Part shown: positions 1-64,000 of the stretch, piece by piece
Position numbering within the stretch: the stretch's first letter is position 1
How the letters are laid out: the number at the start of each line of letters is the position of its first letter
From: a virus
IMG/VR virus record: IMGVR_UViG_3300042287_000745
Location: 1 to 64,000 of that record
Length of the DNA: 64,000 bases
Reading direction: 5' to 3' (one strand)
Made by a program: the position numbers and the translations under genes
The notes under the pieces: generated by a model
The model's database searches: none
Seen by the model: the letters and a program-made list of their open reading frames with translations, nothing else
Told to the model about the DNA's origin: nothing

Positions 1-1
1 A

Positions 2-1255
2 AATTTTATTGCTCAGTTTTCTGACTCTAATAATTCTTTGTATTTGTTTCTAGCTAAACCTAGTATTTGGTCAACTGAATCAGAGTTACCAAATGATCCT
101 GTAGATACTCAGCCGTCCTATTTTAATATCTGGGACGAAATGATTAGCTTAAAAAAGATAAATCCGGTAAATATAGTCTCAGTAGTTAAACGAATAAATT
201 GGGTAAGAAATAGTGTTTATGCCGAATATTCCCATGATGATGCAAATCTATATCTTAAAAATTACTACGTAATTAATAGAGATTATGATGTATATAAATG
301 CATAGATAATGCAAAGGATGCAGAATCAACAATTGAGCCTACCGGAAAAAGTTTAAACATTTTTAGTACTTCGGATGGGTATAAATGGAAGTATTTGTAC
401 ACAGTATCGACATCTGATAGACTCAAATTTTTAACTGATAATTGGATGCCTGTTAGAACAAATCCAGATGTAGCAGCGGTTGCTAAAGATGGGGCAATTG
501 AAAATATTAAAATCCTTAATGGTGGTATAGATTATTCTGTACGAGCAAATGTTATTATTACGGGTGATGGCACAGGTGCTAATATTACAGCTAGACAAAG
601 TTTAGGTGTGATATACGATTTTAACTATATTAATACTGGAACAAGATATAGATTTGCGAAAGCGGTTTTATCTGATAGTAATAGTAGCGGTAGAAGTGCA
701 AATATAAAAGCAATATTGAGTCCATTAGGTGGACATGGGTCTGATCCAATCGCAGAACTTAATTCTAACTATATTATGATTAATGTTCGCACAAATTATA
801 ATGAAGGATATGGGGATTTTCCTGCAGGATTTTCATATAGAAAATTAGGCATTATACGAAATCCAAAAGATATAACAGGAAATATTGCATATAGCTCTAC
901 TTTAAGTTCGTTAAATGGATTGTCATTAACAAACAGTAATGGTACTTTTTTAAATAATGAATTTATAGAAGGACTTGTATCTGGCGCAAATGCGTATGTA
1001 GTAACTGCAAATATTGTAACCGGCAATGGATATATAAAACATATTCAGTCGAATGATTTAACATATAATTTTAAGAATTTTGCAATAGGTGAACAGATAG
1101 TAGGAATGGTCTCAGGCGCTACCGCTACCGTTTCTAATACTTTATTAGCAGAAGTAATATCGGATACTGGAGAAATTCTGTATATTGAAAATAAATATCC
1201 AATTACTAAGTTACCCGATCAAACAGATAGTTTACATCTTGTATTAGAATTTTAA
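2..1255 (+). CDS. gp8: Baseplate wedge subunit, T4 gp8-like (5'-partial)
   Basis: Motifs YYVINRDYDVYKCIDN, STIEPTG, DGYKWKYLY, WMPV and the C-terminal GEILYIENKYPI...LHLVLEF are typical of T4-like gp8. The frame is open from base 2, so the start lies upstream of the window. Confidence 0.85.
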   Translation, partial: NFIAQFSDSNNSLYLFLAKPSIWSTESELPNDPVDTQPSYFNIWDEMISLKKINPVNIVSVVKRINWVRNSVYAEYSHDDANLYLKNYYVINRDYDVYKCIDNAKDAESTIEPTGKSLNIFSTSDGYKWKYLYTVSTSDRLKFLTDNWMPVRTNPDVAAVAKDGAIENIKILNGGIDYSVRANVIITGDGTGANITARQSLGVIYDFNYINTGTRYRFAKAVLSDSNSSGRSANIKAILSPLGGHGSDPIAELNSNYIMINVRTNYNEGYGDFPAGFSYRKLGIIRNPKDITGNIAYSSTLSSLNGLSLTNSNGTFLNNEFIEGLVSGANAYVVTANIVTGNGYIKHIQSNDLTYNFKNFAIGEQIVGMVSGATATVSNTLLAEVISDTGEILYIENKYPITKLPDQTDSLHLVLEF

Positions 1256-1264
1256 GGAAAAACC

Positions 1265-4200
1265 ATGGCAGTAAATACTTCAGTCTCCCCATATTTTGAT
1301 GATTTTGACGAAACTAAAAATTATGTTAAAATACTATTTAAACCCGGATTTGCCGTTCAAGCAAGAGAACTTACTCAAACGCAATCTATACTGCAGAATC
1401 AAGTAAAGGCAGTAGGCAATTTCTTATTCTCAGATGGGGCAAAAGTAAGAGGACCGAAGCCATCGGTAAATGAAAATTCTCGAACAATTAAGTTAAAAAC
1501 TACAGATGCTCTCGGTATACCTATAAATCTACAAAGTTTGCTAGGTACATATGTTACCTCAGCAGATTCTGAAGTATTAGGTATAGTGGAATTTGTTTAT
1601 GAAGCGGATGATCCTAATATAGGTGATCCTCCAAGTGTAGTTGTGTCTTTAAAGAGATACAATACTTCTAATGCGGGTATGTTTAATCAAGATACACAAT
1701 TAGATTTTTATCTTGATTATACCGATGCATTAAACAAATATACTCCCAATTATACTGCATTGACCGCAACAGATATTACAAAGAATGCGATTTGCACCGT
1801 TACGCAATATTCTACGTTTGTTACATTAGACAATCCTAGTACAATTATAGAAGTAGGTGATCTTTTAGTTCATCCTAAGATTTCAAAATTAATATATGTG
1901 ACATCTATAGTAGGTACACAGACATTAGAAATAAGCGAGCCACCTGGCACTTCTTTTGGTAGTGAAAATATTTCGTTTGTGAATAAAGCAACAAACCCTA
2001 CTACAATTTTTACACAAGATACCGCAGTATTTTATAAATCTGGGTATTTTATAACATGCGTAAATCAAAAAATTGTACCGGATAAAAGAACCGCATATCC
2101 GACTAAGTTAATTGCATTTTTATCGGATCAACAAATTATTACAAGTGACGATGATCCTAGCTTATTAGATCCTGCATTAGAAAGTTCTAATTACTTTGCA
2201 TCTGGTGCTGATAGATTAAAAATTGATTTAAATTTAGCGTCTTTAGATTTAGCAAATACTACAGAAGAAGATAAAAATTTAATACCATTATTAGTTTTCA
2301 ATAAAGGCAAAATTGAATATAACGTAGAGCTTTCTAATGATGCAGAATTAGATAAAAAATTGGCGGAAAGAACATATGACGAATCGGGTAGTTATGTTGT
2401 AGACCAATTCCAAATATCTGCAGATAATACGTTAGAAGCAAACGTAGATATGAGATTTAAAATATCTCCAGGTAAAGCATATGTGGGTGGGTATCAAGTT
2501 AAAACAGTCGATAGTACAGAAATTCTTGTACCTAAGCCAGGCGCGACTGAAACCAAATTAGGATTTAATGTTAATACTACATACGGAAATTATTTTAGAG
2601 TAAATGGTTTAAGTAAAAAAATTATTTCTCCGTCGGATTTAGTTGCAAGCTCATTATTTTTAGAATTACACAATGTAGAAAATCCTACATCAAGTGATAC
2701 TTTGGTTGGTACGATAACCTATAAAAATATAGAATATGATAGTTATATTGATTCCGTTACAGGAACCGTATTAAAATTATTCTTTCATGATTATTCGCCA
2801 GTTAAGGAAGCGTCTGCATCTTGGTCAGAATGGGCTTTTAAATATAATATACCAGTAGAAGAAGGACAATATATAGCTTCGGAATTATATACGACGAATG
2901 CTCTATTAGGAAATTTTGGTGCTGCAAGTACACCGTACTATGGTATTTACAGAGAACCGGATACTGGAGGATTGGCGTATTGGCATTCCGGATGGGTTGC
3001 AGCAGGAAAAGACATTTCTAAAATTAAAGAAAATTTTGTATTTTCTATTCCATCCGGGGATATTGATTATGATAGAGTTAGAACAAGTGTAAAGACATAC
3101 TTAGAAAGAATTAATAATAGTCCATTCTATGACGGATTATTAAATACTAGACAAATTCGAAGTATAGTAGGGGTTGCGAATAATTTAACATCGCATGGAA
3201 CATCTGCGACCTATTCTAATCCATTCTTTTATGCAAAAATTGCCGCTAGCGGAATTAATACCAAAAGCGGAGAAGCAATATTCTTTGATAGTAATAAAGA
3301 TACTACATCGTTAATATCGCCAATTAGTAAATCTTATATTAAAACTTTAGATAGATTAAATACAAATTATACCAAAGTTGTTTCAAGTGCAGTATTCTCC
3401 TCAGGCACACATTCTAGAACAGTGTCATATCCAGAAACATTTGCATTGGGAGACGGAGTAATTCCTGCTAGCACTGCAAGAGCAAACTTCATAGTATTAG
3501 TTAAAACGGGTGCAACCGTAAATGTTCCATTAGGTGTATTTAATTTTGAAAATGGTACCGTAACGATTTCATCAGATGCAACTACCGTAAATTTTGATTT
3601 AGGTGATCCTACCTTTACCGGGCTTTGCGATATTGCAATGGTTATAGAAAATAATGATGTAGTTCCTAGAACTAAGACGTTAGTTGAAAATCATGCAGTA
3701 ATTACAAATGTATCTCTAGCAGAACTCCCATTCTCATTAGGTGTATCAGATATTGTATCGTTTAATGGTGTTTATAAAATTGATAATGTGTCGGATACCA
3801 CATGGGCAGATTGGGCAACTGAATTTGGAATACCTGAAGTAGATGGTAGGTATATTGCAGCGCAATTATATGAAACCAATGCATTATTAGGAAATTTTGG
3901 TACTCCGGCGACCGCATTTTACGGACTATATAGAGAACCCGATACGGAGGGTGTAGCATATTGGTATAATAGATGGATTGCTGCCGGTAGCAATATTAAT
4001 GCAATAAAAGAAGATTTTGCATTAGCTGCACCATTTGGTACTATAGATTATGCTAGAACTCGGACAAGCTCCAAAACCTTTTTAGAAAAAGATAACAATA
4101 GTCCTTTCTATGATGGATTATCTTTTAAGTATCAGGGTCAATGGAATTCTGCAACGTCATATACATATGATGATCTTATAGTATATGGATCTGCCGTTTA

Positions 4201-6139
4201 CAAAGCTATTGCACCGTCTGCAAATGTGTCTCCAACAGATTCGCAGACCTGGATATTAATGCAACAGGAAAATTCCAGAGACTATAATTTAGATAACGGG
4301 CAACGAGATCAATTCTACGATCATGGTACAATTACATACGTTAATCGGGATATCGAAGCAGTACCACCTGGACAGGTTTTAACCGTTATAAGTTATTTTA
4401 CGCATGCAGGCGAAGGCCCCGTTACAGTAGAATCATATCCTGCGAATTTTTATAGCAGTATTCCTGTATATAAATCTGTAGTAGATGCAAAAACATATAA
4501 TCTTAGAGATTGCTTAGATTTTAGACCAAGACGAGTAGATGGTTCTAAATATCAAAATTTTGATACTGCAATTATTCCGAATTCAACAGTAACTACAGAA
4601 GTAGATGTAACATATTACATAGGAAGAAAAGATAGAATTTATGTAACGAACACTCGTCAAAATTTTACTTCACCTTATGATAAGTTTTATGTCGAAGTAG
4701 GTAAAGAGTCGGTAAATCCTGAGGCAAGTACAGATAATTCAGATTTAACAAAATTATCAATTGCAACATTAGATATTCCTCCATATGCAATTAATGGGTT
4801 TGATGTTAAAATCACATACGAAGATAATAAACGATTCACTATGAGAGATATCGCTAAATTGGAAAATTTAGCAATTGACTTAGATAGAACGGTTAAATTA
4901 CAAACTGCAGAACTTGCAATTTTAAAATCAATAATTTTAGATACAGATCAAGAAACAGAATTATTAAAATCTGGTATTCTAGTTGAAAATTTTGATGACT
5001 TTAATACTGCGGATTTAGCATCAGGATATTTTACTTGTGTATTAGATAATGATGCAGGAGAATGTTATCCAGGATTTGATTCTTCAAATATTGATATGTT
5101 ATTAGTTCAAGATACAGATATTTACTTATTCAATGATATTATAACGAAAAAATATGTAGAAGAAATTTATGTTTCTAATTTAGAAGCAAACTCTACTATC
5201 GCAGTCAATCCTGGCGGAATAGATGACGGTAAAGGTAGAGCTAAAATTTCTAAGAGCAATAGTTTTGCAATTAATATGTTATTAACCGGCGCAGCATTAT
5301 ATGGCTTATATGAATATTTTAAAGGAGCATCCTGGTTAAGTGAATCTACTCTTGCAGTAGTATGGGAAACTGCAAGAACGTTAGGGTATACGGTGCTTGA
5401 AACATTTACTACAATAGACGGGTTTCTAAAAATGGTTTCTTGGCCATATAGGGCAGCCACAGGAGCAATTGATTGGATTTATGGGTTAGCTAGCGGATCA
5501 TCCTCATTAACCGGTAGTGGAGGAATTGTATCAGCGGTAGGTCAATCAGTATTTGGTCAAGCTGCATGGGGTGCTGTATCGCAGGGATCTACATTAATTG
5601 CAGACGCATTAGCAAGCATTTTTAATCAATCATTTAGTGCAACATTAACCGGAGTTTCTACAGGTATAGGTTTGATTACTTCAGGTTTAGTCACAGCGAC
5701 TTGGGGTTCATTGGCAGCAGGTGCGTCGAGTCTTGCGGCAGCAACCACCGGTATACCTATATTAGGAACAGCAACTGCGGCAATTGCTAGTAGTGCGGCG
5801 TCTATAACATCTGCACTATACGCAGCAGGACCATTTATTCAAGTAGTAGCAGTAGTGGCATTAGCATATGCAGCAGTAAAAGTCGGCCAATGGATTTGGA
5901 AAGGTATTAAGAGTCTATTTTCAGATGAGCGGATGAAGGAAAATATTAGATTTAAGAAAAAATTGCCGAATGGTTTAAGGTTATATGAATTTGAATATAA
6001 GAAACAATTTAAAGGCATTGCAGGGCACGGCAAGTATTTAGGGTTTATGGCGCAGGATGTAGAAAAACTATATCCTAATGCAGTAAAAATTGAAAGTAAT
6101 GGTTACAAATCTATAAATTATTCTTTAATAGGAATTTAA
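1265..6139 (+). CDS. VrlC/DUF4815-like large virion protein, N-terminal part, ending in an intramolecular chaperone (peptidase S74-like) domain
   Basis: N-terminus SPYFDDFDETKNYVKILFKPGFAVQARELTQTQSILQNQ, then GADRLKI, LAERTYDESG, LRDCLDFRP, NKRFTMRDI and LKSGILVENF, all VrlC-like. C-terminal SDERMKENI...YEFEYK...GFMAQDVEKLYPNAV resembles an S74 chaperone. RBS AAGGA. Confidence 0.75.
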   Translation: MAVNTSVSPYFDDFDETKNYVKILFKPGFAVQARELTQTQSILQNQVKAVGNFLFSDGAKVRGPKPSVNENSRTIKLKTTDALGIPINLQSLLGTYVTSADSEVLGIVEFVYEADDPNIGDPPSVVVSLKRYNTSNAGMFNQDTQLDFYLDYTDALNKYTPNYTALTATDITKNAICTVTQYSTFVTLDNPSTIIEVGDLLVHPKISKLIYVTSIVGTQTLEISEPPGTSFGSENISFVNKATNPTTIFTQDTAVFYKSGYFITCVNQKIVPDKRTAYPTKLIAFLSDQQIITSDDDPSLLDPALESSNYFASGADRLKIDLNLASLDLANTTEEDKNLIPLLVFNKGKIEYNVELSNDAELDKKLAERTYDESGSYVVDQFQISADNTLEANVDMRFKISPGKAYVGGYQVKTVDSTEILVPKPGATETKLGFNVNTTYGNYFRVNGLSKKIISPSDLVASSLFLELHNVENPTSSDTLVGTITYKNIEYDSYIDSVTGTVLKLFFHDYSPVKEASASWSEWAFKYNIPVEEGQYIASELYTTNALLGNFGAASTPYYGIYREPDTGGLAYWHSGWVAAGKDISKIKENFVFSIPSGDIDYDRVRTSVKTYLERINNSPFYDGLLNTRQIRSIVGVANNLTSHGTSATYSNPFFYAKIAASGINTKSGEAIFFDSNKDTTSLISPISKSYIKTLDRLNTNYTKVVSSAVFSSGTHSRTVSYPETFALGDGVIPASTARANFIVLVKTGATVNVPLGVFNFENGTVTISSDATTVNFDLGDPTFTGLCDIAMVIENNDVVPRTKTLVENHAVITNVSLAELPFSLGVSDIVSFNGVYKIDNVSDTTWADWATEFGIPEVDGRYIAAQLYETNALLGNFGTPATAFYGLYREPDTEGVAYWYNRWIAAGSNINAIKEDFALAAPFGTIDYARTRTSSKTFLEKDNNSPFYDGLSFKYQGQWNSATSYTYDDLIVYGSAVYKAIAPSANVSPTDSQTWILMQQENSRDYNLDNGQRDQFYDHGTITYVNRDIEAVPPGQVLTVISYFTHAGEGPVTVESYPANFYSSIPVYKSVVDAKTYNLRDCLDFRPRRVDGSKYQNFDTAIIPNSTVTTEVDVTYYIGRKDRIYVTNTRQNFTSPYDKFYVEVGKESVNPEASTDNSDLTKLSIATLDIPPYAINGFDVKITYEDNKRFTMRDIAKLENLAIDLDRTVKLQTAELAILKSIILDTDQETELLKSGILVENFDDFNTADLASGYFTCVLDNDAGECYPGFDSSNIDMLLVQDTDIYLFNDIITKKYVEEIYVSNLEANSTIAVNPGGIDDGKGRAKISKSNSFAINMLLTGAALYGLYEYFKGASWLSESTLAVVWETARTLGYTVLETFTTIDGFLKMVSWPYRAATGAIDWIYGLASGSSSLTGSGGIVSAVGQSVFGQAAWGAVSQGSTLIADALASIFNQSFSATLTGVSTGIGLITSGLVTATWGSLAAGASSLAAATTGIPILGTATAAIASSAASITSALYAAGPFIQVVAVVALAYAAVKVGQWIWKGIKSLFSDERMKENIRFKKKLPNGLRLYEFEYKKQFKGIAGHGKYLGFMAQDVEKLYPNAVKIESNGYKSINYSLIGI
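2819..4120 (+). repeat. Two 107-codon internal repeats (2819-3139 and 3800-4120) with a DUF4214-like REPDxxGxAYW motif
   Basis: SWSEWAF...LYTTNALLGNFG...YREPDTGGLAYW...NNSPFYDGL versus TWADWAT...LYETNALLGNFG...YREPDTEGVAYW...NNSPFYDGL. Confidence 0.9.
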
Positions 6140-6141
6140 AA

Positions 6142-7878
6142 ATGGCGACAACAAGTACTATTAGTACAGCTAAAACATTGAAAAAAGATGTTCCGGTATA
6201 TGCTGGGTCAGAACTTATGTCCTTTGCTGTATCTGAGATGCCACCTAACATTAGAATTTATTCGTATGTAAATGGCGTCAATGTTACAAATTTTACCGGG
6301 CCAGTTACTACAGGCGCATTAATCGCTGATCCAATTGTAACGGATCAGTTAGGTACCGCAGTAGGATATCTTTATATTCCTAGTACAGAAGGACAATATA
6401 AATTTTTAGCAGGTGAAATACGTATAACATTTGGCGATAGCCCCAACGGGGTTGCGGATTGTAAATATGTGTCCGAAACAGTTTTAATGAATCATGGGCT
6501 TAACCTTGTAGATACTGAACAGGGCGGTACTATATCATTAAGAAGAACTGAAAAATTTAGAGCAGATAATTCTGGGTCATCGGGCGATCCTAGTATAACA
6601 ACTACTCGGTTAGATCCGTTATCGCAGACTTTCTCTGTAGATGAAAGTGCGTATCCTTTAGGAATTGTATTGACCGGTATAGCATTGTTTATTTCCGCAA
6701 TAGATGATAAATTTCCGATAGGAGTAGAATTACGTCCTATGTCTGGAGGAACACCTTCGACCACCGAATATTTTTCAGGTACTTCCATTTTTGTTGCACC
6801 AACAAACATACCGGCAGTACCATTGCCCGGTCAAAATTATCAAGCAACAAATTTTACTTTTGATTTTCCAGTATATTTAAAACCTGGCGAATATGCATTT
6901 TGTGTAGTAACAAAATCATCAAAGTATACAATATTATCTGCAAAACGAGGCGATGGTAAAATTGTAAAAAATCCGTTTGCGGGTAGATTATTTAAAGCAC
7001 AAAATACTGGAAATTGGGTAGGTGATGATAATGAGGATTTAACTTTTTATCTTAGAAAAGCAAAATTCGAAACAGGAACATCTACATTTGAATTAATTTC
7101 CCCAGATATTAAACAGATTGATTATAATAGAATTCGCTTATTATCTACAGATATCGCATTAGGCGATACTGCATTTGCAGAATATAAAATTGTAACAACT
7201 AACGATAGCGTAAATCGAGACCAAAATGACGCAAAGGTAATAAATGCGGGCGATGCGTTAGATATTGCAGGAAGGCAAAGTATAAAAGATGCGGGTGATA
7301 TTAAACTGCAGATTTCAATAACAACGAAATCGCAAGACGTATCTCCAATATTAGATAAACAACTAATTAAATCGCAAGTATTTAGAACAAATATTACTCC
7401 ATATACTACAAACATATCCGACTCTGAGTTAAATTCTAATAATGGTGACGCATTAGCTAGGTATATTAGTAAAGTTGTCACATTAACGGAAAATTTAGAT
7501 TCAACCGGATTAGAAGTTAGAATGGAAGTTAATAGAAAAGTTGGGTCTGATATTGAAGTTTTTGCGAGAGTTATATCTAGAAACGACAAGTCGTATACCG
7601 CCGGTATTGCATCAAGACCATGGACTCGGGTTCCTTTAGCATTAGGACAAACTAAATCGTTTGCCGGTACAGACGATACCCTATTTACTCAAGAAATTTA
7701 TAAATTACTTGAACCTGGATTTGAATATACACCCACTAAAACTTTATCAGACACAGAAGGTCAAACTCCTACGTATGATGACTTTTTTCAGTATCAAATA
7801 AAGGTTGTTTTCTATGCGGCTAACCCAGTATATTTGCCAAAGATAAGAAAATTAATTGCAACATCTTTAATTGCATAA
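6142..7878 (+). CDS. VrlC/DUF4815-like virion protein, C-terminal part as a separate ORF
   Basis: DPLSQTFSV, TNFTFDFPVYLKPGEYAF, GRLFKAQNTGNW, EDLTFYLRKAKF, DVSPILD, ARYISKVVTL and FFQYQIKVVF...PKIRKL are typical of the C-terminal half of VrlC-like proteins. Confidence 0.75.
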   Translation: MATTSTISTAKTLKKDVPVYAGSELMSFAVSEMPPNIRIYSYVNGVNVTNFTGPVTTGALIADPIVTDQLGTAVGYLYIPSTEGQYKFLAGEIRITFGDSPNGVADCKYVSETVLMNHGLNLVDTEQGGTISLRRTEKFRADNSGSSGDPSITTTRLDPLSQTFSVDESAYPLGIVLTGIALFISAIDDKFPIGVELRPMSGGTPSTTEYFSGTSIFVAPTNIPAVPLPGQNYQATNFTFDFPVYLKPGEYAFCVVTKSSKYTILSAKRGDGKIVKNPFAGRLFKAQNTGNWVGDDNEDLTFYLRKAKFETGTSTFELISPDIKQIDYNRIRLLSTDIALGDTAFAEYKIVTTNDSVNRDQNDAKVINAGDALDIAGRQSIKDAGDIKLQISITTKSQDVSPILDKQLIKSQVFRTNITPYTTNISDSELNSNNGDALARYISKVVTLTENLDSTGLEVRMEVNRKVGSDIEVFARVISRNDKSYTAGIASRPWTRVPLALGQTKSFAGTDDTLFTQEIYKLLEPGFEYTPTKTLSDTEGQTPTYDDFFQYQIKVVFYAANPVYLPKIRKLIATSLIA

Positions 7879-7879
7879 A

Positions 7880-8086
7880 ATGAATAAACAATTTTTAGCA
7901 ATTGAGAATAATACGGATTATGTTAAAGATCCGGAGAATGGTGCCATTTTAAATACAAATTTAAGAATGGTACAAGAGTATCGAGAAAAAAGAAAACAAG
8001 CTACACGAGTTCGTGCGTTGGAAACGGAAATAAATATGTTAAAAGCCGAACTTGAAAAGATTAAAACCCATTTAAATTTAAGTTGA
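7880..8086 (+). CDS. Small conserved T4-like virion-region protein with a coiled-coil C-terminus
   Basis: YVKDPENGAILNTN motif, commonly seen after VrlC-like genes. Start at 7871 or 7880. Confidence 0.6.
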   Translation: MNKQFLAIENNTDYVKDPENGAILNTNLRMVQEYREKRKQATRVRALETEINMLKAELEKIKTHLNLS

Positions 8087-8090
8087 AAAT

Positions 8091-9707
8091 ATGCCAGTAT
8101 CCAAAAACCTTTCAAATGTAAATGTAGGTACCACTCCTAATGCAGGAGATGGCGACATACTACGTGATGCTTTCATTAAGGTAAATGAAAATTTCAATTC
8201 TCTATACTCGGGAGGACAAATTTTTGCATACGGAAGCGATCAAAAACTTTCTCCAGGTTTTACGTGGGCGGGGGATAAAGATACGGGTATGTTTAGAAAA
8301 GCTGCAGGGCAAATTGGCTTTTCATTAAATGGGGTAGAATCTCTTTTAATAAACGAAGATGGAACAATTACCTGGTATAATCAAAATTTAGCCACACAGG
8401 ATTATGTAACTGCCCAAATAACGAATTTTACGGGTGGGGTAAGTGCTGCTAATATAGTAGTAAATACCGGCTCAGGCAATACTACAGTTACGATTAATGG
8501 AGTTCCTGTTGTATCAGCATTACCGACAGTAGGAAACGAAGAAGGTAGAATTGTTTTCTATACTGGAGATATATGGATATATTCAAGATATCCTATTGGA
8601 AACGGCGCAGGGTTGGCAGCAAATCCAAGCATAAGTAGATTAGCTGGTTCGGATTTGCGGTGGGATAGATTCCGAGGAACTACTGCGTTTACTATTGGTA
8701 CAATTAGACCAATTTCTTCCCCCGAAGGTACTTTATTTTATGAGACAGGCAATTCCGCAGCATATGTGTACTTATCAGGCACATGGAAAACTTTATCAAG
8801 TGTAATTGCGGGTACATCTCTTACAGGTATTGAAGTATTAGTATCATTACCGGCAGTCGGCAATCCGGCAAATTATTCAGGCAGAACTGTAGTAGTAGGT
8901 AGTGTTGCATATATTTTTATAAGTGGAGCTTGGCAAACATTAGCCAGCTATGTATCCGGTGCTAGCGGTAGTAGCGGCATAGGTGCAGGCGCAACATTAC
9001 CATCAACATTATCAGCAAATGTAGGTGATTTATTTAGAAAAACTGGAACTAATGCCGGATTATATATTTTTGATACTTCAGCATGGCGTACAATATCAGC
9101 ATATACGGGTAATACGGTTATTGCAAGAGTACCAACATTATCTTCATTACCTTCCGATATATCAAATTATAATGCCGGCGATCTAATTATTGTAGGTGGC
9201 ACATCCTATATTTTAAATACGGCTAAAACTTCGTGGAATTTTTATACACCTGGAGTATCTGGTTCAGTTACAGGCATAGTATTAAATGCGGGACAAGTAG
9301 GTAACGTAGAGTTGGCTTCAAACGCGGTTATAACTAGTAAAATTGCATCCAATGTTATTATTGGTAGTAAATTAGTAAGTAATACTATTACAACTAGAGA
9401 AATTGCCGATTTTGCAATAACGTCTGCAAAGTTAAGTACAAACTCTGTAACATCTACAAAGATACAAGACAATTCGATTACCGGTAATAAATTAGCAGCA
9501 AATACAATAGATGGCACAAAAATTGTTGCAGGTACAATACAACGAGCACAATTGGCTCCAAATATATTTACAGGTATATCAGTTAGTGCGAATAATCTAT
9601 CAGAAATTTCGCAGAATTTAGGTACAGTAACTACCGGTGTATTAAGGTCAACCGACGGTAGAATGGTTATAGATTTGAACAGTAAGTTTATTCGAATAGA
9701 AATTTAA
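8091..9707 (+). CDS. Tail fibre/connector: gp9/gp10-like N-terminal anchor, repetitive shaft, gpJ-like C-terminus
   Basis: N-terminal VNVGTTPNAGDGDILRDAFIKVNENF is the T4 gp9/gp10 anchor motif. Decameric ITxxKIAxxx repeats follow, and the protein ends LSEISQNLGTVTTGVLRSTDGRMVIDL. Confidence 0.7.
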   Translation: MPVSKNLSNVNVGTTPNAGDGDILRDAFIKVNENFNSLYSGGQIFAYGSDQKLSPGFTWAGDKDTGMFRKAAGQIGFSLNGVESLLINEDGTITWYNQNLATQDYVTAQITNFTGGVSAANIVVNTGSGNTTVTINGVPVVSALPTVGNEEGRIVFYTGDIWIYSRYPIGNGAGLAANPSISRLAGSDLRWDRFRGTTAFTIGTIRPISSPEGTLFYETGNSAAYVYLSGTWKTLSSVIAGTSLTGIEVLVSLPAVGNPANYSGRTVVVGSVAYIFISGAWQTLASYVSGASGSSGIGAGATLPSTLSANVGDLFRKTGTNAGLYIFDTSAWRTISAYTGNTVIARVPTLSSLPSDISNYNAGDLIIVGGTSYILNTAKTSWNFYTPGVSGSVTGIVLNAGQVGNVELASNAVITSKIASNVIIGSKLVSNTITTREIADFAITSAKLSTNSVTSTKIQDNSITGNKLAANTIDGTKIVAGTIQRAQLAPNIFTGISVSANNLSEISQNLGTVTTGVLRSTDGRMVIDLNSKFIRIEI

Positions 9708-9708
9708 T

Positions 9709-10356
9709 ATGCTAGGTCATAATGTTCCTGATGAATTTTTTAAGATTTTAGAAAAAGAAAATAAATTATTTCTTAGTCAACAAGAAGGTAAATTAATTTT
9801 AACAGATACTGCAAATAAATCAGTAGTATTATTATTAAAAAAAGTAAATGCAGAAGTAGATAAATTAACCTTCGAAGAACGAGAGTTATTGAATTTTATA
9901 AAAATACCAATTGTTACAATAGGTTCTTCTAAAAATATTTCAGAAATTTTTATACCTAATCGGTATTTTGAGAATGCTAATTTTGAAAATAGACCATTCT
10001 TACATGGTTTATTTGATTGCTACACATTGATAAGAGATTATTATAAAAGAAATTTTAATATTTACTTGCCAACAAATATACAAAGAAATTGGGAATGGTG
10101 GACTCAAGGTGAGAACTTATATGTAGATAATGCAAAGGATTATTCATTCGAAGAAGTATCCGATATACAAAAGCATGACGTATTAATTATGAGGATAGGA
10201 AGCTCTATGCCAAATCATGGGGCAATATATTTAGGTGAGGGAAAAATTTTGCATCATTTAGCCGGAAGATTTTCTACTATACAAGATTTGACGCTAAGTT
10301 ATAAACAAAAAATTGCTGTAATTTATAGAAATAAAATATTAAAAAATGTCGACTAA
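9709..10356 (+). CDS. NlpC/P60 (C40) peptidase, lambda gpK-like tail assembly protein
   Basis: RPFLHGLFDCYTLIRDYY (catalytic Cys), WWTQGENLY, PNHGAIYLGEGKILHH (catalytic His). Confidence 0.85.
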   Translation: MLGHNVPDEFFKILEKENKLFLSQQEGKLILTDTANKSVVLLLKKVNAEVDKLTFEERELLNFIKIPIVTIGSSKNISEIFIPNRYFENANFENRPFLHGLFDCYTLIRDYYKRNFNIYLPTNIQRNWEWWTQGENLYVDNAKDYSFEEVSDIQKHDVLIMRIGSSMPNHGAIYLGEGKILHHLAGRFSTIQDLTLSYKQKIAVIYRNKILKNVD

Positions 10357-10876
10357 TGTTTTTTGGGCAGGCACAGTTTCAGGCAAAAAGGTAGTTTCTA
10401 TCTTTAATAATCCTACGGGGCAAACGGGTAGTAATACTCCATTGAATAATCCGTTGAATAGTTTAGATCGTATATATTTTGATACTCGTTTTGAGTATTT
10501 TAATATTTTATGGAAAACTAATTTTGTGCAATCGTATTCAAACATTGAAGTAAATACCGATGAGAATAATAAAAAAGGCAAGAGCGCACCTAATTTCCCA
10601 AATCATGGAACCAATATCTACACAATAGCAAATCACAATTTTGGATTTGTTCCATGTGCAATATTATTAGATTCGGATACAAATGAAATTATAGGCGCAA
10701 ATACTTTTGTTCAAAATTTGAATAATAATTCTTTTAGATTGGCGACATTAATGATGGATAGTACAAAATTTTATATTAAAGAAAATTATTTTGTTAGATT
10801 AGAGCCTTTATCGTATGTAACTAAAAGATATACAATATTAGCGTTTAACAATATTGCTAACGTACCAACAATATAA
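10346..10876 (+). CDS. Hypothetical tail-tip-associated protein
   Basis: Tightly coupled ORF in the structural operon; beta-rich. Confidence 0.55.
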   Translation: MSTNVFWAGTVSGKKVVSIFNNPTGQTGSNTPLNNPLNSLDRIYFDTRFEYFNILWKTNFVQSYSNIEVNTDENNKKGKSAPNFPNHGTNIYTIANHNFGFVPCAILLDSDTNEIIGANTFVQNLNNNSFRLATLMMDSTKFYIKENYFVRLEPLSYVTKRYTILAFNNIANVPTI

Positions 10877-10877
10877 T

Positions 10878-12023
10878 ATGTCTAACGTATACCTGTTAAA
10901 CGCATCACAAAATTTAGTAACACTTGGAAATGTATTTAGTACAGAAAGAAGTTATCTATATAAAAATATAGATCAATTTAATAATTCTGCAAGTTACTCT
11001 TTTACAAAAACATTACTATCTGCCGATTTGCGAGTTTATAGAGAAACTGCAACAGGTATTTCATTGACAACATATTCAGATATACAAACTCGAGAAAATT
11101 TAGGACAAGATATTCCAACAAAGGGTCCGTTTATAGAAAATTATTCCGTAAATGGTGTTTTAGATGTTAACTCATTTGTTAATCTTTTACTTATAGATAA
11201 GCCCCCTGTTAGAACTGGATTTTTTGATTTCTTCATTGGCGGTTACACTTTTTCGGGATTTATCACAAAATTAGATCAGTATATACATTACAATTGGCAG
11301 GAAGTTGCAGGAAAATATGATTATGTGGAGCAACCTACGACTTTAGGATATGGTATAGAAATAAGTAAAAATTCACTATATAGATCAGAATTACAATCCG
11401 ACGGAACTTATATAATATTCCCAACAGATTTAAATATATTCCTACAGAATTTAAATGGGAATGAGGAAATAATATCTACGTCATCTATTGCAAACCCCAA
11501 TAGTTATTTAAATGTTATACCTGGATTGCCCGGAGACACTGCAGGGTCATTACCAATTAATCTTTTTTATATCTCAACTGCAGATGCATTAAGGTATATA
11601 GCAAGCTATTCGGATTTAATATTATCATTAGGAGCAGATCCTGTTGCAGGGCAAATACATTACGCAAATGAACGTGAAGACCGCACAATAACATTTGATC
11701 CAATTGCATATCTTAACAAATATTCGGATATACGAAGTCAATATGGGTATGATACTTATAATGCAACTATACATTATATAACTATAGGATATTCCCAAGG
11801 TAGAACAATAACAGAAGCTAGTGCGGAAAATTCATTAGAAGGCGGGTTGTATGATGAACGGTCAGGGGCAATTACATTAACAAATACGAATATAATTTGG
11901 CCACTAGGAGAAACTTTGGTTGGTCAAGGGGCTGCATTAACATACAAATATAATATTAAAAATTATTTTTTTAATTCTGCACTTAATATTAATTCGAATC
12001 TACTTTACCTTGGAGTGCAGTAA
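10878..12023 (+). CDS. Hypothetical virion protein with YIASYxDL...HY...GR surface-protein-like repeats
   Basis: ATG 10878 follows the previous stop. Contains ALRYIASYSDLILSLG...IHY and FDPIAYLNKYSDI...IHYITIGYSQGRT. Confidence 0.55.
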   Translation: MSNVYLLNASQNLVTLGNVFSTERSYLYKNIDQFNNSASYSFTKTLLSADLRVYRETATGISLTTYSDIQTRENLGQDIPTKGPFIENYSVNGVLDVNSFVNLLLIDKPPVRTGFFDFFIGGYTFSGFITKLDQYIHYNWQEVAGKYDYVEQPTTLGYGIEISKNSLYRSELQSDGTYIIFPTDLNIFLQNLNGNEEIISTSSIANPNSYLNVIPGLPGDTAGSLPINLFYISTADALRYIASYSDLILSLGADPVAGQIHYANEREDRTITFDPIAYLNKYSDIRSQYGYDTYNATIHYITIGYSQGRTITEASAENSLEGGLYDERSGAITLTNTNIIWPLGETLVGQGAALTYKYNIKNYFFNSALNINSNLLYLGVQ

Positions 12024-12505
12024 TGGGTATTACTTTAGAAAAAGATAATTTTAGTATAACTAATAGTGCCGGCGATCTTAAGTTTTCTTTAGATAGAAGA
12101 ATGCCGCATATAATATACAACATCCCAGGCGTATTATCTATACCTACGGTATTGGGCGCTGATCCTAATGCAACATATGTCAATAGAACTGATGAATTTG
12201 TATTGATAAATAATTCTACAATCACCGATCAAAATTATTTCTTAATGCCATTTTATACTATTAACGGCGGAATCTCCGATTCAGGATCATATGTAGTTAG
12301 CGGAACAGGTTCAACAATTGTGCGTGTAATACGACAACCTAGTACAGGATTATTATTAGGATCTAGTATAATAACAACAGTTGTTGAATCGGGCGTGTTA
12401 AAAATTGTATGCAAAAATAATTTCGATAGACAAGGTTATAACACCGTAGAAGGTGATGCAATTGTAAATCTTGCGTATAGAGTCTATTATGGTAGATTTA
12501 GATAA
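12023..12505 (+). CDS. Hypothetical tail-associated protein
   Basis: TAATG coupling and GGAG RBS. Confidence 0.55.
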   Translation: MGITLEKDNFSITNSAGDLKFSLDRRMPHIIYNIPGVLSIPTVLGADPNATYVNRTDEFVLINNSTITDQNYFLMPFYTINGGISDSGSYVVSGTGSTIVRVIRQPSTGLLLGSSIITTVVESGVLKIVCKNNFDRQGYNTVEGDAIVNLAYRVYYGRFR

Positions 12506-12516
12506 GGAGCAATACT

Positions 12517-12735
12517 ATGAGTTTAAATATAACTAATGTTGCAGTAAATTATTTCGAAGATGTGACTAAAGTTACGGTAGAAGTTTACGAAATGCGAGGT
12601 TCTATAGAACGCCTTACTGATAAATTGTTAATAACATTACAAGGCAAATATCAGCAAATTGATGACGTTCTATTAGATATTATTGGAAAAGAAATGATAA
12701 AAAACGGTTTCGAATACGCACCAACTGTAAACTAA
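12517..12735 (+). CDS. Hypothetical protein
   Basis: AAGGAG RBS; operon context. Confidence 0.55.
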   Translation: MSLNITNVAVNYFEDVTKVTVEVYEMRGSIERLTDKLLITLQGKYQQIDDVLLDIIGKEMIKNGFEYAPTVN

Positions 12736-12736
12736 A

Positions 12737-13069
12737 ATGGCAACAACAAAAAATTTAATTATTGATCAGGGCGCTACATTTACTGAATATATAGAATATT
12801 TAGATAATAGTAAAAATCCTATCTCGTTATCCGGATATACTATTTCTAGCGAAATGCGAAGATCGTATCCTGCTGCAAATTCTATAGTTTTTACCTCAGC
12901 TATTATTGATGCTGCAAACGGCAATGTTCAAGTATCTTTAGTTGCATCTGCTACTGCAAATTTAAAATCAGGCAGATATTTGTATGATGTACTTGCTACT
13001 TCAGGTAATATTGTATTAAGAATAATAGAAGGAATTGTCACGGTTAATCCGGGAGTAACACATGGCTAA
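12737..13069 (+). CDS. Conserved T4-like virion structural protein
   Basis: NLIIDQGATF...GRYLYDV...RIIEGIVTVNPGVT family, usually found just upstream of gp13. Confidence 0.7.
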   Translation: MATTKNLIIDQGATFTEYIEYLDNSKNPISLSGYTISSEMRRSYPAANSIVFTSAIIDAANGNVQVSLVASATANLKSGRYLYDVLATSGNIVLRIIEGIVTVNPGVTHG

Positions 13070-13805
13070 AGTAACATCCAGAGAAGGTCTACGAGACTAT
13101 TGCCTACGTAGGTTAGGATCACCTGTTCTTGAAATAAACGTAGATGACGATCAAGTGGAAGATAGAATTGACGATGCCTTCCAATTTTATCGTGAATATC
13201 ATTATGATGCTATAGAACGGGTATATTTAAAACATCAAATTACGCAAGAAGATAAAACTAATCAATATATTACTGTACCCGATACGGTTGTGGGCGTGCA
13301 GGAAATTTTTCCATTTACAAATAAATCAGATGGATTGAATCTTTTTAGCTTAAAATATCAAATTATGATTAACGATTTGTATAGTTTAATGTCTACGGAT
13401 TTGATTTACTATTACACTGTGAAAAGAGAAATTGAATTAATTAACCAATTACTTGTAGGGCAAAAGCCAATCAGATTTAATCGTCATATGAATAGACTTT
13501 TTATTGATATGGATTGGAGTGCTGATGTCGCCGTAGGCGAATATCTGTTAGTTGATTGTTACCGAATATTAGATCCGGAAACATATCGGGATGTGTATGA
13601 TGATAGATTCCTTAAAATGTATACTACTGCTTTGATTAAACGGCAATGGGGAGATAATCTTAAGAAGTTTTCCGGTATGCAATTACCTGGCGGAGTAACG
13701 CTTAACGGTGAAACGATTTATAATGAAGCTATGGTAGAGATCAAACAAATTGAAGATGATATACAATCCAGTTTTCAGCTACCTGTAGACTTTTTTACAG
13801 GCTAA
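13062..13805 (+). CDS. gp13: Neck protein gp13
   Basis: LRDYCLRRLGSPVLEINVDDDQVEDRIDDA; KRQWGDNLKKF...LPGGVTLNG. Confidence 0.95.
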   Translation: MAKVTSREGLRDYCLRRLGSPVLEINVDDDQVEDRIDDAFQFYREYHYDAIERVYLKHQITQEDKTNQYITVPDTVVGVQEIFPFTNKSDGLNLFSLKYQIMINDLYSLMSTDLIYYYTVKREIELINQLLVGQKPIRFNRHMNRLFIDMDWSADVAVGEYLLVDCYRILDPETYRDVYDDRFLKMYTTALIKRQWGDNLKKFSGMQLPGGVTLNGETIYNEAMVEIKQIEDDIQSSFQLPVDFFTG

Positions 13806-13854
13806 TTAATAATGGAATATAATAATGTAGTGTTTATTAATAGGGTACATAGAG

Positions 13855-13883
13855 ATGATAACACCTTGTCAATAGAAAGTCAA
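13855..13883 (-). promoter_or_regulatory. Antisense sigma70-type promoter TTGACT-N17-TATCAT pointing into gp13
   Basis: The minus strand reads TTGACT ttctattgacaaggtgt TATCAT and shares AGGTGT before the -10 box with the promoters at 44810 and 47071. Confidence 0.55.
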
Positions 13884-13891
13884 TACTAAAA

Positions 13892-14632
13892 ATGGCAACA
13901 GTTAACCATTATTTTCAATCTGGTAAGAACATAGGTCGTGCCTCTGAGCAGAATATCTATGAAGATTTAATTATTGAATCGATGAAAATTTATGGATTCG
14001 AAGTCTATTATATACCACGTACTCCTAGTAACTATGATAATGTTCTAACTGAAGACCCAACTAATACTTTTGATCACGCTTACCCAATTGAGATGTATTT
14101 ACAATCTAATAATGGGTTCGAAGGTGATAGCGAATTATTAACGAAATTTGGTGTTGAGATTAGAGATTCGGCTACATTTGTTGTCGCAAGAAAACGTTGG
14201 TCAGATGTAATTGGTAGCACAGGTAATTCTATATTAACTAGACCGGCAGAAGGTGACGTAATTTATTTTCCGTTGACAAAAGGTTTTTTTGAGATACGAA
14301 AAGTCGAACATGCCGTACCATTTTATCAGGTAGGCAAATTATATGTTTACACCCTATATGGGGAATTGATGCAATATTCTAATGAAAGATTTAACACCGG
14401 TGTTGCTGAAATAGATCAATTGGCATCTGGTTATGATTTGGGTATAGATAACTTTGAAATAATTTCCGAAAGCGGAGATAGTATATTATTAGAAACTTCT
14501 GAATTAACTCCAATGGTATTAGAGGATTATACTTCGAATAAGCCAACGGTTGGTGCAGATAATGAAAAAATACGAGCAGAAAAAAATGCAGTTTTGGATT
14601 TTTCTGAACGAAATCCGTTTGGAGATCCTTAA
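13892..14632 (+). CDS. gp14: Neck protein gp14
   Basis: EQNIYEDLIIESMKIYG, LLTKFGVEIRD, RPAEGDVIYFP, DFSERNPFG. Confidence 0.95.
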   Translation: MATVNHYFQSGKNIGRASEQNIYEDLIIESMKIYGFEVYYIPRTPSNYDNVLTEDPTNTFDHAYPIEMYLQSNNGFEGDSELLTKFGVEIRDSATFVVARKRWSDVIGSTGNSILTRPAEGDVIYFPLTKGFFEIRKVEHAVPFYQVGKLYVYTLYGELMQYSNERFNTGVAEIDQLASGYDLGIDNFEIISESGDSILLETSELTPMVLEDYTSNKPTVGADNEKIRAEKNAVLDFSERNPFGDP

Positions 14633-15382
14633 ATGTTAGATCAAAGATTTTATTGGGGAACAGTTAGAAAAGCTATTGTTGCTTTTGGTAATATGTTCAA
14701 TAGTATAACCATTGAACGAAAAGATGGTAACGGTAATACTATAAATGTACAACGGGTACCGTTATCGTATTCTCCTAAACAGAAATTTTTAGCTAGAATA
14801 AATCAACAACCAACTATTGAAACAAATCAATTTCAGGTTATTTTGCCTAGAATGGGGTTTGAGTTAGTATCTTTAGATTATGATCCTAACCGAAAAGTTA
14901 GCCCGATACAACAGACAAGAGCATTAGATTCAAGTACTACAGCAAGTACACAATATGCTCCTACTCCGTATAATCTATCTATGCTGCTTTATATCTATGC
15001 AAGGAATCAAGATGATGGTTTGCAAATAATTGAACAAATATTGCCTTACTTTAATCCGGACTACAATTTAACTTTAAAGGCAATCCCAGAATTAAATATA
15101 CAAAATGACCTTCCTATCTTATTAAATACAATTGGATTTGAAGATGATTACGAAGGTGATTTTGTAACCAGACGATCTGTGATGTGGACACTTGGGTTCA
15201 CGGTTAAACTTAATTTTTATGGTCCTATTAATAAACAAGGGGTAATTAAAAAGGTTATTGCCAATACCTTTAATTCTCCAGATTTGACGAACCAACAACA
15301 AAAGATTACAGTAGAACCAGATTCCCCCACTGCAAATGTAAATGACACTTATGGTTATGTAGAAAGTTTTGAAGATTTTTAA
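14633..15382 (+). CDS. gp15: Tail sheath stabiliser/terminator gp15
   Basis: VRKAIVAFGNMFN, VPLSYSPKQKF, LPRMGFE, QIIEQILPYFNP. Confidence 0.95.
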   Translation: MLDQRFYWGTVRKAIVAFGNMFNSITIERKDGNGNTINVQRVPLSYSPKQKFLARINQQPTIETNQFQVILPRMGFELVSLDYDPNRKVSPIQQTRALDSSTTASTQYAPTPYNLSMLLYIYARNQDDGLQIIEQILPYFNPDYNLTLKAIPELNIQNDLPILLNTIGFEDDYEGDFVTRRSVMWTLGFTVKLNFYGPINKQGVIKKVIANTFNSPDLTNQQQKITVEPDSPTANVNDTYGYVESFEDF

Positions 15383-15823
15383 ATGAAAAATTTAGAGAAT
15401 TTGCACGATTTGTTTGATATAGATCCAGTTATGGAACAGACCAATGCTCTTACTACGGCACCTGTTGCGTCAAATTTAAATTCTAATAAGGAAACAGATC
15501 AAGAAGAAGATTATCAATTAGCAAGAAATACTCTTCGTACTCTTATTATACAGGGCGGAGACACTTTAGAAAATCTTATAGAACTTTCTAAAAATTCTGA
15601 AACTCCTAGACATTATGAAGTTGCCGGGCAATTTATTAAAACATTATCCGATGTATCTAAGGATTTGCTTGCATTGCAAAAACAAGTTAAAGAATTAGAC
15701 AAAGATAAACCAGCAGGACATGGGCACATCGGTACTCAGAATAATGTAGTATTTGCAGGTTCAACTGCTGAACTTATGAAATTATTGGGCAATAAAAATG
15801 ATAGTATCAGCATCGACCAGTAA
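15383..15823 (+). CDS. gp16: Terminase small subunit gp16
   Basis: DYQLARNTL, PRHYEVAGQ, NNVVFAGSTAELMKLL. Confidence 0.9.
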   Translation: MKNLENLHDLFDIDPVMEQTNALTTAPVASNLNSNKETDQEEDYQLARNTLRTLIIQGGDTLENLIELSKNSETPRHYEVAGQFIKTLSDVSKDLLALQKQVKELDKDKPAGHGHIGTQNNVVFAGSTAELMKLLGNKNDSISIDQ

Positions 15824-17483
15824 GAAAATTTCTTATAATGGTAATCCAAATTTAAAACAAGTTGGTACCACCATATCATACACTTCCGAACAAGTATCGG
15901 AATTAATGAAGTGCATTCAAAATCCTATATATTTTATTGAAACATATTGCAAAATTGTTTCTTTAGATAAAGGATTAATTCCCTTTACTTTGTATGAATG
16001 CCAAAAAAGAAAAGTTGATCTTATTCTTAATAATCGCAAAGTTATATTAATGGAAGGTAGACAACAGGGTAAAACAATTACTTCTGCTGCATGTATTCTA
16101 TGGTATACTTTATTTCAGTCTAATAAAACGGTTGCTATTCTAGCAAATAAATCTAGCGCAGCAAGAGAAGTATTATATCGGTATGAATTGATGTATGAAT
16201 GTTTACCTATCTGGATGCAACAAGGTGTTAAGACATTCAACAAAGGCGATATTGAATTAGAAAATGGATCTAGAATTTTTACCGCTGCTACAAGTTCTTC
16301 GGGTATTCGAGGAAAATCTGTTAATTGGTTATATATTGATGAAGCGGCAATTATTCCCAATAATGTAGCTGAGGATTTTTTCACTTCTGTATATCCAGTT
16401 GTATCTGCAGGTGAAACAACAAAAATTCTTCTAACTTCCACTCCATTAGGTTATAACCATTTTTGGAAATTTTGGAATGAAGCAGAACAAGGCCTCAATG
16501 GATTTGTTCCAATGTTTATTCACTATAGCGAAATTCCTGGTAGAGATAAAAAATGGGCAGATGAACAAAGGGCTATTCTAGGTGAGCTTAAGTTTAACCA
16601 AGAAGTATTATGTAATTTCTTAGGTTCATCGAACACATTAGTTAATCCGGATACAATAGGCAGGATGTCATCTAAGCCGTACGTATATAGTAAAGATGGT
16701 TTAGATATAATTGTAGAGCCGGAAGAAGATCACGTCTATATGCTTGTGGCGGATACTTCTAGAGGCGTCGGAGGAGACCATTGCGCCTTTACGGTTATGG
16801 ATATAACAGCATACCCCTATACAGTGGTGGCAAAATATAGAAGCAATAAGATTAGTCCGCTATTATATCCTAACATTATACATAAGGTTGCTAAAGATTA
16901 CCATAAGGCATATTGTTTAATTGAGATAAACGATAACGGGCAACAAGTCGCCGACTCACTGTATACTGATCTTGAATATGAAAACGTATTCTTTGTAGGA
17001 AGTAATTCTAAATCTGGACAATATTTATCCGGTGGATTTAGTTCTGGAGCTACACTTGGAGTACGAACTACAAAATTAGTAAAAAGACTAGGCTGCACCG
17101 CTTTCAAAAGTATGGTTGAAAGTAACAAACTTTTGATACATGATACAGATATTATTGGAGAAATTTCAACCTTTATTGAAATACGTGGATTTTACAAAGC
17201 GGATGAAGGTTATCATGATGATCTTGTAATGACGTTGGTACTTTTTGCTTGGGCGTCAAATGAATCTTTCTTTAAAGATTTAACAGATACAAATCTGCGA
17301 AAAGTATTGTACGAAGAGCAATTCAAACAAATTGAAGAAAACCTTACTCCGTTTGGATTTATAGATGAGGGCCCTACTGAACGATCGGTGCCGGAAGAAG
17401 ATGTGAATGGAGATCTTTGGTTTTCGAATAGTAATGGTAAAGATATGAATAAAGTTGTGCTAAATTGGTTGGAAAAAGTCTAA
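15798..17483 (+). CDS. gp17: Terminase large subunit gp17
   Basis: YNGNPNLK, Walker A GRQQGKT, Walker B LYIDEAA, nuclease motifs ADTSRGVGGD and GYHDDLVM. Confidence 0.97.
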   Translation: MIVSASTSKKISYNGNPNLKQVGTTISYTSEQVSELMKCIQNPIYFIETYCKIVSLDKGLIPFTLYECQKRKVDLILNNRKVILMEGRQQGKTITSAACILWYTLFQSNKTVAILANKSSAAREVLYRYELMYECLPIWMQQGVKTFNKGDIELENGSRIFTAATSSSGIRGKSVNWLYIDEAAIIPNNVAEDFFTSVYPVVSAGETTKILLTSTPLGYNHFWKFWNEAEQGLNGFVPMFIHYSEIPGRDKKWADEQRAILGELKFNQEVLCNFLGSSNTLVNPDTIGRMSSKPYVYSKDGLDIIVEPEEDHVYMLVADTSRGVGGDHCAFTVMDITAYPYTVVAKYRSNKISPLLYPNIIHKVAKDYHKAYCLIEINDNGQQVADSLYTDLEYENVFFVGSNSKSGQYLSGGFSSGATLGVRTTKLVKRLGCTAFKSMVESNKLLIHDTDIIGEISTFIEIRGFYKADEGYHDDLVMTLVLFAWASNESFFKDLTDTNLRKVLYEEQFKQIEENLTPFGFIDEGPTERSVPEEDVNGDLWFSNSNGKDMNKVVLNWLEKV

Positions 17484-17494
17484 TTGTTGGTAAT

Positions 17495-17502
17495 TATAAA
17501 TA
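17495..17502 (+). promoter_or_regulatory. T4-type late promoter TATAAATA upstream of gp18
   Basis: Exact gp55 consensus in an intergenic gap. Confidence 0.8.
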
Positions 17503-17554
17503 AATAGAAATCAAATTATAGAGAGATATCTATAAAATTATCAAGGAGAAGAAG

Positions 17555-20221
17555 ATGGCATTTCAGCTTTCACCTGGCGTTGTAGTTACCGAAGAAGATA
17601 GAACAACTGTTGTTCCCTCGGTTGCAACTACTGCGGGAGCATTTTCGGGCGCATTTCAATGGGGACCTGTTGAGCAAGTAGTAACTGTAGATTCTGAAGG
17701 AAAACTTGTAGAACAATTTGGTGTCCCAAATGATACAACTGCAGGATACTTCTTTACCGCAGCAAATTTCTTATCGTATGGAAACAATTTACAAATAACT
17801 AGAGTTGTTGATAAATCTTTAGCGCAAAATGCGGTATCGGTGCCAAATGGTACTGTTTCTGCTATCAATATTACATCAAGTGATCGTGGATTTTCTGATG
17901 TTAATAGCATCACGCTAACAATTAGTGCACCTACATCGCCATTTGGTGGTACGACAGCAACAGCAACGCCAATATTGTATTCGACGGGCAATGTTTTTGG
18001 GACGGGCATTTCTACTGCAGGCTTTGGTTATTCTGTTGCACCTACATTAGTTGTCAACGGAGACGGAGCTGGCGCTATATTAACTGCTTTATTAGGGGCA
18101 GGTCAAATCGGAGCAATTAATTTAATTAACTCTGGTAATAATTATACGACTTTATCCAATGTCGTAATACAGAATCAAGGTTCTACTAGTGCATCTGCTA
18201 ATTTAGATGTACACTTTAAATTAAAAGATATTCAAATATCTACAGCCGGTACAAATTACGGGGATGCGAATATTGTTGTATCTGGTGGTACACTTGTACC
18301 TGGTGGACAACATGCAACAATTGTTCCTGTAATAACAGGAAACGTAGTGTCGGGTTATACAATTACTAGCAGCGGCAATGGTTATTTAACTGCGCCAACT
18401 ATAACAGTAAATAGATTAGACGGCAACACCGGTGTTGATGCAGTATTAACTGCTAATTTAGGTTATGGGTATATTAATAAAATCACATTATTAAATCCTG
18501 GCGCTGGCGGGTATGCATTTGCTCCTAATGTTACACTTAATAGAAATAATACTTTAGGTGGAACTGACGCAACGGCAAATACGCGGTTAGAGGCAGAAAT
18601 TATTGATGTGGCAATTACAAATGCCGGATATGGATATACTGTTGCAAATGTATTGGTTGTTCCTGCTACGCAAGATTTGCCATATTTAACAAGTAATGCA
18701 GTTATATTAGCTCAAATAGGGTTTCAAGTTGTTGGTGCAAATATTACAAATTCGGGTAGCGGTTATGTTGCTACACCAACAGTAACAATCACTGAAAATA
18801 CAGAAGTTGCAAATGCTACGGTGACGGTAGATTATGTTTCTCCTTTAATTGAAAACAAAGATACATATATTTCTGCTTATAGCGCAGGTGGTTTAAATTA
18901 CGGTATGTTTGCTGCTAGATATCCTGGTGCAATGGGGAACAGTATAAAAGTTTCTTTAGCTGACTCTAGTACATACTCAGGATGGGCATATGCATCAGCG
19001 TTTGATTCTGCGCCAGGCACATCTGCGTTGGTTGCTGCAAAAGGTGGATCTAATGATGAAATACATGTAATTGTTATTGATGTCAGAGGAACATTTACCG
19101 GTACTCCTAATTCAGTATTAGAAAAATATTCGTTCTTATCTAAAGCATCAGATGCAAAGACATCGGATCAAGCATCAAATTACTATAAAGATGTAATTAA
19201 TGATAGATCAACATATGTTTGGGTATTAGATCATCCTAGTACAACTTTAGGTGGAACCAATTGGGGCCAAGTTGCTCAAGATACGACCTTCGGATCATTA
19301 ACAGCAAATGTCACAAATACATTAACACAGGGTGTATCTGGAGATACTGTTAGCATTGCAAATATTTTAACGGGTTATGCAATTTTCTCGAACGATGAGG
19401 CGTACGACGTTGGATTGATTCCGATGGGACCAACAACATCTTATACCGCAGTAAATTCGGTTATCGCAATTGCAGAAAGCAGAAGAGATTGCGTAGTATT
19501 TGCATCTCCTCCATATTCAGATGTGGTAAATACAACAGGACAGGCATCAAGAATAACTACATATAGAGACAATTTAACATCCTCATCTTTTGCGGTGTTA
19601 GATTCGGGATGGAAATATCAATATGATCGTTACAATGATAAATATAGATATGTTCCGTTGAATGGCGATATTGCAGGATTATCTGCTAGAACAGATTATA
19701 TTGCTGATCCTTGGTTCTCTCCTGCAGGATATAACAGAGGTGTAATTAAGAATGTTGTTAAATTAGCCTGGTCTCCATCTAAAGCAGATAGAGATACATT
19801 ATATAAAAAGGGCGTAAATCCTGTAGTAACATTCCCAGGACAAGGTACATTGTTATTCGGTGATAAAACATTGTTAGCAAGACCAAGTGCGTTTGATCGT
19901 ATTAATGTACGTAGATTGTTTATTGTTCTTGAAAAAGCAATTGCAACGGCATCAAAATTTCAGTTGTTTGAATTTAATGACGCATTTACGCGAGCACAAT
20001 TTAGAAATCTTGTAGAGCCATTCTTAAGAGATGTCCAAGGACGTAGAGGCGTTACAGACTTCAGAGTTGTTTGTGATGAAACAAACAATACTGGAGAAGT
20101 TATAGATCGCAATGAATTTGTTGCTGATATATACATTAAACCTGCTCGAGCAATCAATTTTATTCAATTGAATTTTATTGCAACAAGAACAGGCGTATCC
20201 TTCGAAGAAGTCGGCGCATAA
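17555..20221 (+). CDS. gp18: Tail sheath protein gp18 with an insertion of about 340 aa
   Basis: MAFQLSPGVVVTEED, FQWGP, PWFSPAGYNRG, LFGDKT, SAFDRINVRRLF, IKPARAINFIQLNF. Confidence 0.97.
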   Translation: MAFQLSPGVVVTEEDRTTVVPSVATTAGAFSGAFQWGPVEQVVTVDSEGKLVEQFGVPNDTTAGYFFTAANFLSYGNNLQITRVVDKSLAQNAVSVPNGTVSAINITSSDRGFSDVNSITLTISAPTSPFGGTTATATPILYSTGNVFGTGISTAGFGYSVAPTLVVNGDGAGAILTALLGAGQIGAINLINSGNNYTTLSNVVIQNQGSTSASANLDVHFKLKDIQISTAGTNYGDANIVVSGGTLVPGGQHATIVPVITGNVVSGYTITSSGNGYLTAPTITVNRLDGNTGVDAVLTANLGYGYINKITLLNPGAGGYAFAPNVTLNRNNTLGGTDATANTRLEAEIIDVAITNAGYGYTVANVLVVPATQDLPYLTSNAVILAQIGFQVVGANITNSGSGYVATPTVTITENTEVANATVTVDYVSPLIENKDTYISAYSAGGLNYGMFAARYPGAMGNSIKVSLADSSTYSGWAYASAFDSAPGTSALVAAKGGSNDEIHVIVIDVRGTFTGTPNSVLEKYSFLSKASDAKTSDQASNYYKDVINDRSTYVWVLDHPSTTLGGTNWGQVAQDTTFGSLTANVTNTLTQGVSGDTVSIANILTGYAIFSNDEAYDVGLIPMGPTTSYTAVNSVIAIAESRRDCVVFASPPYSDVVNTTGQASRITTYRDNLTSSSFAVLDSGWKYQYDRYNDKYRYVPLNGDIAGLSARTDYIADPWFSPAGYNRGVIKNVVKLAWSPSKADRDTLYKKGVNPVVTFPGQGTLLFGDKTLLARPSAFDRINVRRLFIVLEKAIATASKFQLFEFNDAFTRAQFRNLVEPFLRDVQGRRGVTDFRVVCDETNNTGEVIDRNEFVADIYIKPARAINFIQLNFIATRTGVSFEEVGA

Positions 20222-20236
20222 TAGGAGTAAGAAGAA

Positions 20237-20824
20237 ATGGCAATACCATTTAATGTAGATAGATTTAAAGCTGAACTAACGAACGGGGGCGCACGACCGA
20301 ACCAGTTTGCAGTTCAATTAACATTTCCTAACTATGTTGCAAGTCGTGCGCTCGCAGTAACTAAAGCTCCATTTTTAATTACTGCGGCAGAATTGCCTGG
20401 TCAAACATTAGGTGTCACTCCGGTTTATTATCGGGGCAGACTAATAACAATGGCCGGTGATAGAACATTTGCACCGTTCAGTTGTACTATACTTAATGAT
20501 TCGGGGTTTACACTTCGGACTGCTATAGAACAATGGATGAATGGCATGGAAAATTTAAGAACAAAAACCGGAGCGTTAACTCCTGCGCAATATCAAACAG
20601 ATATGTTTATATCGCAGTTAGATCGTAACGGTGCTATTCTTAAACAATATAAAATGTTGGGTGTATTCCCAACCGATATTAGTGCAGTTGGTTTGGACTT
20701 TGGTACAAATGACCAAATATCCTCATTCCAAGTTGCATTCCAATATCAGACATTTGAAGTTAGCAGTACGCCAGCTTCACAGTTGGTAGATTCGTTGAAT
20801 ATATTTGGTTCAGTCGCAGGTTAA
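20237..20824 (+). CDS. gp19: Tail tube protein gp19
   Basis: GGARPNQF, AAELPG, AGDRTF, QLDRNG, FPTDIS. Confidence 0.95.
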   Translation: MAIPFNVDRFKAELTNGGARPNQFAVQLTFPNYVASRALAVTKAPFLITAAELPGQTLGVTPVYYRGRLITMAGDRTFAPFSCTILNDSGFTLRTAIEQWMNGMENLRTKTGALTPAQYQTDMFISQLDRNGAILKQYKMLGVFPTDISAVGLDFGTNDQISSFQVAFQYQTFEVSSTPASQLVDSLNIFGSVAG

Positions 20825-20846
20825 TATTATATAAAGTGATTTAATT

Positions 20847-22388
20847 ATGGCAATTAAGCTATTTGGTTTCACTATCGCTCGAGAAGAAGAGAAGATAGAT
20901 AAAAGAAATCAAGAATTCATGACACCGGTATCTGATGATGGTGCCACTACTATACAATCCAGCGGCATTCAAGCTGGGGGGTATTTTGGCACCTATTTAG
21001 ATATGGATGCTACGGCAAAATCTGAGTCGGATTTAATTACACGATACAGAGAAGCCGCAGCATATTCGGATTGTTCTACAGCAGTAGATGAAATTGTAAC
21101 CGAAGCAATCGCATCCGTGGATGACGATGTTGTAGTAAAAATCAATTTGGACAAGTTAGATATTCCGGATGATATAAAAGATACAATTGAAAATGAATTT
21201 AATAAAATACTTGAGCTATTAGAATTTAATAATAAGGCTCATGATATTTTTAGGCGTTGGTATATTGATGGTAGATTATACTATCAAAAAATTATTGATA
21301 TGAAAAATCCTAAACGAGGGATTGTAGAATTGATGCAAATCGATCCTAGAAAAATTCGTAAAGTAAAAGAAATTAAGAAGGAAAAGGATGTAAATTCCGG
21401 TATAGATATAGTTAAAGATATAAAAGAATTCTTTATCTATAACGAAAAGGGAATAAATTATAATCCGAATTATTCATTCTCTACTACTGCAAATCAAGGC
21501 ATTCGAATTTCACCTGACGCAGTGGCATTTGTTCCTTCTGGGATGATGGATTTAGAAAAGAATGTTGTACTTGGTTATTTACATAAATCGATCAAGGCAG
21601 TAAATCAACTAAAAATGATGGAAGATGCTCTGGTAATTTACAGATTAGCAAGAGCACCTGAACGTAGAATATTTTACATTGATGTAGGCAATTTACCTAA
21701 AATTAAAGCTGAGCAATATTTAAAAGATATTATGGCTCGCTACAGAAATAAAATTGTATATGATTCTAGCACAGGTGAAATTCGAGATGATAGGAAATTT
21801 ATGTCATTGCTTGAAGATTTTTGGTTACCTCGCAGAGAAGGTGGCAGAGGAACCGAAATTACTACATTACCTGGCGGGGAAAATTTAGGACAGATTGAAG
21901 ATATTAATTACTTTCAAACTAAATTATATCAAGCATTAAATGTTCCTTTATCTAGAATGCAGGCACAATCTGGTATATCTTTTGGTAGAGCAACAGAAAT
22001 TACTAGAGATGAATTAAAATTTGCAAAATTTGTAGGTAGACTTCGTAAAAAGTTTAATATTTTATTTAATGATATTTTAAAAACACAATTGCTATTAAAG
22101 GGTGTGTTGACAGATAAAGATTGGGAAAGTATTAAAGAAAAGATTCAATATAAGTATGCGCAAGATCAATACTTTGATGAAATGAAGAGTGCTGAGAATT
22201 ATAGAAATCAAATTGATTTATTAAATATGATAACCCCGTATGTTGGTACATATTTTAGTCAACGATTTGTAATGAAAGATGTACTACGTATGTCAGATAA
22301 AGAAATACAAATTATGAAAACTGAGATTGAGCAAGAGCCCGCTCCTCAGCCAATAAATACAGAACAACCCGGAAATCCGCAGCAATAG
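20847..22388 (+). CDS. gp20: Portal protein gp20
   Basis: IFRRWYIDGR, RAPERRIFYIDVGNLPK, EDFWLPRREGGRGTEITTLPGG. Confidence 0.98.
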   Translation: MAIKLFGFTIAREEEKIDKRNQEFMTPVSDDGATTIQSSGIQAGGYFGTYLDMDATAKSESDLITRYREAAAYSDCSTAVDEIVTEAIASVDDDVVVKINLDKLDIPDDIKDTIENEFNKILELLEFNNKAHDIFRRWYIDGRLYYQKIIDMKNPKRGIVELMQIDPRKIRKVKEIKKEKDVNSGIDIVKDIKEFFIYNEKGINYNPNYSFSTTANQGIRISPDAVAFVPSGMMDLEKNVVLGYLHKSIKAVNQLKMMEDALVIYRLARAPERRIFYIDVGNLPKIKAEQYLKDIMARYRNKIVYDSSTGEIRDDRKFMSLLEDFWLPRREGGRGTEITTLPGGENLGQIEDINYFQTKLYQALNVPLSRMQAQSGISFGRATEITRDELKFAKFVGRLRKKFNILFNDILKTQLLLKGVLTDKDWESIKEKIQYKYAQDQYFDEMKSAENYRNQIDLLNMITPYVGTYFSQRFVMKDVLRMSDKEIQIMKTEIEQEPAPQPINTEQPGNPQQ

Positions 22389-22396
22389 GAGTCATT

Positions 22397-22723
22397 ATGG
22401 AAAAAGACACAATTAGAAGTATGGTAAGTAATATTATCGCTAACCGCGAAACCGATGCTATGCGAGACTTTGATGCGGCTATCGCAGATAAGCTAACAGA
22501 TGCACTTGACCATAAAAAACAAGAAGTTGCATCTGGTTTAGGTGAATCAGATGACAATGCACCAGGAGTTGCAAGCGGAAGAGGCCCAGCCGGCGGTTCC
22601 GGGTTAACCAAAAAAATACTAGACGTAGCTGCAGCAATTGGCGACGTGTTTACCGGTGAAGCTGGTAAAAAAATGGCAGAGCCAACTCCTACTCCGCCTG
22701 CTACTCCTAAGAAACCAAAATAA
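22397..22723 (+). CDS. Prohead core protein, gp67-like position
   Basis: Lies after gp20; helical N-terminus FDAAIADKLTDALDHKKQEVA. Confidence 0.5.
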   Translation: MEKDTIRSMVSNIIANRETDAMRDFDAAIADKLTDALDHKKQEVASGLGESDDNAPGVASGRGPAGGSGLTKKILDVAAAIGDVFTGEAGKKMAEPTPTPPATPKKPK

Positions 22724-22729
22724 ACTAAG

Positions 22730-23971
22730 ATGAAAAAATTTAATTCAATTCGAGAAGAGTCTCTTTTAGAAAAATTAAAATCTTCGGATCCTACTGGCAA
22801 GTGGATACATGATTTTGTAAAAAGTGACAATCCTAAATTTGCAGGTAAAAGCAAACAGGAAAGAATCCGCATGGCTTTAGGTGCATCATATGCTGCTAAG
22901 CGCAATGAAGAAGTTGAAGTTGAAATTGATGAGCAAATGGTACCACCTAAAGGGTTTCGTAAACCTGGTGATGACCGAGGCACAGAAATGGGCGGCGGCG
23001 GAGCCGGAGTCGGCAGCACTACAACTAGTAATGTCGGCAAAACAGTTCCAATTGGAGGTGTTTATCGTAGATATGCAGAACCTGCAGCTGAGCCAGTTAA
23101 AACAGAACCTGCTAAACCTGATCTTAAAACTAGATATGATGCGGAGATGGAAAAGGTTCGTGCTGGGAATACTAGTACAAAGAAACAAGATTATCCCACA
23201 TTGACCGACGTAATTCCCGAACCTTCGAAAACTAGTAAACCCGATCGTGCAGGTAGAAAAGAACCTACAATGGGAGAACCGGTTTCTCCCCCAGATCGTA
23301 TGGGCAGAAGAGAACCTACAATGGGTGAGCCTTCAACAAAACTTACAAAACGAGAAATTGCGTCTCGTCTAAGAGAACCAAGTGGACCAATTGGCGAGGA
23401 ATTAGACGCACCTAAAACACAAGCATCACAATTAAAAGATATGTTATCTAATCCACAACATATTAGTAATCCTGAGCATAAGTCGCAATTAGAAAAACGA
23501 TACAAAATTGCAAAAGATAGAGAAGATTTAGATCAGGGGCAGGCTGTAGATAAAACAGGTAAAGCAATGGCGGTATTACCACCTGCAGATTTTGCTAAAA
23601 AGAATCCGAATTTTAATAAAGAACATTCGGAAGAATATGATACTAGTATAACGGCATTAGATGAGATTGCTAAAAAAATAAAAATCAAAATTAATTATCC
23701 TACGCAAACTAAAGCAGAAATTGCGCAGGCTAAATATAGAAAACAAAGCGGTTTACCTGATCCTAGCTATTATAAAAAGTATGCTGCCCAGAAACAAGCA
23801 GAAATTGATGCTATGAAAAATGAAGCTGCTAAGCCCGGCCTTTATGCAAATATACAGGCTAAACGTAAACGTATTGCTGCGGGCAGTAATGAAAAAATGC
23901 GCAAACCCGGTACTGAAGGTGCGCCAACCGCTCAAGCGTTTAAAGATGCTGCAAAAACAGCTAAGAAATAA
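22730..23971 (+). CDS. Modular, highly charged prohead core/internal head protein
   Basis: Between gp20 and gp21. N-terminus MKKFNSIREE; K/E/P-rich modules separated by LxE/IxE-like sites. Confidence 0.6.
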   Translation: MKKFNSIREESLLEKLKSSDPTGKWIHDFVKSDNPKFAGKSKQERIRMALGASYAAKRNEEVEVEIDEQMVPPKGFRKPGDDRGTEMGGGGAGVGSTTTSNVGKTVPIGGVYRRYAEPAAEPVKTEPAKPDLKTRYDAEMEKVRAGNTSTKKQDYPTLTDVIPEPSKTSKPDRAGRKEPTMGEPVSPPDRMGRREPTMGEPSTKLTKREIASRLREPSGPIGEELDAPKTQASQLKDMLSNPQHISNPEHKSQLEKRYKIAKDREDLDQGQAVDKTGKAMAVLPPADFAKKNPNFNKEHSEEYDTSITALDEIAKKIKIKINYPTQTKAEIAQAKYRKQSGLPDPSYYKKYAAQKQAEIDAMKNEAAKPGLYANIQAKRKRIAAGSNEKMRKPGTEGAPTAQAFKDAAKTAKK

Positions 23972-23980
23972 GAGGCAATA

Positions 23981-24364
23981 ATGGCAGTCACAAAAACAGT
24001 ACTTAAGAAAGTTAGACAACAAGCTTCGGTAAAACTTATTGGAGATGGTCAAGCAAATATAACAACTTTTGATCTTAAGTTGGCGGATGAAACTTTAGAC
24101 AATGGCAATGTGGCCATGAATATTACCGGTATGGTGTGGTCTACTCCCGGGGTAACACCAATCGTAATTACGCGAAATGGGAATGTTACGCAATATTTGT
24201 CTGGTAATGATAATTGGACATTGACGCAAATGTTTGGTATTTCTGATACAGTTGCAAATTCTGCAAATATTTCTATCGCAATGCCGGCAAATTCTTTATT
24301 GTATTTGTCAATTACAAAAGCTAGCGGATTTATTGAACCAAATCAACAAATAGTACCTAGGTAA
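23981..24364 (+). CDS. Hypothetical virion protein
   Basis: GAGG RBS; typical small gene before gp21. Confidence 0.6.
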   Translation: MAVTKTVLKKVRQQASVKLIGDGQANITTFDLKLADETLDNGNVAMNITGMVWSTPGVTPIVITRNGNVTQYLSGNDNWTLTQMFGISDTVANSANISIAMPANSLLYLSITKASGFIEPNQQIVPR

Positions 24365-24370
24365 ATAGAT

Positions 24371-25021
24371 ATGAGACTAATTAAAGAAGTTGCTCAAGAT
24401 TTAAAGTACCTCACCGAAGAAAAACAAGGTGGCGGCAAAACCATTTATATCGAAGGCGTATTTGCTCAAGCAAATAGAAAAAATAAAAATAATAGAACTT
24501 ATGGCAAACCTATTATGGAGCGCGAAGTTCAAAAATATAAAGAGCTAATTGAACAAAAAAGATCTTTGGGCGAATTAGGTCATCCGGATAACCCATCGAT
24601 TAATTTGCACCAAGTTTCTCATTTAATTACAAAATTAGAAATGAATGGTAGCGATGTGTATGGTAAAGCAAAAATACTAGAAACTCCAATGGGTATTATT
24701 GCAAGAAATTTAATTGAAAACGAAGTTCAATTAGGTGTATCAACTAGAGGTCTTGGATCTCTAAAAATGAATTCTGAAGGCGTCAATGAAGTGCAGGATG
24801 ATTTTCATCTTGCGACAGTAGACATTGTAGCTGATCCATCTGCCCCAGATGCCTTTGTTCAAGGTATTATGGAATCTGCGGAATGGATATTAGAAAGCGG
24901 TATCTGGAAAGCTGTGCATATAGAAAATGCACAAAAGGAAATAAGAAAAACTTCTGGTAAAAATCTGGAAGAAACCAAATTAAGAATTTTCGAACAATTC
25001 TTATCCCGAGTGTCTAGATAA
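24371..25021 (+). CDS. gp21: Prohead protease gp21
   Basis: IYIEGVF, SLGELGHP, LGVSTRGLGSL, DIVADPSAPDAFV. Confidence 0.97.
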   Translation: MRLIKEVAQDLKYLTEEKQGGGKTIYIEGVFAQANRKNKNNRTYGKPIMEREVQKYKELIEQKRSLGELGHPDNPSINLHQVSHLITKLEMNGSDVYGKAKILETPMGIIARNLIENEVQLGVSTRGLGSLKMNSEGVNEVQDDFHLATVDIVADPSAPDAFVQGIMESAEWILESGIWKAVHIENAQKEIRKTSGKNLEETKLRIFEQFLSRVSR

Positions 25022-25028
25022 CTAGAAT

Positions 25029-25036
25029 TATAAATA
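25029..25036 (+). promoter_or_regulatory. Late promoter TATAAATA upstream of gp22
   Basis: Exact consensus, intergenic. Confidence 0.8.
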
Positions 25037-25071
25037 ATGCTTGAGTATATTCATACAATTAGGAGACTCTA

Positions 25072-26436
25072 ATGTCAGTAGAAAGCAAAATTAAGGAATT
25101 GTTGGAGAATGTAAAGGTCAAAGCTTCTTTAGATGAAGCTGCCGGAAGTTCGTCCAATGTAACAAAGGATTCCTCGATCAAACCTGCCAATGGAGGAGAT
25201 TCATCTTCTCCTAAACAAGGTAGTTCAGAAGAAGCATCCCATGAAGATCGCGGAGAAAATGAAGCAAATCAAGGCGCCATTACTGCAAAAGGTATTTCTA
25301 AAAATACTATTGCGATGAAAGGTTCAGTTGGAGTAGCCCCTAACTTTACTACGGTTCAAGGTACACCGAACCTAGGTGCTAGTTGGCCAGCCATTCCTAT
25401 GAATACCGGTATTCGTGAGGAAGAAGAAGTTGTTTCTGAGGCAGATACGGATAGCACAATAAATGACCGATATAAGGACATTCAGACATCCGTAGACGAC
25501 AAAGGCCGCTTAGTCTACAAGAAAGATAAAAACGTAGAAGTTAAATCTTCGGTTGACGATCAAGGTCGTTTACAATTTAAAGATACCGCTAGAGGCAATG
25601 AAACATCTACAGATAAAGCAGGTAAAATTGTCTTTAGGCGTGCGGAAGGGGTTGAGACAGGGGACGACGAAAATATGGACGAATTGTCAGAAGCAGATCA
25701 AGAATTAAATATTGATATGGCATCTATTTTCGGCGAAGACTTATCCGAAGAATTTAGAGAAAAAGCAACATCCATTTTTGAAGCAGCAGTCATTGCTAAA
25801 GTCAACGATGAAATGGAAAGAGTTTGCGAAGCATTAGAAGAAAAATATTCTGCAGAGTTTGAAGAATATACAGAAAGCATTGTTGAAAAGGTCGATGCTT
25901 ATCTAAACTATGTAGTTGAAAACTATATGGAAGAAAACAAACTAGCAATCGATAATGGGTTGCGTACTGAAATAGCCGAAGATTTTATGTCGGGACTTAA
26001 GGCGCTCTTCAAAGAACATTATATTGAAGTGCCTGAGGAAAAATATGATGTAATAGGTGAATTACAAAGTAAGGTAACAGATTTAGAAGAAAGTCTAGAT
26101 CGTCAACTAGAACAAAATGTTGGTTTACATACTGAAGTGTCGTCTTTAAAGAAACATTTAATTATCAGTGAAATGACTGATGATTTAGCTGACACCCAAG
26201 TTAATAAATTAACGAAACTTTTAGACGGTGTAAATTTTGAGAATGAAGAAATTTACAGAGAAAAGGTTGCGGTAATTAAGGAAAATTATTTCCCAGTAAC
26301 ATCTGGAAAAGAGTCTTTCACAATTTCCCAAACACAACCCCTTGTAGAAGAAACTAGTATTGAAGAAAGCTTCGCTTCTAATGATGTCGTATCTTCGTAT
26401 GCTAAAGCCTTATCAAGAACAATTAAACGAGTATAA
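25072..26436 (+). CDS. gp22: Prohead scaffold gp22 with an extended N-terminal region
   Basis: LSEEFREKATSIFEAAV, VDAYLNYVVE, GLKALFKEHYIEVPEEK, IKENYF. Confidence 0.93.
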   Translation: MSVESKIKELLENVKVKASLDEAAGSSSNVTKDSSIKPANGGDSSSPKQGSSEEASHEDRGENEANQGAITAKGISKNTIAMKGSVGVAPNFTTVQGTPNLGASWPAIPMNTGIREEEEVVSEADTDSTINDRYKDIQTSVDDKGRLVYKKDKNVEVKSSVDDQGRLQFKDTARGNETSTDKAGKIVFRRAEGVETGDDENMDELSEADQELNIDMASIFGEDLSEEFREKATSIFEAAVIAKVNDEMERVCEALEEKYSAEFEEYTESIVEKVDAYLNYVVENYMEENKLAIDNGLRTEIAEDFMSGLKALFKEHYIEVPEEKYDVIGELQSKVTDLEESLDRQLEQNVGLHTEVSSLKKHLIISEMTDDLADTQVNKLTKLLDGVNFENEEIYREKVAVIKENYFPVTSGKESFTISQTQPLVEETSIEESFASNDVVSSYAKALSRTIKRV

Positions 26437-26474
26437 CTTATAAATTACATAAGTTGTAAATAAAGGAGAATTAC

Positions 26475-27758
26475 ATGTTTTTATCCGAGAATTATCAACA
26501 AAAGTGGGGCGCAATTTTAGATCATCCTGATCTACCCCAAATTAAAGATTCGTATAAGCGTGCTGTTACTGCAGTATTATTAGAGAATCAAGAAAAATCT
26601 TTACGTGAAGAGCGTCAAGCGCTTTTCGAAACACCTTCGAATAACATCAGCGCAACTGATGGTATTCAAAAGTATGACCCAATTCTAATTGGCCTAGTCC
26701 GTCGCGCAATGCCTAATCTAATGGCTTATGACATTTGCGGTGTACAACCAATGACAGGTCCTACTGGCCTAATCTTCGCAATGCGTTCGATGTATGGTTC
26801 GGAGCGTAATAACACTACGACCCGTAAAGAAGCATTATTCAATGAAGCCAATACTGGATTCTCTGGCGGCTTTACTGATGGTACAGGTAACAATCCTGTA
26901 TTCGGTGCTTACAATACAGGTAATGCGATTCCAACGGGGTCGATGGAAGCTAAGAGTGATTACGCAGAAATGTCTTTCTCGATTGACAAGACAACAGTTA
27001 CTGCTAAATCACGTGCATTGAAAGCAGAATACACCGTTGAATTGGCACAAGACTTAAAAGCAATTCATGGTCTTGACGCTGAAGCAGAATTATCGAACAT
27101 TCTTTCGCAAGAATTTATGTTTGAGATTAATCGCGAAGTTGTTCGTACAATCTACAAAGTTGCTAAAGCAGGTTCGCCTTCAACAGCAACAGCAGGTACA
27201 TTTGACTTAGATATTGATTCAAACGGACGTTGGTCTGTAGAGCGCTTTAAAGGCTTGTTATTTAATATCGAACGTGATGCTAACCACATTGCACAAGACA
27301 CTCGTAGAGGAAAAGGTAACTTCATCGTTTGCTCAGCAGACGTTGCAAGTGCACTAGCTATGTCAGGCGTATTAGATTATGCTCCAGCATTAAGCACAAA
27401 TCTAAATGTTGATGATACAGGCAATACATTCGCAGGCGTTTTAAACGGACGTTATAGAGTTTATATTGACCCGTATTCGTCGAATTTGGGTGCTACTAAC
27501 CAGTTCTATGTAGTTGGTTACAAAGGTACAAGTCCTTACGATGCAGGTATGTTCTATTGCCCATACGTTCCGTTACAAATGGTTCGTGCAATTGATCCTA
27601 ACAGCTTCCAGCCAAAAATCGGCTTTAAGACACGTTATGGCCTAATTGCTAACCCATATGTAACTTCGTCGGATAGCTTGTCGGATTCGGATGGCGATAG
27701 CTTCACAGCAAATCGCAATCAGTATTATCGTCGTACCAAGGTTGCGAACCTAATGTAA
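26475..27758 (+). CDS. gp23: Major capsid protein gp23
   Basis: LVRRAMPNL, GVQPMTGPTGLIFAMR, AKSRALKAEYTVELAQDLKAIHGLDAE, YCPYVPL, FQPKIGFKTRYG. Confidence 0.99.
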   Translation: MFLSENYQQKWGAILDHPDLPQIKDSYKRAVTAVLLENQEKSLREERQALFETPSNNISATDGIQKYDPILIGLVRRAMPNLMAYDICGVQPMTGPTGLIFAMRSMYGSERNNTTTRKEALFNEANTGFSGGFTDGTGNNPVFGAYNTGNAIPTGSMEAKSDYAEMSFSIDKTTVTAKSRALKAEYTVELAQDLKAIHGLDAEAELSNILSQEFMFEINREVVRTIYKVAKAGSPSTATAGTFDLDIDSNGRWSVERFKGLLFNIERDANHIAQDTRRGKGNFIVCSADVASALAMSGVLDYAPALSTNLNVDDTGNTFAGVLNGRYRVYIDPYSSNLGATNQFYVVGYKGTSPYDAGMFYCPYVPLQMVRAIDPNSFQPKIGFKTRYGLIANPYVTSSDSLSDSDGDSFTANRNQYYRRTKVANLM

Positions 27759-27788
27759 TTGAAGTAGCCGACAGTAAGATCGGAATTT

Positions 27789-27817
27789 AAAGGGGGAAGG
27801 AAACTTCCCCCTTTTTT
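27789..27817 (+). terminator. Rho-independent terminator after gp23
   Basis: AAAGGGGGAAG-GAAA-CTTCCCCCTTT stem followed by a T-run. Confidence 0.9.
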
Positions 27818-27832
27818 AACCTTTGTATCGGC

Positions 27833-27840
27833 TATAAATA
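27833..27840 (+). promoter_or_regulatory. Late promoter TATAAATA upstream of gp3
   Basis: Exact consensus, 23 nt before the ATG. Confidence 0.8.
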
Positions 27841-27862
27841 ATAAGATGAAGAAAGGAGTACA

Positions 27863-28450
27863 ATGGCATACACTGCAAACATAGACGTTATTCAAAATGC
27901 TATATCGGAATCACAAACAACCACATATGATTATTTACGACCAAATGCGTTTAGATTCAGTTTAAAAGATTTACCTAAAGTCTCATTTACTTGCCAATCA
28001 GCAAATCTTCCAGATTTACAATTAGGATATGCTATTCAAAGTACTCCTTTTGTGGATTTGCCGACGGTCGGAGATAAAATAAACTTCGGTGAGTTTACAA
28101 TCAGATTTATTGTTGCTGAAGATATGAGAAACTATCTTGAATTGTATCGTTGGATAATTGGTTTGGGATTCCCTAAAGATTATTCACAATTCAAAACATT
28201 TTCGGATAATAAAGTAAGTAGATTTCCATTTGTCACAAAGAAGGATGGAACTGAGGAAATTTTGGCATACTCGGATGGTACGTTGACTATTCTCGACTCG
28301 ACAAACTCGCCTAAAGTAAATATAATATTTAAAAACCTGTTCCCTATATCATTACAGGCTTTGGATTTTGATATTACTTCTCAGACCGTAGAGTATTTTA
28401 CTGCAATTGCTACATTTAAATATACTATTTTCGAAGTAGAACCTTTATAA
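27863..28450 (+). CDS. gp3: Tail tube terminator/completion protein gp3
   Basis: YLRPNAFRF, FTCQSANLP, EDMRNYLELYRWI, SDGTLTILDS, FKNLFPISL. Confidence 0.9.
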   Translation: MAYTANIDVIQNAISESQTTTYDYLRPNAFRFSLKDLPKVSFTCQSANLPDLQLGYAIQSTPFVDLPTVGDKINFGEFTIRFIVAEDMRNYLELYRWIIGLGFPKDYSQFKTFSDNKVSRFPFVTKKDGTEEILAYSDGTLTILDSTNSPKVNIIFKNLFPISLQALDFDITSQTVEYFTAIATFKYTIFEVEPL

Positions 28451-28471
28451 TTTTTTTAATTTGGAGTTATT

Positions 28472-29359
28472 ATGAATACAAAAGTAAAACCTATGCCCCT
28501 GCCTTCAATTCCTAAATTGCCAAAGGCAGGCGGCAATCAAGAGGCAGCAAACAATCCCAACGAAAAAAAGCTAGAAGTAAAACTAGACGACCTTCGTAAA
28601 GAACGTATTTTCATTGCCACTCCCTGTTATGGTGGGCAATTAACCGAAGCATATTTTAGATCAACTATTCGATTACTAACTTTCTGTAATCAACATCAAA
28701 TTCCTATTGCGTTTGGAACTATTGCGAATGAATCGTTGGTTACTAGAGCTAGAAATGTTTTGGTGGCATATTTCCTACAAAGCGATTTTACTCGTCTAAT
28801 GTTTATTGATGCAGATATCGAATTCCAAGTTGAGGATGTTATTAAACTTATTGCCCATAATAAGGATGTTGCCGTCGGCGCATATCCTAAAAAGGGTGTT
28901 AATTGGCAGCGTATTCGTGAAAGCGTTCGGCAAAATGATACTACGTATGACGATAAACAGATTGCATCGTTTGGTAGTGATTATGCAATTAACTTTAAAT
29001 TTATTAACCGCGAACAAAAACAAATTGCAATTGAAAACGGATTAATTCGTTTACATGATGGTGCAACCGGGTTTATGATGATTAAGCGAGAAGTTATTGA
29101 TAAAATGATTGAGGCATATCCAGATCTAAAATATAACAATGATTTGAATACACCGCCGGAATTAAATCCTCATTTTTACGCATTCTTCGATACAATGATT
29201 GATCCAAAGGATAAACGATATCTATCTGAAGATTATACGTTTAGTCGTAGATGGCAAGACATCGGCGGTGAAATTTGGCTTGACCCGTCAATCTCTTTGA
29301 ACCATTATGGTTCGTTTAATTTCCAAGGTAACCCTTCTCAAATTATTCAAGTAGGGTAA
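28472..29359 (+). CDS. GT-A fold glycosyltransferase-like protein
   Basis: IFIATPCYGG, ESLVTRARN, DxD motif FIDADI, GATGFMMIKR, YLSEDYTF. Confidence 0.75.
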   Translation: MNTKVKPMPLPSIPKLPKAGGNQEAANNPNEKKLEVKLDDLRKERIFIATPCYGGQLTEAYFRSTIRLLTFCNQHQIPIAFGTIANESLVTRARNVLVAYFLQSDFTRLMFIDADIEFQVEDVIKLIAHNKDVAVGAYPKKGVNWQRIRESVRQNDTTYDDKQIASFGSDYAINFKFINREQKQIAIENGLIRLHDGATGFMMIKREVIDKMIEAYPDLKYNNDLNTPPELNPHFYAFFDTMIDPKDKRYLSEDYTFSRRWQDIGGEIWLDPSISLNHYGSFNFQGNPSQIIQVG

Positions 29360-29362
29360 TTT

Positions 29363-29803
29363 ATGAAATTATCCGATCTTCAAGAATCCTGGGCGGAGGA
29401 TTGTAAGATTGATGAATTGAATCTTGGTCGTGAATCTGCCAGAACCCCAAACCTTCACGCCAAGTATTTGAATTATCTAACATCTAGCAAACTAAATCTT
29501 CGCAAAGCGGAATCTGATTATTATAATACCAGACGATTAAAATATAGGTATTATCGAGGCGAATTAACAAGCGCCGAACTTGCCGAATATGAATGGGATC
29601 AATGGCAAGGAAATAAACCGCTAAAAAATGAAATGGATGAATTTTTGTCCTGTGATAAAGACTTAATAACTCTTGAGGATAAAGTGGAATATTTTAAAAC
29701 TGTTTTATATCAGCTTGAACAAATTATTCGATCTTTAAATAGTAGAACATGGGATATAAAGAATTGTATCGAGTGGAATAAATTTACAAGTGGAATGATG
29801 TAA
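29363..29803 (+). CDS. uvsY: Recombination mediator UvsY
   Basis: WAEDCKID, PNLHAKYL, YYRGEL, RTWDIKNCIEW. Confidence 0.92.
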   Translation: MKLSDLQESWAEDCKIDELNLGRESARTPNLHAKYLNYLTSSKLNLRKAESDYYNTRRLKYRYYRGELTSAELAEYEWDQWQGNKPLKNEMDEFLSCDKDLITLEDKVEYFKTVLYQLEQIIRSLNSRTWDIKNCIEWNKFTSGMM

Positions 29804-31287
29804 TGGCTGCGGATATAACATTGATTAAAAAGGATGAAGTCTACATAAAAGTATTATGTGAACCTTCAATTGCCCAGGAACTTAGTGACCATTTTTGTTT
29901 CGATGTTCCTGGTGCAAAGTTTCATCCATTATATAAATCTCGTATGTGGGATGGCAAGGTTAGATTATTTTCAATGTTTACGAAAGAATTGTATACAGGG
30001 TTAAAAGATTATGTAACTGCATTTGCTAAAGAACGGGAATACACAGTACAAGATGCAATTGTTCCGAATTTTAAAGATCCAGTAACATATGAACAGGTAA
30101 AAGAATTTTGTCTTAGTTTACAATTAGCATCTAAAGGTCAACCGATTAATATTCGAGAATACCAAATAGATGCAGTATATGCAGCGATTGTTGATAGTAG
30201 ACGTTTGTTACTATCACCTACAGGTTCAGGTAAATCTCTTATAATATATTGTTTATTACGATGGCATGAAAAATTTAATCGACGTCAGCTTATTCTAGTA
30301 CCAACTACGTCTTTAGTAGAACAAATGTACACCGACTTTCAAGATTACTCGTCTATAAATGGGTGGAAGGCATCTGAACATTGTCATCGTATCTACGGTG
30401 GGCACGAAAAATCTAATGAATATGATGTTATAATTAGCACATGGCAATCTCTTTATAAATTACCTAAATCTTTTTTTAGTGATTTTAAAACAATATACGG
30501 GGATGAAGCTCATCAATTTAAGGCAAAATCGTTAACTACTATTCTAAATAAATGCGACAGCTCACCTTTTAGAATTGGAACTACTGGTACTTTAGATGGT
30601 CTTAAAACTCATCGATTAGTGCTTGAAGGTATATTTGGCCCAGTATTAAAGGTTACATCTACTAAGCAATTAATAACAGATAAAACTCTTGCAGATTTAA
30701 AAATATTTAATATTATACTTGAATATCCAGATGAAATAAGAAAATCATTAAAAGGGAATTCTTATCAGGAGGAAATGGATTTCCTTGTACAATATGAACC
30801 TAGAAACAGATTTATTCGTAATCTTGCTCTAAAACAAACTAACAATACGTTGGTACTTTTTCAGTACGTTGAAAAACATGGAAAAAGTCTACACGAAATG
30901 ATTCAACAAAAAGAACCAAATCGAAAAGTATTTTTTGTTTATGGGGGAACAGATACAGAGCAACGTGAGCAAATACGAGGATTGACAGAAAACGAAAAGG
31001 ATGCTATAATTGTAGCATCATATGGAACTTTTTCAACTGGGATAAACATTCGAAATCTGCATAATATTATTTTTGCGTCACCTTCTAAGTCTCGTATACG
31101 TAATCTACAATCAATTGGCAGAGGCCTTAGAACAAGTGATAATAAAGATAGTTGTACTCTATATGATATCGGAGATGATCTTACTTGGAAATCTAAAAAG
31201 AACTATACTTTACTACATATGATAGAACGTATTAAAATTTATAATGATGAACATTTCAATTACAAATTAATTAAGGTGTCAATCTAA
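29803..31287 (+). CDS. uvsW: Helicase UvsW
   Basis: WDGKVRLF, SPTGSGKS, DEAH, ASYGTFSTGINI, LQSIGRGLR. Confidence 0.97.
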   Translation: MAADITLIKKDEVYIKVLCEPSIAQELSDHFCFDVPGAKFHPLYKSRMWDGKVRLFSMFTKELYTGLKDYVTAFAKEREYTVQDAIVPNFKDPVTYEQVKEFCLSLQLASKGQPINIREYQIDAVYAAIVDSRRLLLSPTGSGKSLIIYCLLRWHEKFNRRQLILVPTTSLVEQMYTDFQDYSSINGWKASEHCHRIYGGHEKSNEYDVIISTWQSLYKLPKSFFSDFKTIYGDEAHQFKAKSLTTILNKCDSSPFRIGTTGTLDGLKTHRLVLEGIFGPVLKVTSTKQLITDKTLADLKIFNIILEYPDEIRKSLKGNSYQEEMDFLVQYEPRNRFIRNLALKQTNNTLVLFQYVEKHGKSLHEMIQQKEPNRKVFFVYGGTDTEQREQIRGLTENEKDAIIVASYGTFSTGINIRNLHNIIFASPSKSRIRNLQSIGRGLRTSDNKDSCTLYDIGDDLTWKSKKNYTLLHMIERIKIYNDEHFNYKLIKVSI

Positions 31288-31766
31288 TGGAAGATATAAC
31301 ATACTATAAACTATTGAAGCTTTCATCTGGAGAGAATATTATTTGTGGGACTGAGGACAATTGTAAAAATTTTACAGAAAAAGGTATGATAAGCATATCT
31401 AATCCGGTAGTTTTAAATGTACTTAGAACTCCGAAAGGTAAAAATTTGGTAGAGACGTATATACTTATACCTTGGTTTAGTTTTGCAAATGGCAATGTAT
31501 ATGACATTTCTACAGATCAGATTATTACAGCTATAGATATTAAGGAATCGCTAAAATCGAATTACTTTTCATATTTAGAACAGCGAGCATTAGAAGATGA
31601 AATAGAAGATGGGTTATCAGAAGATTTTGATAATGAAGATGAGCTTCAGGAAATAGAAGAATTCCTGGAAACCTTGGGAGAAACACATGACGACGAAAAT
31701 GACTACGATGGACGAGACGACACCGGTACTACAAGAAGTAGAAGAGGTACGAGAACCCTCCACTAA
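31287..31766 (+). CDS. Conserved Sm-like-fold hypothetical protein
   Basis: LLKLSSGENII...ISNPV...LIPW; usual gene between uvsW and gp55; acidic tail. Confidence 0.6.
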   Translation: MEDITYYKLLKLSSGENIICGTEDNCKNFTEKGMISISNPVVLNVLRTPKGKNLVETYILIPWFSFANGNVYDISTDQIITAIDIKESLKSNYFSYLEQRALEDEIEDGLSEDFDNEDELQEIEEFLETLGETHDDENDYDGRDDTGTTRSRRGTRTLH

Positions 31767-32319
31767 ATCTAAAATGGATCCTGCTCATTATGTGGATAAT
31801 AAAAAATTCTTAGCAGAACTACTAATATACAAAACTGCCGTAGATGCAGCGAAGGAAGCAGGCCAAGAAATCCCACAGGTTCCGGATTATATAGGTGAAT
31901 GTTTTATTAAAATTGCAACTCATCTTTCATATAAATCTAATTTTATTAATTATACCTTTAGAGATGATATGATTTCAGATGGTATAGAAAATTGTTTAAC
32001 TGCCGCAGGAAAATTTGATCCCACAAAATCATCTAATCCTTTCGCATATTATACTCAAATTGTTTTCTTTGCGTTTATTCGTAGAATCCAAAAAGAGAAA
32101 AAACATCAAGCAACCAAATATAAAATAATTGAAAATTTAGACTTAGATTCAATTATTCAGCAAAATGATGATAGCGAATCGGGTAGACAATTAATTGAAT
32201 TTTTAAAGAAACAATTAGATACAATTGATCCAGAAAAACGGGAAACCCCATCCGAAACAAAATCTCGAAAAAAGAAGTCTGCTGAAATGGATATTCCTAC
32301 TATAGACTTACTTACCTAA
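31687..32319 (+). CDS. gp55: Late-transcription sigma factor gp55
   Basis: HYVDNKKF, YIGECFIKIA, NFINYTFRDDMISDGIEN, NPFAYYTQI. GGGAG RBS before 31687; overlaps the upstream ORF by 80 nt. Confidence 0.95.
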   Translation: MTTKMTTMDETTPVLQEVEEVREPSTKSKMDPAHYVDNKKFLAELLIYKTAVDAAKEAGQEIPQVPDYIGECFIKIATHLSYKSNFINYTFRDDMISDGIENCLTAAGKFDPTKSSNPFAYYTQIVFFAFIRRIQKEKKHQATKYKIIENLDLDSIIQQNDDSESGRQLIEFLKKQLDTIDPEKRETPSETKSRKKKSAEMDIPTIDLLT

Positions 32320-32357
32320 ATACTATATACTGTATAATTAAATTGATAAAGACTTAT

Positions 32358-33221
32358 ATGAGCAAAATTAAAGTAGCAGAACTATTTTATAGTATTCAGG
32401 GAGAAGGTCGGTACATGGGTGTTCCTTCTGTTTTCTTGCGCACATTTGGTTGTAACTTTAAGTGCGCAGGGTTTGGTATGCCAAAAGGTCAAGTTAGTAC
32501 AGAAGTAGATGATATTGCATATACGCATATGAATATTGAATCATTCCAAACATATCAAGAACTTCCTTTGGTAAGTACTGGGTGTGATAGTTATGCAAGT
32601 TGGGATCCTAGATTTAAGGGACTATCTCCTCTCCTTGAAGTTGACAGTATCGCAAAATCTATTGTAGACCTGTTACCCGCAAAAGGTTGGCAACAAGAGC
32701 ATTTGGTAATTACTGGCGGTGAACCTTTATTGGGCTGGCAAAAATCCTACGAAGAATTATTAGAACATCCTTTGATGAAATCTTTAGATGAACTAACATT
32801 TGAAACAAACGGTACCCAATCTTTGACTGAGGAATTTACTGATTATCTATTTCAAGAATGGACGCGATTTGGTAGAGATTATGATAAATTAACTTTTTCG
32901 GTTTCCCCTAAATTATCTGTTTCGGGAGAAAAGTGGGAAGATGCAATTAAGCCAGATGTAGTTTGTGACTATCAAAAAATAGGCAATACGTATTTAAAAT
33001 TTGTAGTAGCATCAGAAGAAGATGTCGTTGAAGCAGAAAAAGCAGTAGCGGAATATCGCAAAGCCGGATTTTATGGGCATATTTATTTGATGCCGGTAGG
33101 TGGTATTGAAACCGTGTATTATATGAACAATAAACGAGTTGCAGAAATGGCAATGAAGTTGGGCTGGAGATATTCCGATAGATTACAAGTTCCCTTATTT
33201 AAGAATCAATGGGGAACGTAA
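32358..33221 (+). CDS. queE: 7-carboxy-7-deazaguanine synthase (radical SAM)
   Basis: ELFYSIQGEG, VFLRTFGCNFKC...GCDS (split CxxxCxxC), VITGGEPL, FETNGT, SVSPKL. Confidence 0.9.
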   Translation: MSKIKVAELFYSIQGEGRYMGVPSVFLRTFGCNFKCAGFGMPKGQVSTEVDDIAYTHMNIESFQTYQELPLVSTGCDSYASWDPRFKGLSPLLEVDSIAKSIVDLLPAKGWQQEHLVITGGEPLLGWQKSYEELLEHPLMKSLDELTFETNGTQSLTEEFTDYLFQEWTRFGRDYDKLTFSVSPKLSVSGEKWEDAIKPDVVCDYQKIGNTYLKFVVASEEDVVEAEKAVAEYRKAGFYGHIYLMPVGGIETVYYMNNKRVAEMAMKLGWRYSDRLQVPLFKNQWGT

Positions 33222-33646
33222 TGGAATATAGCTATTCTGATTATGATGCTGATATATATTCTTTGTTGGCAAAAATAAAACAACGTAATAAAAAGTATGA
33301 TTATGTTGTAGGTATTAAACGTGGAGGACTTATTCCTGCGGTATGTTTATCGCATGCTTTAAATATTCCATTATATAATTTAGATTGGTCTACACGAGAT
33401 TGGGCGACGCAGGATATTCGTAATCAAGTATTACAACCCGAATCTAAAATTTTGCTAGTAGATGATATTTGCGACTCCGGCAAAACTCTAATAACATTGA
33501 AAGAACTATATAGTTTTTGTGATATTGATACTGCGGTGTTAGTTTATAATATAGATCAGATACACATACCAAATTATTATGCAAGAACTATTAATCGAAA
33601 ATATCAAAAAGAATTTATTAATTTTTGGTGGGAAGCATATAAATAA
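33221..33646 (+). CDS. Purine phosphoribosyltransferase (Gpt/Hpt-like)
   Basis: VVGIKRGGLIPA, PRPP-binding ILLVDDICDSGKT, C-terminal INFWWE. Confidence 0.85.
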   Translation: MEYSYSDYDADIYSLLAKIKQRNKKYDYVVGIKRGGLIPAVCLSHALNIPLYNLDWSTRDWATQDIRNQVLQPESKILLVDDICDSGKTLITLKELYSFCDIDTAVLVYNIDQIHIPNYYARTINRKYQKEFINFWWEAYK

Positions 33647-33700
33647 CTATGTCGCACAACGGCGACAAATTACAAAACTCATATCCGTGTAAGGAAGGAT
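33638..33700 (+). promoter_or_regulatory. Late promoter TATAAATA plus two leader hairpins upstream of folE
   Basis: TATAAATA 33638-33645; TGTCGC/GCGACA stem 33650-33667; ATCC/GGAT stem 33683-33700 overlapping the AAGGAAGGA RBS. Confidence 0.55.
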
Positions 33701-33706
33701 TCTAAA

Positions 33707-34387
33707 ATGTCATACAACAAAACTAAAACAGATTCAGAATTAGGTCAACAAGTACATGCCTACCTAGTTAAAATGGGAGTTGAAACTCCTACTATTTCTA
33801 GACTAATTGATCGTAAAGAAAAAATTGAGATTATTGAAAAGAATTTCATTAATATTATGGACACACTTGGATTGGACTTATCAGATGATAGTCTAATGGA
33901 AACCCCTAAACGGGTCGCAAAAATGTATGTCAACGAAATATTTTGGGGATTAGATTATGATGCATTTCCAAAATGTACTACGGTTGAAAATAAAATGCGT
34001 TATAACGAAATGGTTGTTGAGCGTAATGTAAATGTTCAAAGTAATTGCGAGCATCACTTTGTAGTTATTGATGGGTTGGCGACTATCGCATATGTTCCTA
34101 AAAATCATGTTCTTGGTTTAAGTAAAATTAATCGTATCGTAGAATATTTTAGTAAGCGCCCTCAAATACAGGAACGGTTAACAGAACAAATTTTTCATGC
34201 ATTATGTTTTATTCTAAATACTGACGATGTTGCTGTATTAATTGATGCTCAGCATTACTGTGTTAAATCTAGAGGTGTTGAAGATACGGGCAGTTCTACT
34301 GTTACCGTACGCCTCGGAGGAGGATTTAAGACCGACCCCGCAGTAAGAAATGAATTTTTAAGTATTGCGAGAATGGGCAAAAAATGA
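33707..34387 (+). CDS. folE: GTP cyclohydrolase I
   Basis: ETPKRVAKM, SNCEHHF, GLSKINRIV, RPQIQERLT, HYCVKSRGV. Confidence 0.97.
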   Translation: MSYNKTKTDSELGQQVHAYLVKMGVETPTISRLIDRKEKIEIIEKNFINIMDTLGLDLSDDSLMETPKRVAKMYVNEIFWGLDYDAFPKCTTVENKMRYNEMVVERNVNVQSNCEHHFVVIDGLATIAYVPKNHVLGLSKINRIVEYFSKRPQIQERLTEQIFHALCFILNTDDVAVLIDAQHYCVKSRGVEDTGSSTVTVRLGGGFKTDPAVRNEFLSIARMGKK

Positions 34388-34896
34388 CTGTTCATGTTAT
34401 GATTGATCTAGAAACAATGTCTACAAGATCACATGCGGCGATTTGTTCAATAGGTGCAGTAAAGTTTAAAGGTAAAGAGATTCTTGATACCTTTTACTGC
34501 ACCATTGATTTAAAAACGTGTAAAGATGTTGGTCTACATATATCGAAGGATACTGTAGAATGGTGGTCTAAACAAAATAAAGAAGCACTAAAAGCTTTAA
34601 CTAAAAATACTATTCCGTTGGACGAAGCATTAACCAATTTTGAGGGTTGGTTCGGTCCTAAGAGTTTACCTATATGGGGCAACGGTGCAGTATTTGATAA
34701 TACAATTCTTACTAACGCATATTTGTATTCCGATAGAGAACCACCTTGGAAATGTTGGGATGATAGATGTTATAGAACAGTTAAGAATTTATTTAACTGG
34801 ATTCCTGCAGATGAAAGGGTCGGCGTTCATCATAATGCTTTAGATGATGCGTTATATCAAACAAACCATTTAATTAAAATTTTAGGCGATTCGTAA
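34384..34896 (+). CDS. DEDDh 3'-5' exonuclease (DexA/Rv2179c-like)
   Basis: MIDLETM, WGNGAVFDN, DRCYRT, HNALDDA. Confidence 0.85.
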   Translation: MTVHVMIDLETMSTRSHAAICSIGAVKFKGKEILDTFYCTIDLKTCKDVGLHISKDTVEWWSKQNKEALKALTKNTIPLDEALTNFEGWFGPKSLPIWGNGAVFDNTILTNAYLYSDREPPWKCWDDRCYRTVKNLFNWIPADERVGVHHNALDDALYQTNHLIKILGDS

Positions 34897-34927
34897 TACA
34901 ATATTAAATTGAGTTGAATAATTAACT

Positions 34928-36292
34928 ATGAATACGTATAAAAAAAGAATAGCATTTTGTCTTAGTGATCAACATACTATTCCTCACGGCGGATTAGGTC
35001 AATTCGCAAAATCCTTTATTGAAACTTTTACTCCTCTCGGATATAAGGTAGATATTATATTAGATAGACCAGCATCTAATACAGGGTTCAAAACATACTT
35101 AGAAGAACAAGGCGCAAGATTTATTTGCGCCGAACCTATTAGCTATACAAACCATACAAAAACATTTATGTTTGAGGATTCCTTTAACTTTGAAAAGATG
35201 GTAAATTTCAGGGAATCCATGATGAAAGCACTTAATGAAAATTTGTATGACATTATTATATGTAATACATTAGAATCATTCCCCGCAATTTATTCATTGA
35301 ATCTACAAAAAAGTATACAAATAATTTATTATACCCATAATGAAAGTATGGTATTTTTAGATGATCGTGAATGGAAAAATGAATTTACGGAATCATTTAA
35401 TGAAACATTTAACGCATTAATGGGCGTTAAAGGTATTACGATTGGTACTCAGACTTTGCGAAATTTATCTGAATTACATAAGTCTAAAATACCAAATGCG
35501 AAATATTTGCCAATACTTATGACTGAGAAAACATTACTACAAAAGCACATTAAGCCTAGAGAAGGTGTATTGTGGATCGGTCGATGGGAACCTAGGAAAA
35601 ATCCAGAAGCATTTATTGAGATGATTCAACAAACAGGATTGCCTGCAAAAGTAATTACAAATGCAACAGGCGCAAAGAAGTTTGAAACTGCATTGCAAGC
35701 TATTAATGCTAAATATGAAATAAGATCAGGAATATATGGACAAGAAAAGGTAGACTTTTTAACGTCTGCGAGAGTAGCATACAATCCTGCGATACGAGAA
35801 AGTTTTGGATTAGCATTTTATGAAACAATAGGGCACATGCCGACCGTTGCAATTGAGGGAATGTCCTGGTTAGGAAATTTTCCTAATACTAACTATTTTG
35901 CAGTACAGAAAAAAGTAGTACCTAAGGTAATCGTTGACCTATATGCAAAGTTTAAGAATTCTGAACTTTGGTATCAACAAGGAGTTCTAGAATCAATACG
36001 AACTTTAGATAGAAATGGTATAGAAGAATGGGAACGGTGTTTTAATTCTTTTGAATATATTAAATCAATTTCTGAAAGAGCTAAAATTAATGAAGTCGAT
36101 GTATCTACGTATAAAGATTTTATAACTTCTCTAAATAGGAAAGCTTTGTCTATTGACGATGTTCGTTCTGTATTGACAAACAAGCATAAATTTAATATAA
36201 TATACACAGATACACAAACCTATATATCTAAAGACAAAAACTTCGTTCCAAAAGAAGAATCTGATAATTCACTAGAAAGTTTATTCGTATGA
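34928..36292 (+). CDS. GT-B (GT4-like) glycosyltransferase
   Basis: PHGGLGQF N-terminal loop, YYTH, WIGRWEPRKNPE, and the ExxxxxxxE motif RESFGLAFYE. Confidence 0.8.
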   Translation: MNTYKKRIAFCLSDQHTIPHGGLGQFAKSFIETFTPLGYKVDIILDRPASNTGFKTYLEEQGARFICAEPISYTNHTKTFMFEDSFNFEKMVNFRESMMKALNENLYDIIICNTLESFPAIYSLNLQKSIQIIYYTHNESMVFLDDREWKNEFTESFNETFNALMGVKGITIGTQTLRNLSELHKSKIPNAKYLPILMTEKTLLQKHIKPREGVLWIGRWEPRKNPEAFIEMIQQTGLPAKVITNATGAKKFETALQAINAKYEIRSGIYGQEKVDFLTSARVAYNPAIRESFGLAFYETIGHMPTVAIEGMSWLGNFPNTNYFAVQKKVVPKVIVDLYAKFKNSELWYQQGVLESIRTLDRNGIEEWERCFNSFEYIKSISERAKINEVDVSTYKDFITSLNRKALSIDDVRSVLTNKHKFNIIYTDTQTYISKDKNFVPKEESDNSLESLFV

Positions 36293-37578
36293 GCCGACAA
36301 TTAGAATATGTTATATCTGGACCAGCATACCTTCGGTTGGGGTCTGAGCAATGCGATGATCCTGAAACATTGCAAATGATTAATGATTTGATTCTTAAAA
36401 CGGTTCATAATAAAAATAATCATCAATTTTCTCTTTTGTATAATGGATTTACAGAAAAGAACTTTGGTAAGAAATTGCAAAAATATAGACCAGCAGTTAA
36501 AAATATTCATGCGGACTCTGGTGGTTTGCAGATTGTTACTCGTGGATTGCAGAATACTCCTGAGACAAGAAACAAAGTATATGAAAATCAGGCAGCATGG
36601 GCAGATATTGGAATGGCATTTGATGAGATTCCGGTAAAATCTACTTCTGCAAGTGGCGTATCCTCAAAAATTGATACTAAACGTAGATATGTTGATATGG
36701 AAAATTTTGAGACATATGCAAGACAGACAGGTAAGAATGTTAAAGATCAAATTTTAAAATTTGATTCTGTTAAAAGTGATTGTCGTCCTTTTGTTATTAT
36801 TCAGGGGTCAGGGCAAGATACGTATCAGCAGTGGACTGAATATATGTTAGATGAAATTCCTAAAGAATTGCATCATCGTATTGGCGGTGTCGCTATGGGA
36901 TCGGCTGCATTGGGTATGGGACCACTCGAAGATGTAAAGCGAGCATTTTATGTAAATGCTGTACCTTTTGAAAAACCGTTTCATCTACACGTACTAGGGG
37001 TAGGTGCATTAAAACGCATATTGCCGTATTTACTTTTTAGCCAAACTGGTCTTTATAAAGATATTGATATATCATATGATTCTACAACACATTCTATGTC
37101 ATTGGATAACGGATTATTTTACTTCTCACATTGTAAAAAAGGTACACCTGGAGACTATGGTGGATCATCTGTAAAAATGGGTAGACCATATTCTAATATC
37201 TATCGGACTGTTACTAACGAAATTAATTCAGTATGTGGTACAGATTACTCCCCTGAAGAATATCATAAATTGATGAATATTTCAGTCGGTGAATATTTAG
37301 AAAAGGGTGGTAAATTTATAGATATTATGCGTGCTCGACTTTCCTTTATTTTAACAAATGTGCATAATTTTACTATGGATGTCTCAAACTTAATGAATTC
37401 TAAAGATGAATTTTTACGTTTCTGTAGAGATAAGAATTGTGAAAATGAATATAGTACATTATTCGATGTCAAAACATCTGAGGATTTTATCTATTGGGAA
37501 AAACACGTAGGAAAATTTATGGATTCATCTCCGGTAAATATTATTGCACCATCATCTCTTGAGGACTTATTTGCATGA
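36289..37578 (+). CDS. dpdA: DNA 7-deazaguanine transglycosylase (DpdA/TGT-like)
   Basis: TGT-barrel motifs HADSGGLQ, AFDEIP, VIIQG, HLHVLGVG and SYDSTT, inside a folE/queD/queE cluster. No obvious bacterial Tgt zinc site. Confidence 0.8.
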   Translation: MSRQLEYVISGPAYLRLGSEQCDDPETLQMINDLILKTVHNKNNHQFSLLYNGFTEKNFGKKLQKYRPAVKNIHADSGGLQIVTRGLQNTPETRNKVYENQAAWADIGMAFDEIPVKSTSASGVSSKIDTKRRYVDMENFETYARQTGKNVKDQILKFDSVKSDCRPFVIIQGSGQDTYQQWTEYMLDEIPKELHHRIGGVAMGSAALGMGPLEDVKRAFYVNAVPFEKPFHLHVLGVGALKRILPYLLFSQTGLYKDIDISYDSTTHSMSLDNGLFYFSHCKKGTPGDYGGSSVKMGRPYSNIYRTVTNEINSVCGTDYSPEEYHKLMNISVGEYLEKGGKFIDIMRARLSFILTNVHNFTMDVSNLMNSKDEFLRFCRDKNCENEYSTLFDVKTSEDFIYWEKHVGKFMDSSPVNIIAPSSLEDLFA

Positions 37579-37994
37579 ATTTTGCTAGCTCAATTATTAA
37601 TACATCTGACATAATTATGAAACAAACAAGTTATATTTGGGTAACATTCCAAAAAGAGGGTATCCACAAATATCCTGCTGCGGCAACGGATCCTAAATTA
37701 GCAACAGGCGATTGGCTCGATGTTAGTTTCTTAAGTACACCACATCGGCATATATTTCATTTCAGAGTTGAGATGCAGGTATTCCATGATGATCGAGATG
37801 TAGAATTTATACAAGCAAAACGAATAATGGAACGATGGTATTCTGATGGCACATTGCAGTTAGATTATAAATCTTGCGAAATGATGGCTAGAGAGCTATA
37901 TGGTCGCCTAAATACTATGTGGCCTAATAGAAATTATGTTATTGAAGTATCTGAAGATAACGAAAACGGTTGTAAACTATATTTTGGAGAGTAA
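37575..37994 (+). CDS. QueD-like T-fold protein with LxxxHRHxF motif (DpdL-like, putative CDG decarboxylase)
   Basis: FLSTPHRHIFHFRV, DRDVEFI, SCEMMA, VSEDNENG. Start may be at 37617. Confidence 0.7.
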   Translation: MNFASSIINTSDIIMKQTSYIWVTFQKEGIHKYPAAATDPKLATGDWLDVSFLSTPHRHIFHFRVEMQVFHDDRDVEFIQAKRIMERWYSDGTLQLDYKSCEMMARELYGRLNTMWPNRNYVIEVSEDNENGCKLYFGE

Positions 37995-38000
37995 ATACTG

Positions 38001-39173
38001 ATGCGTAAATTGATATACTGTGGACTTGAGCCATACGAAGGCCGTTATACTTTGCAGCTTCAGCAATGGAACGAAGCGGCATTTAAACGTAGAGGCATCA
38101 ATTATGAAATTATCCATGGTGATACTTTGGATAATTCTAAGTCAATTGTAACCGGGCAAGTATTGGATGCACATGGTCGTAGTTATTATTCTTTGACACA
38201 GATGGCAAAACTTGTTGCAAAGATGAAAGCCGGCGAAATTCAGTATGATGACATAATTTTCTTCGAAGATATGTTTACTCCTGGTATGGAAGTATTACCT
38301 TACATTATGGATCAATGTGGTTGGGAACATCAGCCTAGAGTTTTTGTTAGGTGTTTAGCTCAGACAATTGATCCCGACGACTTCTTACATGTCTGGGATA
38401 TGCAAGGATGGATGGCACACTATGAGAAGATGGTTAATACTTGGGTTAGTGGTGTATTAGCATCAAATGAGGAGATGGTTGCTCATATGAAAATTGCGGG
38501 TTGGCAAGTGCCTATGTATAATATCTCAGGATTAGCATTTGATCAAAATGAGGTTCGTAGTCGAGTAAAGAATATTCGCCCATTCAACGAACGTAAAAAT
38601 CGAGTAGTGTTCTCTGCAAGATTCGATCAGGAAAAGCAGCCGGGATTCTTTATGGATATTATAGAACATTTTGGGCCTAAATCGGATATTGAATTCGCGG
38701 TGTTGTCGGGTGGCCCTTTACGTAGTAATGACGACTCCTATATAGACCGAGCAGTTGAATTAACTAAGAAGCATCCGAATTTTAAAATATACGAAAATCT
38801 TAAAAAGGATGAGTATTATGAATTGCTTGCAGATTCCAAAGTATTATTTAATTGTGCCTTGCAAGATTGGGTAAGTAATACTGCATCAGAAGCAGACGCA
38901 TTAGGCACAAATTGTTTGTTCCCCGCCTACAGATCATTTCCTGAAACATTCGCAAATGATCCCGAATGTTTATATATTCCTTGGTCTAAAGAAGATGCCA
39001 CAAATAAATTAGAGTGCTTATTGGAAACTCCTAGAAACGGCATTGGCACATTGGCTAACTGGACCTCAGGAACTATTGACAGATGCCTCGATATTATGTT
39101 AGGATTAGATAATGGTAAGTGGAATAGAAATCAATCTAATTATAGAAATCATACATCTGAGACCAAGTATTAA
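38001..39173 (+). CDS. GT-B (GT4-like) glycosyltransferase
   Basis: VVFSARFDQEKQPGFF, EYYELLADSKVLFNCALQDWVSNTASEA, FPAYRSFPE. Confidence 0.75.
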   Translation: MRKLIYCGLEPYEGRYTLQLQQWNEAAFKRRGINYEIIHGDTLDNSKSIVTGQVLDAHGRSYYSLTQMAKLVAKMKAGEIQYDDIIFFEDMFTPGMEVLPYIMDQCGWEHQPRVFVRCLAQTIDPDDFLHVWDMQGWMAHYEKMVNTWVSGVLASNEEMVAHMKIAGWQVPMYNISGLAFDQNEVRSRVKNIRPFNERKNRVVFSARFDQEKQPGFFMDIIEHFGPKSDIEFAVLSGGPLRSNDDSYIDRAVELTKKHPNFKIYENLKKDEYYELLADSKVLFNCALQDWVSNTASEADALGTNCLFPAYRSFPETFANDPECLYIPWSKEDATNKLECLLETPRNGIGTLANWTSGTIDRCLDIMLGLDNGKWNRNQSNYRNHTSETKY

Positions 39174-40148
39174 ATGACTAAGACTGTTATAGTTACAGGC
39201 GCCGCCGGTTATATCGGTGGCGCTATTTGCATAGAACTTATTACCAAAGGGTATTATGTAATCGGTATTGATCGCCGAGCATTACCTTCGCATTTGGAAA
39301 TATATTGCGATGAATTTATCCAATCTGATTTTATTGGTTATGCATCATTAATGCAAGTAGAAAAACAACCATGTGCAATTATACATTGTGCGGGTACAAG
39401 TTTAGTTGGACCTAGTATACAAAACCCCGAAGAATATTATGAAAACAATATTCAGAAAACTTTAGAATATCTAAAATATATTCGCAAACGTTCTGCAAAT
39501 ACCAAATTTATTTTTAGTAGCAGCGCCTCTGTGTATGGGAATCCTAATACAGATGTACCAATAACAGAAGAACAACCAACTAATCCTATTTCACCTTACG
39601 GTGAATCTAAGTTAATGATTGACCGGGCTTTGCATTCTTTTAATATCGCATATGGTATGCAATATGTTTCTTTTAGATATTTTAATGCATGCGGAGCAAT
39701 TGAGAACAGTATACATGGGCAGGAGGCAAACGCTTCACATATTTTTCCTAGAGTGTTTGAAGCAATTTTAGAAAATCTCCCATTTACATTAAACGGAAAT
39801 GATTATAATACTAAAGATGGGACCTGTGTTAGAGATTATGTTCACGTATCAGATATTGCTAGCGCACATGTAATGGCAATAGAAAAAAATATACAAGGAA
39901 TATATAATATAGGATCTATCAGAGGTTACTCTAATCTGGAGATCATCAAAGAAGTATCTAAATGTTTAGGTAAAAACTTATCTATTGAAATTGCAGATAA
40001 GCGTATAGGTGACCCTGCATATCTAATTGCAGATTCTAATAAATTATTTTTAGATGCGGGTTGGACAGCAAAAAAAGATTTACGTACTATTATTAAAGAT
40101 TTACATGACTGGTACTTCCCAGAGGCCTCCGGCGCTCATCCCTCTTAA
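39174..40148 (+). CDS. galE: UDP-glucose 4-epimerase
   Basis: VTGAAGYIG, FSSSASVYG, YGESK, FRYFNACG, DGTCVRDYVHV, RIGDPAYL. Confidence 0.92.
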   Translation: MTKTVIVTGAAGYIGGAICIELITKGYYVIGIDRRALPSHLEIYCDEFIQSDFIGYASLMQVEKQPCAIIHCAGTSLVGPSIQNPEEYYENNIQKTLEYLKYIRKRSANTKFIFSSSASVYGNPNTDVPITEEQPTNPISPYGESKLMIDRALHSFNIAYGMQYVSFRYFNACGAIENSIHGQEANASHIFPRVFEAILENLPFTLNGNDYNTKDGTCVRDYVHVSDIASAHVMAIEKNIQGIYNIGSIRGYSNLEIIKEVSKCLGKNLSIEIADKRIGDPAYLIADSNKLFLDAGWTAKKDLRTIIKDLHDWYFPEASGAHPS

Positions 40149-40183
40149 AATATTCTGCGTGTCTTCTTTTAAATATGGAGACA
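40121..40183 (+). ncRNA. Candidate preQ1-I-like riboswitch (H-type pseudoknot) plus RBS-sequestering hairpin upstream of queD
   Basis: P1 AGAGG/CCUCU with a loop ending CAUC, an A-rich tail UAAAA, and loop GCGC complementary to tail GCGU. UGUCUUC/GGAGACA then covers the GGAG RBS. Confidence 0.55.
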
Positions 40184-40189
40184 AATAAA

Positions 40190-40675
40190 ATGACAAACAA
40201 AAAATTCTTTTCTACAAAAACATACAGACAAATCGGGCCAGTTGCTTACCGGCAATGGCGCGCCGATTCTCATTGCAATTTAATTCATGGTTATGCTATG
40301 AGTTTTCACTTTGAATTTGAAGCAGATACGTTAGATGCTCGCAATTGGGTTACTGACTTCGGAGGACTAAGACCACTTAAGGATAGTCTAGAAGAGTGGT
40401 TCGACCATACTTTACTTGTCGCTGAAGACGATCCTATGCGAGACGAACTACTGCACTTAGGTAAAATTGGCCTGGCTAAAATTACAGAAGTAGAACGAAC
40501 CGGTTGCGAAGGCATTGCTGATTTTCTATATGAATATATTAACACTATCTTTTTACCTAATTGCGGCGCAGAAGAAGCAAAACGGGTCTGGTGCTGCCGG
40601 GTAGAGGTCCGGGAAACAGATTCTAATATGGCTGGCAGAAACGGTCACCGAGAAGATAATGAATTTATGGCATAA
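40190..40675 (+). CDS. queD: 6-carboxy-5,6,7,8-tetrahydropterin synthase
   Basis: CxxxHG motif HCNLIHGY, WVTDFG, FDHTLL, VEVRET. ATG 40190 follows the GGAG RBS. Confidence 0.9.
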   Translation: MTNKKFFSTKTYRQIGPVAYRQWRADSHCNLIHGYAMSFHFEFEADTLDARNWVTDFGGLRPLKDSLEEWFDHTLLVAEDDPMRDELLHLGKIGLAKITEVERTGCEGIADFLYEYINTIFLPNCGAEEAKRVWCCRVEVRETDSNMAGRNGHREDNEFMA

Positions 40676-41179
40676 ATGAAAAAAACAAATATCGCAAAGG
40701 GTGCTCAAAGTAAAGATGAGTATGTAGGCGATTTAACTATTGCATTTATAAATCATAATACATCTGAATATCCGGTTACAGTAGGTGCAGTAAAATTTGC
40801 ACCTGTTCCTGTAACTAAGCAAAAAGATTTGATGTTAAATGTTGCAAGATTGCATGCGCAACAAGAGTATGATAGAATTATGGAATTAGTTACTGTGCTA
40901 CAAAAACAAGCACATGGAATTAAACATAGATTAGATTTTACTGATCGAGTACATGCTGCAGAATACTCATTTCAATTATATCATGGACAAACCTATTGGT
41001 TAGCATTTGATAAAAAAATACAAAAAACGATTTTAATAATCAATGGACCGAATGACTGGTCTACGGGTGCGCCAGCACACTATGACTATATTACACGGGC
41101 TAAATGGTTAGGTGATCATACCTGGTTAGAAGTCGATGAAGAAGGAAATCCTGTAAATGAAAATAGCGTTAATTACTGA
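40676..41179 (+). CDS. DUF2452-like hypothetical protein
   Basis: AQQEYDRIMEL...VHAAEYSF...GQTYWL...GPNDW pattern. Confidence 0.55.
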   Translation: MKKTNIAKGAQSKDEYVGDLTIAFINHNTSEYPVTVGAVKFAPVPVTKQKDLMLNVARLHAQQEYDRIMELVTVLQKQAHGIKHRLDFTDRVHAAEYSFQLYHGQTYWLAFDKKIQKTILIINGPNDWSTGAPAHYDYITRAKWLGDHTWLEVDEEGNPVNENSVNY

Positions 41180-42221
41180 TACACACTTTGGGGCAAGGTC
41201 GGATTCGCAACCATTTGATGCATATTTTAAAAGATTTTATCAAGAATCATTTTTCCCAGAATTACAAAAACGTAATATTAAAAATATTATTCACCTAGGT
41301 GATTGCTTTGATCGTCGGAAATATATCAATTTTAATTCTTTAAAATCTTGCCGGGAGTATTTCTTTGATCAAACAAAGTACCTTGGCATTACTATGGATA
41401 TGATTATTGGTAATCATGATACATTCTTTAAGAATACGAATAATGTAAATTCGCCCGATTTACTACTAACCGAATATGCAAATATTAATGCATATAAAGA
41501 TGCGACGGAAGTAGACTTCGGTGATTGTACTATATTGATGATGCCGTGGTTGTGTGCTGATAATTACGAAGAATCAATGACGCTAGTTAAAAAAACTAAA
41601 GCAACGGTGTGTTTTGGTCATTTAGAGTTAGCAGGATTTGTAATGTACAAAGGTCAAAATACGCAGGAATCGCATGGCGGTTTAGATTCTAAATTATTTA
41701 GCAAATTTGATTTAGTATGTTCTGGGCATTTTCATCATAAGCATAGTGGAGGCAATATCCATTATTTGGGTAATCCATACCAAATGTTCTGGAATGATTT
41801 TGAGGATCCTAGAGGATTTCATATCTTTGATACTGTTACTTTGGAATTAGAATTTATTGAGAATCCTTTTACGATATTTGAAAAATATTATTATGATGAC
41901 GATAAAGAAGATGTGTCGACAATAGATATTACTAAATTTGCAAGTAAACTAATAAAATTGATAGTTGTAAATAAAAAAGATTTTATTAAATTTGATACGT
42001 TTATTGAAAATATATACAATCAAAATCCAATTGAATTAAAAATTATCGAAGACTTCTCGGAGTTTGAGGCAGAAGCCTTAGATGAGACAATTGACTTAGA
42101 AGATACTATGACTCTATTATCCAACTATGTTGATAGTATAGAAACAGATGCGGATAAAGACCGTATTAAAACTTTGATGAAATCGTTATACGTAGAAGCT
42201 CAAAATTATGAGGAAGCATGA
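41157..42221 (+). CDS. gp47: Recombination endonuclease subunit gp47 (Mre11/SbcD-like)
   Basis: ITDTHFG, HLGDCFDRRK, IGNHD, SGHFH, YLGNPY. Confidence 0.95.
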   Translation: MKIALITDTHFGARSDSQPFDAYFKRFYQESFFPELQKRNIKNIIHLGDCFDRRKYINFNSLKSCREYFFDQTKYLGITMDMIIGNHDTFFKNTNNVNSPDLLLTEYANINAYKDATEVDFGDCTILMMPWLCADNYEESMTLVKKTKATVCFGHLELAGFVMYKGQNTQESHGGLDSKLFSKFDLVCSGHFHHKHSGGNIHYLGNPYQMFWNDFEDPRGFHIFDTVTLELEFIENPFTIFEKYYYDDDKEDVSTIDITKFASKLIKLIVVNKKDFIKFDTFIENIYNQNPIELKIIEDFSEFEAEALDETIDLEDTMTLLSNYVDSIETDADKDRIKTLMKSLYVEAQNYEEA

Positions 42222-43936
42222 TAAAATTTAAGACTATACGTTGGAAAAACTTCTTATCAACAGGAGCACAATTCACAGAAGTTGGATTAGATAAATCAAC
42301 TACCACATTAGTTGTTGGTGAAAATGGTGCCGGTAAAAGCACCATTCTTGACGCATTGTGTTTTGTTTTATTTAATAAACCATTTCGTAGTATCAATAAG
42401 CCTCAATTACTCAATACGATCAATGCTAAAAATTTACTAGTAGAGTTAGAATTTAATATTGGTCCTAAAGAATATAAAATTGTTCGGGGTATTAAACCTG
42501 GTATCTTTGAAATTCATGTGCAGAACGTGTTATTGAATCAAGATGCCGCAGCGAAAGATTACCAAAAATATTTAGAAGATACTATTCTAAAATTAAATTA
42601 TAAATCATTTACGCAGATTGTAATTTTAGGTAGTGCATCTTTTACTCCCTTTATGCAATTGCCGTTGGGTCATCGAAGAGAAATTATTGAGGATATTTTA
42701 GATATTCAAATATTTACAGTAATGAATTCGGTATTGAAGAATAAACAAACTGAAATAAAAAATTCAATTTTGGATATAGATTCTAAAGTAGAGTTTGGTA
42801 AAAGCAAGGTTAAATTACAACAAGACTACATTAAAACCCTTGAAGATGATATACAAAAACGGGCAAAGGATACTACAGTATTAATTGAGACTGCAAATAT
42901 TGCAATTAACGGTTTTACTACAGAGATAAACACATTAAAATCGCAAGTGGATGGATTAAAACTTACAATTTTAGATGATGATGAAACAAAGAAAAAAGAA
43001 AAACAAATACTTAAAGTACTGGACAAACTTAAAGAGAAGTCAAAGAAAGTAAATTCTGACATCACATTCTATCTTAACCACGATGATTGTCCCACATGCA
43101 ATCAAAATTTAAGTGAGGACTTTAAGGATAAAACGATTACGGAACATAAGCATAAATCGTCTGAGGTTGCTGATGCTATAAACGATTTAGAAAACCAAAT
43201 AACCGATATTAATTTGCGATTAGAAAAAATAGATGTAGTTAAAACTAAGATTGCAGAATTGAATGAATCTATTATTGAATTTAGCTCTAGTTTAATTGCC
43301 GAACAAAACTATATTAAAAAATTAGCAAAAGAGATTCAGGATAGTGCTACCAATACTACCAACATAGATGAGGAAAAAACTAAATTAAAGGCATTGGCTA
43401 AAGATGTTATTCTTTTGTCTGAAGAAAAAGGTAAGCAAACAGAAGAAAAACACTATTTTGAGATTGCGGGTATACTTTTAAAAGATACCGGAATTAAAAC
43501 TAAAATTATTAGACAATATTTGCCAATCATTAATAAATTAGTAAACAAGTATTTAGTGGCAATGGATTTCTTTTGTCATTTTGAATTGGATGAAACATTC
43601 AATGAGACAATAAAGTCTAGGCATCGAGATGAATTTTCGTACGCATCATTTAGTGAAGGTGAAAAACAGCGTATTGATTTGGCGCTATTATTTACTTGGC
43701 GAACAATTGCAAAAATGAAAAATTGCGCTAGCACAAATTTGCTATTACTTGATGAGGTTTTCGATTCATCTTTAGATGCAAATGGTACAGATTATGTGAT
43801 GAACCTTATAAATACTTTAGGTGACGAGACTAATGTATTTGTAATTAGTCACAAGGGAGATCTTCTATTTGATAAATTTAGAAGTGTTATAAAATTTGAG
43901 AAACACCAAAATTTCTCTAGAATACAAGGAAGTTAA
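42218..43936 (+). CDS. gp46: Recombination ATPase gp46 (Rad50/SbcC-like)
   Basis: GENGAGKST, zinc hook CPTC, FSEGEKQRIDLA, LLDEVFDSSLD, VISHK. Confidence 0.97.
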   Translation: MIKFKTIRWKNFLSTGAQFTEVGLDKSTTTLVVGENGAGKSTILDALCFVLFNKPFRSINKPQLLNTINAKNLLVELEFNIGPKEYKIVRGIKPGIFEIHVQNVLLNQDAAAKDYQKYLEDTILKLNYKSFTQIVILGSASFTPFMQLPLGHRREIIEDILDIQIFTVMNSVLKNKQTEIKNSILDIDSKVEFGKSKVKLQQDYIKTLEDDIQKRAKDTTVLIETANIAINGFTTEINTLKSQVDGLKLTILDDDETKKKEKQILKVLDKLKEKSKKVNSDITFYLNHDDCPTCNQNLSEDFKDKTITEHKHKSSEVADAINDLENQITDINLRLEKIDVVKTKIAELNESIIEFSSSLIAEQNYIKKLAKEIQDSATNTTNIDEEKTKLKALAKDVILLSEEKGKQTEEKHYFEIAGILLKDTGIKTKIIRQYLPIINKLVNKYLVAMDFFCHFELDETFNETIKSRHRDEFSYASFSEGEKQRIDLALLFTWRTIAKMKNCASTNLLLLDEVFDSSLDANGTDYVMNLINTLGDETNVFVISHKGDLLFDKFRSVIKFEKHQNFSRIQGS

Positions 43937-43937
43937 T

Positions 43938-44534
43938 ATGGCAAATGATACTTGGCAATTACAAACGCATACGGTAAATACGTATTGTTATTATTCAGGA
44001 GTATTTGATGATGAAATGCTTGACGATATTGTTACGTTGGGCGATTCTCTTTTATTAAAAAATGCAGAGGTTGGTGGAAATTTTGATGTGCCAGGTGGCG
44101 AAAATGCGGATATTCGAAAAACAACTATTGGTTGGATTCCTACAAACGATCAAAATGCTTGGCTTTATAGAAAATTAACAGACAGCATCTTTCAGGCAAA
44201 TTCAAAATGGTTTAATTATGATCTTAACCATATTGAATCACTACAATTTTCAGTATATAATGAAGGTGATTTTTATGATGCGCACGTTGACCATCATTAT
44301 CAAGGCGCAGGGCAATATCCTAGAAAATTGAGTTTTACTATGCAATTATCAGATCCTTCGGATTATGAGGGCGGCGATGTAAATTTAATTACGTCTCAAA
44401 CCCCATTTGCAATTCCAAAAGAGCGAGGAACAATTACATTTTTTCCTTCGTATACTTTACATGAAGTTAAACCTGTTACCAAAGGAATCCGAAAAGCATT
44501 AGTTGGCTGGATTCACGGCCCTAATTGGAAATAA
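43938..44534 (+). CDS. 2OG-Fe(II) oxygenase (prolyl-hydroxylase/PKHD type)
   Basis: FYDAHVD (HxD), RKLSFTMQL, YEGG, FPSYTLHEVKPVTKGIRKALVGW. Confidence 0.9.
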   Translation: MANDTWQLQTHTVNTYCYYSGVFDDEMLDDIVTLGDSLLLKNAEVGGNFDVPGGENADIRKTTIGWIPTNDQNAWLYRKLTDSIFQANSKWFNYDLNHIESLQFSVYNEGDFYDAHVDHHYQGAGQYPRKLSFTMQLSDPSDYEGGDVNLITSQTPFAIPKERGTITFFPSYTLHEVKPVTKGIRKALVGWIHGPNWK

Positions 44535-44537
44535 CAA

Positions 44538-44813
44538 ATGGCTAACAAAATTCCGTTGGAGTATCTAGAATTAGATAACGATTTTGGTTTCACCGCAGTA
44601 AATGAAAAAGATGTTACTGAACCAATATTGGCAGAAGCCAAAACATCGGTAGATAGTGAAACCAAATTGAAGTTGCAGACTTTAGAAAAAATGGTTATGC
44701 CCCTTTTGGTTAATTTGATGAAGAATCCCGAAAAGGAGTACATACATTGGCCAAATCGAGTTCCTCTCATAGAGAAGCAAATTGAGCGTATTTTAGCTAT
44801 AACTAGAGCTTGA
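44538..44813 (+). CDS. Conserved T4-like hypothetical protein
   Basis: DFGFTAV...PLLVNLMKNPEKEYIHWPNR. Confidence 0.7.
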   Translation: MANKIPLEYLELDNDFGFTAVNEKDVTEPILAEAKTSVDSETKLKLQTLEKMVMPLLVNLMKNPEKEYIHWPNRVPLIEKQIERILAITRA

Positions 44814-44838
44814 CAACTGATCCTTTAGGTGTTATAAT
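44810..44838 (+). promoter_or_regulatory. Consensus sigma70 (early) promoter TTGACA-N17-TATAAT with extended -10
   Basis: TTGACA 44810-44815, TG, TATAAT 44833-44838. Confidence 0.85.
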
Positions 44839-44863
44839 ATAGAAAAGCCTAAAGGAGATACAT

Positions 44864-47074
44864 ATGATAACCGATTCTAAGTCTATATTAGCAAAACTTT
44901 TAGCATCAGAAAACATTCAAGTAGAACATAAGAAAACTTCTACCGCATACTTCGATACCAAAAATCGGGTCATGGTCATTCCTATTTGGAAGTCCATGAC
45001 TCCGTTCTTATACGATTTGCTTCTAGGCCATGAGGTTGGGCATGCATTGTTTACCCCACCTGACGGCTGGCACGATCAAGTATTAGATGGTACCAAGAAG
45101 GGGTTCAAAACATATTTAAATGTTGTCGAAGACGCTCGCATCGAAAAATGTATTCAAGAAAAGTTTCCTGGGTTGAAGGTATCCTTTAAAAAGGGATATG
45201 CTGAACTAATGCAAAAAGACTTTTTCGGAATTCAGAAAAATGAATGGGATATCAACACACTGCCTTTAATTGATCGTATCAATTTACACTATAAGGTCGG
45301 TTCATATTTAAACGTGCAATTCAAAGATGATGAACAATATTTTTTAAAACGAATTAATGGTATTAAAACGTGGGATGACGTTGTTTCTGTATCTAACGAA
45401 TTGTATGAATATGGTAAAACAGAACCAAAATTGCAAAATTTTGATGATGTCGATTATGTTGAGGATATGGATGATGATTTTGATTCGGAAGATGATACTT
45501 GGGAAGAAGTGGAATCTGATTCTGATTCCGATAAAAAGAGCAAAAAAACAAAAAATAGACGAGGATCGGATATTGGCGAGTTTGATCCAGAGTCAGTAAC
45601 TGATAAATTTTTTCGGCAAATGGAAAATCAACTTGTCGACGATTCAGTAAAGCCATACCTTTATGTCAATATGCCTGAGGTTGATATTAGTAAAGTCATT
45701 GTACCGTATAAAACAATTCAGAAATTCTACACAAAATTTCGGTATCAAGATTATACACTTAATGTTGATACTTTGGATGCATTAGCAATTACACAATCAG
45801 AAAAAGCAAAAGAACATTTGTATAAAAAGTTCTTAGAATCGAATAAGAAATATATAGGTTATTTGGTTAAAGAATTTGAGCTTAAAAAGAATGCTAAACA
45901 ATATGCAAGGGCATCTATTGCTAAAACTGGCAAATTGGATATGAAAAAAATTCATTCTTATAAGACTAATGATGATCTGTTTAAACGAATGACAATTGTC
46001 CCAGACGGTAAATCTCATGGGTTATTGATGTTCGTAGATTATTCTGGGTCTATGGGTGAAAGTATTCAAGCAACAATTGAGCAAACCCTAGTTTTGGTAA
46101 TGTTCTGCAGAAAAGTAAATATTCCATTTCGTGTATATGCATTCACTGATCTACAGAATGATTCAATTAATATTGAACTAGGTATGGAAACTCCAAATAC
46201 AGAGGACCCGGCTACATATTTTAGAGCTCGTAGTGTGAATGGATTGGGTAGATTTTCAAAACGAGTAAATGATTTGCATGTTGATGATGTTGCATTCAGA
46301 TTACGCGAATATGTATCAAGCGAAATGAATTCAAATGATTTTAAAGATGCAGTTAAATATTGGTTGCTTGTGGGAGAATTGATGACTTCTCGGTATAACC
46401 ATAGGGGTAGCACAAATCCTGCGGTTAGTGTACATTTAAGAAATTCAGAATTTGAACAATTGAATGGCACCCCTTTGAATGAAGCCATTATTTCTGCAAT
46501 CGATATTACGGAAGCTTTTAGAAAACAATATAAATTGGATGTCGTCAATACAGTATTTTTAACCGACGGCGATTCAAACGATACGGGGGCAGTATATAAA
46601 GAAAATGATAAATATCTCAATTACTACGATAAGTATGGGAATAATTGTAATGTCATTATTCGGCACACTAAGACTATGCTGGAAGGTAAGAAAATTCCTA
46701 ATGCGGAATTAACTACTGGTTTGCTAGATTTACTGAAAAAAGTATCCGGTGCAAATACAATTGGTTTTTTTATTGCTCCTAGATTTGGAAGGAACGTTGT
46801 TATGAACAGAATTAGTAAAACGGGTAAATACGTTCAGAATTTTGATCAGCAATATAAAACGGCAAAACAACAGAAATTCTTCATGTTAAATGATGTTGGA
46901 TATGATGATTTCTATATTATTCCTGGTGGAAAAGATTTGGAAATCACTGAAGATAATTTGGTTGTTTCGGCAGGAGCCAAAAAGACAGAGATTAAAAACG
47001 CATTTATGAAAATGCAAAAAAGCAAATCTATTAATCGAGTTCTTTTGAGTAGATTCGTTAGTAAAATTGCTTGA
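44864..47074 (+). CDS. CobT-like protein: N-terminal HExxH metallopeptidase-like domain plus C-terminal VWA domain
   Basis: LLGHEVGHAL, NVVEDARIE, MIDAS DYSGSM, GTPLNEA, FLTDGDS. Confidence 0.85.
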   Translation: MITDSKSILAKLLASENIQVEHKKTSTAYFDTKNRVMVIPIWKSMTPFLYDLLLGHEVGHALFTPPDGWHDQVLDGTKKGFKTYLNVVEDARIEKCIQEKFPGLKVSFKKGYAELMQKDFFGIQKNEWDINTLPLIDRINLHYKVGSYLNVQFKDDEQYFLKRINGIKTWDDVVSVSNELYEYGKTEPKLQNFDDVDYVEDMDDDFDSEDDTWEEVESDSDSDKKSKKTKNRRGSDIGEFDPESVTDKFFRQMENQLVDDSVKPYLYVNMPEVDISKVIVPYKTIQKFYTKFRYQDYTLNVDTLDALAITQSEKAKEHLYKKFLESNKKYIGYLVKEFELKKNAKQYARASIAKTGKLDMKKIHSYKTNDDLFKRMTIVPDGKSHGLLMFVDYSGSMGESIQATIEQTLVLVMFCRKVNIPFRVYAFTDLQNDSINIELGMETPNTEDPATYFRARSVNGLGRFSKRVNDLHVDDVAFRLREYVSSEMNSNDFKDAVKYWLLVGELMTSRYNHRGSTNPAVSVHLRNSEFEQLNGTPLNEAIISAIDITEAFRKQYKLDVVNTVFLTDGDSNDTGAVYKENDKYLNYYDKYGNNCNVIIRHTKTMLEGKKIPNAELTTGLLDLLKKVSGANTIGFFIAPRFGRNVVMNRISKTGKYVQNFDQQYKTAKQQKFFMLNDVGYDDFYIIPGGKDLEITEDNLVVSAGAKKTEIKNAFMKMQKSKSINRVLLSRFVSKIA

Positions 47075-47099
47075 CAAGAATTGCAATAGGTGTTATAAT
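47071..47099 (+). promoter_or_regulatory. Consensus sigma70 (early) promoter TTGACA-N17-TATAAT
   Basis: TTGACA 47071-47076, TATAAT 47094-47099; shares TAGGTGTTATAATA with the promoter at 44810. Confidence 0.85.
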
Positions 47100-47132
47100 A
47101 TGATGTAGCTTTTAACTTTTGAGGATTATATT

Positions 47133-48404
47133 ATGTCTAGAACGCATTACAGTGAGCAGCAACGTACCGAATTAGTTATTAAATTAGAAGAAGAATATGG
47201 TAGCAAAGTATCTAAAGATGAAATTTTAGAATTTTGCGATATGCGAAATTTGCCGAATCCGCATTTTTTAGTTTCTCGAAAAGATATTAAGGTCAATAAA
47301 GTATATGACCTTAGTCTATTAAATTCTTCGACTATTAGCGATCCTTATATGAATGATACACCGATTGTAGCGCCCACCCCATCCGCACAAATTTTGCCTT
47401 TGAAGCAACGTAAAATGGTTTCAGAGATTGATAACTCTGTGCCAGCAAAAGATAATACGTATGTCCCGTTTGGCTTTTTTAAGCAACTGGAACAAATTTT
47501 AAAATCAAGAACATTTTATCCGGTCTTTATTACTGGTCTATCGGGTAATGGCAAGACTACGATGGTCGAACAAGTGTGCGCAAAACTTGGGCGAGATTGT
47601 ATTCGGGTAAATGTTAGTATCGAAACAGATGAAGAAGATCTAATCGGTGGTAATACATTGCTAGATGGCAATGTTGTTTATCGTGAAGGGCCGGTACTAA
47701 TGGCTATGCGCCGCGGCGCAGTTCTTTTGATCGATGAAATTGATCGAGGTTCAAATAAACTAATGTGTATGCAAAGTATTCTTGAGGGCAAGCCATTGTT
47801 CAATAAGAAAACTGGCGAGATGATTTATCCCGCGGCAGGATTTACTGTAGTTGCTACCGCAAATACTAAGGGTCGAGGCACAGACGATGGTCGCTTTATT
47901 GCAGCACAAATTTTGGACGAGGCATTTCTTGAACGCTTCCCTATTACGGTAGAACAAGAGTATCCGTCGACTACTGTTGAACGAAAAATTCTGCAAAATA
48001 AAATGGAATTTTTTGGTAAAGTTGATTCTGAATTTTCTGAGAAACTTATTACGTGGGCAGACATTATTCGTAAGACTTTTCTTGAGGGCGGCGTAGATGA
48101 AATTATCAGCACTCGCCGATTGGTAAATATCGTGCAGGCGTACTCAATTTTTAACAATCAAGAAGATGCGATTCAATATTGCATTAATCGATTCGACGAT
48201 GATACTAAGTCCGCATTTATGGATTTGTATCAAAAAATGAGCAATCCGTTGCGTCAGGAAACTACTTCGGAAACAGTATACGATGATACTAAGTCCGCAT
48301 TTATGGATTTGTATCAAAAAATGAGCAATCCGTTGCGTCAGGAAACTACTTCGGAAACAGTATACGATGACGGCGAACCTCTTATTAGTAGTCCACAAAT
48401 TTAA
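47133..48404 (+). CDS. cobS: CobS/MoxR-like AAA+ ATPase
   Basis: GLSGNGKT, LLIDEID, ATANTKGRG, EAFLERF, ISTRRL. Phage cobS-type family, not necessarily involved in cobalamin synthesis. Confidence 0.88.
   Translation: MSRTHYSEQQRTELVIKLEEEYGSKVSKDEILEFCDMRNLPNPHFLVSRKDIKVNKVYDLSLLNSSTISDPYMNDTPIVAPTPSAQILPLKQRKMVSEIDNSVPAKDNTYVPFGFFKQLEQILKSRTFYPVFITGLSGNGKTTMVEQVCAKLGRDCIRVNVSIETDEEDLIGGNTLLDGNVVYREGPVLMAMRRGAVLLIDEIDRGSNKLMCMQSILEGKPLFNKKTGEMIYPAAGFTVVATANTKGRGTDDGRFIAAQILDEAFLERFPITVEQEYPSTTVERKILQNKMEFFGKVDSEFSEKLITWADIIRKTFLEGGVDEIISTRRLVNIVQAYSIFNNQEDAIQYCINRFDDDTKSAFMDLYQKMSNPLRQETTSETVYDDTKSAFMDLYQKMSNPLRQETTSETVYDDGEPLISSPQI
48196..48370 (+). repeat. Perfect 84-bp in-frame tandem duplication
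   Basis: DDTKSAFMDLYQKMSNPLRQETTSETVY occurs twice; ACGATGA at 48196, 48280 and 48364. Confidence 0.97.
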
Positions 48405-48412
48405 TTGATAAA

Positions 48413-48438
48413 GTATAGCGTACGCAAGTACGCTATAC
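48413..48438. other. Perfect 11-bp hairpin with GCAA tetraloop
   Basis: GTATAGCGTAC-GCAA-GTACGCTATAC between cobS and the sugar island. Confidence 0.85.
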
Positions 48439-48446
48439 CTACGTAT

Positions 48447-49280
48447 ATGCACACTAATGAAAATACTTATGATACGTTTATTCCTAGATGGTTTGGCCGT
48501 TTAGGTAACAACATACAACAAATATCTAACGGAATTTATTTCTGCAGAGATAACAAAATACATTTTACATCACCAGACCACCCCATGGTCGAAGCCATTG
48601 ATTTGAATTTTGGTGACAATAATTTTAGCATACCGCCAAATTCTCACAATTGGTTTTATTTCTTTGATGGGTCCGATGCTGACTTTAGTACAAATACCGA
48701 TGATTTAAATTTTCAACGCAAGCATATCTGCGAAGAATATATATTACCTAAGCTTAAAATTAATCATATCGAATTAGATAAACCATTGCCCGACGATGTG
48801 TTAGTAATTCATATTAGAAGCGGAGACTTATATACGAATTGGCCATCTAGCCACCCACAGAATCCTTTTGCATATTATGTAAAATTATTTAATATGTATC
48901 ATGGTAAAGTAATTTTTCTTGTAGAAGATCTACATAATCCGATTGTAGATTATTTTTCTAAAATTTCTACTGATACAAGAGTGTGTTCTATTGAAGATTC
49001 ATATTTACTTTTACTACAAGCAAGAAACATTGCATCATCGGGAGCGGGATCTTTTGTAATGGGCGCTGCTCTTTGTTCTAAAAATATTAAAAAGTTTTAT
49101 TGTACCAATCTTTGGTTGCCTAATAGTCTAAACCCTACGATGCTAAAAGATCATCTTGAGGTATACTGCGCACACCTAGTAGGTGATAAATATATAAAAA
49201 TTGGCGAATGGCATTGCTCCACTGAAACCATTGATAAGATTTTAAATTATAACGAAGATATATTATTTGGGAGATTATAA
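48447..49280 (+). CDS. GT11-like (alpha-1,2-fucosyltransferase-fold) protein
   Basis: GRLGNNIQQ and VIHIRSGD are GT11 signature motifs; also PFAYY. Start placed at the ATG after the hairpin. Confidence 0.65.
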
Positions 49281-49281
49281 C

Positions 49282-50295
49282 ATGAATAAACAAGTTGCCT
49301 TAATTACAGGCATTACCGGTCAAGACGGGTCTTATCTTGCAGAATTACTACTAGAAAAGGGATATGAGGTACATGGCGTAGTTCGTCGTAGCTCGTCTAG
49401 AAATACTGGTAGAATAGATCACATCTATAGTAATCCAAATTTACATTTGCATTATGGTGACATAACCGATTCGTTAACCATAATGAACATTCTTAAGAAA
49501 CACAATCCATCTGAAATTTATAATTTAGCAGCACAGAGTCACGTAATGGTATCGTTTGAGACACCAGAATATACTGCAAGTGTGGACGGCTTAGGTACTC
49601 TAAAATTACTTGAGTCTGTTAGAATTTTGAATATGGATAAAACAACTAAGATTTATCAAGCATCTACGTCGGAATTATATGGATTGGTGCAGGAAACCCC
49701 TCAAAGAGAAACAACTCCTTTTTATCCTAGATCCCCATATGGTGTAGCGAAATTGTATGCATATTGGATAGTTAAAAATTATCGGGAATCATATAATATG
49801 TTTGCGTGTTCAGGAATTTTATTTAATCACGAATCGCCCCGACGCGGATTTAATTTTGTGACTAAAAAAATTGTAGATGGACTTGTTAATATTAGCGGGG
49901 GCTACCAAGATTGTCTATATATGGGTAATTTAAATGCTATGCGGGATTGGGGTCACGCCAAGGACTATGTTCGGGCAATGTGGATGATGCTGCAACAAGA
50001 TAAGCCGGATGATTTTGTTATTGCGACGGGCGAACAATATTCAGTCAAAACATTCATTGAAAAATGTGCACCGTATTATGGTATGGATATTCGCTGGGAA
50101 GGTGAGGGCATTAATGAAGTTGGTATTGATAATAATTCAGGGAAAACTATTATTCGAGTAGATCCTAAATATTTTAGACCGGCCGAAGTAGAAACTTTGC
50201 TAGGTGATTCGACAAAAGCTAGAACTATTCTAGGATGGTCGCCAGAATATACATTTGATATGCTAGTAAAAGAAATGTGCATGGAGTTTAACTAA
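49282..50295 (+). CDS. gmd: GDP-mannose 4,6-dehydratase
   Basis: [59 protein letters not shown]. Confidence 0.97.
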
Positions 50296-50930
50296 TGTTT
50301 CCTCCCTCATACCAAAATATCAATAAAATAGTTACGGAAAAATATTTAAATTATGATTTTGGATTTTTTATTGAAGTAGGCGGGGCAGATGGATATACTC
50401 AAAGTAATACTTGGTATCTTGAAAAATACAAAAATTGGACAGGGGTTTTAGTTGAACCAAATCCGGATTCTGCAGAAATGTGTCGCAATACCAGACCAGA
50501 TTCTAAAGTATTTAATTATGCATTAGTTGATCGAGAGTATCCAGATTCGGAAATAACAATGGTACGTAGAATGGTGTATCCGGGCGATCCCGGACTTATG
50601 ACTGCGGCTAAAGATTCTCCGTTGAGAACTAATTCCGATTGGATGCAACCGGCAACAAGCATAGATAAAACTGAAGAATTTACTATACGTACTACCACAC
50701 TTGATGAAATATTAGAATCTTTAGATGTTAAAACTGTTGATTTCTTTTCTTTGGATGTTGAAGGTTATGAAGTACAAGTATTAAAAGGATTCAATTTGGA
50801 AAAATATTTGCCAAAGGTTATACTAATAGAATGGCATGACGATATACAAACTATTTCCGATGTCTTATCTAATACCCATAAGTTAGCAGAACAACTATCT
50901 AAACATGATTATGTTTTTATTTTAAAATAG
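50295..50930 (+). CDS. FkbM-family methyltransferase
   Basis: FFIEVGGADG..QSNT, GVLVEPN, FSLDVEGYE. Confidence 0.9.
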   Translation: MFPPSYQNINKIVTEKYLNYDFGFFIEVGGADGYTQSNTWYLEKYKNWTGVLVEPNPDSAEMCRNTRPDSKVFNYALVDREYPDSEITMVRRMVYPGDPGLMTAAKDSPLRTNSDWMQPATSIDKTEEFTIRTTTLDEILESLDVKTVDFFSLDVEGYEVQVLKGFNLEKYLPKVILIEWHDDIQTISDVLSNTHKLAEQLSKHDYVFILK

Positions 50931-50939
50931 GATAGTAAA

Positions 50940-51881
50940 ATGGAAATGTATAAAAGTAGTAAAATATTTGTTGCTGGTCATAAAGGATTAGTTGGTTCAG
51001 CAATAGTAAATAAGTTGCGAAGCGAAGGATTTAATAATCTTGTTTTGCGAGATAAGGAATCTCTTGATCTTAGAAATCAATTGGAGGTTAAAGAATTCTT
51101 TAAAGCGGAAAAACCAGAATTTATATTTCTTGCTGCAGCAAAAGTCGGAGGAATAAATTGGAATTATACACATCCCGCCGACTTTATCTATGACAATCTT
51201 CTAATACAATCCAATGTTATAGATTCCGCATATAGAAATGGAGCTAAGAAACTATTGTTTCTAGGATCGGCCTGCATCTATCCTAAGGTTACGCCACAGC
51301 CAATTAAAGAAGAATATTTGTTGACTGCGCCATTAGAACCAACTAATGAGGGTTATGCTTTAGCAAAAATTACTGGTCTAAGAATGTGCGAATATTATAG
51401 ACGTCAGTATGGTTTCAATGCGATTAGTTGTATGCCTGCAAACTTATATGGACCTAACGATAATTTTATACCGGAACACGGGCACGTTATTCCTGGCATT
51501 ATTACGAAGTTACGAAATGCCATCATTAACAATGATGACACGATTGAATGCTGGGGTGACGGTACTCCTACACGAGAGTTTTTATATGTAGATGATCTTG
51601 CAGACGCATGCGTTTTTCTAATGCAAACTTATAATGAGGCACAGTTCATTAACGTGGGTAGTAATGAGGAATTAACAATTAAAGATTTAGCAGAAAATCT
51701 TAAATCCGCAATGGGGTTCACCGGAGAAATAGTTTGGAATACAGATAAACCGAACGGTACACCTAGACGTAAAATGGATAATAGTAAATTGAATGCACTT
51801 GGTTGGAATGCCAAAGTAGATTTTAACGAAGGGCTAAAACGTACAATAGAATGGTATAAAAAAGAAAAGGGGATGCTATGA
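50940..51881 (+). CDS. fcl: GDP-4-keto-6-deoxysugar epimerase/reductase (Fcl/WcaG/ColC)
   Basis: AGHKGLVGS, AAKVGGI, LGSACIYP, EPTNEGYALAK, WGDGTPTREF. Confidence 0.93.
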   Translation: MEMYKSSKIFVAGHKGLVGSAIVNKLRSEGFNNLVLRDKESLDLRNQLEVKEFFKAEKPEFIFLAAAKVGGINWNYTHPADFIYDNLLIQSNVIDSAYRNGAKKLLFLGSACIYPKVTPQPIKEEYLLTAPLEPTNEGYALAKITGLRMCEYYRRQYGFNAISCMPANLYGPNDNFIPEHGHVIPGIITKLRNAIINNDDTIECWGDGTPTREFLYVDDLADACVFLMQTYNEAQFINVGSNEELTIKDLAENLKSAMGFTGEIVWNTDKPNGTPRRKMDNSKLNALGWNAKVDFNEGLKRTIEWYKKEKGML

Positions 51882-53047
51882 GATGGCCGTTGATGGGTGA
51901 AACAATTACATTCACCGATAGATTAAAAATGGCATATTTTGCCATGACTGCTGATAAATTCACTAACGGTGAACGAGTAAAGCAGTTTGAAAAAGAATGG
52001 AGTACTTGGTTAGGCGCAAAACATTCTTTATATGTATCCTCAGGTAGTACAGCAAACTTTTTACTTATTGCCGCCGCAAAAGAATTATACAATTTAAAAC
52101 CTGGCGACAAGGTATTAGTGCCGGCATGTACATGGATGACAAATGTTGCCCCTATTATACAGTTAGGATTAACTCCTATCTTCTGCGATGTTAATCTATC
52201 AAACTTTAGTTTTGATCTAACTGATGCTGTTAAGATATCTAAAAAGCATGATATTAAAATGGTATTTGTTACGCACCTATTAGGATTTTCTGCAGATAAC
52301 GAAGTACTAAAACGCATATTTACAAACGCAATTATTTTAGATGACGTATGCGAATCGCATGGCTGCACAGACATTGCCGGAATTAAACGAGGCGCAAATA
52401 GTTTAGGAGCTACCTTTAGCTTTTACTTCGGGCATCATATGTCTACAATTGAAGGTGGTATGATATCTACAAACAACGATGATCTTTATGATTTAATGAA
52501 GATGAAACGTAGTCATGGTTTTGCTAGAGAGTCCACTCGTTTTGCCGAATATGCAGAAACATATAAAGATATAGATAAACAATTTTTATTCATAACAGAC
52601 GGATATAATTTTAGAAATCATGAAATTTGCGCTGTGCTTGGTTCATCCCAACTAAAACGATTAGATGAGATGATATCTATTCGGAATAAAAATCATGAAA
52701 TATTCTGTAAAATTATTGACAAATATCCGCATCTGTTTTATAATATTAAAAACTCTATAGGTAATAGTAGTTTCTGTTTGCCGTTTATCTGCAAGTCGCC
52801 AGAAATAATGAAGGCAATGAAGGATACGTTTACAAAAAATGGTATAGAATATCGACCGGTAGTATCAGGTAATTTATTGCGTCAACCGTTTTTAGCAGAA
52901 TATAGTATTGACACCGATAAAGAAATAACAAACGCAGATATTATTCAAACACAGGGTGTGTATATTGGCAACAATCACTTTGTTACTTTGGAAGATATGA
53001 GATTTTTAGATAAAGTCGTAGGAGAAATATATGTCAACATTGGGTGA
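51878..53047 (+). CDS. DegT-family PLP enzyme, ColD-like GDP-4-keto-6-deoxymannose 3-dehydratase
   Basis: SSGSTAN, DDVCESHG, FSFYFGHHMSTIEGG (His where aminotransferases have the Schiff-base Lys), GYNFR, RPVVSGN. No Fe-S Cys insert. Confidence 0.8.
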   Translation: MRWPLMGETITFTDRLKMAYFAMTADKFTNGERVKQFEKEWSTWLGAKHSLYVSSGSTANFLLIAAAKELYNLKPGDKVLVPACTWMTNVAPIIQLGLTPIFCDVNLSNFSFDLTDAVKISKKHDIKMVFVTHLLGFSADNEVLKRIFTNAIILDDVCESHGCTDIAGIKRGANSLGATFSFYFGHHMSTIEGGMISTNNDDLYDLMKMKRSHGFARESTRFAEYAETYKDIDKQFLFITDGYNFRNHEICAVLGSSQLKRLDEMISIRNKNHEIFCKIIDKYPHLFYNIKNSIGNSSFCLPFICKSPEIMKAMKDTFTKNGIEYRPVVSGNLLRQPFLAEYSIDTDKEITNADIIQTQGVYIGNNHFVTLEDMRFLDKVVGEIYVNIG

Positions 53048-53378
53048 AAGCATAGAAGCAATTATTAAAAATACAGTTGATCGGGTATGTCAAGAAGATA
53101 TGCCGGATTCGGAATATATCGCAACAGATAATCTAGGCGAGATTATCGAGAAATTAGCAATTATTCATATTCGTATGTGGATGTTAGAAGATGCGATGCA
53201 AGCAGCAAAAACAGATTCTGAACTTGCCGAATTGAAGCGCAAGGTTGATATTTGCTTTAAGGTTAAGCGCCCTAAGTATGTACAAGCAATTAACACTATG
53301 GTAGATGATGCAATTAGAACAAACAAATCATTAAAAGAAGATTCTGTAAAATTATATAAAGGCGTAGATAATGGCTAA
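53031..53378 (+). CDS. DUF4254-like helical protein
   Basis: LGEIIEKLAIIHIRMWMLED pattern seen in sugar clusters. Confidence 0.5.
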   Translation: MSTLGESIEAIIKNTVDRVCQEDMPDSEYIATDNLGEIIEKLAIIHIRMWMLEDAMQAAKTDSELAELKRKVDICFKVKRPKYVQAINTMVDDAIRTNKSLKEDSVKLYKGVDNG

Positions 53379-54345
53379 AATTGTATTCTTCAATCATTAC
53401 CATAGAGGCGATTTGTTAACGCATAAAGAATATGTTAGGCAATTAAAACAAGAATTACCTGATGTAGAATTTGAGTATATGCATTTTAATCATTCTAAAT
53501 TAACTAGAGATTTAGATATTCCGAAGACCGGATCACCTACTGATTTAGATGCAAAGACTCCATTCTATCAGGAAGAGGATACCCTTTATATTAATACCTG
53601 GATTGGATGTTTTTGGGATATATTCTGCGAGCATGGTGGTATTAATATGGATTCGCTTTGGCATCAATGGCAGAAAATTTTTGAAACTGTTAATGCCGCA
53701 TTTGGTGTCGAGTTAAAACTAAATGCAGAAAAAGAATCATATTTGCCATCTATTGATTTTAGTAGATTTGATACTACTTCTATTGATCAATATTTAAGTA
53801 ACTCTATCGGCATTAAGAAAATTTTAATTTGCAACGGTGCTCCTCAATCAGGACAATCATTCTCATATGATATGTCTGATTTTATTCATAGTACTGCTAA
53901 AGAATATTCTGACGTACATTTTATCTGCACAACAAAATTTGATACTAAAGAAACAAATATTCTATTTACAGATGATATCATCAAAGATACCGAAATTGAG
54001 GATGAAAAACGTGCACCTTGGGAGGATAAAGGATTTTGCGATCTTCAAGAAATTTCTTATTTAAGTGAACATGCGGATGCGATTGTCGGTAAAAACTCTG
54101 GACCCTTTGTATTCTGCGAAACAAAAACAAATTATATGAATTCATCTAAGAAATTTTTATCGTATAATGTTAGTTGGGGTGAAGCATTCCAAACAGGTGC
54201 TAAGAAACCAACAGAAACAATGTCGAATAATATGAATCTTGAATGCGATTATAAAATTGTTCCTATTTCAGATATTCATAATTTAACAGATGCCGATGCA
54301 ACTAATATTAAAAACTCTTTAAACGAATTAGCGAATAGCCTATGA
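53371..54345 (+). CDS. Hypothetical GT-B-like protein
   Basis: HRGDL at the N-terminus and IVGKNSGP resemble GT9/GT-B motifs. Confidence 0.5.
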   Translation: MAKIVFFNHYHRGDLLTHKEYVRQLKQELPDVEFEYMHFNHSKLTRDLDIPKTGSPTDLDAKTPFYQEEDTLYINTWIGCFWDIFCEHGGINMDSLWHQWQKIFETVNAAFGVELKLNAEKESYLPSIDFSRFDTTSIDQYLSNSIGIKKILICNGAPQSGQSFSYDMSDFIHSTAKEYSDVHFICTTKFDTKETNILFTDDIIKDTEIEDEKRAPWEDKGFCDLQEISYLSEHADAIVGKNSGPFVFCETKTNYMNSSKKFLSYNVSWGEAFQTGAKKPTETMSNNMNLECDYKIVPISDIHNLTDADATNIKNSLNELANSL

Positions 54346-55220
54346 AAAAATTAAAATTAGGTTTTACCGATACACATGAACATTTATCTACATTTTTTGC
54401 TAGTCTATTAGCTAATAGATTTGATGTAGAAATTGATAACGAAAATCCCGATTATTTAATTTTTGGCGATGATAATTTCGGAACAAACAATACTAAATTC
54501 GATAAGAAGGATGTAGTTAAGATTTTCTATACTGGAGAAAATCGTCGTCCAGAGGATTATGATTGCCATTATGCAATATCCTTCGATCATAATTACAGCA
54601 ATTGGCATTATCGTTTACCGTTATTTGTAATCTATATGTGGTCGCTAGATCAAATTCATAATACTGGTTATGACTATTATCACATTCTTCAGGATAATCA
54701 ACCTAAGGAAAAAACAGATTTTTGTTCTTTTGTTGTAGGAAATCCTAAATGCGAAATACGTAATGACTTCTTTCGACGTTTAGGTAAGTACAAAAAAGTT
54801 GACAGTGGCGGCACACTATATAATAACATTAATGCTAGTCTTGACGGGGAACAAGCAAAGATTGATTTTCTATCCTCAAGAAAATTTAATATTTGTTTTG
54901 AGTCCAGTGCGAATCCGGGTTATGTGACAGAGAAAATTTTACACGCATACTATGCAAAGACTATTCCTATTTACTGGGGCAGCCCAACAATAACTGCAGA
55001 TTTTAATCCGCTATCCTTTATCAATGTAAATAATTTCCATGATTTAGATGCAGTAGTAGATTATGTTAAGATGATTGATAACGACGATGACCTATATAAC
55101 AGAATCTTAGCAGCAAGTCCTTTTGCTGGAAATATACCTAGAGATTATGTTATGCTAAATAATTTCTTAAATTGGTTTGAATCGGTAGTTTATAATAAAA
55201 TTGACATGAGAGAAGAATGA
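54342..55220 (+). CDS. GT10 alpha-1,3-fucosyltransferase-like protein
   Basis: FYTGEN, YRLPL, FCSFVVGN, KVDSGG, KFNICFESS..PGYVTEKI..AY...TIPIYWG. Confidence 0.9.
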   Translation: MKKLKLGFTDTHEHLSTFFASLLANRFDVEIDNENPDYLIFGDDNFGTNNTKFDKKDVVKIFYTGENRRPEDYDCHYAISFDHNYSNWHYRLPLFVIYMWSLDQIHNTGYDYYHILQDNQPKEKTDFCSFVVGNPKCEIRNDFFRRLGKYKKVDSGGTLYNNINASLDGEQAKIDFLSSRKFNICFESSANPGYVTEKILHAYYAKTIPIYWGSPTITADFNPLSFINVNNFHDLDAVVDYVKMIDNDDDLYNRILAASPFAGNIPRDYVMLNNFLNWFESVVYNKIDMREE

Positions 55221-55936
55221 AAATACAAACCTTCATTTTTAATTGGGTAGGCCAATACGACAATACGTATAACAAAGAACTACAATTAAAAGATTTCAAT
55301 CCTGTTATTATTAACAGCGATGATATCTATAATGATATTCCTGAATGGCATCATATTGGCAATGATGCATACTTTGGAGCACAATTTGCTAAAGCAGTTG
55401 AATTATTTTTAGAGACTGATAATGAAGTATTATTTCATATCCAAGGTGATGCATCATATAATGACTGGCCTAAACTATATGACGATGCAAACAAATATTT
55501 TGAGATGTCAGATTGGGGCATTTACGCACCTAATGTAGATTATACATGGTATGACTCTAGCAGAACAGATATTACTAGTTTATATTTTCCTATTGAAGGA
55601 TTGAAGATTGTAGCAAATACAGATTGCACCTGTTGGTTCATCCATAGAGATATTTTAAAACTCTACAAAGAACGTAATCTAAATCTTGAACAATATAAGA
55701 TGGGTTGGTCTTGGGATATTATATTACCTAGCTTATGTTTTATTAATCAGCGACCCGTAATACGAGATTATAATCATACAATCCAGCATCCGCTAGGCAC
55801 AGGATATGATACTAACCAAGCAGAAAAAGAAATGCAACAGTTATATGATACTTTGCCCGAGGATCTTCAAGAAGCATTTCGATACATCAAAGGTGATCGA
55901 GAAAATTTAACCAAATATTATCAGACGCCGGCATGA
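55217..55936 (+). CDS. Hypothetical glycosyltransferase-like protein
   Basis: FHIQGDA, YAPNV, GWSWD; located in the sugar island. Confidence 0.5.
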   Translation: MKIQTFIFNWVGQYDNTYNKELQLKDFNPVIINSDDIYNDIPEWHHIGNDAYFGAQFAKAVELFLETDNEVLFHIQGDASYNDWPKLYDDANKYFEMSDWGIYAPNVDYTWYDSSRTDITSLYFPIEGLKIVANTDCTCWFIHRDILKLYKERNLNLEQYKMGWSWDIILPSLCFINQRPVIRDYNHTIQHPLGTGYDTNQAEKEMQQLYDTLPEDLQEAFRYIKGDRENLTKYYQTPA

Positions 55937-56568
55937 AAAAAATTATAGCTTTTAGTCTTTGGGGTAATAATCCTAAATATTGTGCCGGGGCAATACGCAA
56001 TGCACAATTAGCTAAAACAATTTTTCCAGAATGGATATGTATTTTTTATTATAACGATACCGTACCAGCAACTTATATTAAAATACTAAGTGAATTTGAT
56101 AATGTGGAAGTAGTAAAAATTGCTGATGGATCATTTGGGGCATTTTGGCGATTTTTTGATATGCTCGAAGATACAATTGTAATATCCAGAGACTGCGATT
56201 CCCGCCTTTCTAAAAGAGAGAAACGTATTGTGGATGATTGGTTATCTAGCAAAGAAAAAATGTGCGTAATACGAGATCATATTAATCACTATGAGTTTCC
56301 GATGCTTGCAGGTATGTGGGGAATTAAAAATGGACTTCATATAGATTTGCACAAACCAATGGAACAATATTGGTATACTCATTCGTATTTGGTGGATCAA
56401 TTTTATTTGCGAGATGTTGTATGGCCGGTGTTAAAAGATAATTGTAAAATTTATGGTATCAAGGAAACTGCTTGGATGCGAGAAACATATGAAAGTATTG
56501 GTATGGACTTTATTGGTCAAACATATTCAGACGATGAATCTCCAGTATATCCCGGCGCTTTAGTATAG
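55933..56568 (+). CDS. Conserved GT-A-like protein (FSLWG family)
   Basis: IIAFSLWGNNPKY, FWRF, SRDCDSRL (DxD), IRDH, AGMWG, DQFYL. Confidence 0.65.
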   Translation: MKKIIAFSLWGNNPKYCAGAIRNAQLAKTIFPEWICIFYYNDTVPATYIKILSEFDNVEVVKIADGSFGAFWRFFDMLEDTIVISRDCDSRLSKREKRIVDDWLSSKEKMCVIRDHINHYEFPMLAGMWGIKNGLHIDLHKPMEQYWYTHSYLVDQFYLRDVVWPVLKDNCKIYGIKETAWMRETYESIGMDFIGQTYSDDESPVYPGALV

Positions 56569-56575
56569 GGTTAAA

Positions 56576-57268
56576 ATGGGTATCGCATTATTACATCATA
56601 CAGGGTTGGGTGACCATTTCATGTGCAATGGTCTTGTTCATCAATTAGCTGATAAGTATGGGGAAGTGGATTTGTTCTGCAAAGAGCATTTGTATAAAAC
56701 TATCAATCACTTATACATGGATTTTCCTAACATAAAAATTATTCCGATTAAAAATGATTCAGAAGATCCATACCGGTATGCTGCAAATACACAAAAAGAT
56801 CTAGTACGTGTTGGATTTGAGCATACCGATTTCAATAGATTTGAGGAATCTTTCTATGAACAAGTAGGATTAGATGTTGATGATGAATTTGCATACTTTC
56901 AATTTCCCTCGGATTTATCTGGATCAAAAAAATTATATGAGCAAGTTGTTGCGGCAAGGGGAAAAGATTATATTTTTGTACATGATGTAAGCTCATATAA
57001 AGCATTTGATTTAAAAATAGAATCATCCTTGCCTAGATTTGTAGTTAATAAAACAGATACAGATGACGTATTAGATTATATTGATACTATCTGTAACGCC
57101 AAAGAAGTACATATAATAAACAGCGGGTTACATAATTTAGTTTTCCAATTACTATGCCATGGAAAAGTAAATTCTGATAACGTATTTTTTCATGATGCAA
57201 GAAAACCAAAAGACGGTGGAATTGCTATTAGAATTCCTAGTGATGTGAAGGTTATACAATATGACTAA
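56576..57268 (+). CDS. Hypothetical GT-B-like protein
   Basis: HHTGLGDHFMCNG, FYEQVG, YIFVHD, AKEVHIINSG. Confidence 0.55.
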   Translation: MGIALLHHTGLGDHFMCNGLVHQLADKYGEVDLFCKEHLYKTINHLYMDFPNIKIIPIKNDSEDPYRYAANTQKDLVRVGFEHTDFNRFEESFYEQVGLDVDDEFAYFQFPSDLSGSKKLYEQVVAARGKDYIFVHDVSSYKAFDLKIESSLPRFVVNKTDTDDVLDYIDTICNAKEVHIINSGLHNLVFQLLCHGKVNSDNVFFHDARKPKDGGIAIRIPSDVKVIQYD

Positions 57269-58001
57269 AAGAGTTACAATAATTACACCCACAACAGGGA
57301 CAGATTACTTAGAACACTGTTTGCAATCAGTTAAGCAACAAACATATAAAAACATCAATCACTTCGTTGTTATAGATGGGCAACAGTATGCGGAAAAAGC
57401 AAACAAAATTTTAGCAATTAATCCGAACGAAGAAAGAACAGTTTTATGTCTTCCGGAAAATACTGGGGCGGATGGGTATAATGGGCATAGAATTTATGGG
57501 TCTATTCCTTATCTATGTAATACTGATTATATAATGTACTTAGATGAAGATAATTGGATTGACTCAGAACACGTCCAAAGTTTAATTGACACAATAGATG
57601 AAGGCAATGATTGGGCCTTTTCTTTAAGGAAAATTTATGGCAGCAATGGTGATTTTATTTGTACTGATGATTGCGAGAATCTTGGGCTGTGGCCGACTTG
57701 CATCAACGAAAAAGAACTCTTTGTAGATGTGGGTGCGTATTTCTTACCTACCGCAATTGCTATTCAAATTTCTCCTTTATGGTATAGACGGGCAAGACAT
57801 CCCGAGGAACAGCCAGAAGTCGATAGACTTATTATGCAAATTCTGATAGAATATAATTTTAAATATAACACCAACGGTAGATATACGTTAAATTATAGAG
57901 TAGGAAACAGGCAAGATTCGGTACAAAAAGAATTCTTTTTGTGGGGAAATGCTAAGATGGAGCAAAAATATGGAGATTATTATCCGTGGCGCAAGAAATA
58001 G
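57261..58001 (+). CDS. GT2-family glycosyltransferase
   Basis: VTIITPT, CLQSVKQQTY, HFVVIDG, YLDEDN. Confidence 0.85.
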   Translation: MTKRVTIITPTTGTDYLEHCLQSVKQQTYKNINHFVVIDGQQYAEKANKILAINPNEERTVLCLPENTGADGYNGHRIYGSIPYLCNTDYIMYLDEDNWIDSEHVQSLIDTIDEGNDWAFSLRKIYGSNGDFICTDDCENLGLWPTCINEKELFVDVGAYFLPTAIAIQISPLWYRRARHPEEQPEVDRLIMQILIEYNFKYNTNGRYTLNYRVGNRQDSVQKEFFLWGNAKMEQKYGDYYPWRKK

Positions 58002-58273
58002 AATATAAGTTTAATGAGGGTGATCTGTTGAAAGATTTTCAGGCATATGTTGATGCGACATACAATCAACACTACGCCCTAAACAAATATCAAGCAACAG
58101 AATTTATTATTGATAACGGACATGGCGTAGGATTTACTGCGGGCAATGTAATGAAATATGTCCAAAGGTACGGAAAAAAAGCAGGAAGGAATAGACAAGA
58201 CTTGCTAAAGGTGTTACACTATGCATTGATGCTGTTATATGTGCATGACATTGAAACTAAGGAGACTAAATAA
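57986..58273 (+). CDS. DUF3310-like conserved T4-like protein
   Basis: TYNQHY, GNVMKYVQRYGKK, DLLKVLHY. Confidence 0.7.
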   Translation: MAQEIEYKFNEGDLLKDFQAYVDATYNQHYALNKYQATEFIIDNGHGVGFTAGNVMKYVQRYGKKAGRNRQDLLKVLHYALMLLYVHDIETKETK

Positions 58274-58929
58274 TGCAAATAAGTAAAGAAACAATTGATA
58301 TTCTAAAGAACTTCGCCTCTATTAATTCTAACCTAATGATTCGAAAAGGTAAGACTCTTTCGACTATTAGTACAGGTAAAAACATTTTTAGTAAAGCGGA
58401 TGTAACTGAGGAATTTCCTCTCGAAGTAGCAATTTATGATTTGAACTCATTGCTTGCGCTTTTAACTGTTATGGAAAATCAAGAAGTAGATTTTGGTGAA
58501 AAAAGTTTAACGATTTCTAAAGGCAATGGTAAATTTGAATATTTTTATGCTAGCCCAAGCGTTATTGTTGCCGCACCAGAAAAGAGCATTGAGTTAGATT
58601 CGCATTACGAATTTACACTTTCTGCAGATGATGTGCAGATGATTATGAAGGCAGCGGCAATTACCGGTGCGCCAACTATCACAATTTCTAGTAAAGAAGG
58701 CAAGGTTTCTCTTAATATCGGCGATAAGAAAAACGATACTGCAAATACATATAAAAAATCAATCGGAGATAGTGAACATACGTTTGAATGTCATATGGCG
58801 GTTGAGAATTTTAAAATTATTCCCGACGCATATAATGTTACTATTTCTAAAAAGAAAGCATTTCAATTTAAACATGCTACTAAGGTAATTGAATATTTTA
58901 TTGCAATGGAACCCGATTCAGTAGTTTAA
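58273..58929 (+). CDS. gp45: Sliding clamp gp45
   Basis: ETIDILKNFASIN, AIYDLNSLL, YFIAME. Confidence 0.92.
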   Translation: MQISKETIDILKNFASINSNLMIRKGKTLSTISTGKNIFSKADVTEEFPLEVAIYDLNSLLALLTVMENQEVDFGEKSLTISKGNGKFEYFYASPSVIVAAPEKSIELDSHYEFTLSADDVQMIMKAAAITGAPTITISSKEGKVSLNIGDKKNDTANTYKKSIGDSEHTFECHMAVENFKIIPDAYNVTISKKKAFQFKHATKVIEYFIAMEPDSVV

Positions 58930-58963
58930 TGTTGCTGTACGCCTATTATAATATGGAGTTGTT

Positions 58964-59905
58964 ATGGATTATCGTGAAAATGAATTTCTTTGGGTTGAGA
59001 AATATCGCCCGAGGAAATTAGAAGATTGTATTCTTCCCGCTAGTCAGAAAACTATTTTTCTGGAAATGTTAGCAAAGGGAGAGATACAAAATATGTTATT
59101 ATGCGGCGGCGCAGGCATGGGCAAAACGACAGTTGCCCGTGCTTTGTGCGAAGAGCTACAAACAGATTATATCATCATTAATGGATCAGAAGAATCGGGT
59201 ATTGATGTTCTTCGTACAAAGATTAAGCAATTTGCATCTACTGTTTCTTTTAGCGGTAAGCCAAAAGTTGTTATATTAGATGAAGCGGATTATTTAAATC
59301 CAAATTCCACACAACCTGCTCTTCGAGCATTTATGGAAGAATTTTCATCTAATTGTAGATTCATTCTTACTTGTAATTTTAAAAATAGAATCATTCCTCC
59401 TCTGCATTCTAGAGCGGCAGTCATTGAATTTAAATTGCCAAAAGCAGATAAACCTAAAATTGCCTCAGCATTTTTTAAGCGAGTAAATGAAATTCTCAGC
59501 ATTGAAAAAGTTGAGGCTGATGGTAAAGTTGTTGCAAAGGTAATCGAAAAACATTTTCCGGACTATCGTAGAGTTCTAAATGAACTTCAGAGGTATGGTG
59601 CATCTGGAAAAATTGATGAGGGTATCTTTGTAAGTTTAGGTGAGACTAATCTTCAAGAATTGATTGTGTCTTTGAAAGATAAGGATTGGAAGAAGATGCG
59701 AACTTGGGTCGTCAATAACATTGATAATGACCCACAAACAATTTTTAGAAAACTATATGATGTTCTATGTGATGAAGTTGTGCAGGTTCCTCAATTAGTA
59801 TTGTTACTGGCAGATTATCAATATAAATCGGCATTTTGTGCGGATCAAGAAATTAATTTAGTGGCATGCTTAACTGAAATTATGGCAGCAGTAGAATTAA
59901 AATAA
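58964..59905 (+). CDS. gp44: Clamp loader large subunit gp44
   Basis: LWVEKYRP, GGAGMGKTT, ILDEADYL, FILTCN, FPDYRR, DQEINL. Confidence 0.97.
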   Translation: MDYRENEFLWVEKYRPRKLEDCILPASQKTIFLEMLAKGEIQNMLLCGGAGMGKTTVARALCEELQTDYIIINGSEESGIDVLRTKIKQFASTVSFSGKPKVVILDEADYLNPNSTQPALRAFMEEFSSNCRFILTCNFKNRIIPPLHSRAAVIEFKLPKADKPKIASAFFKRVNEILSIEKVEADGKVVAKVIEKHFPDYRRVLNELQRYGASGKIDEGIFVSLGETNLQELIVSLKDKDWKKMRTWVVNNIDNDPQTIFRKLYDVLCDEVVQVPQLVLLLADYQYKSAFCADQEINLVACLTEIMAAVELK

Positions 59906-60189
59906 TGATAAATCCATTTGAAAATATATTTATTTGGATAAAAGAGGATTGGAAATCTTACCCACTTCGTTTTACGGTTGAGATTATTGCATGGACAATG
60001 AGTATTGGATGTACTATGTGGATGGGATACACTTTGCCGAATCCTCCTTTCATCTATCTATATCCGCTATTCATGGTACAATGTATGTTATTTGCTTGGT
60101 CAGCCTGGACTAGAGGATCGACCGGTATGATCGCAAATTATCTATTAATTGTAACGATAGATGTAGTAGCATATGTGAGGATGTTATGA
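59905..60189 (+). CDS. Small membrane protein with about 3 TM helices
   Basis: Hydrophobic; coupled to both neighbours (TAATG, ATGA). Confidence 0.65.
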   Translation: MINPFENIFIWIKEDWKSYPLRFTVEIIAWTMSIGCTMWMGYTLPNPPFIYLYPLFMVQCMLFAWSAWTRGSTGMIANYLLIVTIDVVAYVRML

Positions 60190-60626
60190 GTTTATTCGGT
60201 AAGCCGGTCGAAAAAATTGAGGAAGTTCCTTATAAGTCTCCCGCAATATCTCCCTTTGATTTTATTAATTCTATACATTATTCTAAACAAAACTTAATAG
60301 TAGATGAATGGTCTGAAAAACAATATAATCCCTTTATTATAAACAAAGGATTATCCTATGGACATGATACCGTTATTCCCGCAAATGAGATGAATTCCCG
60401 TCCTCATTTGGATAAAATTCTTCAATTTCACTTTCTCATAAATATTGTTAGACCTAGAAAAAGATTCAATAAATGGATAAAGGTCGATAAAATCGATGAA
60501 TTGGAAGTTGTAAAAGAATACTATGGCTATAGCACAGAAAAAGCCAAACAAGTACTCCCCCTTCTCAATGAGTCGATTCTTGATAAAATGAAGAAAAGCT
60601 TAACAAGGGGTGGTAAGAATGAGTAA
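60186..60626 (+). CDS. gp62: Clamp loader small subunit gp62
   Basis: PFDFINSI, YNPFIINKGLS, ANEMN, VKEYYGYSTEKA. Confidence 0.92.
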   Translation: MSLFGKPVEKIEEVPYKSPAISPFDFINSIHYSKQNLIVDEWSEKQYNPFIINKGLSYGHDTVIPANEMNSRPHLDKILQFHFLINIVRPRKRFNKWIKVDKIDELEVVKEYYGYSTEKAKQVLPLLNESILDKMKKSLTRGGKNE

Positions 60627-61053
60627 TGACATCATTTCAATAAATTTTCCGGGATATAATCCGTTAGAAGTAATTTTAACTGAACCCGATGATTTTCTTA
60701 AGGTAAGGGAGACCTTAACTCGAATAGGAGTAGCGTCGAGAAAAGATAAAACACTATATCAATCATGCCACATATTGCACAAGCAAGGTAGATATTTTAT
60801 TGTACATTTTAAAGAGTTATTTGCATTAGATGGAAAGGTTGCAGATCTCTCTGAAAATGACCTGCAACGAAGAAATACTATTGCCAAATTGCTAGTGGAT
60901 TGGGGATTGGTAGAAATTAGCAATCCTCACAATTTTGTAAATTACGCCCCTCTTTCTCAAATAAAGGTTATATCGCATAAAGAGAAAGATGATTGGACAT
61001 TAGAAACAAAGTATAACATTGGCAAGAAAAAGATGCCAATGGGATATAAATAA
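60619..61053 (+). CDS. regA: Translational repressor RegA
   Basis: PDDFLKVRETLTRIGVAS, LYQSCHILHKQGRYFIVHFKELF. Confidence 0.97.
   Translation: MSNDIISINFPGYNPLEVILTEPDDFLKVRETLTRIGVASRKDKTLYQSCHILHKQGRYFIVHFKELFALDGKVADLSENDLQRRNTIAKLLVDWGLVEISNPHNFVNYAPLSQIKVISHKEKDDWTLETKYNIGKKKMPMGYK
61045..61052 (+). promoter_or_regulatory. Late promoter TATAAATA upstream of the pqqA/hsp20 block
   Basis: Exact consensus overlapping the regA stop codon. Confidence 0.65.
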
Positions 61054-61168
61054 TATTTTAGATGTAAAATATATTTTACACATTGATCTCACATTGAATT
61101 TTTGCTGCAGCATCTTCAATAAACTGATCTGTATCAGCAGTACTTTTTATTAAAACTAGGAGAAAAAT

Positions 61169-61240
61169 ATGTGGACAACACCATCAGCAATTGATTTGCG
61201 TTTCGGGTTCGAAATCACAATGTACATTGCAAATAGGTAA
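61169..61240 (+). CDS. pqqA: Coenzyme PQQ precursor peptide PqqA (23 aa, absent from the ORF track)
   Basis: Translates MWTTPSAIDLRFGFEITMYIANR with the invariant ExxxY and the W..P...LR.GFE.T.Y pattern; AGGAG RBS. Confidence 0.93.
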   Translation: MWTTPSAIDLRFGFEITMYIANR

Positions 61241-61247
61241 TACCGCT

Positions 61248-61382
61248 TTCCTCGGGATGGGAACGTAAAGACTTCACCTTAGGACCGCTTTGGTACGGAG
61301 CGTGAATTAAGCTGGCACAACGATAGGGTGTCCCTGTATTCAGTAAGCAGGATAGCTATGCCTTCGGGGTAGCACTTTTTTT
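61248..61382 (+). ncRNA. GC-rich multi-hairpin structured RNA candidate ending in a UUCG hairpin plus U-tract
   Basis: Stems TTCCT/GGGAA, CGCTTTG/CGGAGCG, GGCAC/GTGTC, CCTG/CAGG and GCTATGCC-TTCG-GGGTAGC followed by a T-run. Confidence 0.5.
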
Positions 61383-61405
61383 TAACTCGCTTAATAGGAG
61401 CACAT

Positions 61406-61702
61406 ATGATTACAGCCGATATTTTTATCGACACAGTTCAAAACGGCAAACGCCAATTCATTTCTAAATATGTAACGGATAAAGACCTTGCAAAACCACT
61501 TAATGATTTTGTGGATGCGCAAACTGTATTCTCGCATGCAGTAGTTTCTTCAGTAAAAGAATCTTTTGGTCATCTAAATAAAAAAATAACTCAAAGCAAA
61601 ATTGAAGAAGTAATCAATCCATTTAATATTGACTGGGTTCAGGCCGGTATGAAAGCCTGGTTAGATCAACCGGCAACTAAAGCTAAACCGTTTAAGGAGT
61701 AA
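61406..61702 (+). CDS. Hypothetical amphipathic helical protein (phasin-like, tentative)
   Basis: AGGAG RBS; FIDTVQNGKRQF...FVDAQT helix pattern. Confidence 0.6.
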   Translation: MITADIFIDTVQNGKRQFISKYVTDKDLAKPLNDFVDAQTVFSHAVVSSVKESFGHLNKKITQSKIEEVINPFNIDWVQAGMKAWLDQPATKAKPFKE

Positions 61703-61705
61703 CAT

Positions 61706-62227
61706 ATGGCAACTCCTGCTTTTAGTAATTTTATCTTTGGCCCAGCGTATAAGGATGTTGAGAAATTCTTTGTCGGATATGATCAACAATTTGATCGCAT
61801 GGCAAAATTTCATGATGATCTAGCAAAAAACGTACCAAACTATCCTCCGTATAACATTAAGAAAACGGGTGAGAATACATACGCTATTGAATTAGCAGTC
61901 GCCGGATTTGGTAAACAGGATATTGAGATTGAATTTGCAGATGATGTATTAGTTGTTAAGGGGAATACTTCCGAAGACAACAGCGATTATTTGTTCAAAG
62001 GAATCGCCGCACGTAATTTTACACGTACATTCGCCTTGAATGAGCAAATTGAAATTAAAGATGCGGAACTTTTTAATGGTATGCTAAAAATAATACTAGA
62101 GCGTATTATACCTGAGCATAAAAAACCAAAAAAAATTGAAGTGAAAGATACAAGTGAAATTGTTTCTGCTACAGGAAAAAAGTCTAAGAAAGAATTGTTA
62201 TTAGAGGATACTAATGCAATTGATTAA
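61706..62227 (+). CDS. hsp20: Small heat-shock protein Hsp20 (IbpA-like)
   Basis: NYPPYNI, IELAVAGF, KGIAARNFTRTF, NGMLKI, IPEHKKPKKIEV. Confidence 0.95.
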   Translation: MATPAFSNFIFGPAYKDVEKFFVGYDQQFDRMAKFHDDLAKNVPNYPPYNIKKTGENTYAIELAVAGFGKQDIEIEFADDVLVVKGNTSEDNSDYLFKGIAARNFTRTFALNEQIEIKDAELFNGMLKIILERIIPEHKKPKKIEVKDTSEIVSATGKKSKKELLLEDTNAID

Positions 62228-62372
62228 AAAAGTTTGTAATCTTTTTTCATTGAAGAATCGCTATAATTCAGATTTAGAAAATTTTATTCTTAGTAATAAT
62301 CCAAAAGATGTTTCAGATGTAGAGCGGTTGGCAAAACAATATGATGCGGCTCGCAAAAACAATTTTTATTAA
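62214..62372 (+). CDS. 52-aa hypothetical protein (absent from the ORF track)
   Basis: GAGGA RBS; MQLIKKVCNLF...LENFILSNNPKDVSDVERLAKQYD. Confidence 0.6.
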   Translation: MQLIKKVCNLFSLKNRYNSDLENFILSNNPKDVSDVERLAKQYDAARKNNFY

Positions 62373-62378
62373 ATAAAT

Positions 62379-62397
62379 GCGGGGGGAAACCCCCGCA
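62379..62397. other. GC-rich hairpin with a GAAA-containing loop
   Basis: GCGGGG...CCCCGC inverted repeat between ORFs; no U-tract on the + strand. Confidence 0.6.
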
Positions 62398-62411
62398 ACT
62401 GAAAGGACATT

Positions 62412-62750
62412 ATGATTAGATTACTTAAATTGATAACCAGTGAAGAAATTGTAGGCGATTGCACTAAACGAGGATCAAAGATTTTTGTAAAAAAACCTTG
62501 TGCGATTATGTTGATTCAATCTAGATCGACTCCGGATCAACATTCTATGGCATTAATTCCATACGCAGGTTATACTAAAGGGCATGAGGTTCAAATTGAA
62601 TCTAAGCATATTGTATGGGAAGCTGAGTTGGATGAGGATGTATTAAATCAATACAACTCATTATTCGGATCAGATATTCAAATTGTGTCTGCCTCAGTAG
62701 AAAAACCAACAATCCCTAATACATCTACATTAAACATTGTAAAAAATTAA
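62412..62750 (+). CDS. Conserved Sm-like-fold T4-like protein
   Basis: IRLLKLITSEEIV...KKP...LIPY; usual neighbour of hsp20. Confidence 0.65.
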   Translation: MIRLLKLITSEEIVGDCTKRGSKIFVKKPCAIMLIQSRSTPDQHSMALIPYAGYTKGHEVQIESKHIVWEAELDEDVLNQYNSLFGSDIQIVSASVEKPTIPNTSTLNIVKN

Positions 62751-62753
62751 TCT

Positions 62754-62778
62754 AAAAAACTAGGGCAACGCCCTAGTT
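62754..62778 (-). terminator. Terminator between convergent operons
   Basis: AACTAGGGC-AAC-GCCCTAGTT; the A-run on its left gives a U-tract for - strand transcripts. Confidence 0.75.
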
Positions 62779-62784
62779 CTAGTA

Positions 62785-63246
62785 TCAAATCGCTTCTTTA
62801 CCGCATACTGAAATAAAGACTTGCTCGCGAGGCGTATTCGGTGCATCTAAATTTGTAATAAAATCCCCCATTTGATGTCGTTGTACCCATACTATTTTAT
62901 TATTTGCATCAGTGAAAAAATCAGTTATTAGATATAACTTAGCAGTATCACATTCAATTAAACCAAAACTATAAATTTTCTTTACCGGTACTGGTATTTG
63001 ATCATATTTCACTTCATCAGTAAAGACAATCATACTATGCATCTTAAACATTTCATCGGACTTAGCAAATCCGCCTTTATTTAAGTATAACTGATATGTA
63101 GATTCTTTTGCAACAAATTTCCAGTCAGAATCAACATATGCGATAGTATAACTCTCTTGTTCTTCAATAAAATGGAATTTAAATTCATTTGCTGCGAATG
63201 TAACTGATGCGAATGCTAATAGAATAATTGCTAATAGTTTTTTCAT
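62785..63246 (-). CDS. Secreted/periplasmic protein (surface-adhesin-E-like, tentative)
   Basis: Signal peptide MKKLLAIILLAFASVTFA; two Cys (IECD, SVCG); AAGGA RBS. Confidence 0.65.
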   Translation of the reverse strand: MKKLLAIILLAFASVTFAANEFKFHFIEEQESYTIAYVDSDWKFVAKESTYQLYLNKGGFAKSDEMFKMHSMIVFTDEVKYDQIPVPVKKIYSFGLIECDTAKLYLITDFFTDANNKIVWVQRHQMGDFITNLDAPNTPREQVFISVCGKEAI

Positions 63247-63266
63247 GTCAATCCTTCGAAGTGAGC

Positions 63267-63566
63267 CTAGTCTCGATTAAAAAATCTTTTCTTAGGCTTA
63301 GGTGGTACTACAGGTTTAGGTGGGGGTTCAGGTTCAGGTTCTTTTTTCTTAATAGAGATATTATCTTCTCTTAACATCTGTTTAACAAGTTGTACGGTTT
63401 TCGCAAGTTCTCTATCCGCAACCATTTTTATAGCTAATAGTTTGCTATCATAATTATTTGCTCCCTCCAGCAAATCTTTAGATATGGTTATCTTCTTTTT
63501 TGGTTTTAATGCTTGGAGTTGTTTCTTAAACTCTTCTGATTCTGGTGTCTTTTCTTCTTCGCTCAT
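63267..63566 (-). CDS. Hypothetical charged/proline-rich protein
   Basis: AGGA RBS; EPEPEPPPKP tract. Confidence 0.6.
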   Translation of the reverse strand: MSEEEKTPESEEFKKQLQALKPKKKITISKDLLEGANNYDSKLLAIKMVADRELAKTVQLVKQMLREDNISIKKKEPEPEPPPKPVVPPKPKKRFFNRD

Positions 63567-63573
63567 TTTTTTC

Positions 63574-63999
63574 CTAGGTGCAATCTACCCATCGTAAAGT
63601 TGAATACCAATCATACGTTGGACTACCTTTAGGTATAAAGCAAGTGCCTAGTTCGGGATTTTGCTGTATCCTATCCTGTACGATCAAATACATACAACCC
63701 ACGTACAAAAATATTGCAAGTAATATTGTTGCAACCCATGAACTATCATTAAGTAATGCTTGTAATTTTCTTCTTCGTCTAGCAGCTTTAGCCATAGCTG
63801 CAGCTCGCGCTTCTTTTTGTTCTTTTTCTGCTCGGTCTCGTTTTTCTTCTATAAGGTCAGACAAACGTTGTCTTTCTGTACTAAATCTACTCCATATATC
63901 ACCCAACCCAGGCGTTTGATAAATTAACATTTCTCGCAATTCTACTTCGGCTTGCTCAAGTTGCATCTGCATCATAACATTATTTAAAGCTTGAGAATT
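63574..63999 (-). CDS. Coiled-coil protein with a C-terminal TM helix (5'-partial)
   Basis: Frame open to the window edge; TM segment WVATILLAIFLYVGCMYLIV. Confidence 0.6.
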   Translation of the reverse strand, partial: NSQALNNVMMQMQLEQAEVELREMLIYQTPGLGDIWSRFSTERQRLSDLIEEKRDRAEKEQKEARAAAMAKAARRRRKLQALLNDSSWVATILLAIFLYVGCMYLIVQDRIQQNPELGTCFIPKGSPTYDWYSTLRWVDCT

Positions 64000-64000
64000 C

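Follow-up and report, generated by a model that had tools for sequence, protein, structure and literature searches.

We found that the genome of a T4-like phage carries ten translationally coupled genes, all on the + strand at 32343-40675, in which two glycosyltransferases (GT_A and GT_B) and a GalE lie within a QueC-less 7-deazaguanine DNA-modification system. On balance, we favor a reading in which a clamp-tethered transglycosylase, DpdA3, swaps guanine for deazaguanine and the glycosyltransferases add one or more hexoses. The sequence analyzed, hereafter the window, comprises positions 1 to 64,000 of IMG/VR record IMGVR_UViG_3300042287_000745, and genes were assigned from ORF calls together with Pfam, PHROG, and NCBIfam scans (Table 1).

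The genes run in the order QueE, PRTase, FolE, DEDD exonuclease, GT_A, DpdA3, DpdL, GT_B, GalE, and QueD, with overlaps of 4 to 13 bases at four junctions (QueE/PRT, FolE/Exo, GT_A/DpdA, and DpdA/DpdL) and with the GalE start directly abutting the GT_B stop. A sequence-only reading of this DNA had described a single tightly coupled operon in which one glycosyltransferase overlaps dpdA and the other abuts galE, and the ORF calls and profile scans agree with that description. BUCT-ZZ01, a phage of Synechococcus, and IMG/VR contigs L015-L022 share this gene order, so the arrangement is not a chance one. The likely QueE start is the ATG at 32358; the protein is 48% identical to the BUCT-ZZ01 QueE, and QueD is 70% identical to that of phage ACP17. 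The BUCT-ZZ01 island also holds a homologue of the DEDD exonuclease, and the PRTase is found in BUCT-ZZ01, in PA5oct, in 18 of 56 wider loci, and in most loci of the group-2 relatives whose sequence reaches far enough downstream. QueC was missing from the contig and, genome-wide, from BUCT-ZZ01, ACP17, and PA5oct, whose sequences are complete; it was recovered in Moby, used as a control. The deazaguanine island that had been claimed is thus a system of FolE, QueD, and QueE with DpdL and DpdA3.

Table 1. Features of the island and clamp genes in the window
Feature	Position	Strand	Evidence
QueE-like radical-SAM 7-carboxy-7-deazaguanine (CDG) synthase	32343..33221	+	phrog_2076 2.4e-52; partial QueE TIGRFAM matches
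Small purine (xanthine/guanine-type) phosphoribosyltransferase (PRTase)	33209..33646	+	PF00156 3.6e-12; NF006613 2.8e-9
FolE, GTP cyclohydrolase I	33707..34387	+	NF006824 320 bits (cut-off 202); PF01227 3.7e-60
Rv2179c-like DEDD 3'-5' exonuclease	34384..34896	+	PF16473 4.4e-46
GT_A, GT-B/GT4-fold glycosyltransferase	34928..36292	+	predicted fold; C-terminal NSLESLFV
DpdA3-type DNA guanine transglycosylase (TGT superfamily)	36289..37578	+	phrog_10773 8.9e-95; weak Tgt TIGR00430 match
DpdL, QueD paralogue	37575..37994	+	LxxxHRHxF signature
GT_B, GT-B/GT4-fold glycosyltransferase	38001..39173	+	predicted fold; synteny with DpdL/DpdA-like genes
GalE, UDP-glucose 4-epimerase	39174..40148	+	TIGR01179 286.9 bits (cut-off 262.3)
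QueD, 6-carboxytetrahydropterin synthase	40175..40675	+	PF01242 7.4e-16; phrog_2389 4.7e-41
gp45-type sliding clamp	58273..58929	+	phrog_223 7.6e-69
Clamp loader genes	58964-59905 and 60186-60626		downstream of sliding clamp

By tblastn, DpdA3 matches DpdA3-bearing phages, some of whose proteins are annotated as queuine tRNA-ribosyltransferase; it carries DSGGLQ and YDSTTH motifs and ends in a clamp-type SSLEDLFA. DpdL contains LSTPHRHIF, which fits the LxxxHRHxF signature described for this family (PMC10516641), and is 55% identical to its ACP17 homologue and 34% identical to that of Cellulophaga phage phiST. Because DpdL was proposed in phiST to be a CDG decarboxylase yielding 7-deazaguanine (PMC10516641), and because QueC is not there to divert CDG, we infer the same conversion here. 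The phiST system (Hutinet et al. 2023, PMC10516641) is among the closest known systems: both have FolE, QueD, QueE, DpdL, and a DpdA3-type transglycosylase without QueC, a DEDD exonuclease lies close by in each (the phiST DEDDh exonuclease adjoins QueD), and complete G replacement is predicted for both. In contrast to the present island, phiST lacks GT_B, GT_A, GalE, and PRTase, having MazG and a P-loop kinase instead, and its DNA base is unglycosylated dDG.

Pfam matches for both glycosyltransferase ORFs fell under the cut-off (E 5e-3 and 1e-4), and with sequence support this weak the assignment stands on predicted folds. In our models both GT_A and GT_B adopt a GT-B/GT4-type fold and retain the donor-binding motifs R..K and (E/D)x7E. 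GT_A (pLDDT 88.3, with a C-terminal extension of ~75 residues) aligned with VIA Z-scores of 25.9 to GT 6eji, 25.4 to PimA, and 24.6 to BH4 glucosyltransferase, and 25 homologues all conserve its R219/K224 and E291-x7-E299. GT_B (pLDDT 79.5) matched BshA (7.5e-12) and SenB by Foldseek, aligned with VIA Z-scores of 25.3 to sucrose-phosphate synthase, 24.0 to BshA, and 21.7 to BH4 glucosyltransferase, and has family-invariant residues E10, R15-Y16-T17, R207..E211-K212.P214, and E297. The R(W/F)(E/D)xxKxPxxF motif that had been reported for both proteins, and the P...FPE reported for one, are present: GT_A contains GRWEPRKNPEAF, and GT_B contains ARFDQEKQPGFF and YRSFPETF. A kinship with the queuosine mannosyltransferase QTMAN/GTDC1 (DUF3524), also suggested by that reading, is not supported, given that neither protein had a DUF3524 match in Pfam or a match among PDB sequence profiles and that the structural neighbors are generic GT4 enzymes (BshA, SenB, PimA, MshA, LmbT, sucrose-phosphate synthase, and BH4 glucosyltransferase). 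Glycosylation of tRNA queuosine by QTMAN/GTDC1 and QTGAL does likewise place a sugar on a 7-deazaguanine-derived nucleic acid base, although the acceptor there is the queuosine cyclopentenediol. Both models also align to T4 alpha-glucosyltransferase (AGT; 1y6f), at Z 19.7 and 17.9, and to a second phage enzyme, the HY126 GT (9iqz), at Z 17.9 and 20.6. These rank below the closest GT4 neighbors (Z about 18-21), and the nearest solved neighbors use small molecules as substrates rather than DNA; both points count against DNA glycosylation.

In six lineages of isolated phages, ~90 IMG/VR loci, and three bacterial genomes, a GT_B-like gene adjoins DpdL or a DpdA-like gene, although many of the syntenic loci belong to related phages and hence are not independent observations. 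The isolated phages in which DpdL adjoins a GT_B-like gene are BUCT-ZZ01, ACP17 (where the gene lies between dpdA and dpdL), Xanthomonas X1, PA5oct, Phosso, and BCSR5. Among 34 close IMG/VR loci, DpdL stands next to GT_B in all 31 that have sequence upstream of GT_B, and among 56 distant loci it lies <=8 kb away in 48; of the remaining eight, seven have no upstream sequence. The three bacterial genomes are alphaproteobacterial and have a DpdA-like gene beside GT_B, with a YhhQ-type (Vut_1) transporter between the two in Ochrobactrum. GT_B was absent genome-wide from Moby and pf16, the DpdL-less DpdA3 phages checked, in searches that recovered the positive controls. As phiST has DpdL and no GT_B, GT_B is an add-on downstream of DpdL. 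The expected association with dpdA therefore holds for GT_B, whose family is almost never found apart from DpdL/DpdA-like genes, and this supports the conclusion that the glycosyltransferases are functionally part of the deazaguanine island.

The contig's ORFs, 23,316 residues in all, contain the motif L(E/D)xLF three times (~0.02 expected), in each case at a C-terminus: those of the DNA polymerase, DpdA3, and GT_A. In GT_A a C-terminal [STG]L[ED]xLF is retained in 22 of 25 homologues, and across phages the DpdA3 ending co-varies with that of the polymerase (SLDDLFE and TLDELFE in ACP17, SLESLFG and SLEELFG in X1, SLEDLFGW and SLDDLFG in Moby); in BUCT-ZZ01, GT_A ends in SLEDFFND and DpdA in SLDSFFD. 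In group-2 loci the endings are FNNLFDW on the polymerase and FGKLFEE on a DpdA-like protein whose family matches DpdA3 with an hhalign probability of 93.9%, DSGGFQ included. T4 gp43, gp55, and gp33 bind the gp45 clamp via such C-termini (PMC2988020), and the endings here resemble those of these "toolbelt" ligands: a variable linker leads to a short acidic-hydrophobic epitope, formed by the last residues, that matches the one on the phage's own polymerase. The carriers differ, being putative DNA-modification enzymes, a predicted transglycosylase and a glycosyltransferase. The gp45-type clamp is presumably the docking partner of both proteins, and we argue that a polymerase-type clamp motif on GT_A points to action on replicating DNA. 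GT_B lacks the motif, which counts against the favored reading. In the literature searched, we found no report of a clamp-type C-terminus on DpdA.

FolE, QueD, and QueE enzymes make CDG from GTP, and in the pathway we propose DpdL would convert this CDG to 7-deazaguanine. DpdA3, riding the clamp, would exchange guanine for it in a TGT-like reaction just behind the replication fork; this would account for the full G substitution reported in phages with DpdA3. GT_B would use a UDP-sugar as donor and place its hexose on the deazaguanine, whether this is still a free base or already in DNA, with the adjacent GalE interconverting UDP-Glc and UDP-Gal, and GT_A may add a sugar, before or after GT_B, to freshly replicated DNA. 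The PRTase probably recycles excised guanine to GMP, or might alternatively activate the deazapurine base. The predicted product of DpdL has no hydroxyl side chain for a conventional O-glycoside, a point against glycosylation; candidate acceptors are N2, as in huimycin and dapiramicin, or a nucleophilic C7/C8, which would give a C-glycoside. There is a precedent in HuiG, a GT4-type enzyme that glycosylates free 7-deazaguanine (PMC7439116; bioRxiv 10.64898/2026.04.15.718813). Compared by function, the huimycin/dapiramicin cluster similarly pairs FolE/QueD/QueE with a GT4-type enzyme, but it makes an actinomycete secondary metabolite using QueC and an O-methyltransferase, with no DpdA and no DNA. 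The T-even glucosyl-hydroxymethylcytosine and arabinosyl-5-hydroxycytosine systems (PMC13326640) share phage GT-B-fold enzymes, UDP-sugars, a non-canonical DNA base, and the capacity for more than one glycosyltransferase to act serially. Their acceptor, however, is a hydroxyl-bearing pyrimidine made at the nucleotide level, whereas the base here is a predicted deazapurine that lacks an evident hydroxyl and would be installed by base exchange, and their enzymes belong to the AGT or BGT families rather than being GT4-like.

A less probable alternative, which nonetheless deserves weight, is that GT_B, and perhaps GT_A, is required for making or delivering the base and that the sugar is not kept, leaving plain dDG in the virion. 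Free deazapurine or pterin might be glycosylated as a handle or mask, or a glycosyltransferase might be an obligatory partner of DpdA or DpdL. ACP17 dpdA and dpdL, expressed in E. coli without the intervening GT_B-like gene, gave no dDG, and the authors suggested that further enzymes may be needed (PMC10516641), a result that also fits the favored reading; the small-molecule GT4 neighbors (BshA, SenB, MshA, LmbT, and BH4 glucosyltransferase) and the missing clamp motif of GT_B fit the same idea. Yet phiST DNA is fully dDG-substituted without GT_B (PMC10516641), the ending of GT_A points to DNA, and group-2 islands contain entire sugar-tailoring pathways (DegT aminotransferase, extra SDRs, and radical-SAM/B12 enzymes), which would be costly for a transient group. 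The phiST-group phages, whose base is plain dDG, are the sole DpdL phages with mass spectrometry (PMC10516641), a point against a sugar on the base, though these phages lack GT_B. In favor of it, PA5oct, which has the trio of DpdA-like protein, GT_B, and DpdL, carries a chemically undefined modification of G (PMC12191111).

It is improbable that the glycosyltransferases and GalE merely share the operon as auxiliary sugar genes of the ordinary kind, with the host envelope, virion proteins, or polysaccharide as their targets. A second, separate large GDP-sugar/GT cluster in the window (Gmd, FkbM, SDR, DegT aminotransferase, and a GT10 enzyme) indicates that sugar genes are plentiful in this phage anyway, which weighs against glycosylation of the base, and the generic GT4 fold and sub-threshold Pfam matches suit this account as well. 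GalE as a partner of the glycosyltransferases holds in part: most of the 34 close relatives have a GalE-like SDR after GT_B, but the pairing is not universal, occurring in just 5 of the 56 wider loci, which counts against the favored reading. Against an auxiliary role, the adjacency of GT_B to DpdL/DpdA spans unrelated phage lineages as well as bacterial islands with otherwise different neighbors, GT_B is missing from the DpdL-less phages checked and falls in Atlas clusters that are almost purely viral, and GT_A has its conserved clamp-type C-terminus. We consider very unlikely a pterin route, supplied by FolE and a PTPS-like enzyme, in which the glycosyltransferases make pterin glycosides like cyanobacterial BGluT, with DNA not the target. 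BH4 glucosyltransferase ranks high among the structural matches and Synechococcus is the host of the closest isolated relative, but those Z-scores are tied with many other GT4 enzymes, pterin glycoside synthesis has no place for QueE, DpdL, or DpdA3, GT_A bears the clamp motif, and members of the GT_B family are also carried by phages that infect Pseudomonas, Acidovorax, Xanthomonas, and rhizobia. T-even-style glycosylation of hydroxymethyl-pyrimidines, apart from deazaguanine, is hardly credible despite the alignments to 1y6f and 9iqz, since GT_B tracks DpdL/DpdA rather than pyrimidine-modifying genes and the contig and the complete BUCT-ZZ01 and ACP17 genomes have no ThyA/dCMP-hydroxymethylase-family gene, so that the usual acceptor is missing.

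We found no description of a glycosyltransferase-bearing deazaguanine DNA-modification system in the literature searched. If clamp-tethered exchange followed by hexose addition is the correct reading, the island would make a previously undescribed, sugar-decorated guanine substitute at the replication fork.

The source of the island is a T4-like myovirus, represented by a 74.7-kb IMG/VR virus contig (41% complete) of which the 64-kb window is part; its genes all lie on one strand, and its GC content is ~33%. Genes for a UvsY-like mediator, a DNA helicase and a gp55-type late sigma factor are found 5' of the island, SbcD/SbcC-like (T4 gp47/46-type) nuclease subunits are encoded 3' of it, and the genes for the clamp (gp45), clamp loader and RegA follow at 58.3-61 kb, with a family-B DNA polymerase just past the window end. 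The island itself consists of ten tightly coupled ORFs in the order QueE, small purine PRTase, FolE, Rv2179c-like DEDD exonuclease, GT_A, DpdA3-type TGT homologue, DpdL, GT_B, GalE and QueD, and GalE scored 286.9 bits against the TIGR01179 equivalog model (cut-off 262.3). Our ORF calls and family scans agree with the sequence-only reading, which had described the island and its short motifs accurately. A megablast search of the phage collection returned no near-identical phage record for the island. A candidate preQ1-I-like riboswitch before queD, on a stretch that runs into the galE 3' end, was rejected after a search of 31500-41500 against Rfam yielded nothing at E <= 1.

Coordinates of the island, neighboring features and related loci (positions are those of the window unless a locus handle, L plus number, is given)
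Feature	Position	Size	Remark
Island	32343-40675		ten ORFs
GT_A	34928-36292	454 aa	
DpdA3-type TGT homologue	36289-37578	429 aa	
DpdL	37575-37994	139 aa	
GT_B	38001-39173	390 aa	
Riboswitch candidate	40121-40192		rejected
DUF2452-like ORF	40676-41179	167 aa	under cut-off; directly 3' of QueD; position kept in L015-L020 and L022, IMG/VR contigs with the window's gene order
2OG-Fe(II) oxygenase	43896-44534		phrog_61
Large peptidase-family protein	44864-47074		phrog_459
CobS-like AAA ATPase	47133-48404		phrog_249
Second sugar cluster (GDP-sugar/GT)	48405-57268		also holds several family-less ORFs
ORF ending in EDILFGRL	48405-49280		rejected as clamp ligand
GDP-mannose 4,6-dehydratase	49267-50295		second sugar cluster
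FkbM methyltransferase	50295-50930		second sugar cluster
SDR epimerase/reductase	50940-51881		second sugar cluster
DegT-type aminotransferase	51878-53047		second sugar cluster
GT10 fucosyltransferase-like protein	54342-55220		second sugar cluster
Clamp (gp45)	58273-58929		
Family-B DNA polymerase	contig 65350-67845 (L049:1350-3845)		
PA5oct epimerase/SDR-like ORF	L007:8660-9178	172 aa	truncated
Bakedbeans protein with C-terminal DpdL	L010:7239-8390	383 aa	Vibrio phage
MA9V-3 protein with C-terminal DpdL	L014:7431-8312	293 aa	Chryseobacterium phage
Group-2 example loci	L036:8264-18173; L027:11996-15813; L031:12156-13487		
Family-less protein with SLEDYF tail	L027:14755-15813	~350 aa	polymerase-like tail
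Ochrobactrum sp. MYb379 island	L115:641-13823		

The stretch between the island and the second sugar cluster encodes the oxygenase, peptidase-family protein and ATPase listed in the table. The oxygenase might in principle supply a hydroxyl to serve as acceptor; it is not conserved beside GT_B.

DpdA3 and DpdL were defined in Cellulophaga phage phiST by Hutinet et al. 2023, who found 2'-deoxy-7-deazaguanine (dDG) in place of all G in phiST DNA and for whom the role of DpdL, a QueD paralogue, as CDG decarboxylase is a proposal only (PMC10516641). In the window's DpdA3, the motifs HADSGGLQ (D76) and YDSTTH (D264), which hold the catalytic Asp of the TGT core and a second, more C-terminal Asp, are invariant in an alignment of homologues; the protein gives a weak TIGR00430 Tgt match, and FolE, QueD and QueE are co-encoded with it, as in the DpdA3 subfamily. 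Full-length tblastn matches at 29-38% identity connect it with the DpdA3 proteins of BUCT-ZZ01, ACP17 and phages infecting Xanthomonas and Stenotrophomonas, and Vibrio nt-1/VH7D-type proteins are matched at 63% coverage. The DpdL motif LSTPHRHIF fits the published LxxxHRHxF signature (PMC10516641), where QueD has CxxxHGH, and the protein is 55% identical to its ACP17 homologue and 34% identical to that of phiST. QueC was found neither in the contig (41% complete) nor in BUCT-ZZ01, ACP17 and PA5oct, all three of them complete genomes, with the Moby control positive, so that DpdL occurs here in its expected setting, alongside DpdA, FolE, QueD and QueE and without QueC. In the phages Bakedbeans and MA9V-3, DpdL forms the C-terminal part of longer proteins whose N-terminal parts have no Pfam match.

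At the level of sequence, the Pfam scores of the two glycosyltransferases fell under the gathering cut-offs (GT_A, 17.2 bits to PF13439, cut-off 28.5; GT_B, 22.2 bits to PF00534, cut-off 26.4), and some close homologues carry a precomputed PF00534 assignment. We built AlphaFold models from alignments of 25 (GT_A) and 22 (GT_B) homologues, and both were confident (pLDDT 88.3 and 79.5, respectively). As modeled, both proteins are two-Rossmann-domain GT-B folds. Foldseek matched them to BshA and MshA at E ~1e-11, and VIA gave Z scores of 22-26 to the nearest solved GT4-type relatives, with GT_A aligning to 6eji (Z 25.9, rmsd 3.5, 341 aligned) and GT_B to 6kih (Z 25.3, rmsd 3.5, 339 aligned). The nearest solved relatives among the matches listed were all GT4-type: BshA, SenB, PimA, MshA, sucrose-phosphate synthase, WaaG and the BH4 glucosyltransferase. 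T4 alpha-glucosyltransferase (Z 19.7 and 17.9 vs the two models) and the GT of phage HY126 (Z 17.9 and 20.6), a member of the arabinosyl-5-hydroxycytosine phage group (PMC13326640), ranked under the GT4 enzymes. Donor-site residues R219/K224 and E291-x7-E299 of GT_A are invariant in 25 sequences; R207/K212 of GT_B are likewise invariant, and its D289-x7-E297 pair has E at the first position in distant relatives. The modeled folds show both proteins to be predicted nucleotide-sugar transferases, and they are silent on the acceptor.

Genomic context links GT_B to the deazaguanine genes. A GT_B-like gene adjoins DpdL in six isolated-phage lineages: BUCT-ZZ01 (full synteny with the window; GT_B 63% identical), ACP17 (order DpdA, GT_B, DpdL), Xanthomonas X1/BUDD, the PA5oct group, the Sinorhizobium jumbo phage Phosso and Burkholderia BCSR5. 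When IMG/VR was scanned with the window's GT_B, 34 close loci were returned; DpdL lies directly 5' of GT_B in every one that has upstream sequence, a GalE-like SDR lies 3' of it in most, and 8 of the 34 keep the window's full gene order. The remainder (group-2, L023-L048) encode, in place of DpdA3, a ~500-aa protein. Profile-profile comparison identifies it as a homologue of DpdA (probability 93.9%, E 1.5e-7), and its family carries a DSGGFQ motif. Between GT_B/GalE and PRT/FolE/QueE, these loci hold a DegT aminotransferase, extra SDRs, radical-SAM/B12-binding enzymes and an Asp/Arg beta-hydroxylase-family protein, embedded tailoring genes that hint at tailored sugars.

A wider scan with the PA5oct/Phosso/ACP17-type GT_B returned 56 further loci at 32-46% identity. 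DpdL lies <= 8 kb from GT_B in 48 of these, and 7 of the 8 exceptions have no upstream sequence; FolE (40/56), QueE (38/56) and a DpdA-like gene (40/56) are frequent, and GalE is present in only 5. The truncated SDR-like ORF between DpdL and PRTase in the PA5oct island may be the remnant of a GalE-like gene. GT_B atlas clusters are almost exclusively viral.

We also examined phages of related content for GT_B. None was found genome-wide in five DpdL phages (phiST, RHph_I1_18, Bakedbeans, D479 and Ahp1), in MA9V-3, or genome-wide in Moby and pf16, which have DpdA3 and lack DpdL, and the positive controls were found. Given that GT_B is present almost only in DpdL/DpdA settings, and that there are DpdL phages without it, GT_B needs a DpdL/DpdA context and not vice versa. 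This one-way dependence in gene content is what would be expected of an enzyme acting on the DpdL product or on the inserted base. In three alphaproteobacterial genomes, a GT_B-like gene adjoins a DpdA-like gene. The integrase-flanked island of Ochrobactrum sp. MYb379 has a Vut_1/YhhQ-type transporter between the two, GmrSD close by, and unknown proteins of 853 and 411 aa; FolE, QueE and DpdL were not found in it. The island is possibly a cellular system for DNA modification whose deazapurine comes in by import.

A second line of evidence comes from the C-termini of the contig's DNA polymerase (ATLEGLFG), DpdA3 (SSLEDLFA) and GT_A (NSLESLFV). The pattern L[ED]xLF occurs three times in the contig's ORFs (23,316 residues; ~0.02 expected by chance), and all three occurrences are these C-termini. 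Polymerase and modification-enzyme tails co-vary in ACP17 (polymerase PSLDDLFE, DpdA TTLDELFE), Xanthomonas X1 (SSLESLFG, QSLEELFG), Moby (SSLEDLFGW, NSLDDLFG) and the group-2 loci (...FNNLFDW.. in the polymerase, ...FGKLFEE. in the DpdA-like protein), and in BUCT-ZZ01 the tails of GT_A (GSLEDFFND) and DpdA (ASLDSFFD) match each other. Within the GT_A family, homologues as distant as 47% identity retain [STG]L[ED]xLF behind a variable linker (22 of 25). The tails look like the acidic-hydrophobic, C-terminal clamp-binding epitope of T4-type gp45 ligands, carried here by DNA-modification enzymes, and from these shared, co-varying C-termini we infer that DpdA3 and GT_A are putative clamp ligands on newly replicated DNA. 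The clamp is not mentioned in the Hutinet paper (PMC10516641), and our literature search returned no paper linking DpdA with a clamp by title or abstract. The ORF at the start of the second sugar cluster was rejected as a third clamp ligand, its ending being lost in a 59%-identical homologue. One group-2 locus encodes a family-less protein with a polymerase-like tail.

Synteny and the clamp-type motif together give good grounds for the functional link that the sequence-only reading had drawn between the glycosyltransferases and the deazaguanine system. Its analogy with the queuosine mannosyltransferase QTMAN/GTDC1 was not supported, and we found nothing that ties the two proteins specifically to that family: neither matched DUF3524 in Pfam at E <= 0.01, profile searches with either retrieved no QTMAN/GTDC1-family PDB chain at E <= 1 and only insignificant GT4 matches, and QTMAN is absent among the structural neighbors listed for both models.

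FolE, QueD and QueE convert GTP to CDG. In the pathway that we propose, DpdL would then convert CDG to 7-deazaguanine, clamp-tethered DpdA3 would put the deazapurine in place of G behind the fork, GT_B (supplied via GalE) and clamp-tethered GT_A would add one or more hexoses before or after insertion, and the PRTase would recycle the released guanine. Candidate acceptors are N2 or the electron-rich C7/C8, where a C-glycoside would be possible; in huimycin biosynthesis, a GT4-type enzyme N2-glycosylates free 7-deazaguanine. The pathway would unite two types of phage DNA modification that are each already known. PA5oct, which carries the module, has a modified G of unsolved structure. We advance, tentatively and with slightly less than even confidence, the proposal that a widespread phage group including abundant uncultured T4-like phages, BUCT-ZZ01, ACP17 and PA5oct-type jumbo phages replaces G with a glycosylated 7-deazaguanine (a C7/C8 C-glycoside or N2-glycoside, possibly with tailored or multiple sugars), installed at the fork by a clamp-docked transglycosylase and glycosyltransferase.

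Alternatively, a sugar attached only for a time, or a GT_B that serves as accessory factor, would leave plain dDG in the DNA; we consider this unlikely, though it is the foremost of the competing explanations. It is also conceivable, at a clearly lower probability, that the glycosyltransferases are auxiliary sugar genes unrelated to the island; at 48.4-57.3 kb, the window does contain a second extensive GDP-sugar/GT cluster. That the island makes pterin glycosides seems very improbable. Glycosylation of hydroxymethyl-pyrimidines is scarcely credible, since we found no PF00303 (ThyA)-family gene in the contig (41% complete) or in the complete genomes of BUCT-ZZ01 and ACP17, which excludes the classical hydroxymethyl-pyrimidine acceptor for both phages.

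To our knowledge, it is pyrimidines that bear the sugars known from phage DNA, and the groups on known deazaguanine marks are small. If glycosylated 7-deazaguanine is indeed present, no genome would have been known before to contain a purine analogue with a sugar, and its synthesis would involve the first clamp-tethered DNA hypermodification machinery. Such a deazapurine would be a new base class, with bearing on restriction, CRISPR, type IV nucleases (GmrSD, END), sequencing chemistry and synthetic biology. Cultured phages with the module are available for a direct test of the proposal (BUCT-ZZ01, ACP17, PA5oct and Xanthomonas X1). It may account both for the failure of ACP17 dpdA and dpdL alone to reconstitute dDG and for the modified G of PA5oct, while clamp tethering could answer how DpdA3 reaches 100% replacement. 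Given that there are at least 7,996 metagenomic homologues of GT_B alone, such a mark might be widespread in the environment.

Follow-up and report, generated by a model that had tools for sequence, protein, structure and literature searches.

A conserved pseudoknot leader upstream of phage queD genes, a probable ON riboswitch with variable expression platforms

We identified a leader RNA of a queD-like gene in a lake phage at positions 40121–40183 of the window (the whole 64,000-nucleotide stretch of viral DNA analysed, part of a 74.7 kb contig), which probably functions as an ON riboswitch, combining a pseudoknot aptamer with a variable expression platform and perhaps responding to a metabolite of the encoded pathway. 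Comparison of related leaders establishes how the element is built, that it is conserved and that it is linked specifically to queD. In the proposed mechanism a small molecule, most likely, would stabilise the knot; the anti-Shine-Dalgarno (anti-SD) arm would then be absorbed into its second helix, P2, leaving the ribosome-binding site free for translation of queD. In many relatives a downstream queE would be turned on along with it.

To our knowledge, phage-borne riboswitches are rare, and we know of none governing DNA hypermodification. The approximately 43-nt fold described here is supported by covariation, is abundant in lake viromes, and joins a preQ1-I architecture to a distinct consensus. 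Should it bind a ligand, it would introduce a novel class or ligand specificity and provide nature's own ON-type version of a small aptamer that has been studied as thoroughly as almost any. It would also illustrate the means by which phages control when, or how much, 7-deazaguanine is supplied for DNA modification against restriction. Its small size makes the RNA accessible to immediate biochemistry and structural study.

Organization of the leader element

The original prediction had described a preQ1-I-like riboswitch variant directly controlling queD, and the letters that it quoted for 40121–40192 were identical to those re-read from the window. The following features were assigned:

39174–40148, plus strand: GalE-like NAD-dependent epimerase ORF (Pfam PF01370, 7.7e-55)
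40121–40125, plus strand: P1 5' arm, AGAGG, partner of 40141–40145
40126–40140, plus strand: hairpin loop CCUCCGGCGCUCAUC, with CAUC at its end
40126–40130, plus strand: L1, CCUCC, as delimited in alignments A1–A3 (family consensus start YCU)
40131–40135, plus strand: P2 5' strand, GGCGC, partner of GUGUC at 40159–40163
40136–40140, plus strand: L2, UCAUC; UCA near-invariant, last C invariant and abutting the P1 3' arm
40141–40145, plus strand: P1 3' arm, CCUCU, partner of 40121–40125
40146–40158, plus strand: L3 tail, UAAAAUAUUCUGC, 13 nt, with an A-rich first half and an invariant AYUCUGC end
40159–40163, plus strand: P2 3' strand, GUGUC, sharing four bases out of five with the anti-SD arm
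40160–40183, plus strand: predicted SD-sequestering hairpin, UGUCUUC (40160–40166), loop, GGAGACA (40177–40183)
40177–40181, plus strand: SD, GGAGA, covered by the GGAGACA arm of the hairpin
40190–40675, plus strand: QueD-like 6-carboxytetrahydropterin synthase gene (PF01242, 7e-16; PHROG 2389, 4e-41; TIGR03367)

From the pattern of paired positions, the segment 40121–40163 is an H-type pseudoknot formed by P1 (AGAGG/CCUCU) and P2 (GGCGC/GUGUC), and the predicted aptamer module across the family comprises about 43 nt with a 5-bp P1 and a P2 of 4–7 bp. P1, the loop ending in CAUC and the A-rich start of L3 were all present as first quoted, and P1 covaries. The P2 pairing first proposed, GCGC (40132–35) with GCGU (40157–60), is physically possible, but the register that covaries, GGCGC (40131–35) with GUGUC (40159–63), lies 2 nt away, its 3' strand beginning directly after the invariant CUGC. 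The UGUCUUC/GGAGACA hairpin, originally held to bury the queD SD, was recovered as the minimum free energy structure in the window. Pairing of the P1 5' arm with CUGC was also considered and rejected, as it fits AGCGG but fails for AGAGG of the window, giving no covariation.

A GC-rich patch over the last galE codons had likewise been remarked upon, and GC content is indeed 0.50 at 40110–40169 versus about 0.23–0.43 on either side. The last nine codons of the GalE-like ORF and its UAA stop (40146–40148) fall inside the aptamer, the stop supplying the first three bases of the L3 tail. A galE frameshift or readthrough pseudoknot was rejected, the stop codon being inside the knot and most family members being intergenic, at a predicted mRNA 5' end. 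Judged from sequence features, the true queD start is the AUG at 40190 and not the in-frame ATG at 40175, since the latter has no SD and the N-termini of homologues begin at the later ATG. The single-sequence folding energy of the element was unremarkable (z = -0.31), a value that is expected and uninformative because a pseudoknot of about 50 nt is beyond what RNAfold can model.

Conservation, distribution and covariation

As had been suggested alongside the original prediction, leaders of related phages were collected and examined for covariation, yielding 143 distinct leaders from uncultured phage contigs, mostly from lakes, in which both helices covary. The downstream gene was QueD-like, belonging to one protein cluster, in 182 of 186 cases. 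When loci were retrieved through the QueD protein only, 79 of 80 carried one element copy each, the exceptional locus having just 35 upstream bases, and no further copies were found in the flanks of the 80 loci. All of these protein-retrieved copies are in sense orientation and immediately precede the QueD-like gene or, in L017 and L024, a cupin gene lying ahead of it, and the genes upstream of the element are unrelated between loci. Additional aptamer variants were also seen in lake metagenome DNA contigs.

A blastn search of cultured phages with the window region returned matches covering only part of queD (65–72% identity), a type A leader had no blastn match among cultured phages, and the leader is absent from the nearest cultured QueD genes, those of Acidovorax phage ACP17 and Xanthomonas phage X1. 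Among the matches listed for bacterial and archaeal genome contigs (at least 120), nearly all were due to chance, with P1 pairing spread over 2–5; the one true copy among them, L258, comes from a contig of 183 kb that had been binned with a Haliscomenobacter MAG. A search of the PDB with the QueD sequence gave no match.

Part of the leader set was gathered with a DNA pattern fixing GG..CCC and the L3 end, so that the invariance of these columns is partly by construction; the same invariant columns, including the L3 ending, were found in protein-derived sets free of DNA-pattern bias. P1 was perfect in 111 of 119 DNA-pattern matches in viral contigs. In two unfitted MAFFT alignments, A2 (72 sequences) and A3 (44 sequences, including the window), 92.7% and 89.2% of cells were paired, with 57 double-change cells versus 14.3 in shuffles and 33 versus 5.6, respectively; none of 500 shuffles reached the observed value in either case, and sliding the register reduced pairing to 33–64%. 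Double changes occurred in every P2 column except one in the unfitted alignments. P1 was 99% paired over 116 relatives, with exchanges of AU/UA, GC/CG/UA and CG/AU/UA, and was recovered unaided by RNAalifold. In all, P1 occurred in eight variants and P2 as 25 different complementary helices. An extension of P2 by pairing of CA in L2 with UG in L3 is tentative, with a single compensatory case (L080, UCG/CCGC).

We also constructed a covariance model, R1, from 72 relatives, leaving out the window and its subgroup. Searched against both strands of the 64 kb window, R1 gave a sole significant match at 40121–40170 (18.3 bits, E = 0.003; next best E = 2.2), and the same single match was obtained over the whole 74.7 kb contig. 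By these sequence criteria, the window element belongs to a conserved family, beyond chance.

The unpaired regions are also constrained. The first three bases of L1 were UCU in 81, CCU in 59 and ACU in 3 of the 143 leaders, the window having CCU, while L2 occurred mainly as UCAUC (96), followed by UCACC (16), UCAUUC (11), UCAAC (9) and UCACUC (7). A cytosine stands directly before the P1 3' strand in 143 of 143 leaders, a position that the leader parsers required and that is also C in every protein-only leader; the base preceding it is most often U (about 81%), otherwise C (about 13%) or A (about 6%). Both L2 (UCAYC) and L3 (A-rich, then AYUCUGC) are strongly conserved across subtypes although unpaired, recalling by analogy the loops of ligand pockets. 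In the commonest subtype, to which the window does not belong, L3 and the platform read as a near-consensus sigma-70 promoter (TTTACA/TATACA with 17–18 bp and TGnTAnnnT in 100 of 101 leaders; 11 of 12 positions with an extended -10 in the type A relative L007), so that part of the conservation seen in the sequence may reflect a DNA-level function.

Expression platforms, switch direction and alternative explanations

Behind the one aptamer we found at least four platform types (CCUAUG/CAUAGG, CAUC..GAUG, CAUUG..CAAUG and UGUCUUC/GGAGACA), and of 143 leaders 142 have the SD or AUG paired by the platform. In 115 of the 143 the sequestor shares 1 nt or more with the P2 3' strand, and blocking this strand weakened the mean platform energy from -5.7 to -2.3 kcal/mol, and that of the window hairpin from -7.5 to -1.4 kcal/mol. 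Because the platform 5' arm overlaps the P2 3' strand, formation of P2 would take up the anti-SD arm, and an ON switch is predicted. This wiring runs counter to the feedback repression originally implied, and ON logic would be unusual for que genes, every known preQ1 class switching genes off (PMC11625349). The overlap is just 1–2 nt in many relatives, and weak residual SD or AUG pairing persists in 121 of 143 platforms when the P2 strand is blocked, so the direction of the switch is not certain. One conserved aptamer with variable platforms whose 5' arms overlap the P2 3' strand is the architecture of a riboswitch, and the general pattern of such RNAs, a conserved aptamer and variable platforms in cis to genes of a single pathway, was found here.

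A similar pattern, a structure with conserved loops kept ahead of one gene family, might arise if a phage protein, such as a RegA-like repressor or a pathway enzyme, QueD included, bound the knot and controlled translation as at an operator. The T4 gene 32 leader pseudoknot and ribosomal-protein leaders provide precedents; T-fold proteins bind purines and pterins (PMC10516641), making autoregulation conceivable, and a regA gene is annotated in the closest cultured relative, phage ACP17. We nevertheless consider a protein operator unlikely, as the aptamer accompanies QueD-like proteins of very different sequence (161-aa and 195-aa types) and spans phage lineages whose genomes are estimated at about 180 and 350 kb. 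Several unrelated platforms, together with such divergent QueD proteins and lineages, are more typical of a metabolite sensor, and no RNA-binding domain adjoins the element.

Less plausible again is a leader that works with no ligand, whether as a 5' pseudoknot that stabilises the mRNA, as a standby site for ribosomes, as a thermosensor or as a coupling device; the kinetics of folding, or ribosomes completing the upstream ORF, would then decide between knot and sequestor. In many relatives promoter-like motifs finish just a few bases ahead of P1, from which the element is predicted to begin at the mRNA 5' end, a position that accords with a riboswitch and with such a ligand-free leader alike. 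The latter would also suit the window and the L009 group, where the stop of the upstream GalE-like ORF lies inside L3, so that terminating ribosomes must unfold P1 in every round. Neither a stabiliser nor a thermometer would need the near-invariant single-stranded L2 and L3 that persist across subtypes, and the element is tied to one enzyme family, occurring once in 74.7 kb and nowhere else within the flanks of the 80 loci.

We regard it as very improbable that the element is a true but divergent preQ1-I riboswitch, binding preQ1 or preQ0 and repressing queD. Such an assignment is favoured by the H-type knot, the 5-bp P1, the UC that precedes the 3' strand of P1 as in type I, an L3 that starts A-rich, and the association with a que gene. 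The layout first called preQ1-I-like was accordingly upheld, the P2 between loop and tail included, but the element is not a catalogued member of preQ1-I. The Rfam model RF00522 gave no match at its gathering threshold in the window or 14 relatives, and none even at E <= 10 in 39900–40400 or the L007 leader. Over the whole contig its best sub-threshold match (17.2 bits) fell at 62741, with none at 40121, and over five phage records its scattered sub-threshold matches all lay away from the element; the B. subtilis control passed the cut-off. Also contrary to such an assignment are an L3 of 13 nt with a UCUGC end, a longer and SD-free P2, wiring that favours ON, and phages that have neither QueC nor QueF.

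A signal acting only in DNA, in which a terminator hairpin is followed by a queD promoter as the commonest subtype might suggest, is hardly credible. It is contradicted for the window, where a scan of 39700–40400 found no promoter- or terminator-like site within the element. Subtypes B and C have no -10 box, the covariation that ties the hairpin loop to the promoter "spacer" through P2 is unexplained at the DNA level, and the hairpin has a 15-nt loop and no U-tract.

Candidate ligands and comparison with known RNAs

The phage contig encodes FolE, QueD and QueE, along with a DpdL-like ORF carrying an LSTPHRHIF motif (compared with PMC10516641). QueC and QueF were not found in the contig, in agreement with the original prediction, and four relatives judged complete gave no convincing QueC candidate. 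A Pfam TGT search of the contig returned no match at E <= 0.001, and a putative DpdA at 36289–37578 was assigned from a weak TIGR00430 match, its sole support. Lacking QueC and QueF, these phages would not make their own preQ0 or preQ1, and this gene complement makes a ligand other than preQ1 plausible. Likely candidates are 7-deazaguanine, CDG, a pterin intermediate or guanine. More loosely, the ligand of the proposed riboswitch may be a purine- or pterin-shaped metabolite of the FolE-QueD-QueE-DpdL route to 7-deazaguanine DNA (dihydroneopterin triphosphate or CPH4, CDG, 7-deazaguanine, or guanine released by base exchange), which the invariant L2 cytosine would read by analogy with preQ1-I.

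Tentatively, and with a little less than even confidence, we propose that these leaders constitute a new, almost phage-only riboswitch class, in which a non-preQ1 metabolite of the 7-deazaguanine route, such as 7-deazaguanine, CDG, H2NTP or CPH4, or guanine released by DpdA, turns queD translation on. If so, DNA hypermodification would gain its first dedicated riboswitch, one pairing a preQ1-I-like fold with a new ligand and the opposite logic. Among the papers searched, none linked a riboswitch to phage queD or DpdA, and PMC10516641 never mentions a riboswitch.

Rfam 15 yielded no family for the window or its relatives, and the element was compared with several known systems. In the leader of T4 gene 32, one particular gene of a T4-like phage, an H-type pseudoknot likewise stands at the 5' end and controls translation, a role that is predicted here; the gene 32 knot, in contrast, is a nucleation site for the gp32 protein, has no competing SD-sequestering arm and shares no sequence similarity. 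THF-II (the folE motif) and other small pterin or purine sensors resemble it as small RNAs associated with GTP-cyclohydrolase or pterin-branch genes and ligands with a guanine-like face, whereas THF-II is a bacterial hairpin with an internal loop that switches OFF, and has no Rfam match here. The preQ1-II and preQ1-III classes are similarly pseudoknotted and que-linked, and the preQ1-III platform lies apart from the pocket, but both adopt HLout-type folds of far greater size, precede queT in Firmicutes and act as OFF switches, again with no Rfam match here.

The closest likeness is to preQ1-I, itself a small H-type pseudoknot in which P1 has 5 bp and P2 joins the hairpin loop to the 3' tail, located upstream of a queuosine or 7-deazaguanine synthesis gene and acting on translation initiation, as predicted here. 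The specificity cytosine of preQ1-I precedes the P1 3' strand as UC in type I and AC in types II and III (PMC11625349), and the family cytosine occupies the same position, mostly as UC. Differences are found throughout the remainder of the RNA: L1 begins with UU (or U) in preQ1-I and mostly with YCU here; L3 is about 6–9 A-rich nt there and 13 nt with an AYUCUGC end here; and P2 here spans 4–7 bp with a possible CA/UG extension. The SD lies within the P2 3' strand in preQ1-I, whereas here it is located 14–30 nt downstream (14 in the window), in a separate sequestor helix competing with P2. The phages concerned have neither QueC nor QueF, and the OFF logic of preQ1-I would be replaced by a predicted ON switch.

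Locus and distribution of the queD leader

The candidate leader (40121-40183) lies on a 74.7 kb IMG/VR phage fragment of about 41% completeness, with T4-like traits including UvsW, a gp55-like sigma factor and gp46/47-like nucleases. The letters quoted in the original prediction were found exactly in the window, as was the proposed overlap with the end of a GalE-like ORF, whose UAA stop forms the first tail triplet of the element. The surrounding features are as follows.

32343-33221: QueE-like gene, upstream of the element
33707-34387: FolE gene, upstream
36289-37578: weakly Tgt-like ORF, upstream
37575-37994: DpdL-like ORF of 139 aa, upstream, motif LSTPHRHIF
39174-40148: GalE-like ORF (Pfam Epimerase, 7.7e-55), 3' end extending into the element
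40146-40148: UAA stop of the GalE-like ORF
40190-40675: QueD-like gene, AUG at 40190 (PF01242; PHROG 2389, 4e-41)
Also upstream: a purine PRTase gene, an exonuclease gene and two glycosyltransferase-like ORFs

An in-frame ATG at 40175 was rejected as the queD start, homologues beginning MTNKK or MANKK.

In 7-deazaguanine (dDG) phages DpdL is proposed to decarboxylate CDG; its signature is LxxxHRHxF (PMC10516641), which the motif of the 139-aa ORF fits. Searches across the contig for QueC, QueF and Pfam TGT found none; the original prediction had likewise seen no queC or queF. The DpdL-like motif together with FolE, QueE and QueD, without QueC or QueF, predicts a 7-deazaguanine (dDG)-type DNA modification; the modification cluster also contains the GalE-like gene and both glycosyltransferase-like ORFs. 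The QueD-like proteins behind the aptamer (40190-40675 in the window) read SHCNLIHGY, so that the CxxxHGH signature of QueD becomes CxxxHGY, a variant also noted at L321:6004-6480, Acidovorax phage ACP17. By eye, without formal alignment, the first zinc histidine of these phage proteins appears to be replaced by RQW; they retain the Cys and the DH pair. The phage enzyme may differ from canonical QueD.

A protein search of viral contigs with QueD identified 344 relatives. Despite unrelated upstream genes, the upstream regions of the best 80 of these 344 share one element, comprising a 5-bp stem with compensating changes (AGAGG/CCUCU, AGCGG/CCGCU, ACCGG/CCGGU and others), a loop with UCAYC at its end, a 13-nt tail that closes with AYUCUGC, and a helix masking the Shine-Dalgarno sequence (SD) or start codon. 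The core DNA pattern occurs in at least 119 viral stretches, with a perfect P1 in 111 of the 119 listed, and among the matches listed a single QueD-like cluster takes 182 of 186 downstream proteins; exceptions were a cupin gene preceding queD and one methyltransferase-like ORF. A second, divergent QueD-like family (195 aa) also carries this aptamer, its loops differing slightly. Among bacterial and archaeal genomes, the first 120 matches listed were almost all chance, with one true copy (L258) on contig NZ_JBBAKG010000001.1, binned as a Haliscomenobacter sp. MAG; the contig's size (183 kb) points to a phage genome placed in the MAG bin. The binning, not itself evidence, may hint at a host. Cultured phages yielded no copy of the element; the closest QueD genes among them lie flush against the gene before.

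No convincing QueC was found in four relatives of about 350 kb whose completeness was put at 100%. In several relatives a QueE-like gene follows queD, so that the leader would control CDG synthesis. In jumbo-phage loci of the commonest platform subtype, type A (L010:3480-5500; L036:3483-4331), a QueE-like radical-SAM gene comes after queD, with a FAD-dependent oxidoreductase (DAO family) intervening in L010; here the leader would govern an operon, not queD alone.

Pseudoknot structure and covariation

Covariation was counted on MAFFT alignments unfitted to any structure, naming P1 and the loop-tail helix P2 and counting their pairs.

Pairing and double changes in P1 and P2
Alignment A2: 72 sequences; 92.7% of cells paired; 57 double-change cells vs 14.3 shuffled; 0/500 shuffles reach the observed value
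Alignment A3 (window included): 44 sequences; 89.2% of cells paired; 33 double-change cells vs 5.6 shuffled; 0/500

When the partners were slid by 1-3 columns, pairing was only 33-64%, and P1 was recovered independently by RNAalifold. The 143 distinct leaders show P1 in 8 variants, and their contiguous P2 helices take 25 different forms (e.g. GGCA/UGCC, GGCG/CGCC, GGUG/CACC, GGAA/UUCC, GGGC/GUCC, GACGC/GUGUC, AUGGCAU/AUGUCAU). The relatives' leaders thus covary as the original prediction had anticipated, and the covariation and variant helices of P1 and P2 show the fold to be an H-type pseudoknot, ordered P1, L1 (YCU...), P2, L2 (UCAYC), P1', L3 (A-rich, then AYUCUGC) and P2'. In the window, P2 joins GGCGC (40131-35) to GUGUC (40159-63); the loop-tail pairing first proposed stands, its GCGC:GCGU register lying two bases off that of the family. 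One compensatory sequence points to a possible further extension of P2 by CA/UG.

Trained on the 72-sequence subgroup, which leaves out the window, a covariance model gave the window's element as its sole significant match in window and contig (18.3 bits, E = 0.003), and found exactly one copy in 79 of 80 protein-derived loci, the remaining locus having only 35 upstream bases. Rfam 15 gave no match in the window at gathering threshold, nothing relevant around the element at E <= 10, and no match in one relative's leader or in 14 related loci. A targeted search of five phage records with the preQ1-I model (RF00522) returned only scattered sub-threshold matches, none at the element, while the B. 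subtilis control exceeded the cut-off. By this operational measure the element falls outside the catalogued preQ1 riboswitches; it is an uncatalogued pseudoknot leader, specific to phage queD and well supported. The contig's best RF00522 match below threshold, at 62741-62769, scores 17.2 bits (E = 0.02) where the gathering score is 39, and is probably due to chance in A-rich sequence.

Expression platforms and alternative readings

At least four unrelated platforms lie behind the aptamer.

Type A: CCUAUG...CAUAGG(AG)
Type B: CAUC or CGUC...GAUG
Type C: CAUUG...CAAUG
Window: UGUCUUC...GGAGACA

Interchangeable platforms behind a conserved aptamer are the hallmark of riboswitches. The minimum free energy fold of the platform pairs at least two bases of the SD or AUG in 142 of 143 leaders, and in 115 of 143 the 5' arm of this helix shares bases with the P2 3' strand. 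With the P2 strand blocked, platform energy rises on average from -5.7 to -2.3 kcal/mol, and that of the window, whose platform is the SD-burying hairpin originally described, from -7.5 to -1.4 kcal/mol. From this geometry, knot formation would free the ribosome-binding site; we infer an ON switch, qualified by an overlap of just 1-2 nt in many relatives and by weak residual pairing that persists with P2 blocked.

A ligand-free structural or coupling device is possible: in the window (40146-40148) and the L009 group of relatives (L009:2960-2962) the upstream ORF ends inside L3, so that terminating ribosomes would have to unfold P1 and cover part of P2. In both subtypes the pseudoknot encodes the last GalE-like codons. 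A protein-binding operator is likewise possible. A purely DNA-level signal of terminator plus promoter fails for the window, where a scan finds neither site in the element, and leaves P2 covariation unexplained, although in 100 of 101 type A leaders L3 and platform double as a near-consensus sigma-70 promoter that has an extended -10.

This type A promoter (e.g. L007:2955-2983), not present in the window, reads TTTACA or TATACA, 17-18 bp, then TGnTAnnnT; its letters come from L3, the P2 3' strand and the SD-hairpin loop, loop variants retaining T1, A2 and T6 of the -10 box. Its predicted transcript starts inside the hairpin 3' arm, missing the aptamer and anti-SD arm, and type A phages probably make a short unregulated mRNA besides the long regulated one. 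Upstream of P1 in relatives (e.g. L346, L007), ATAA(A/G)TA, resembling a T4 late promoter, ends 3-12 nt before P1 in 52 of 139 distinct flanks, and in the L340/L346 group TTGACA-17-TATACT stops 6 nt short of P1. Such promoter-like motifs, found a few bases ahead of P1 in many relatives, are no more than suggestive; the aptamer there probably lies at the very 5' end of the mRNA.

Candidate ligand and comparison with preQ1-I

Judged from sequence, the element is most probably a riboswitch of preQ1-I-like architecture with a different consensus and logic, and probably a different ligand. Because its hosts lack QueC and QueF, and given the differences from preQ1-I, the ligand is likely a pathway molecule other than preQ1: H2NTP or CPH4, CDG, 7-deazaguanine, or guanine from base exchange. 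An ON switch would fit feed-forward of the substrate type.

The likeness to preQ1-I originally claimed holds for the H-type knot, the 5-bp P1, the C just 5' of the P1 3' strand (UC, as in type I), an L3 beginning A-rich, and the association with a que gene (PMC11625349). Conversely, the candidate does not match the preQ1-I model, and above P1 it has YCU where preQ1-I has UU (PMC11625349). Its L3 is long with an invariant UCUGC, its P2 is longer and free of SD bases, and its sequestor would be separate and competing (ON), whereas preQ1-I is OFF.
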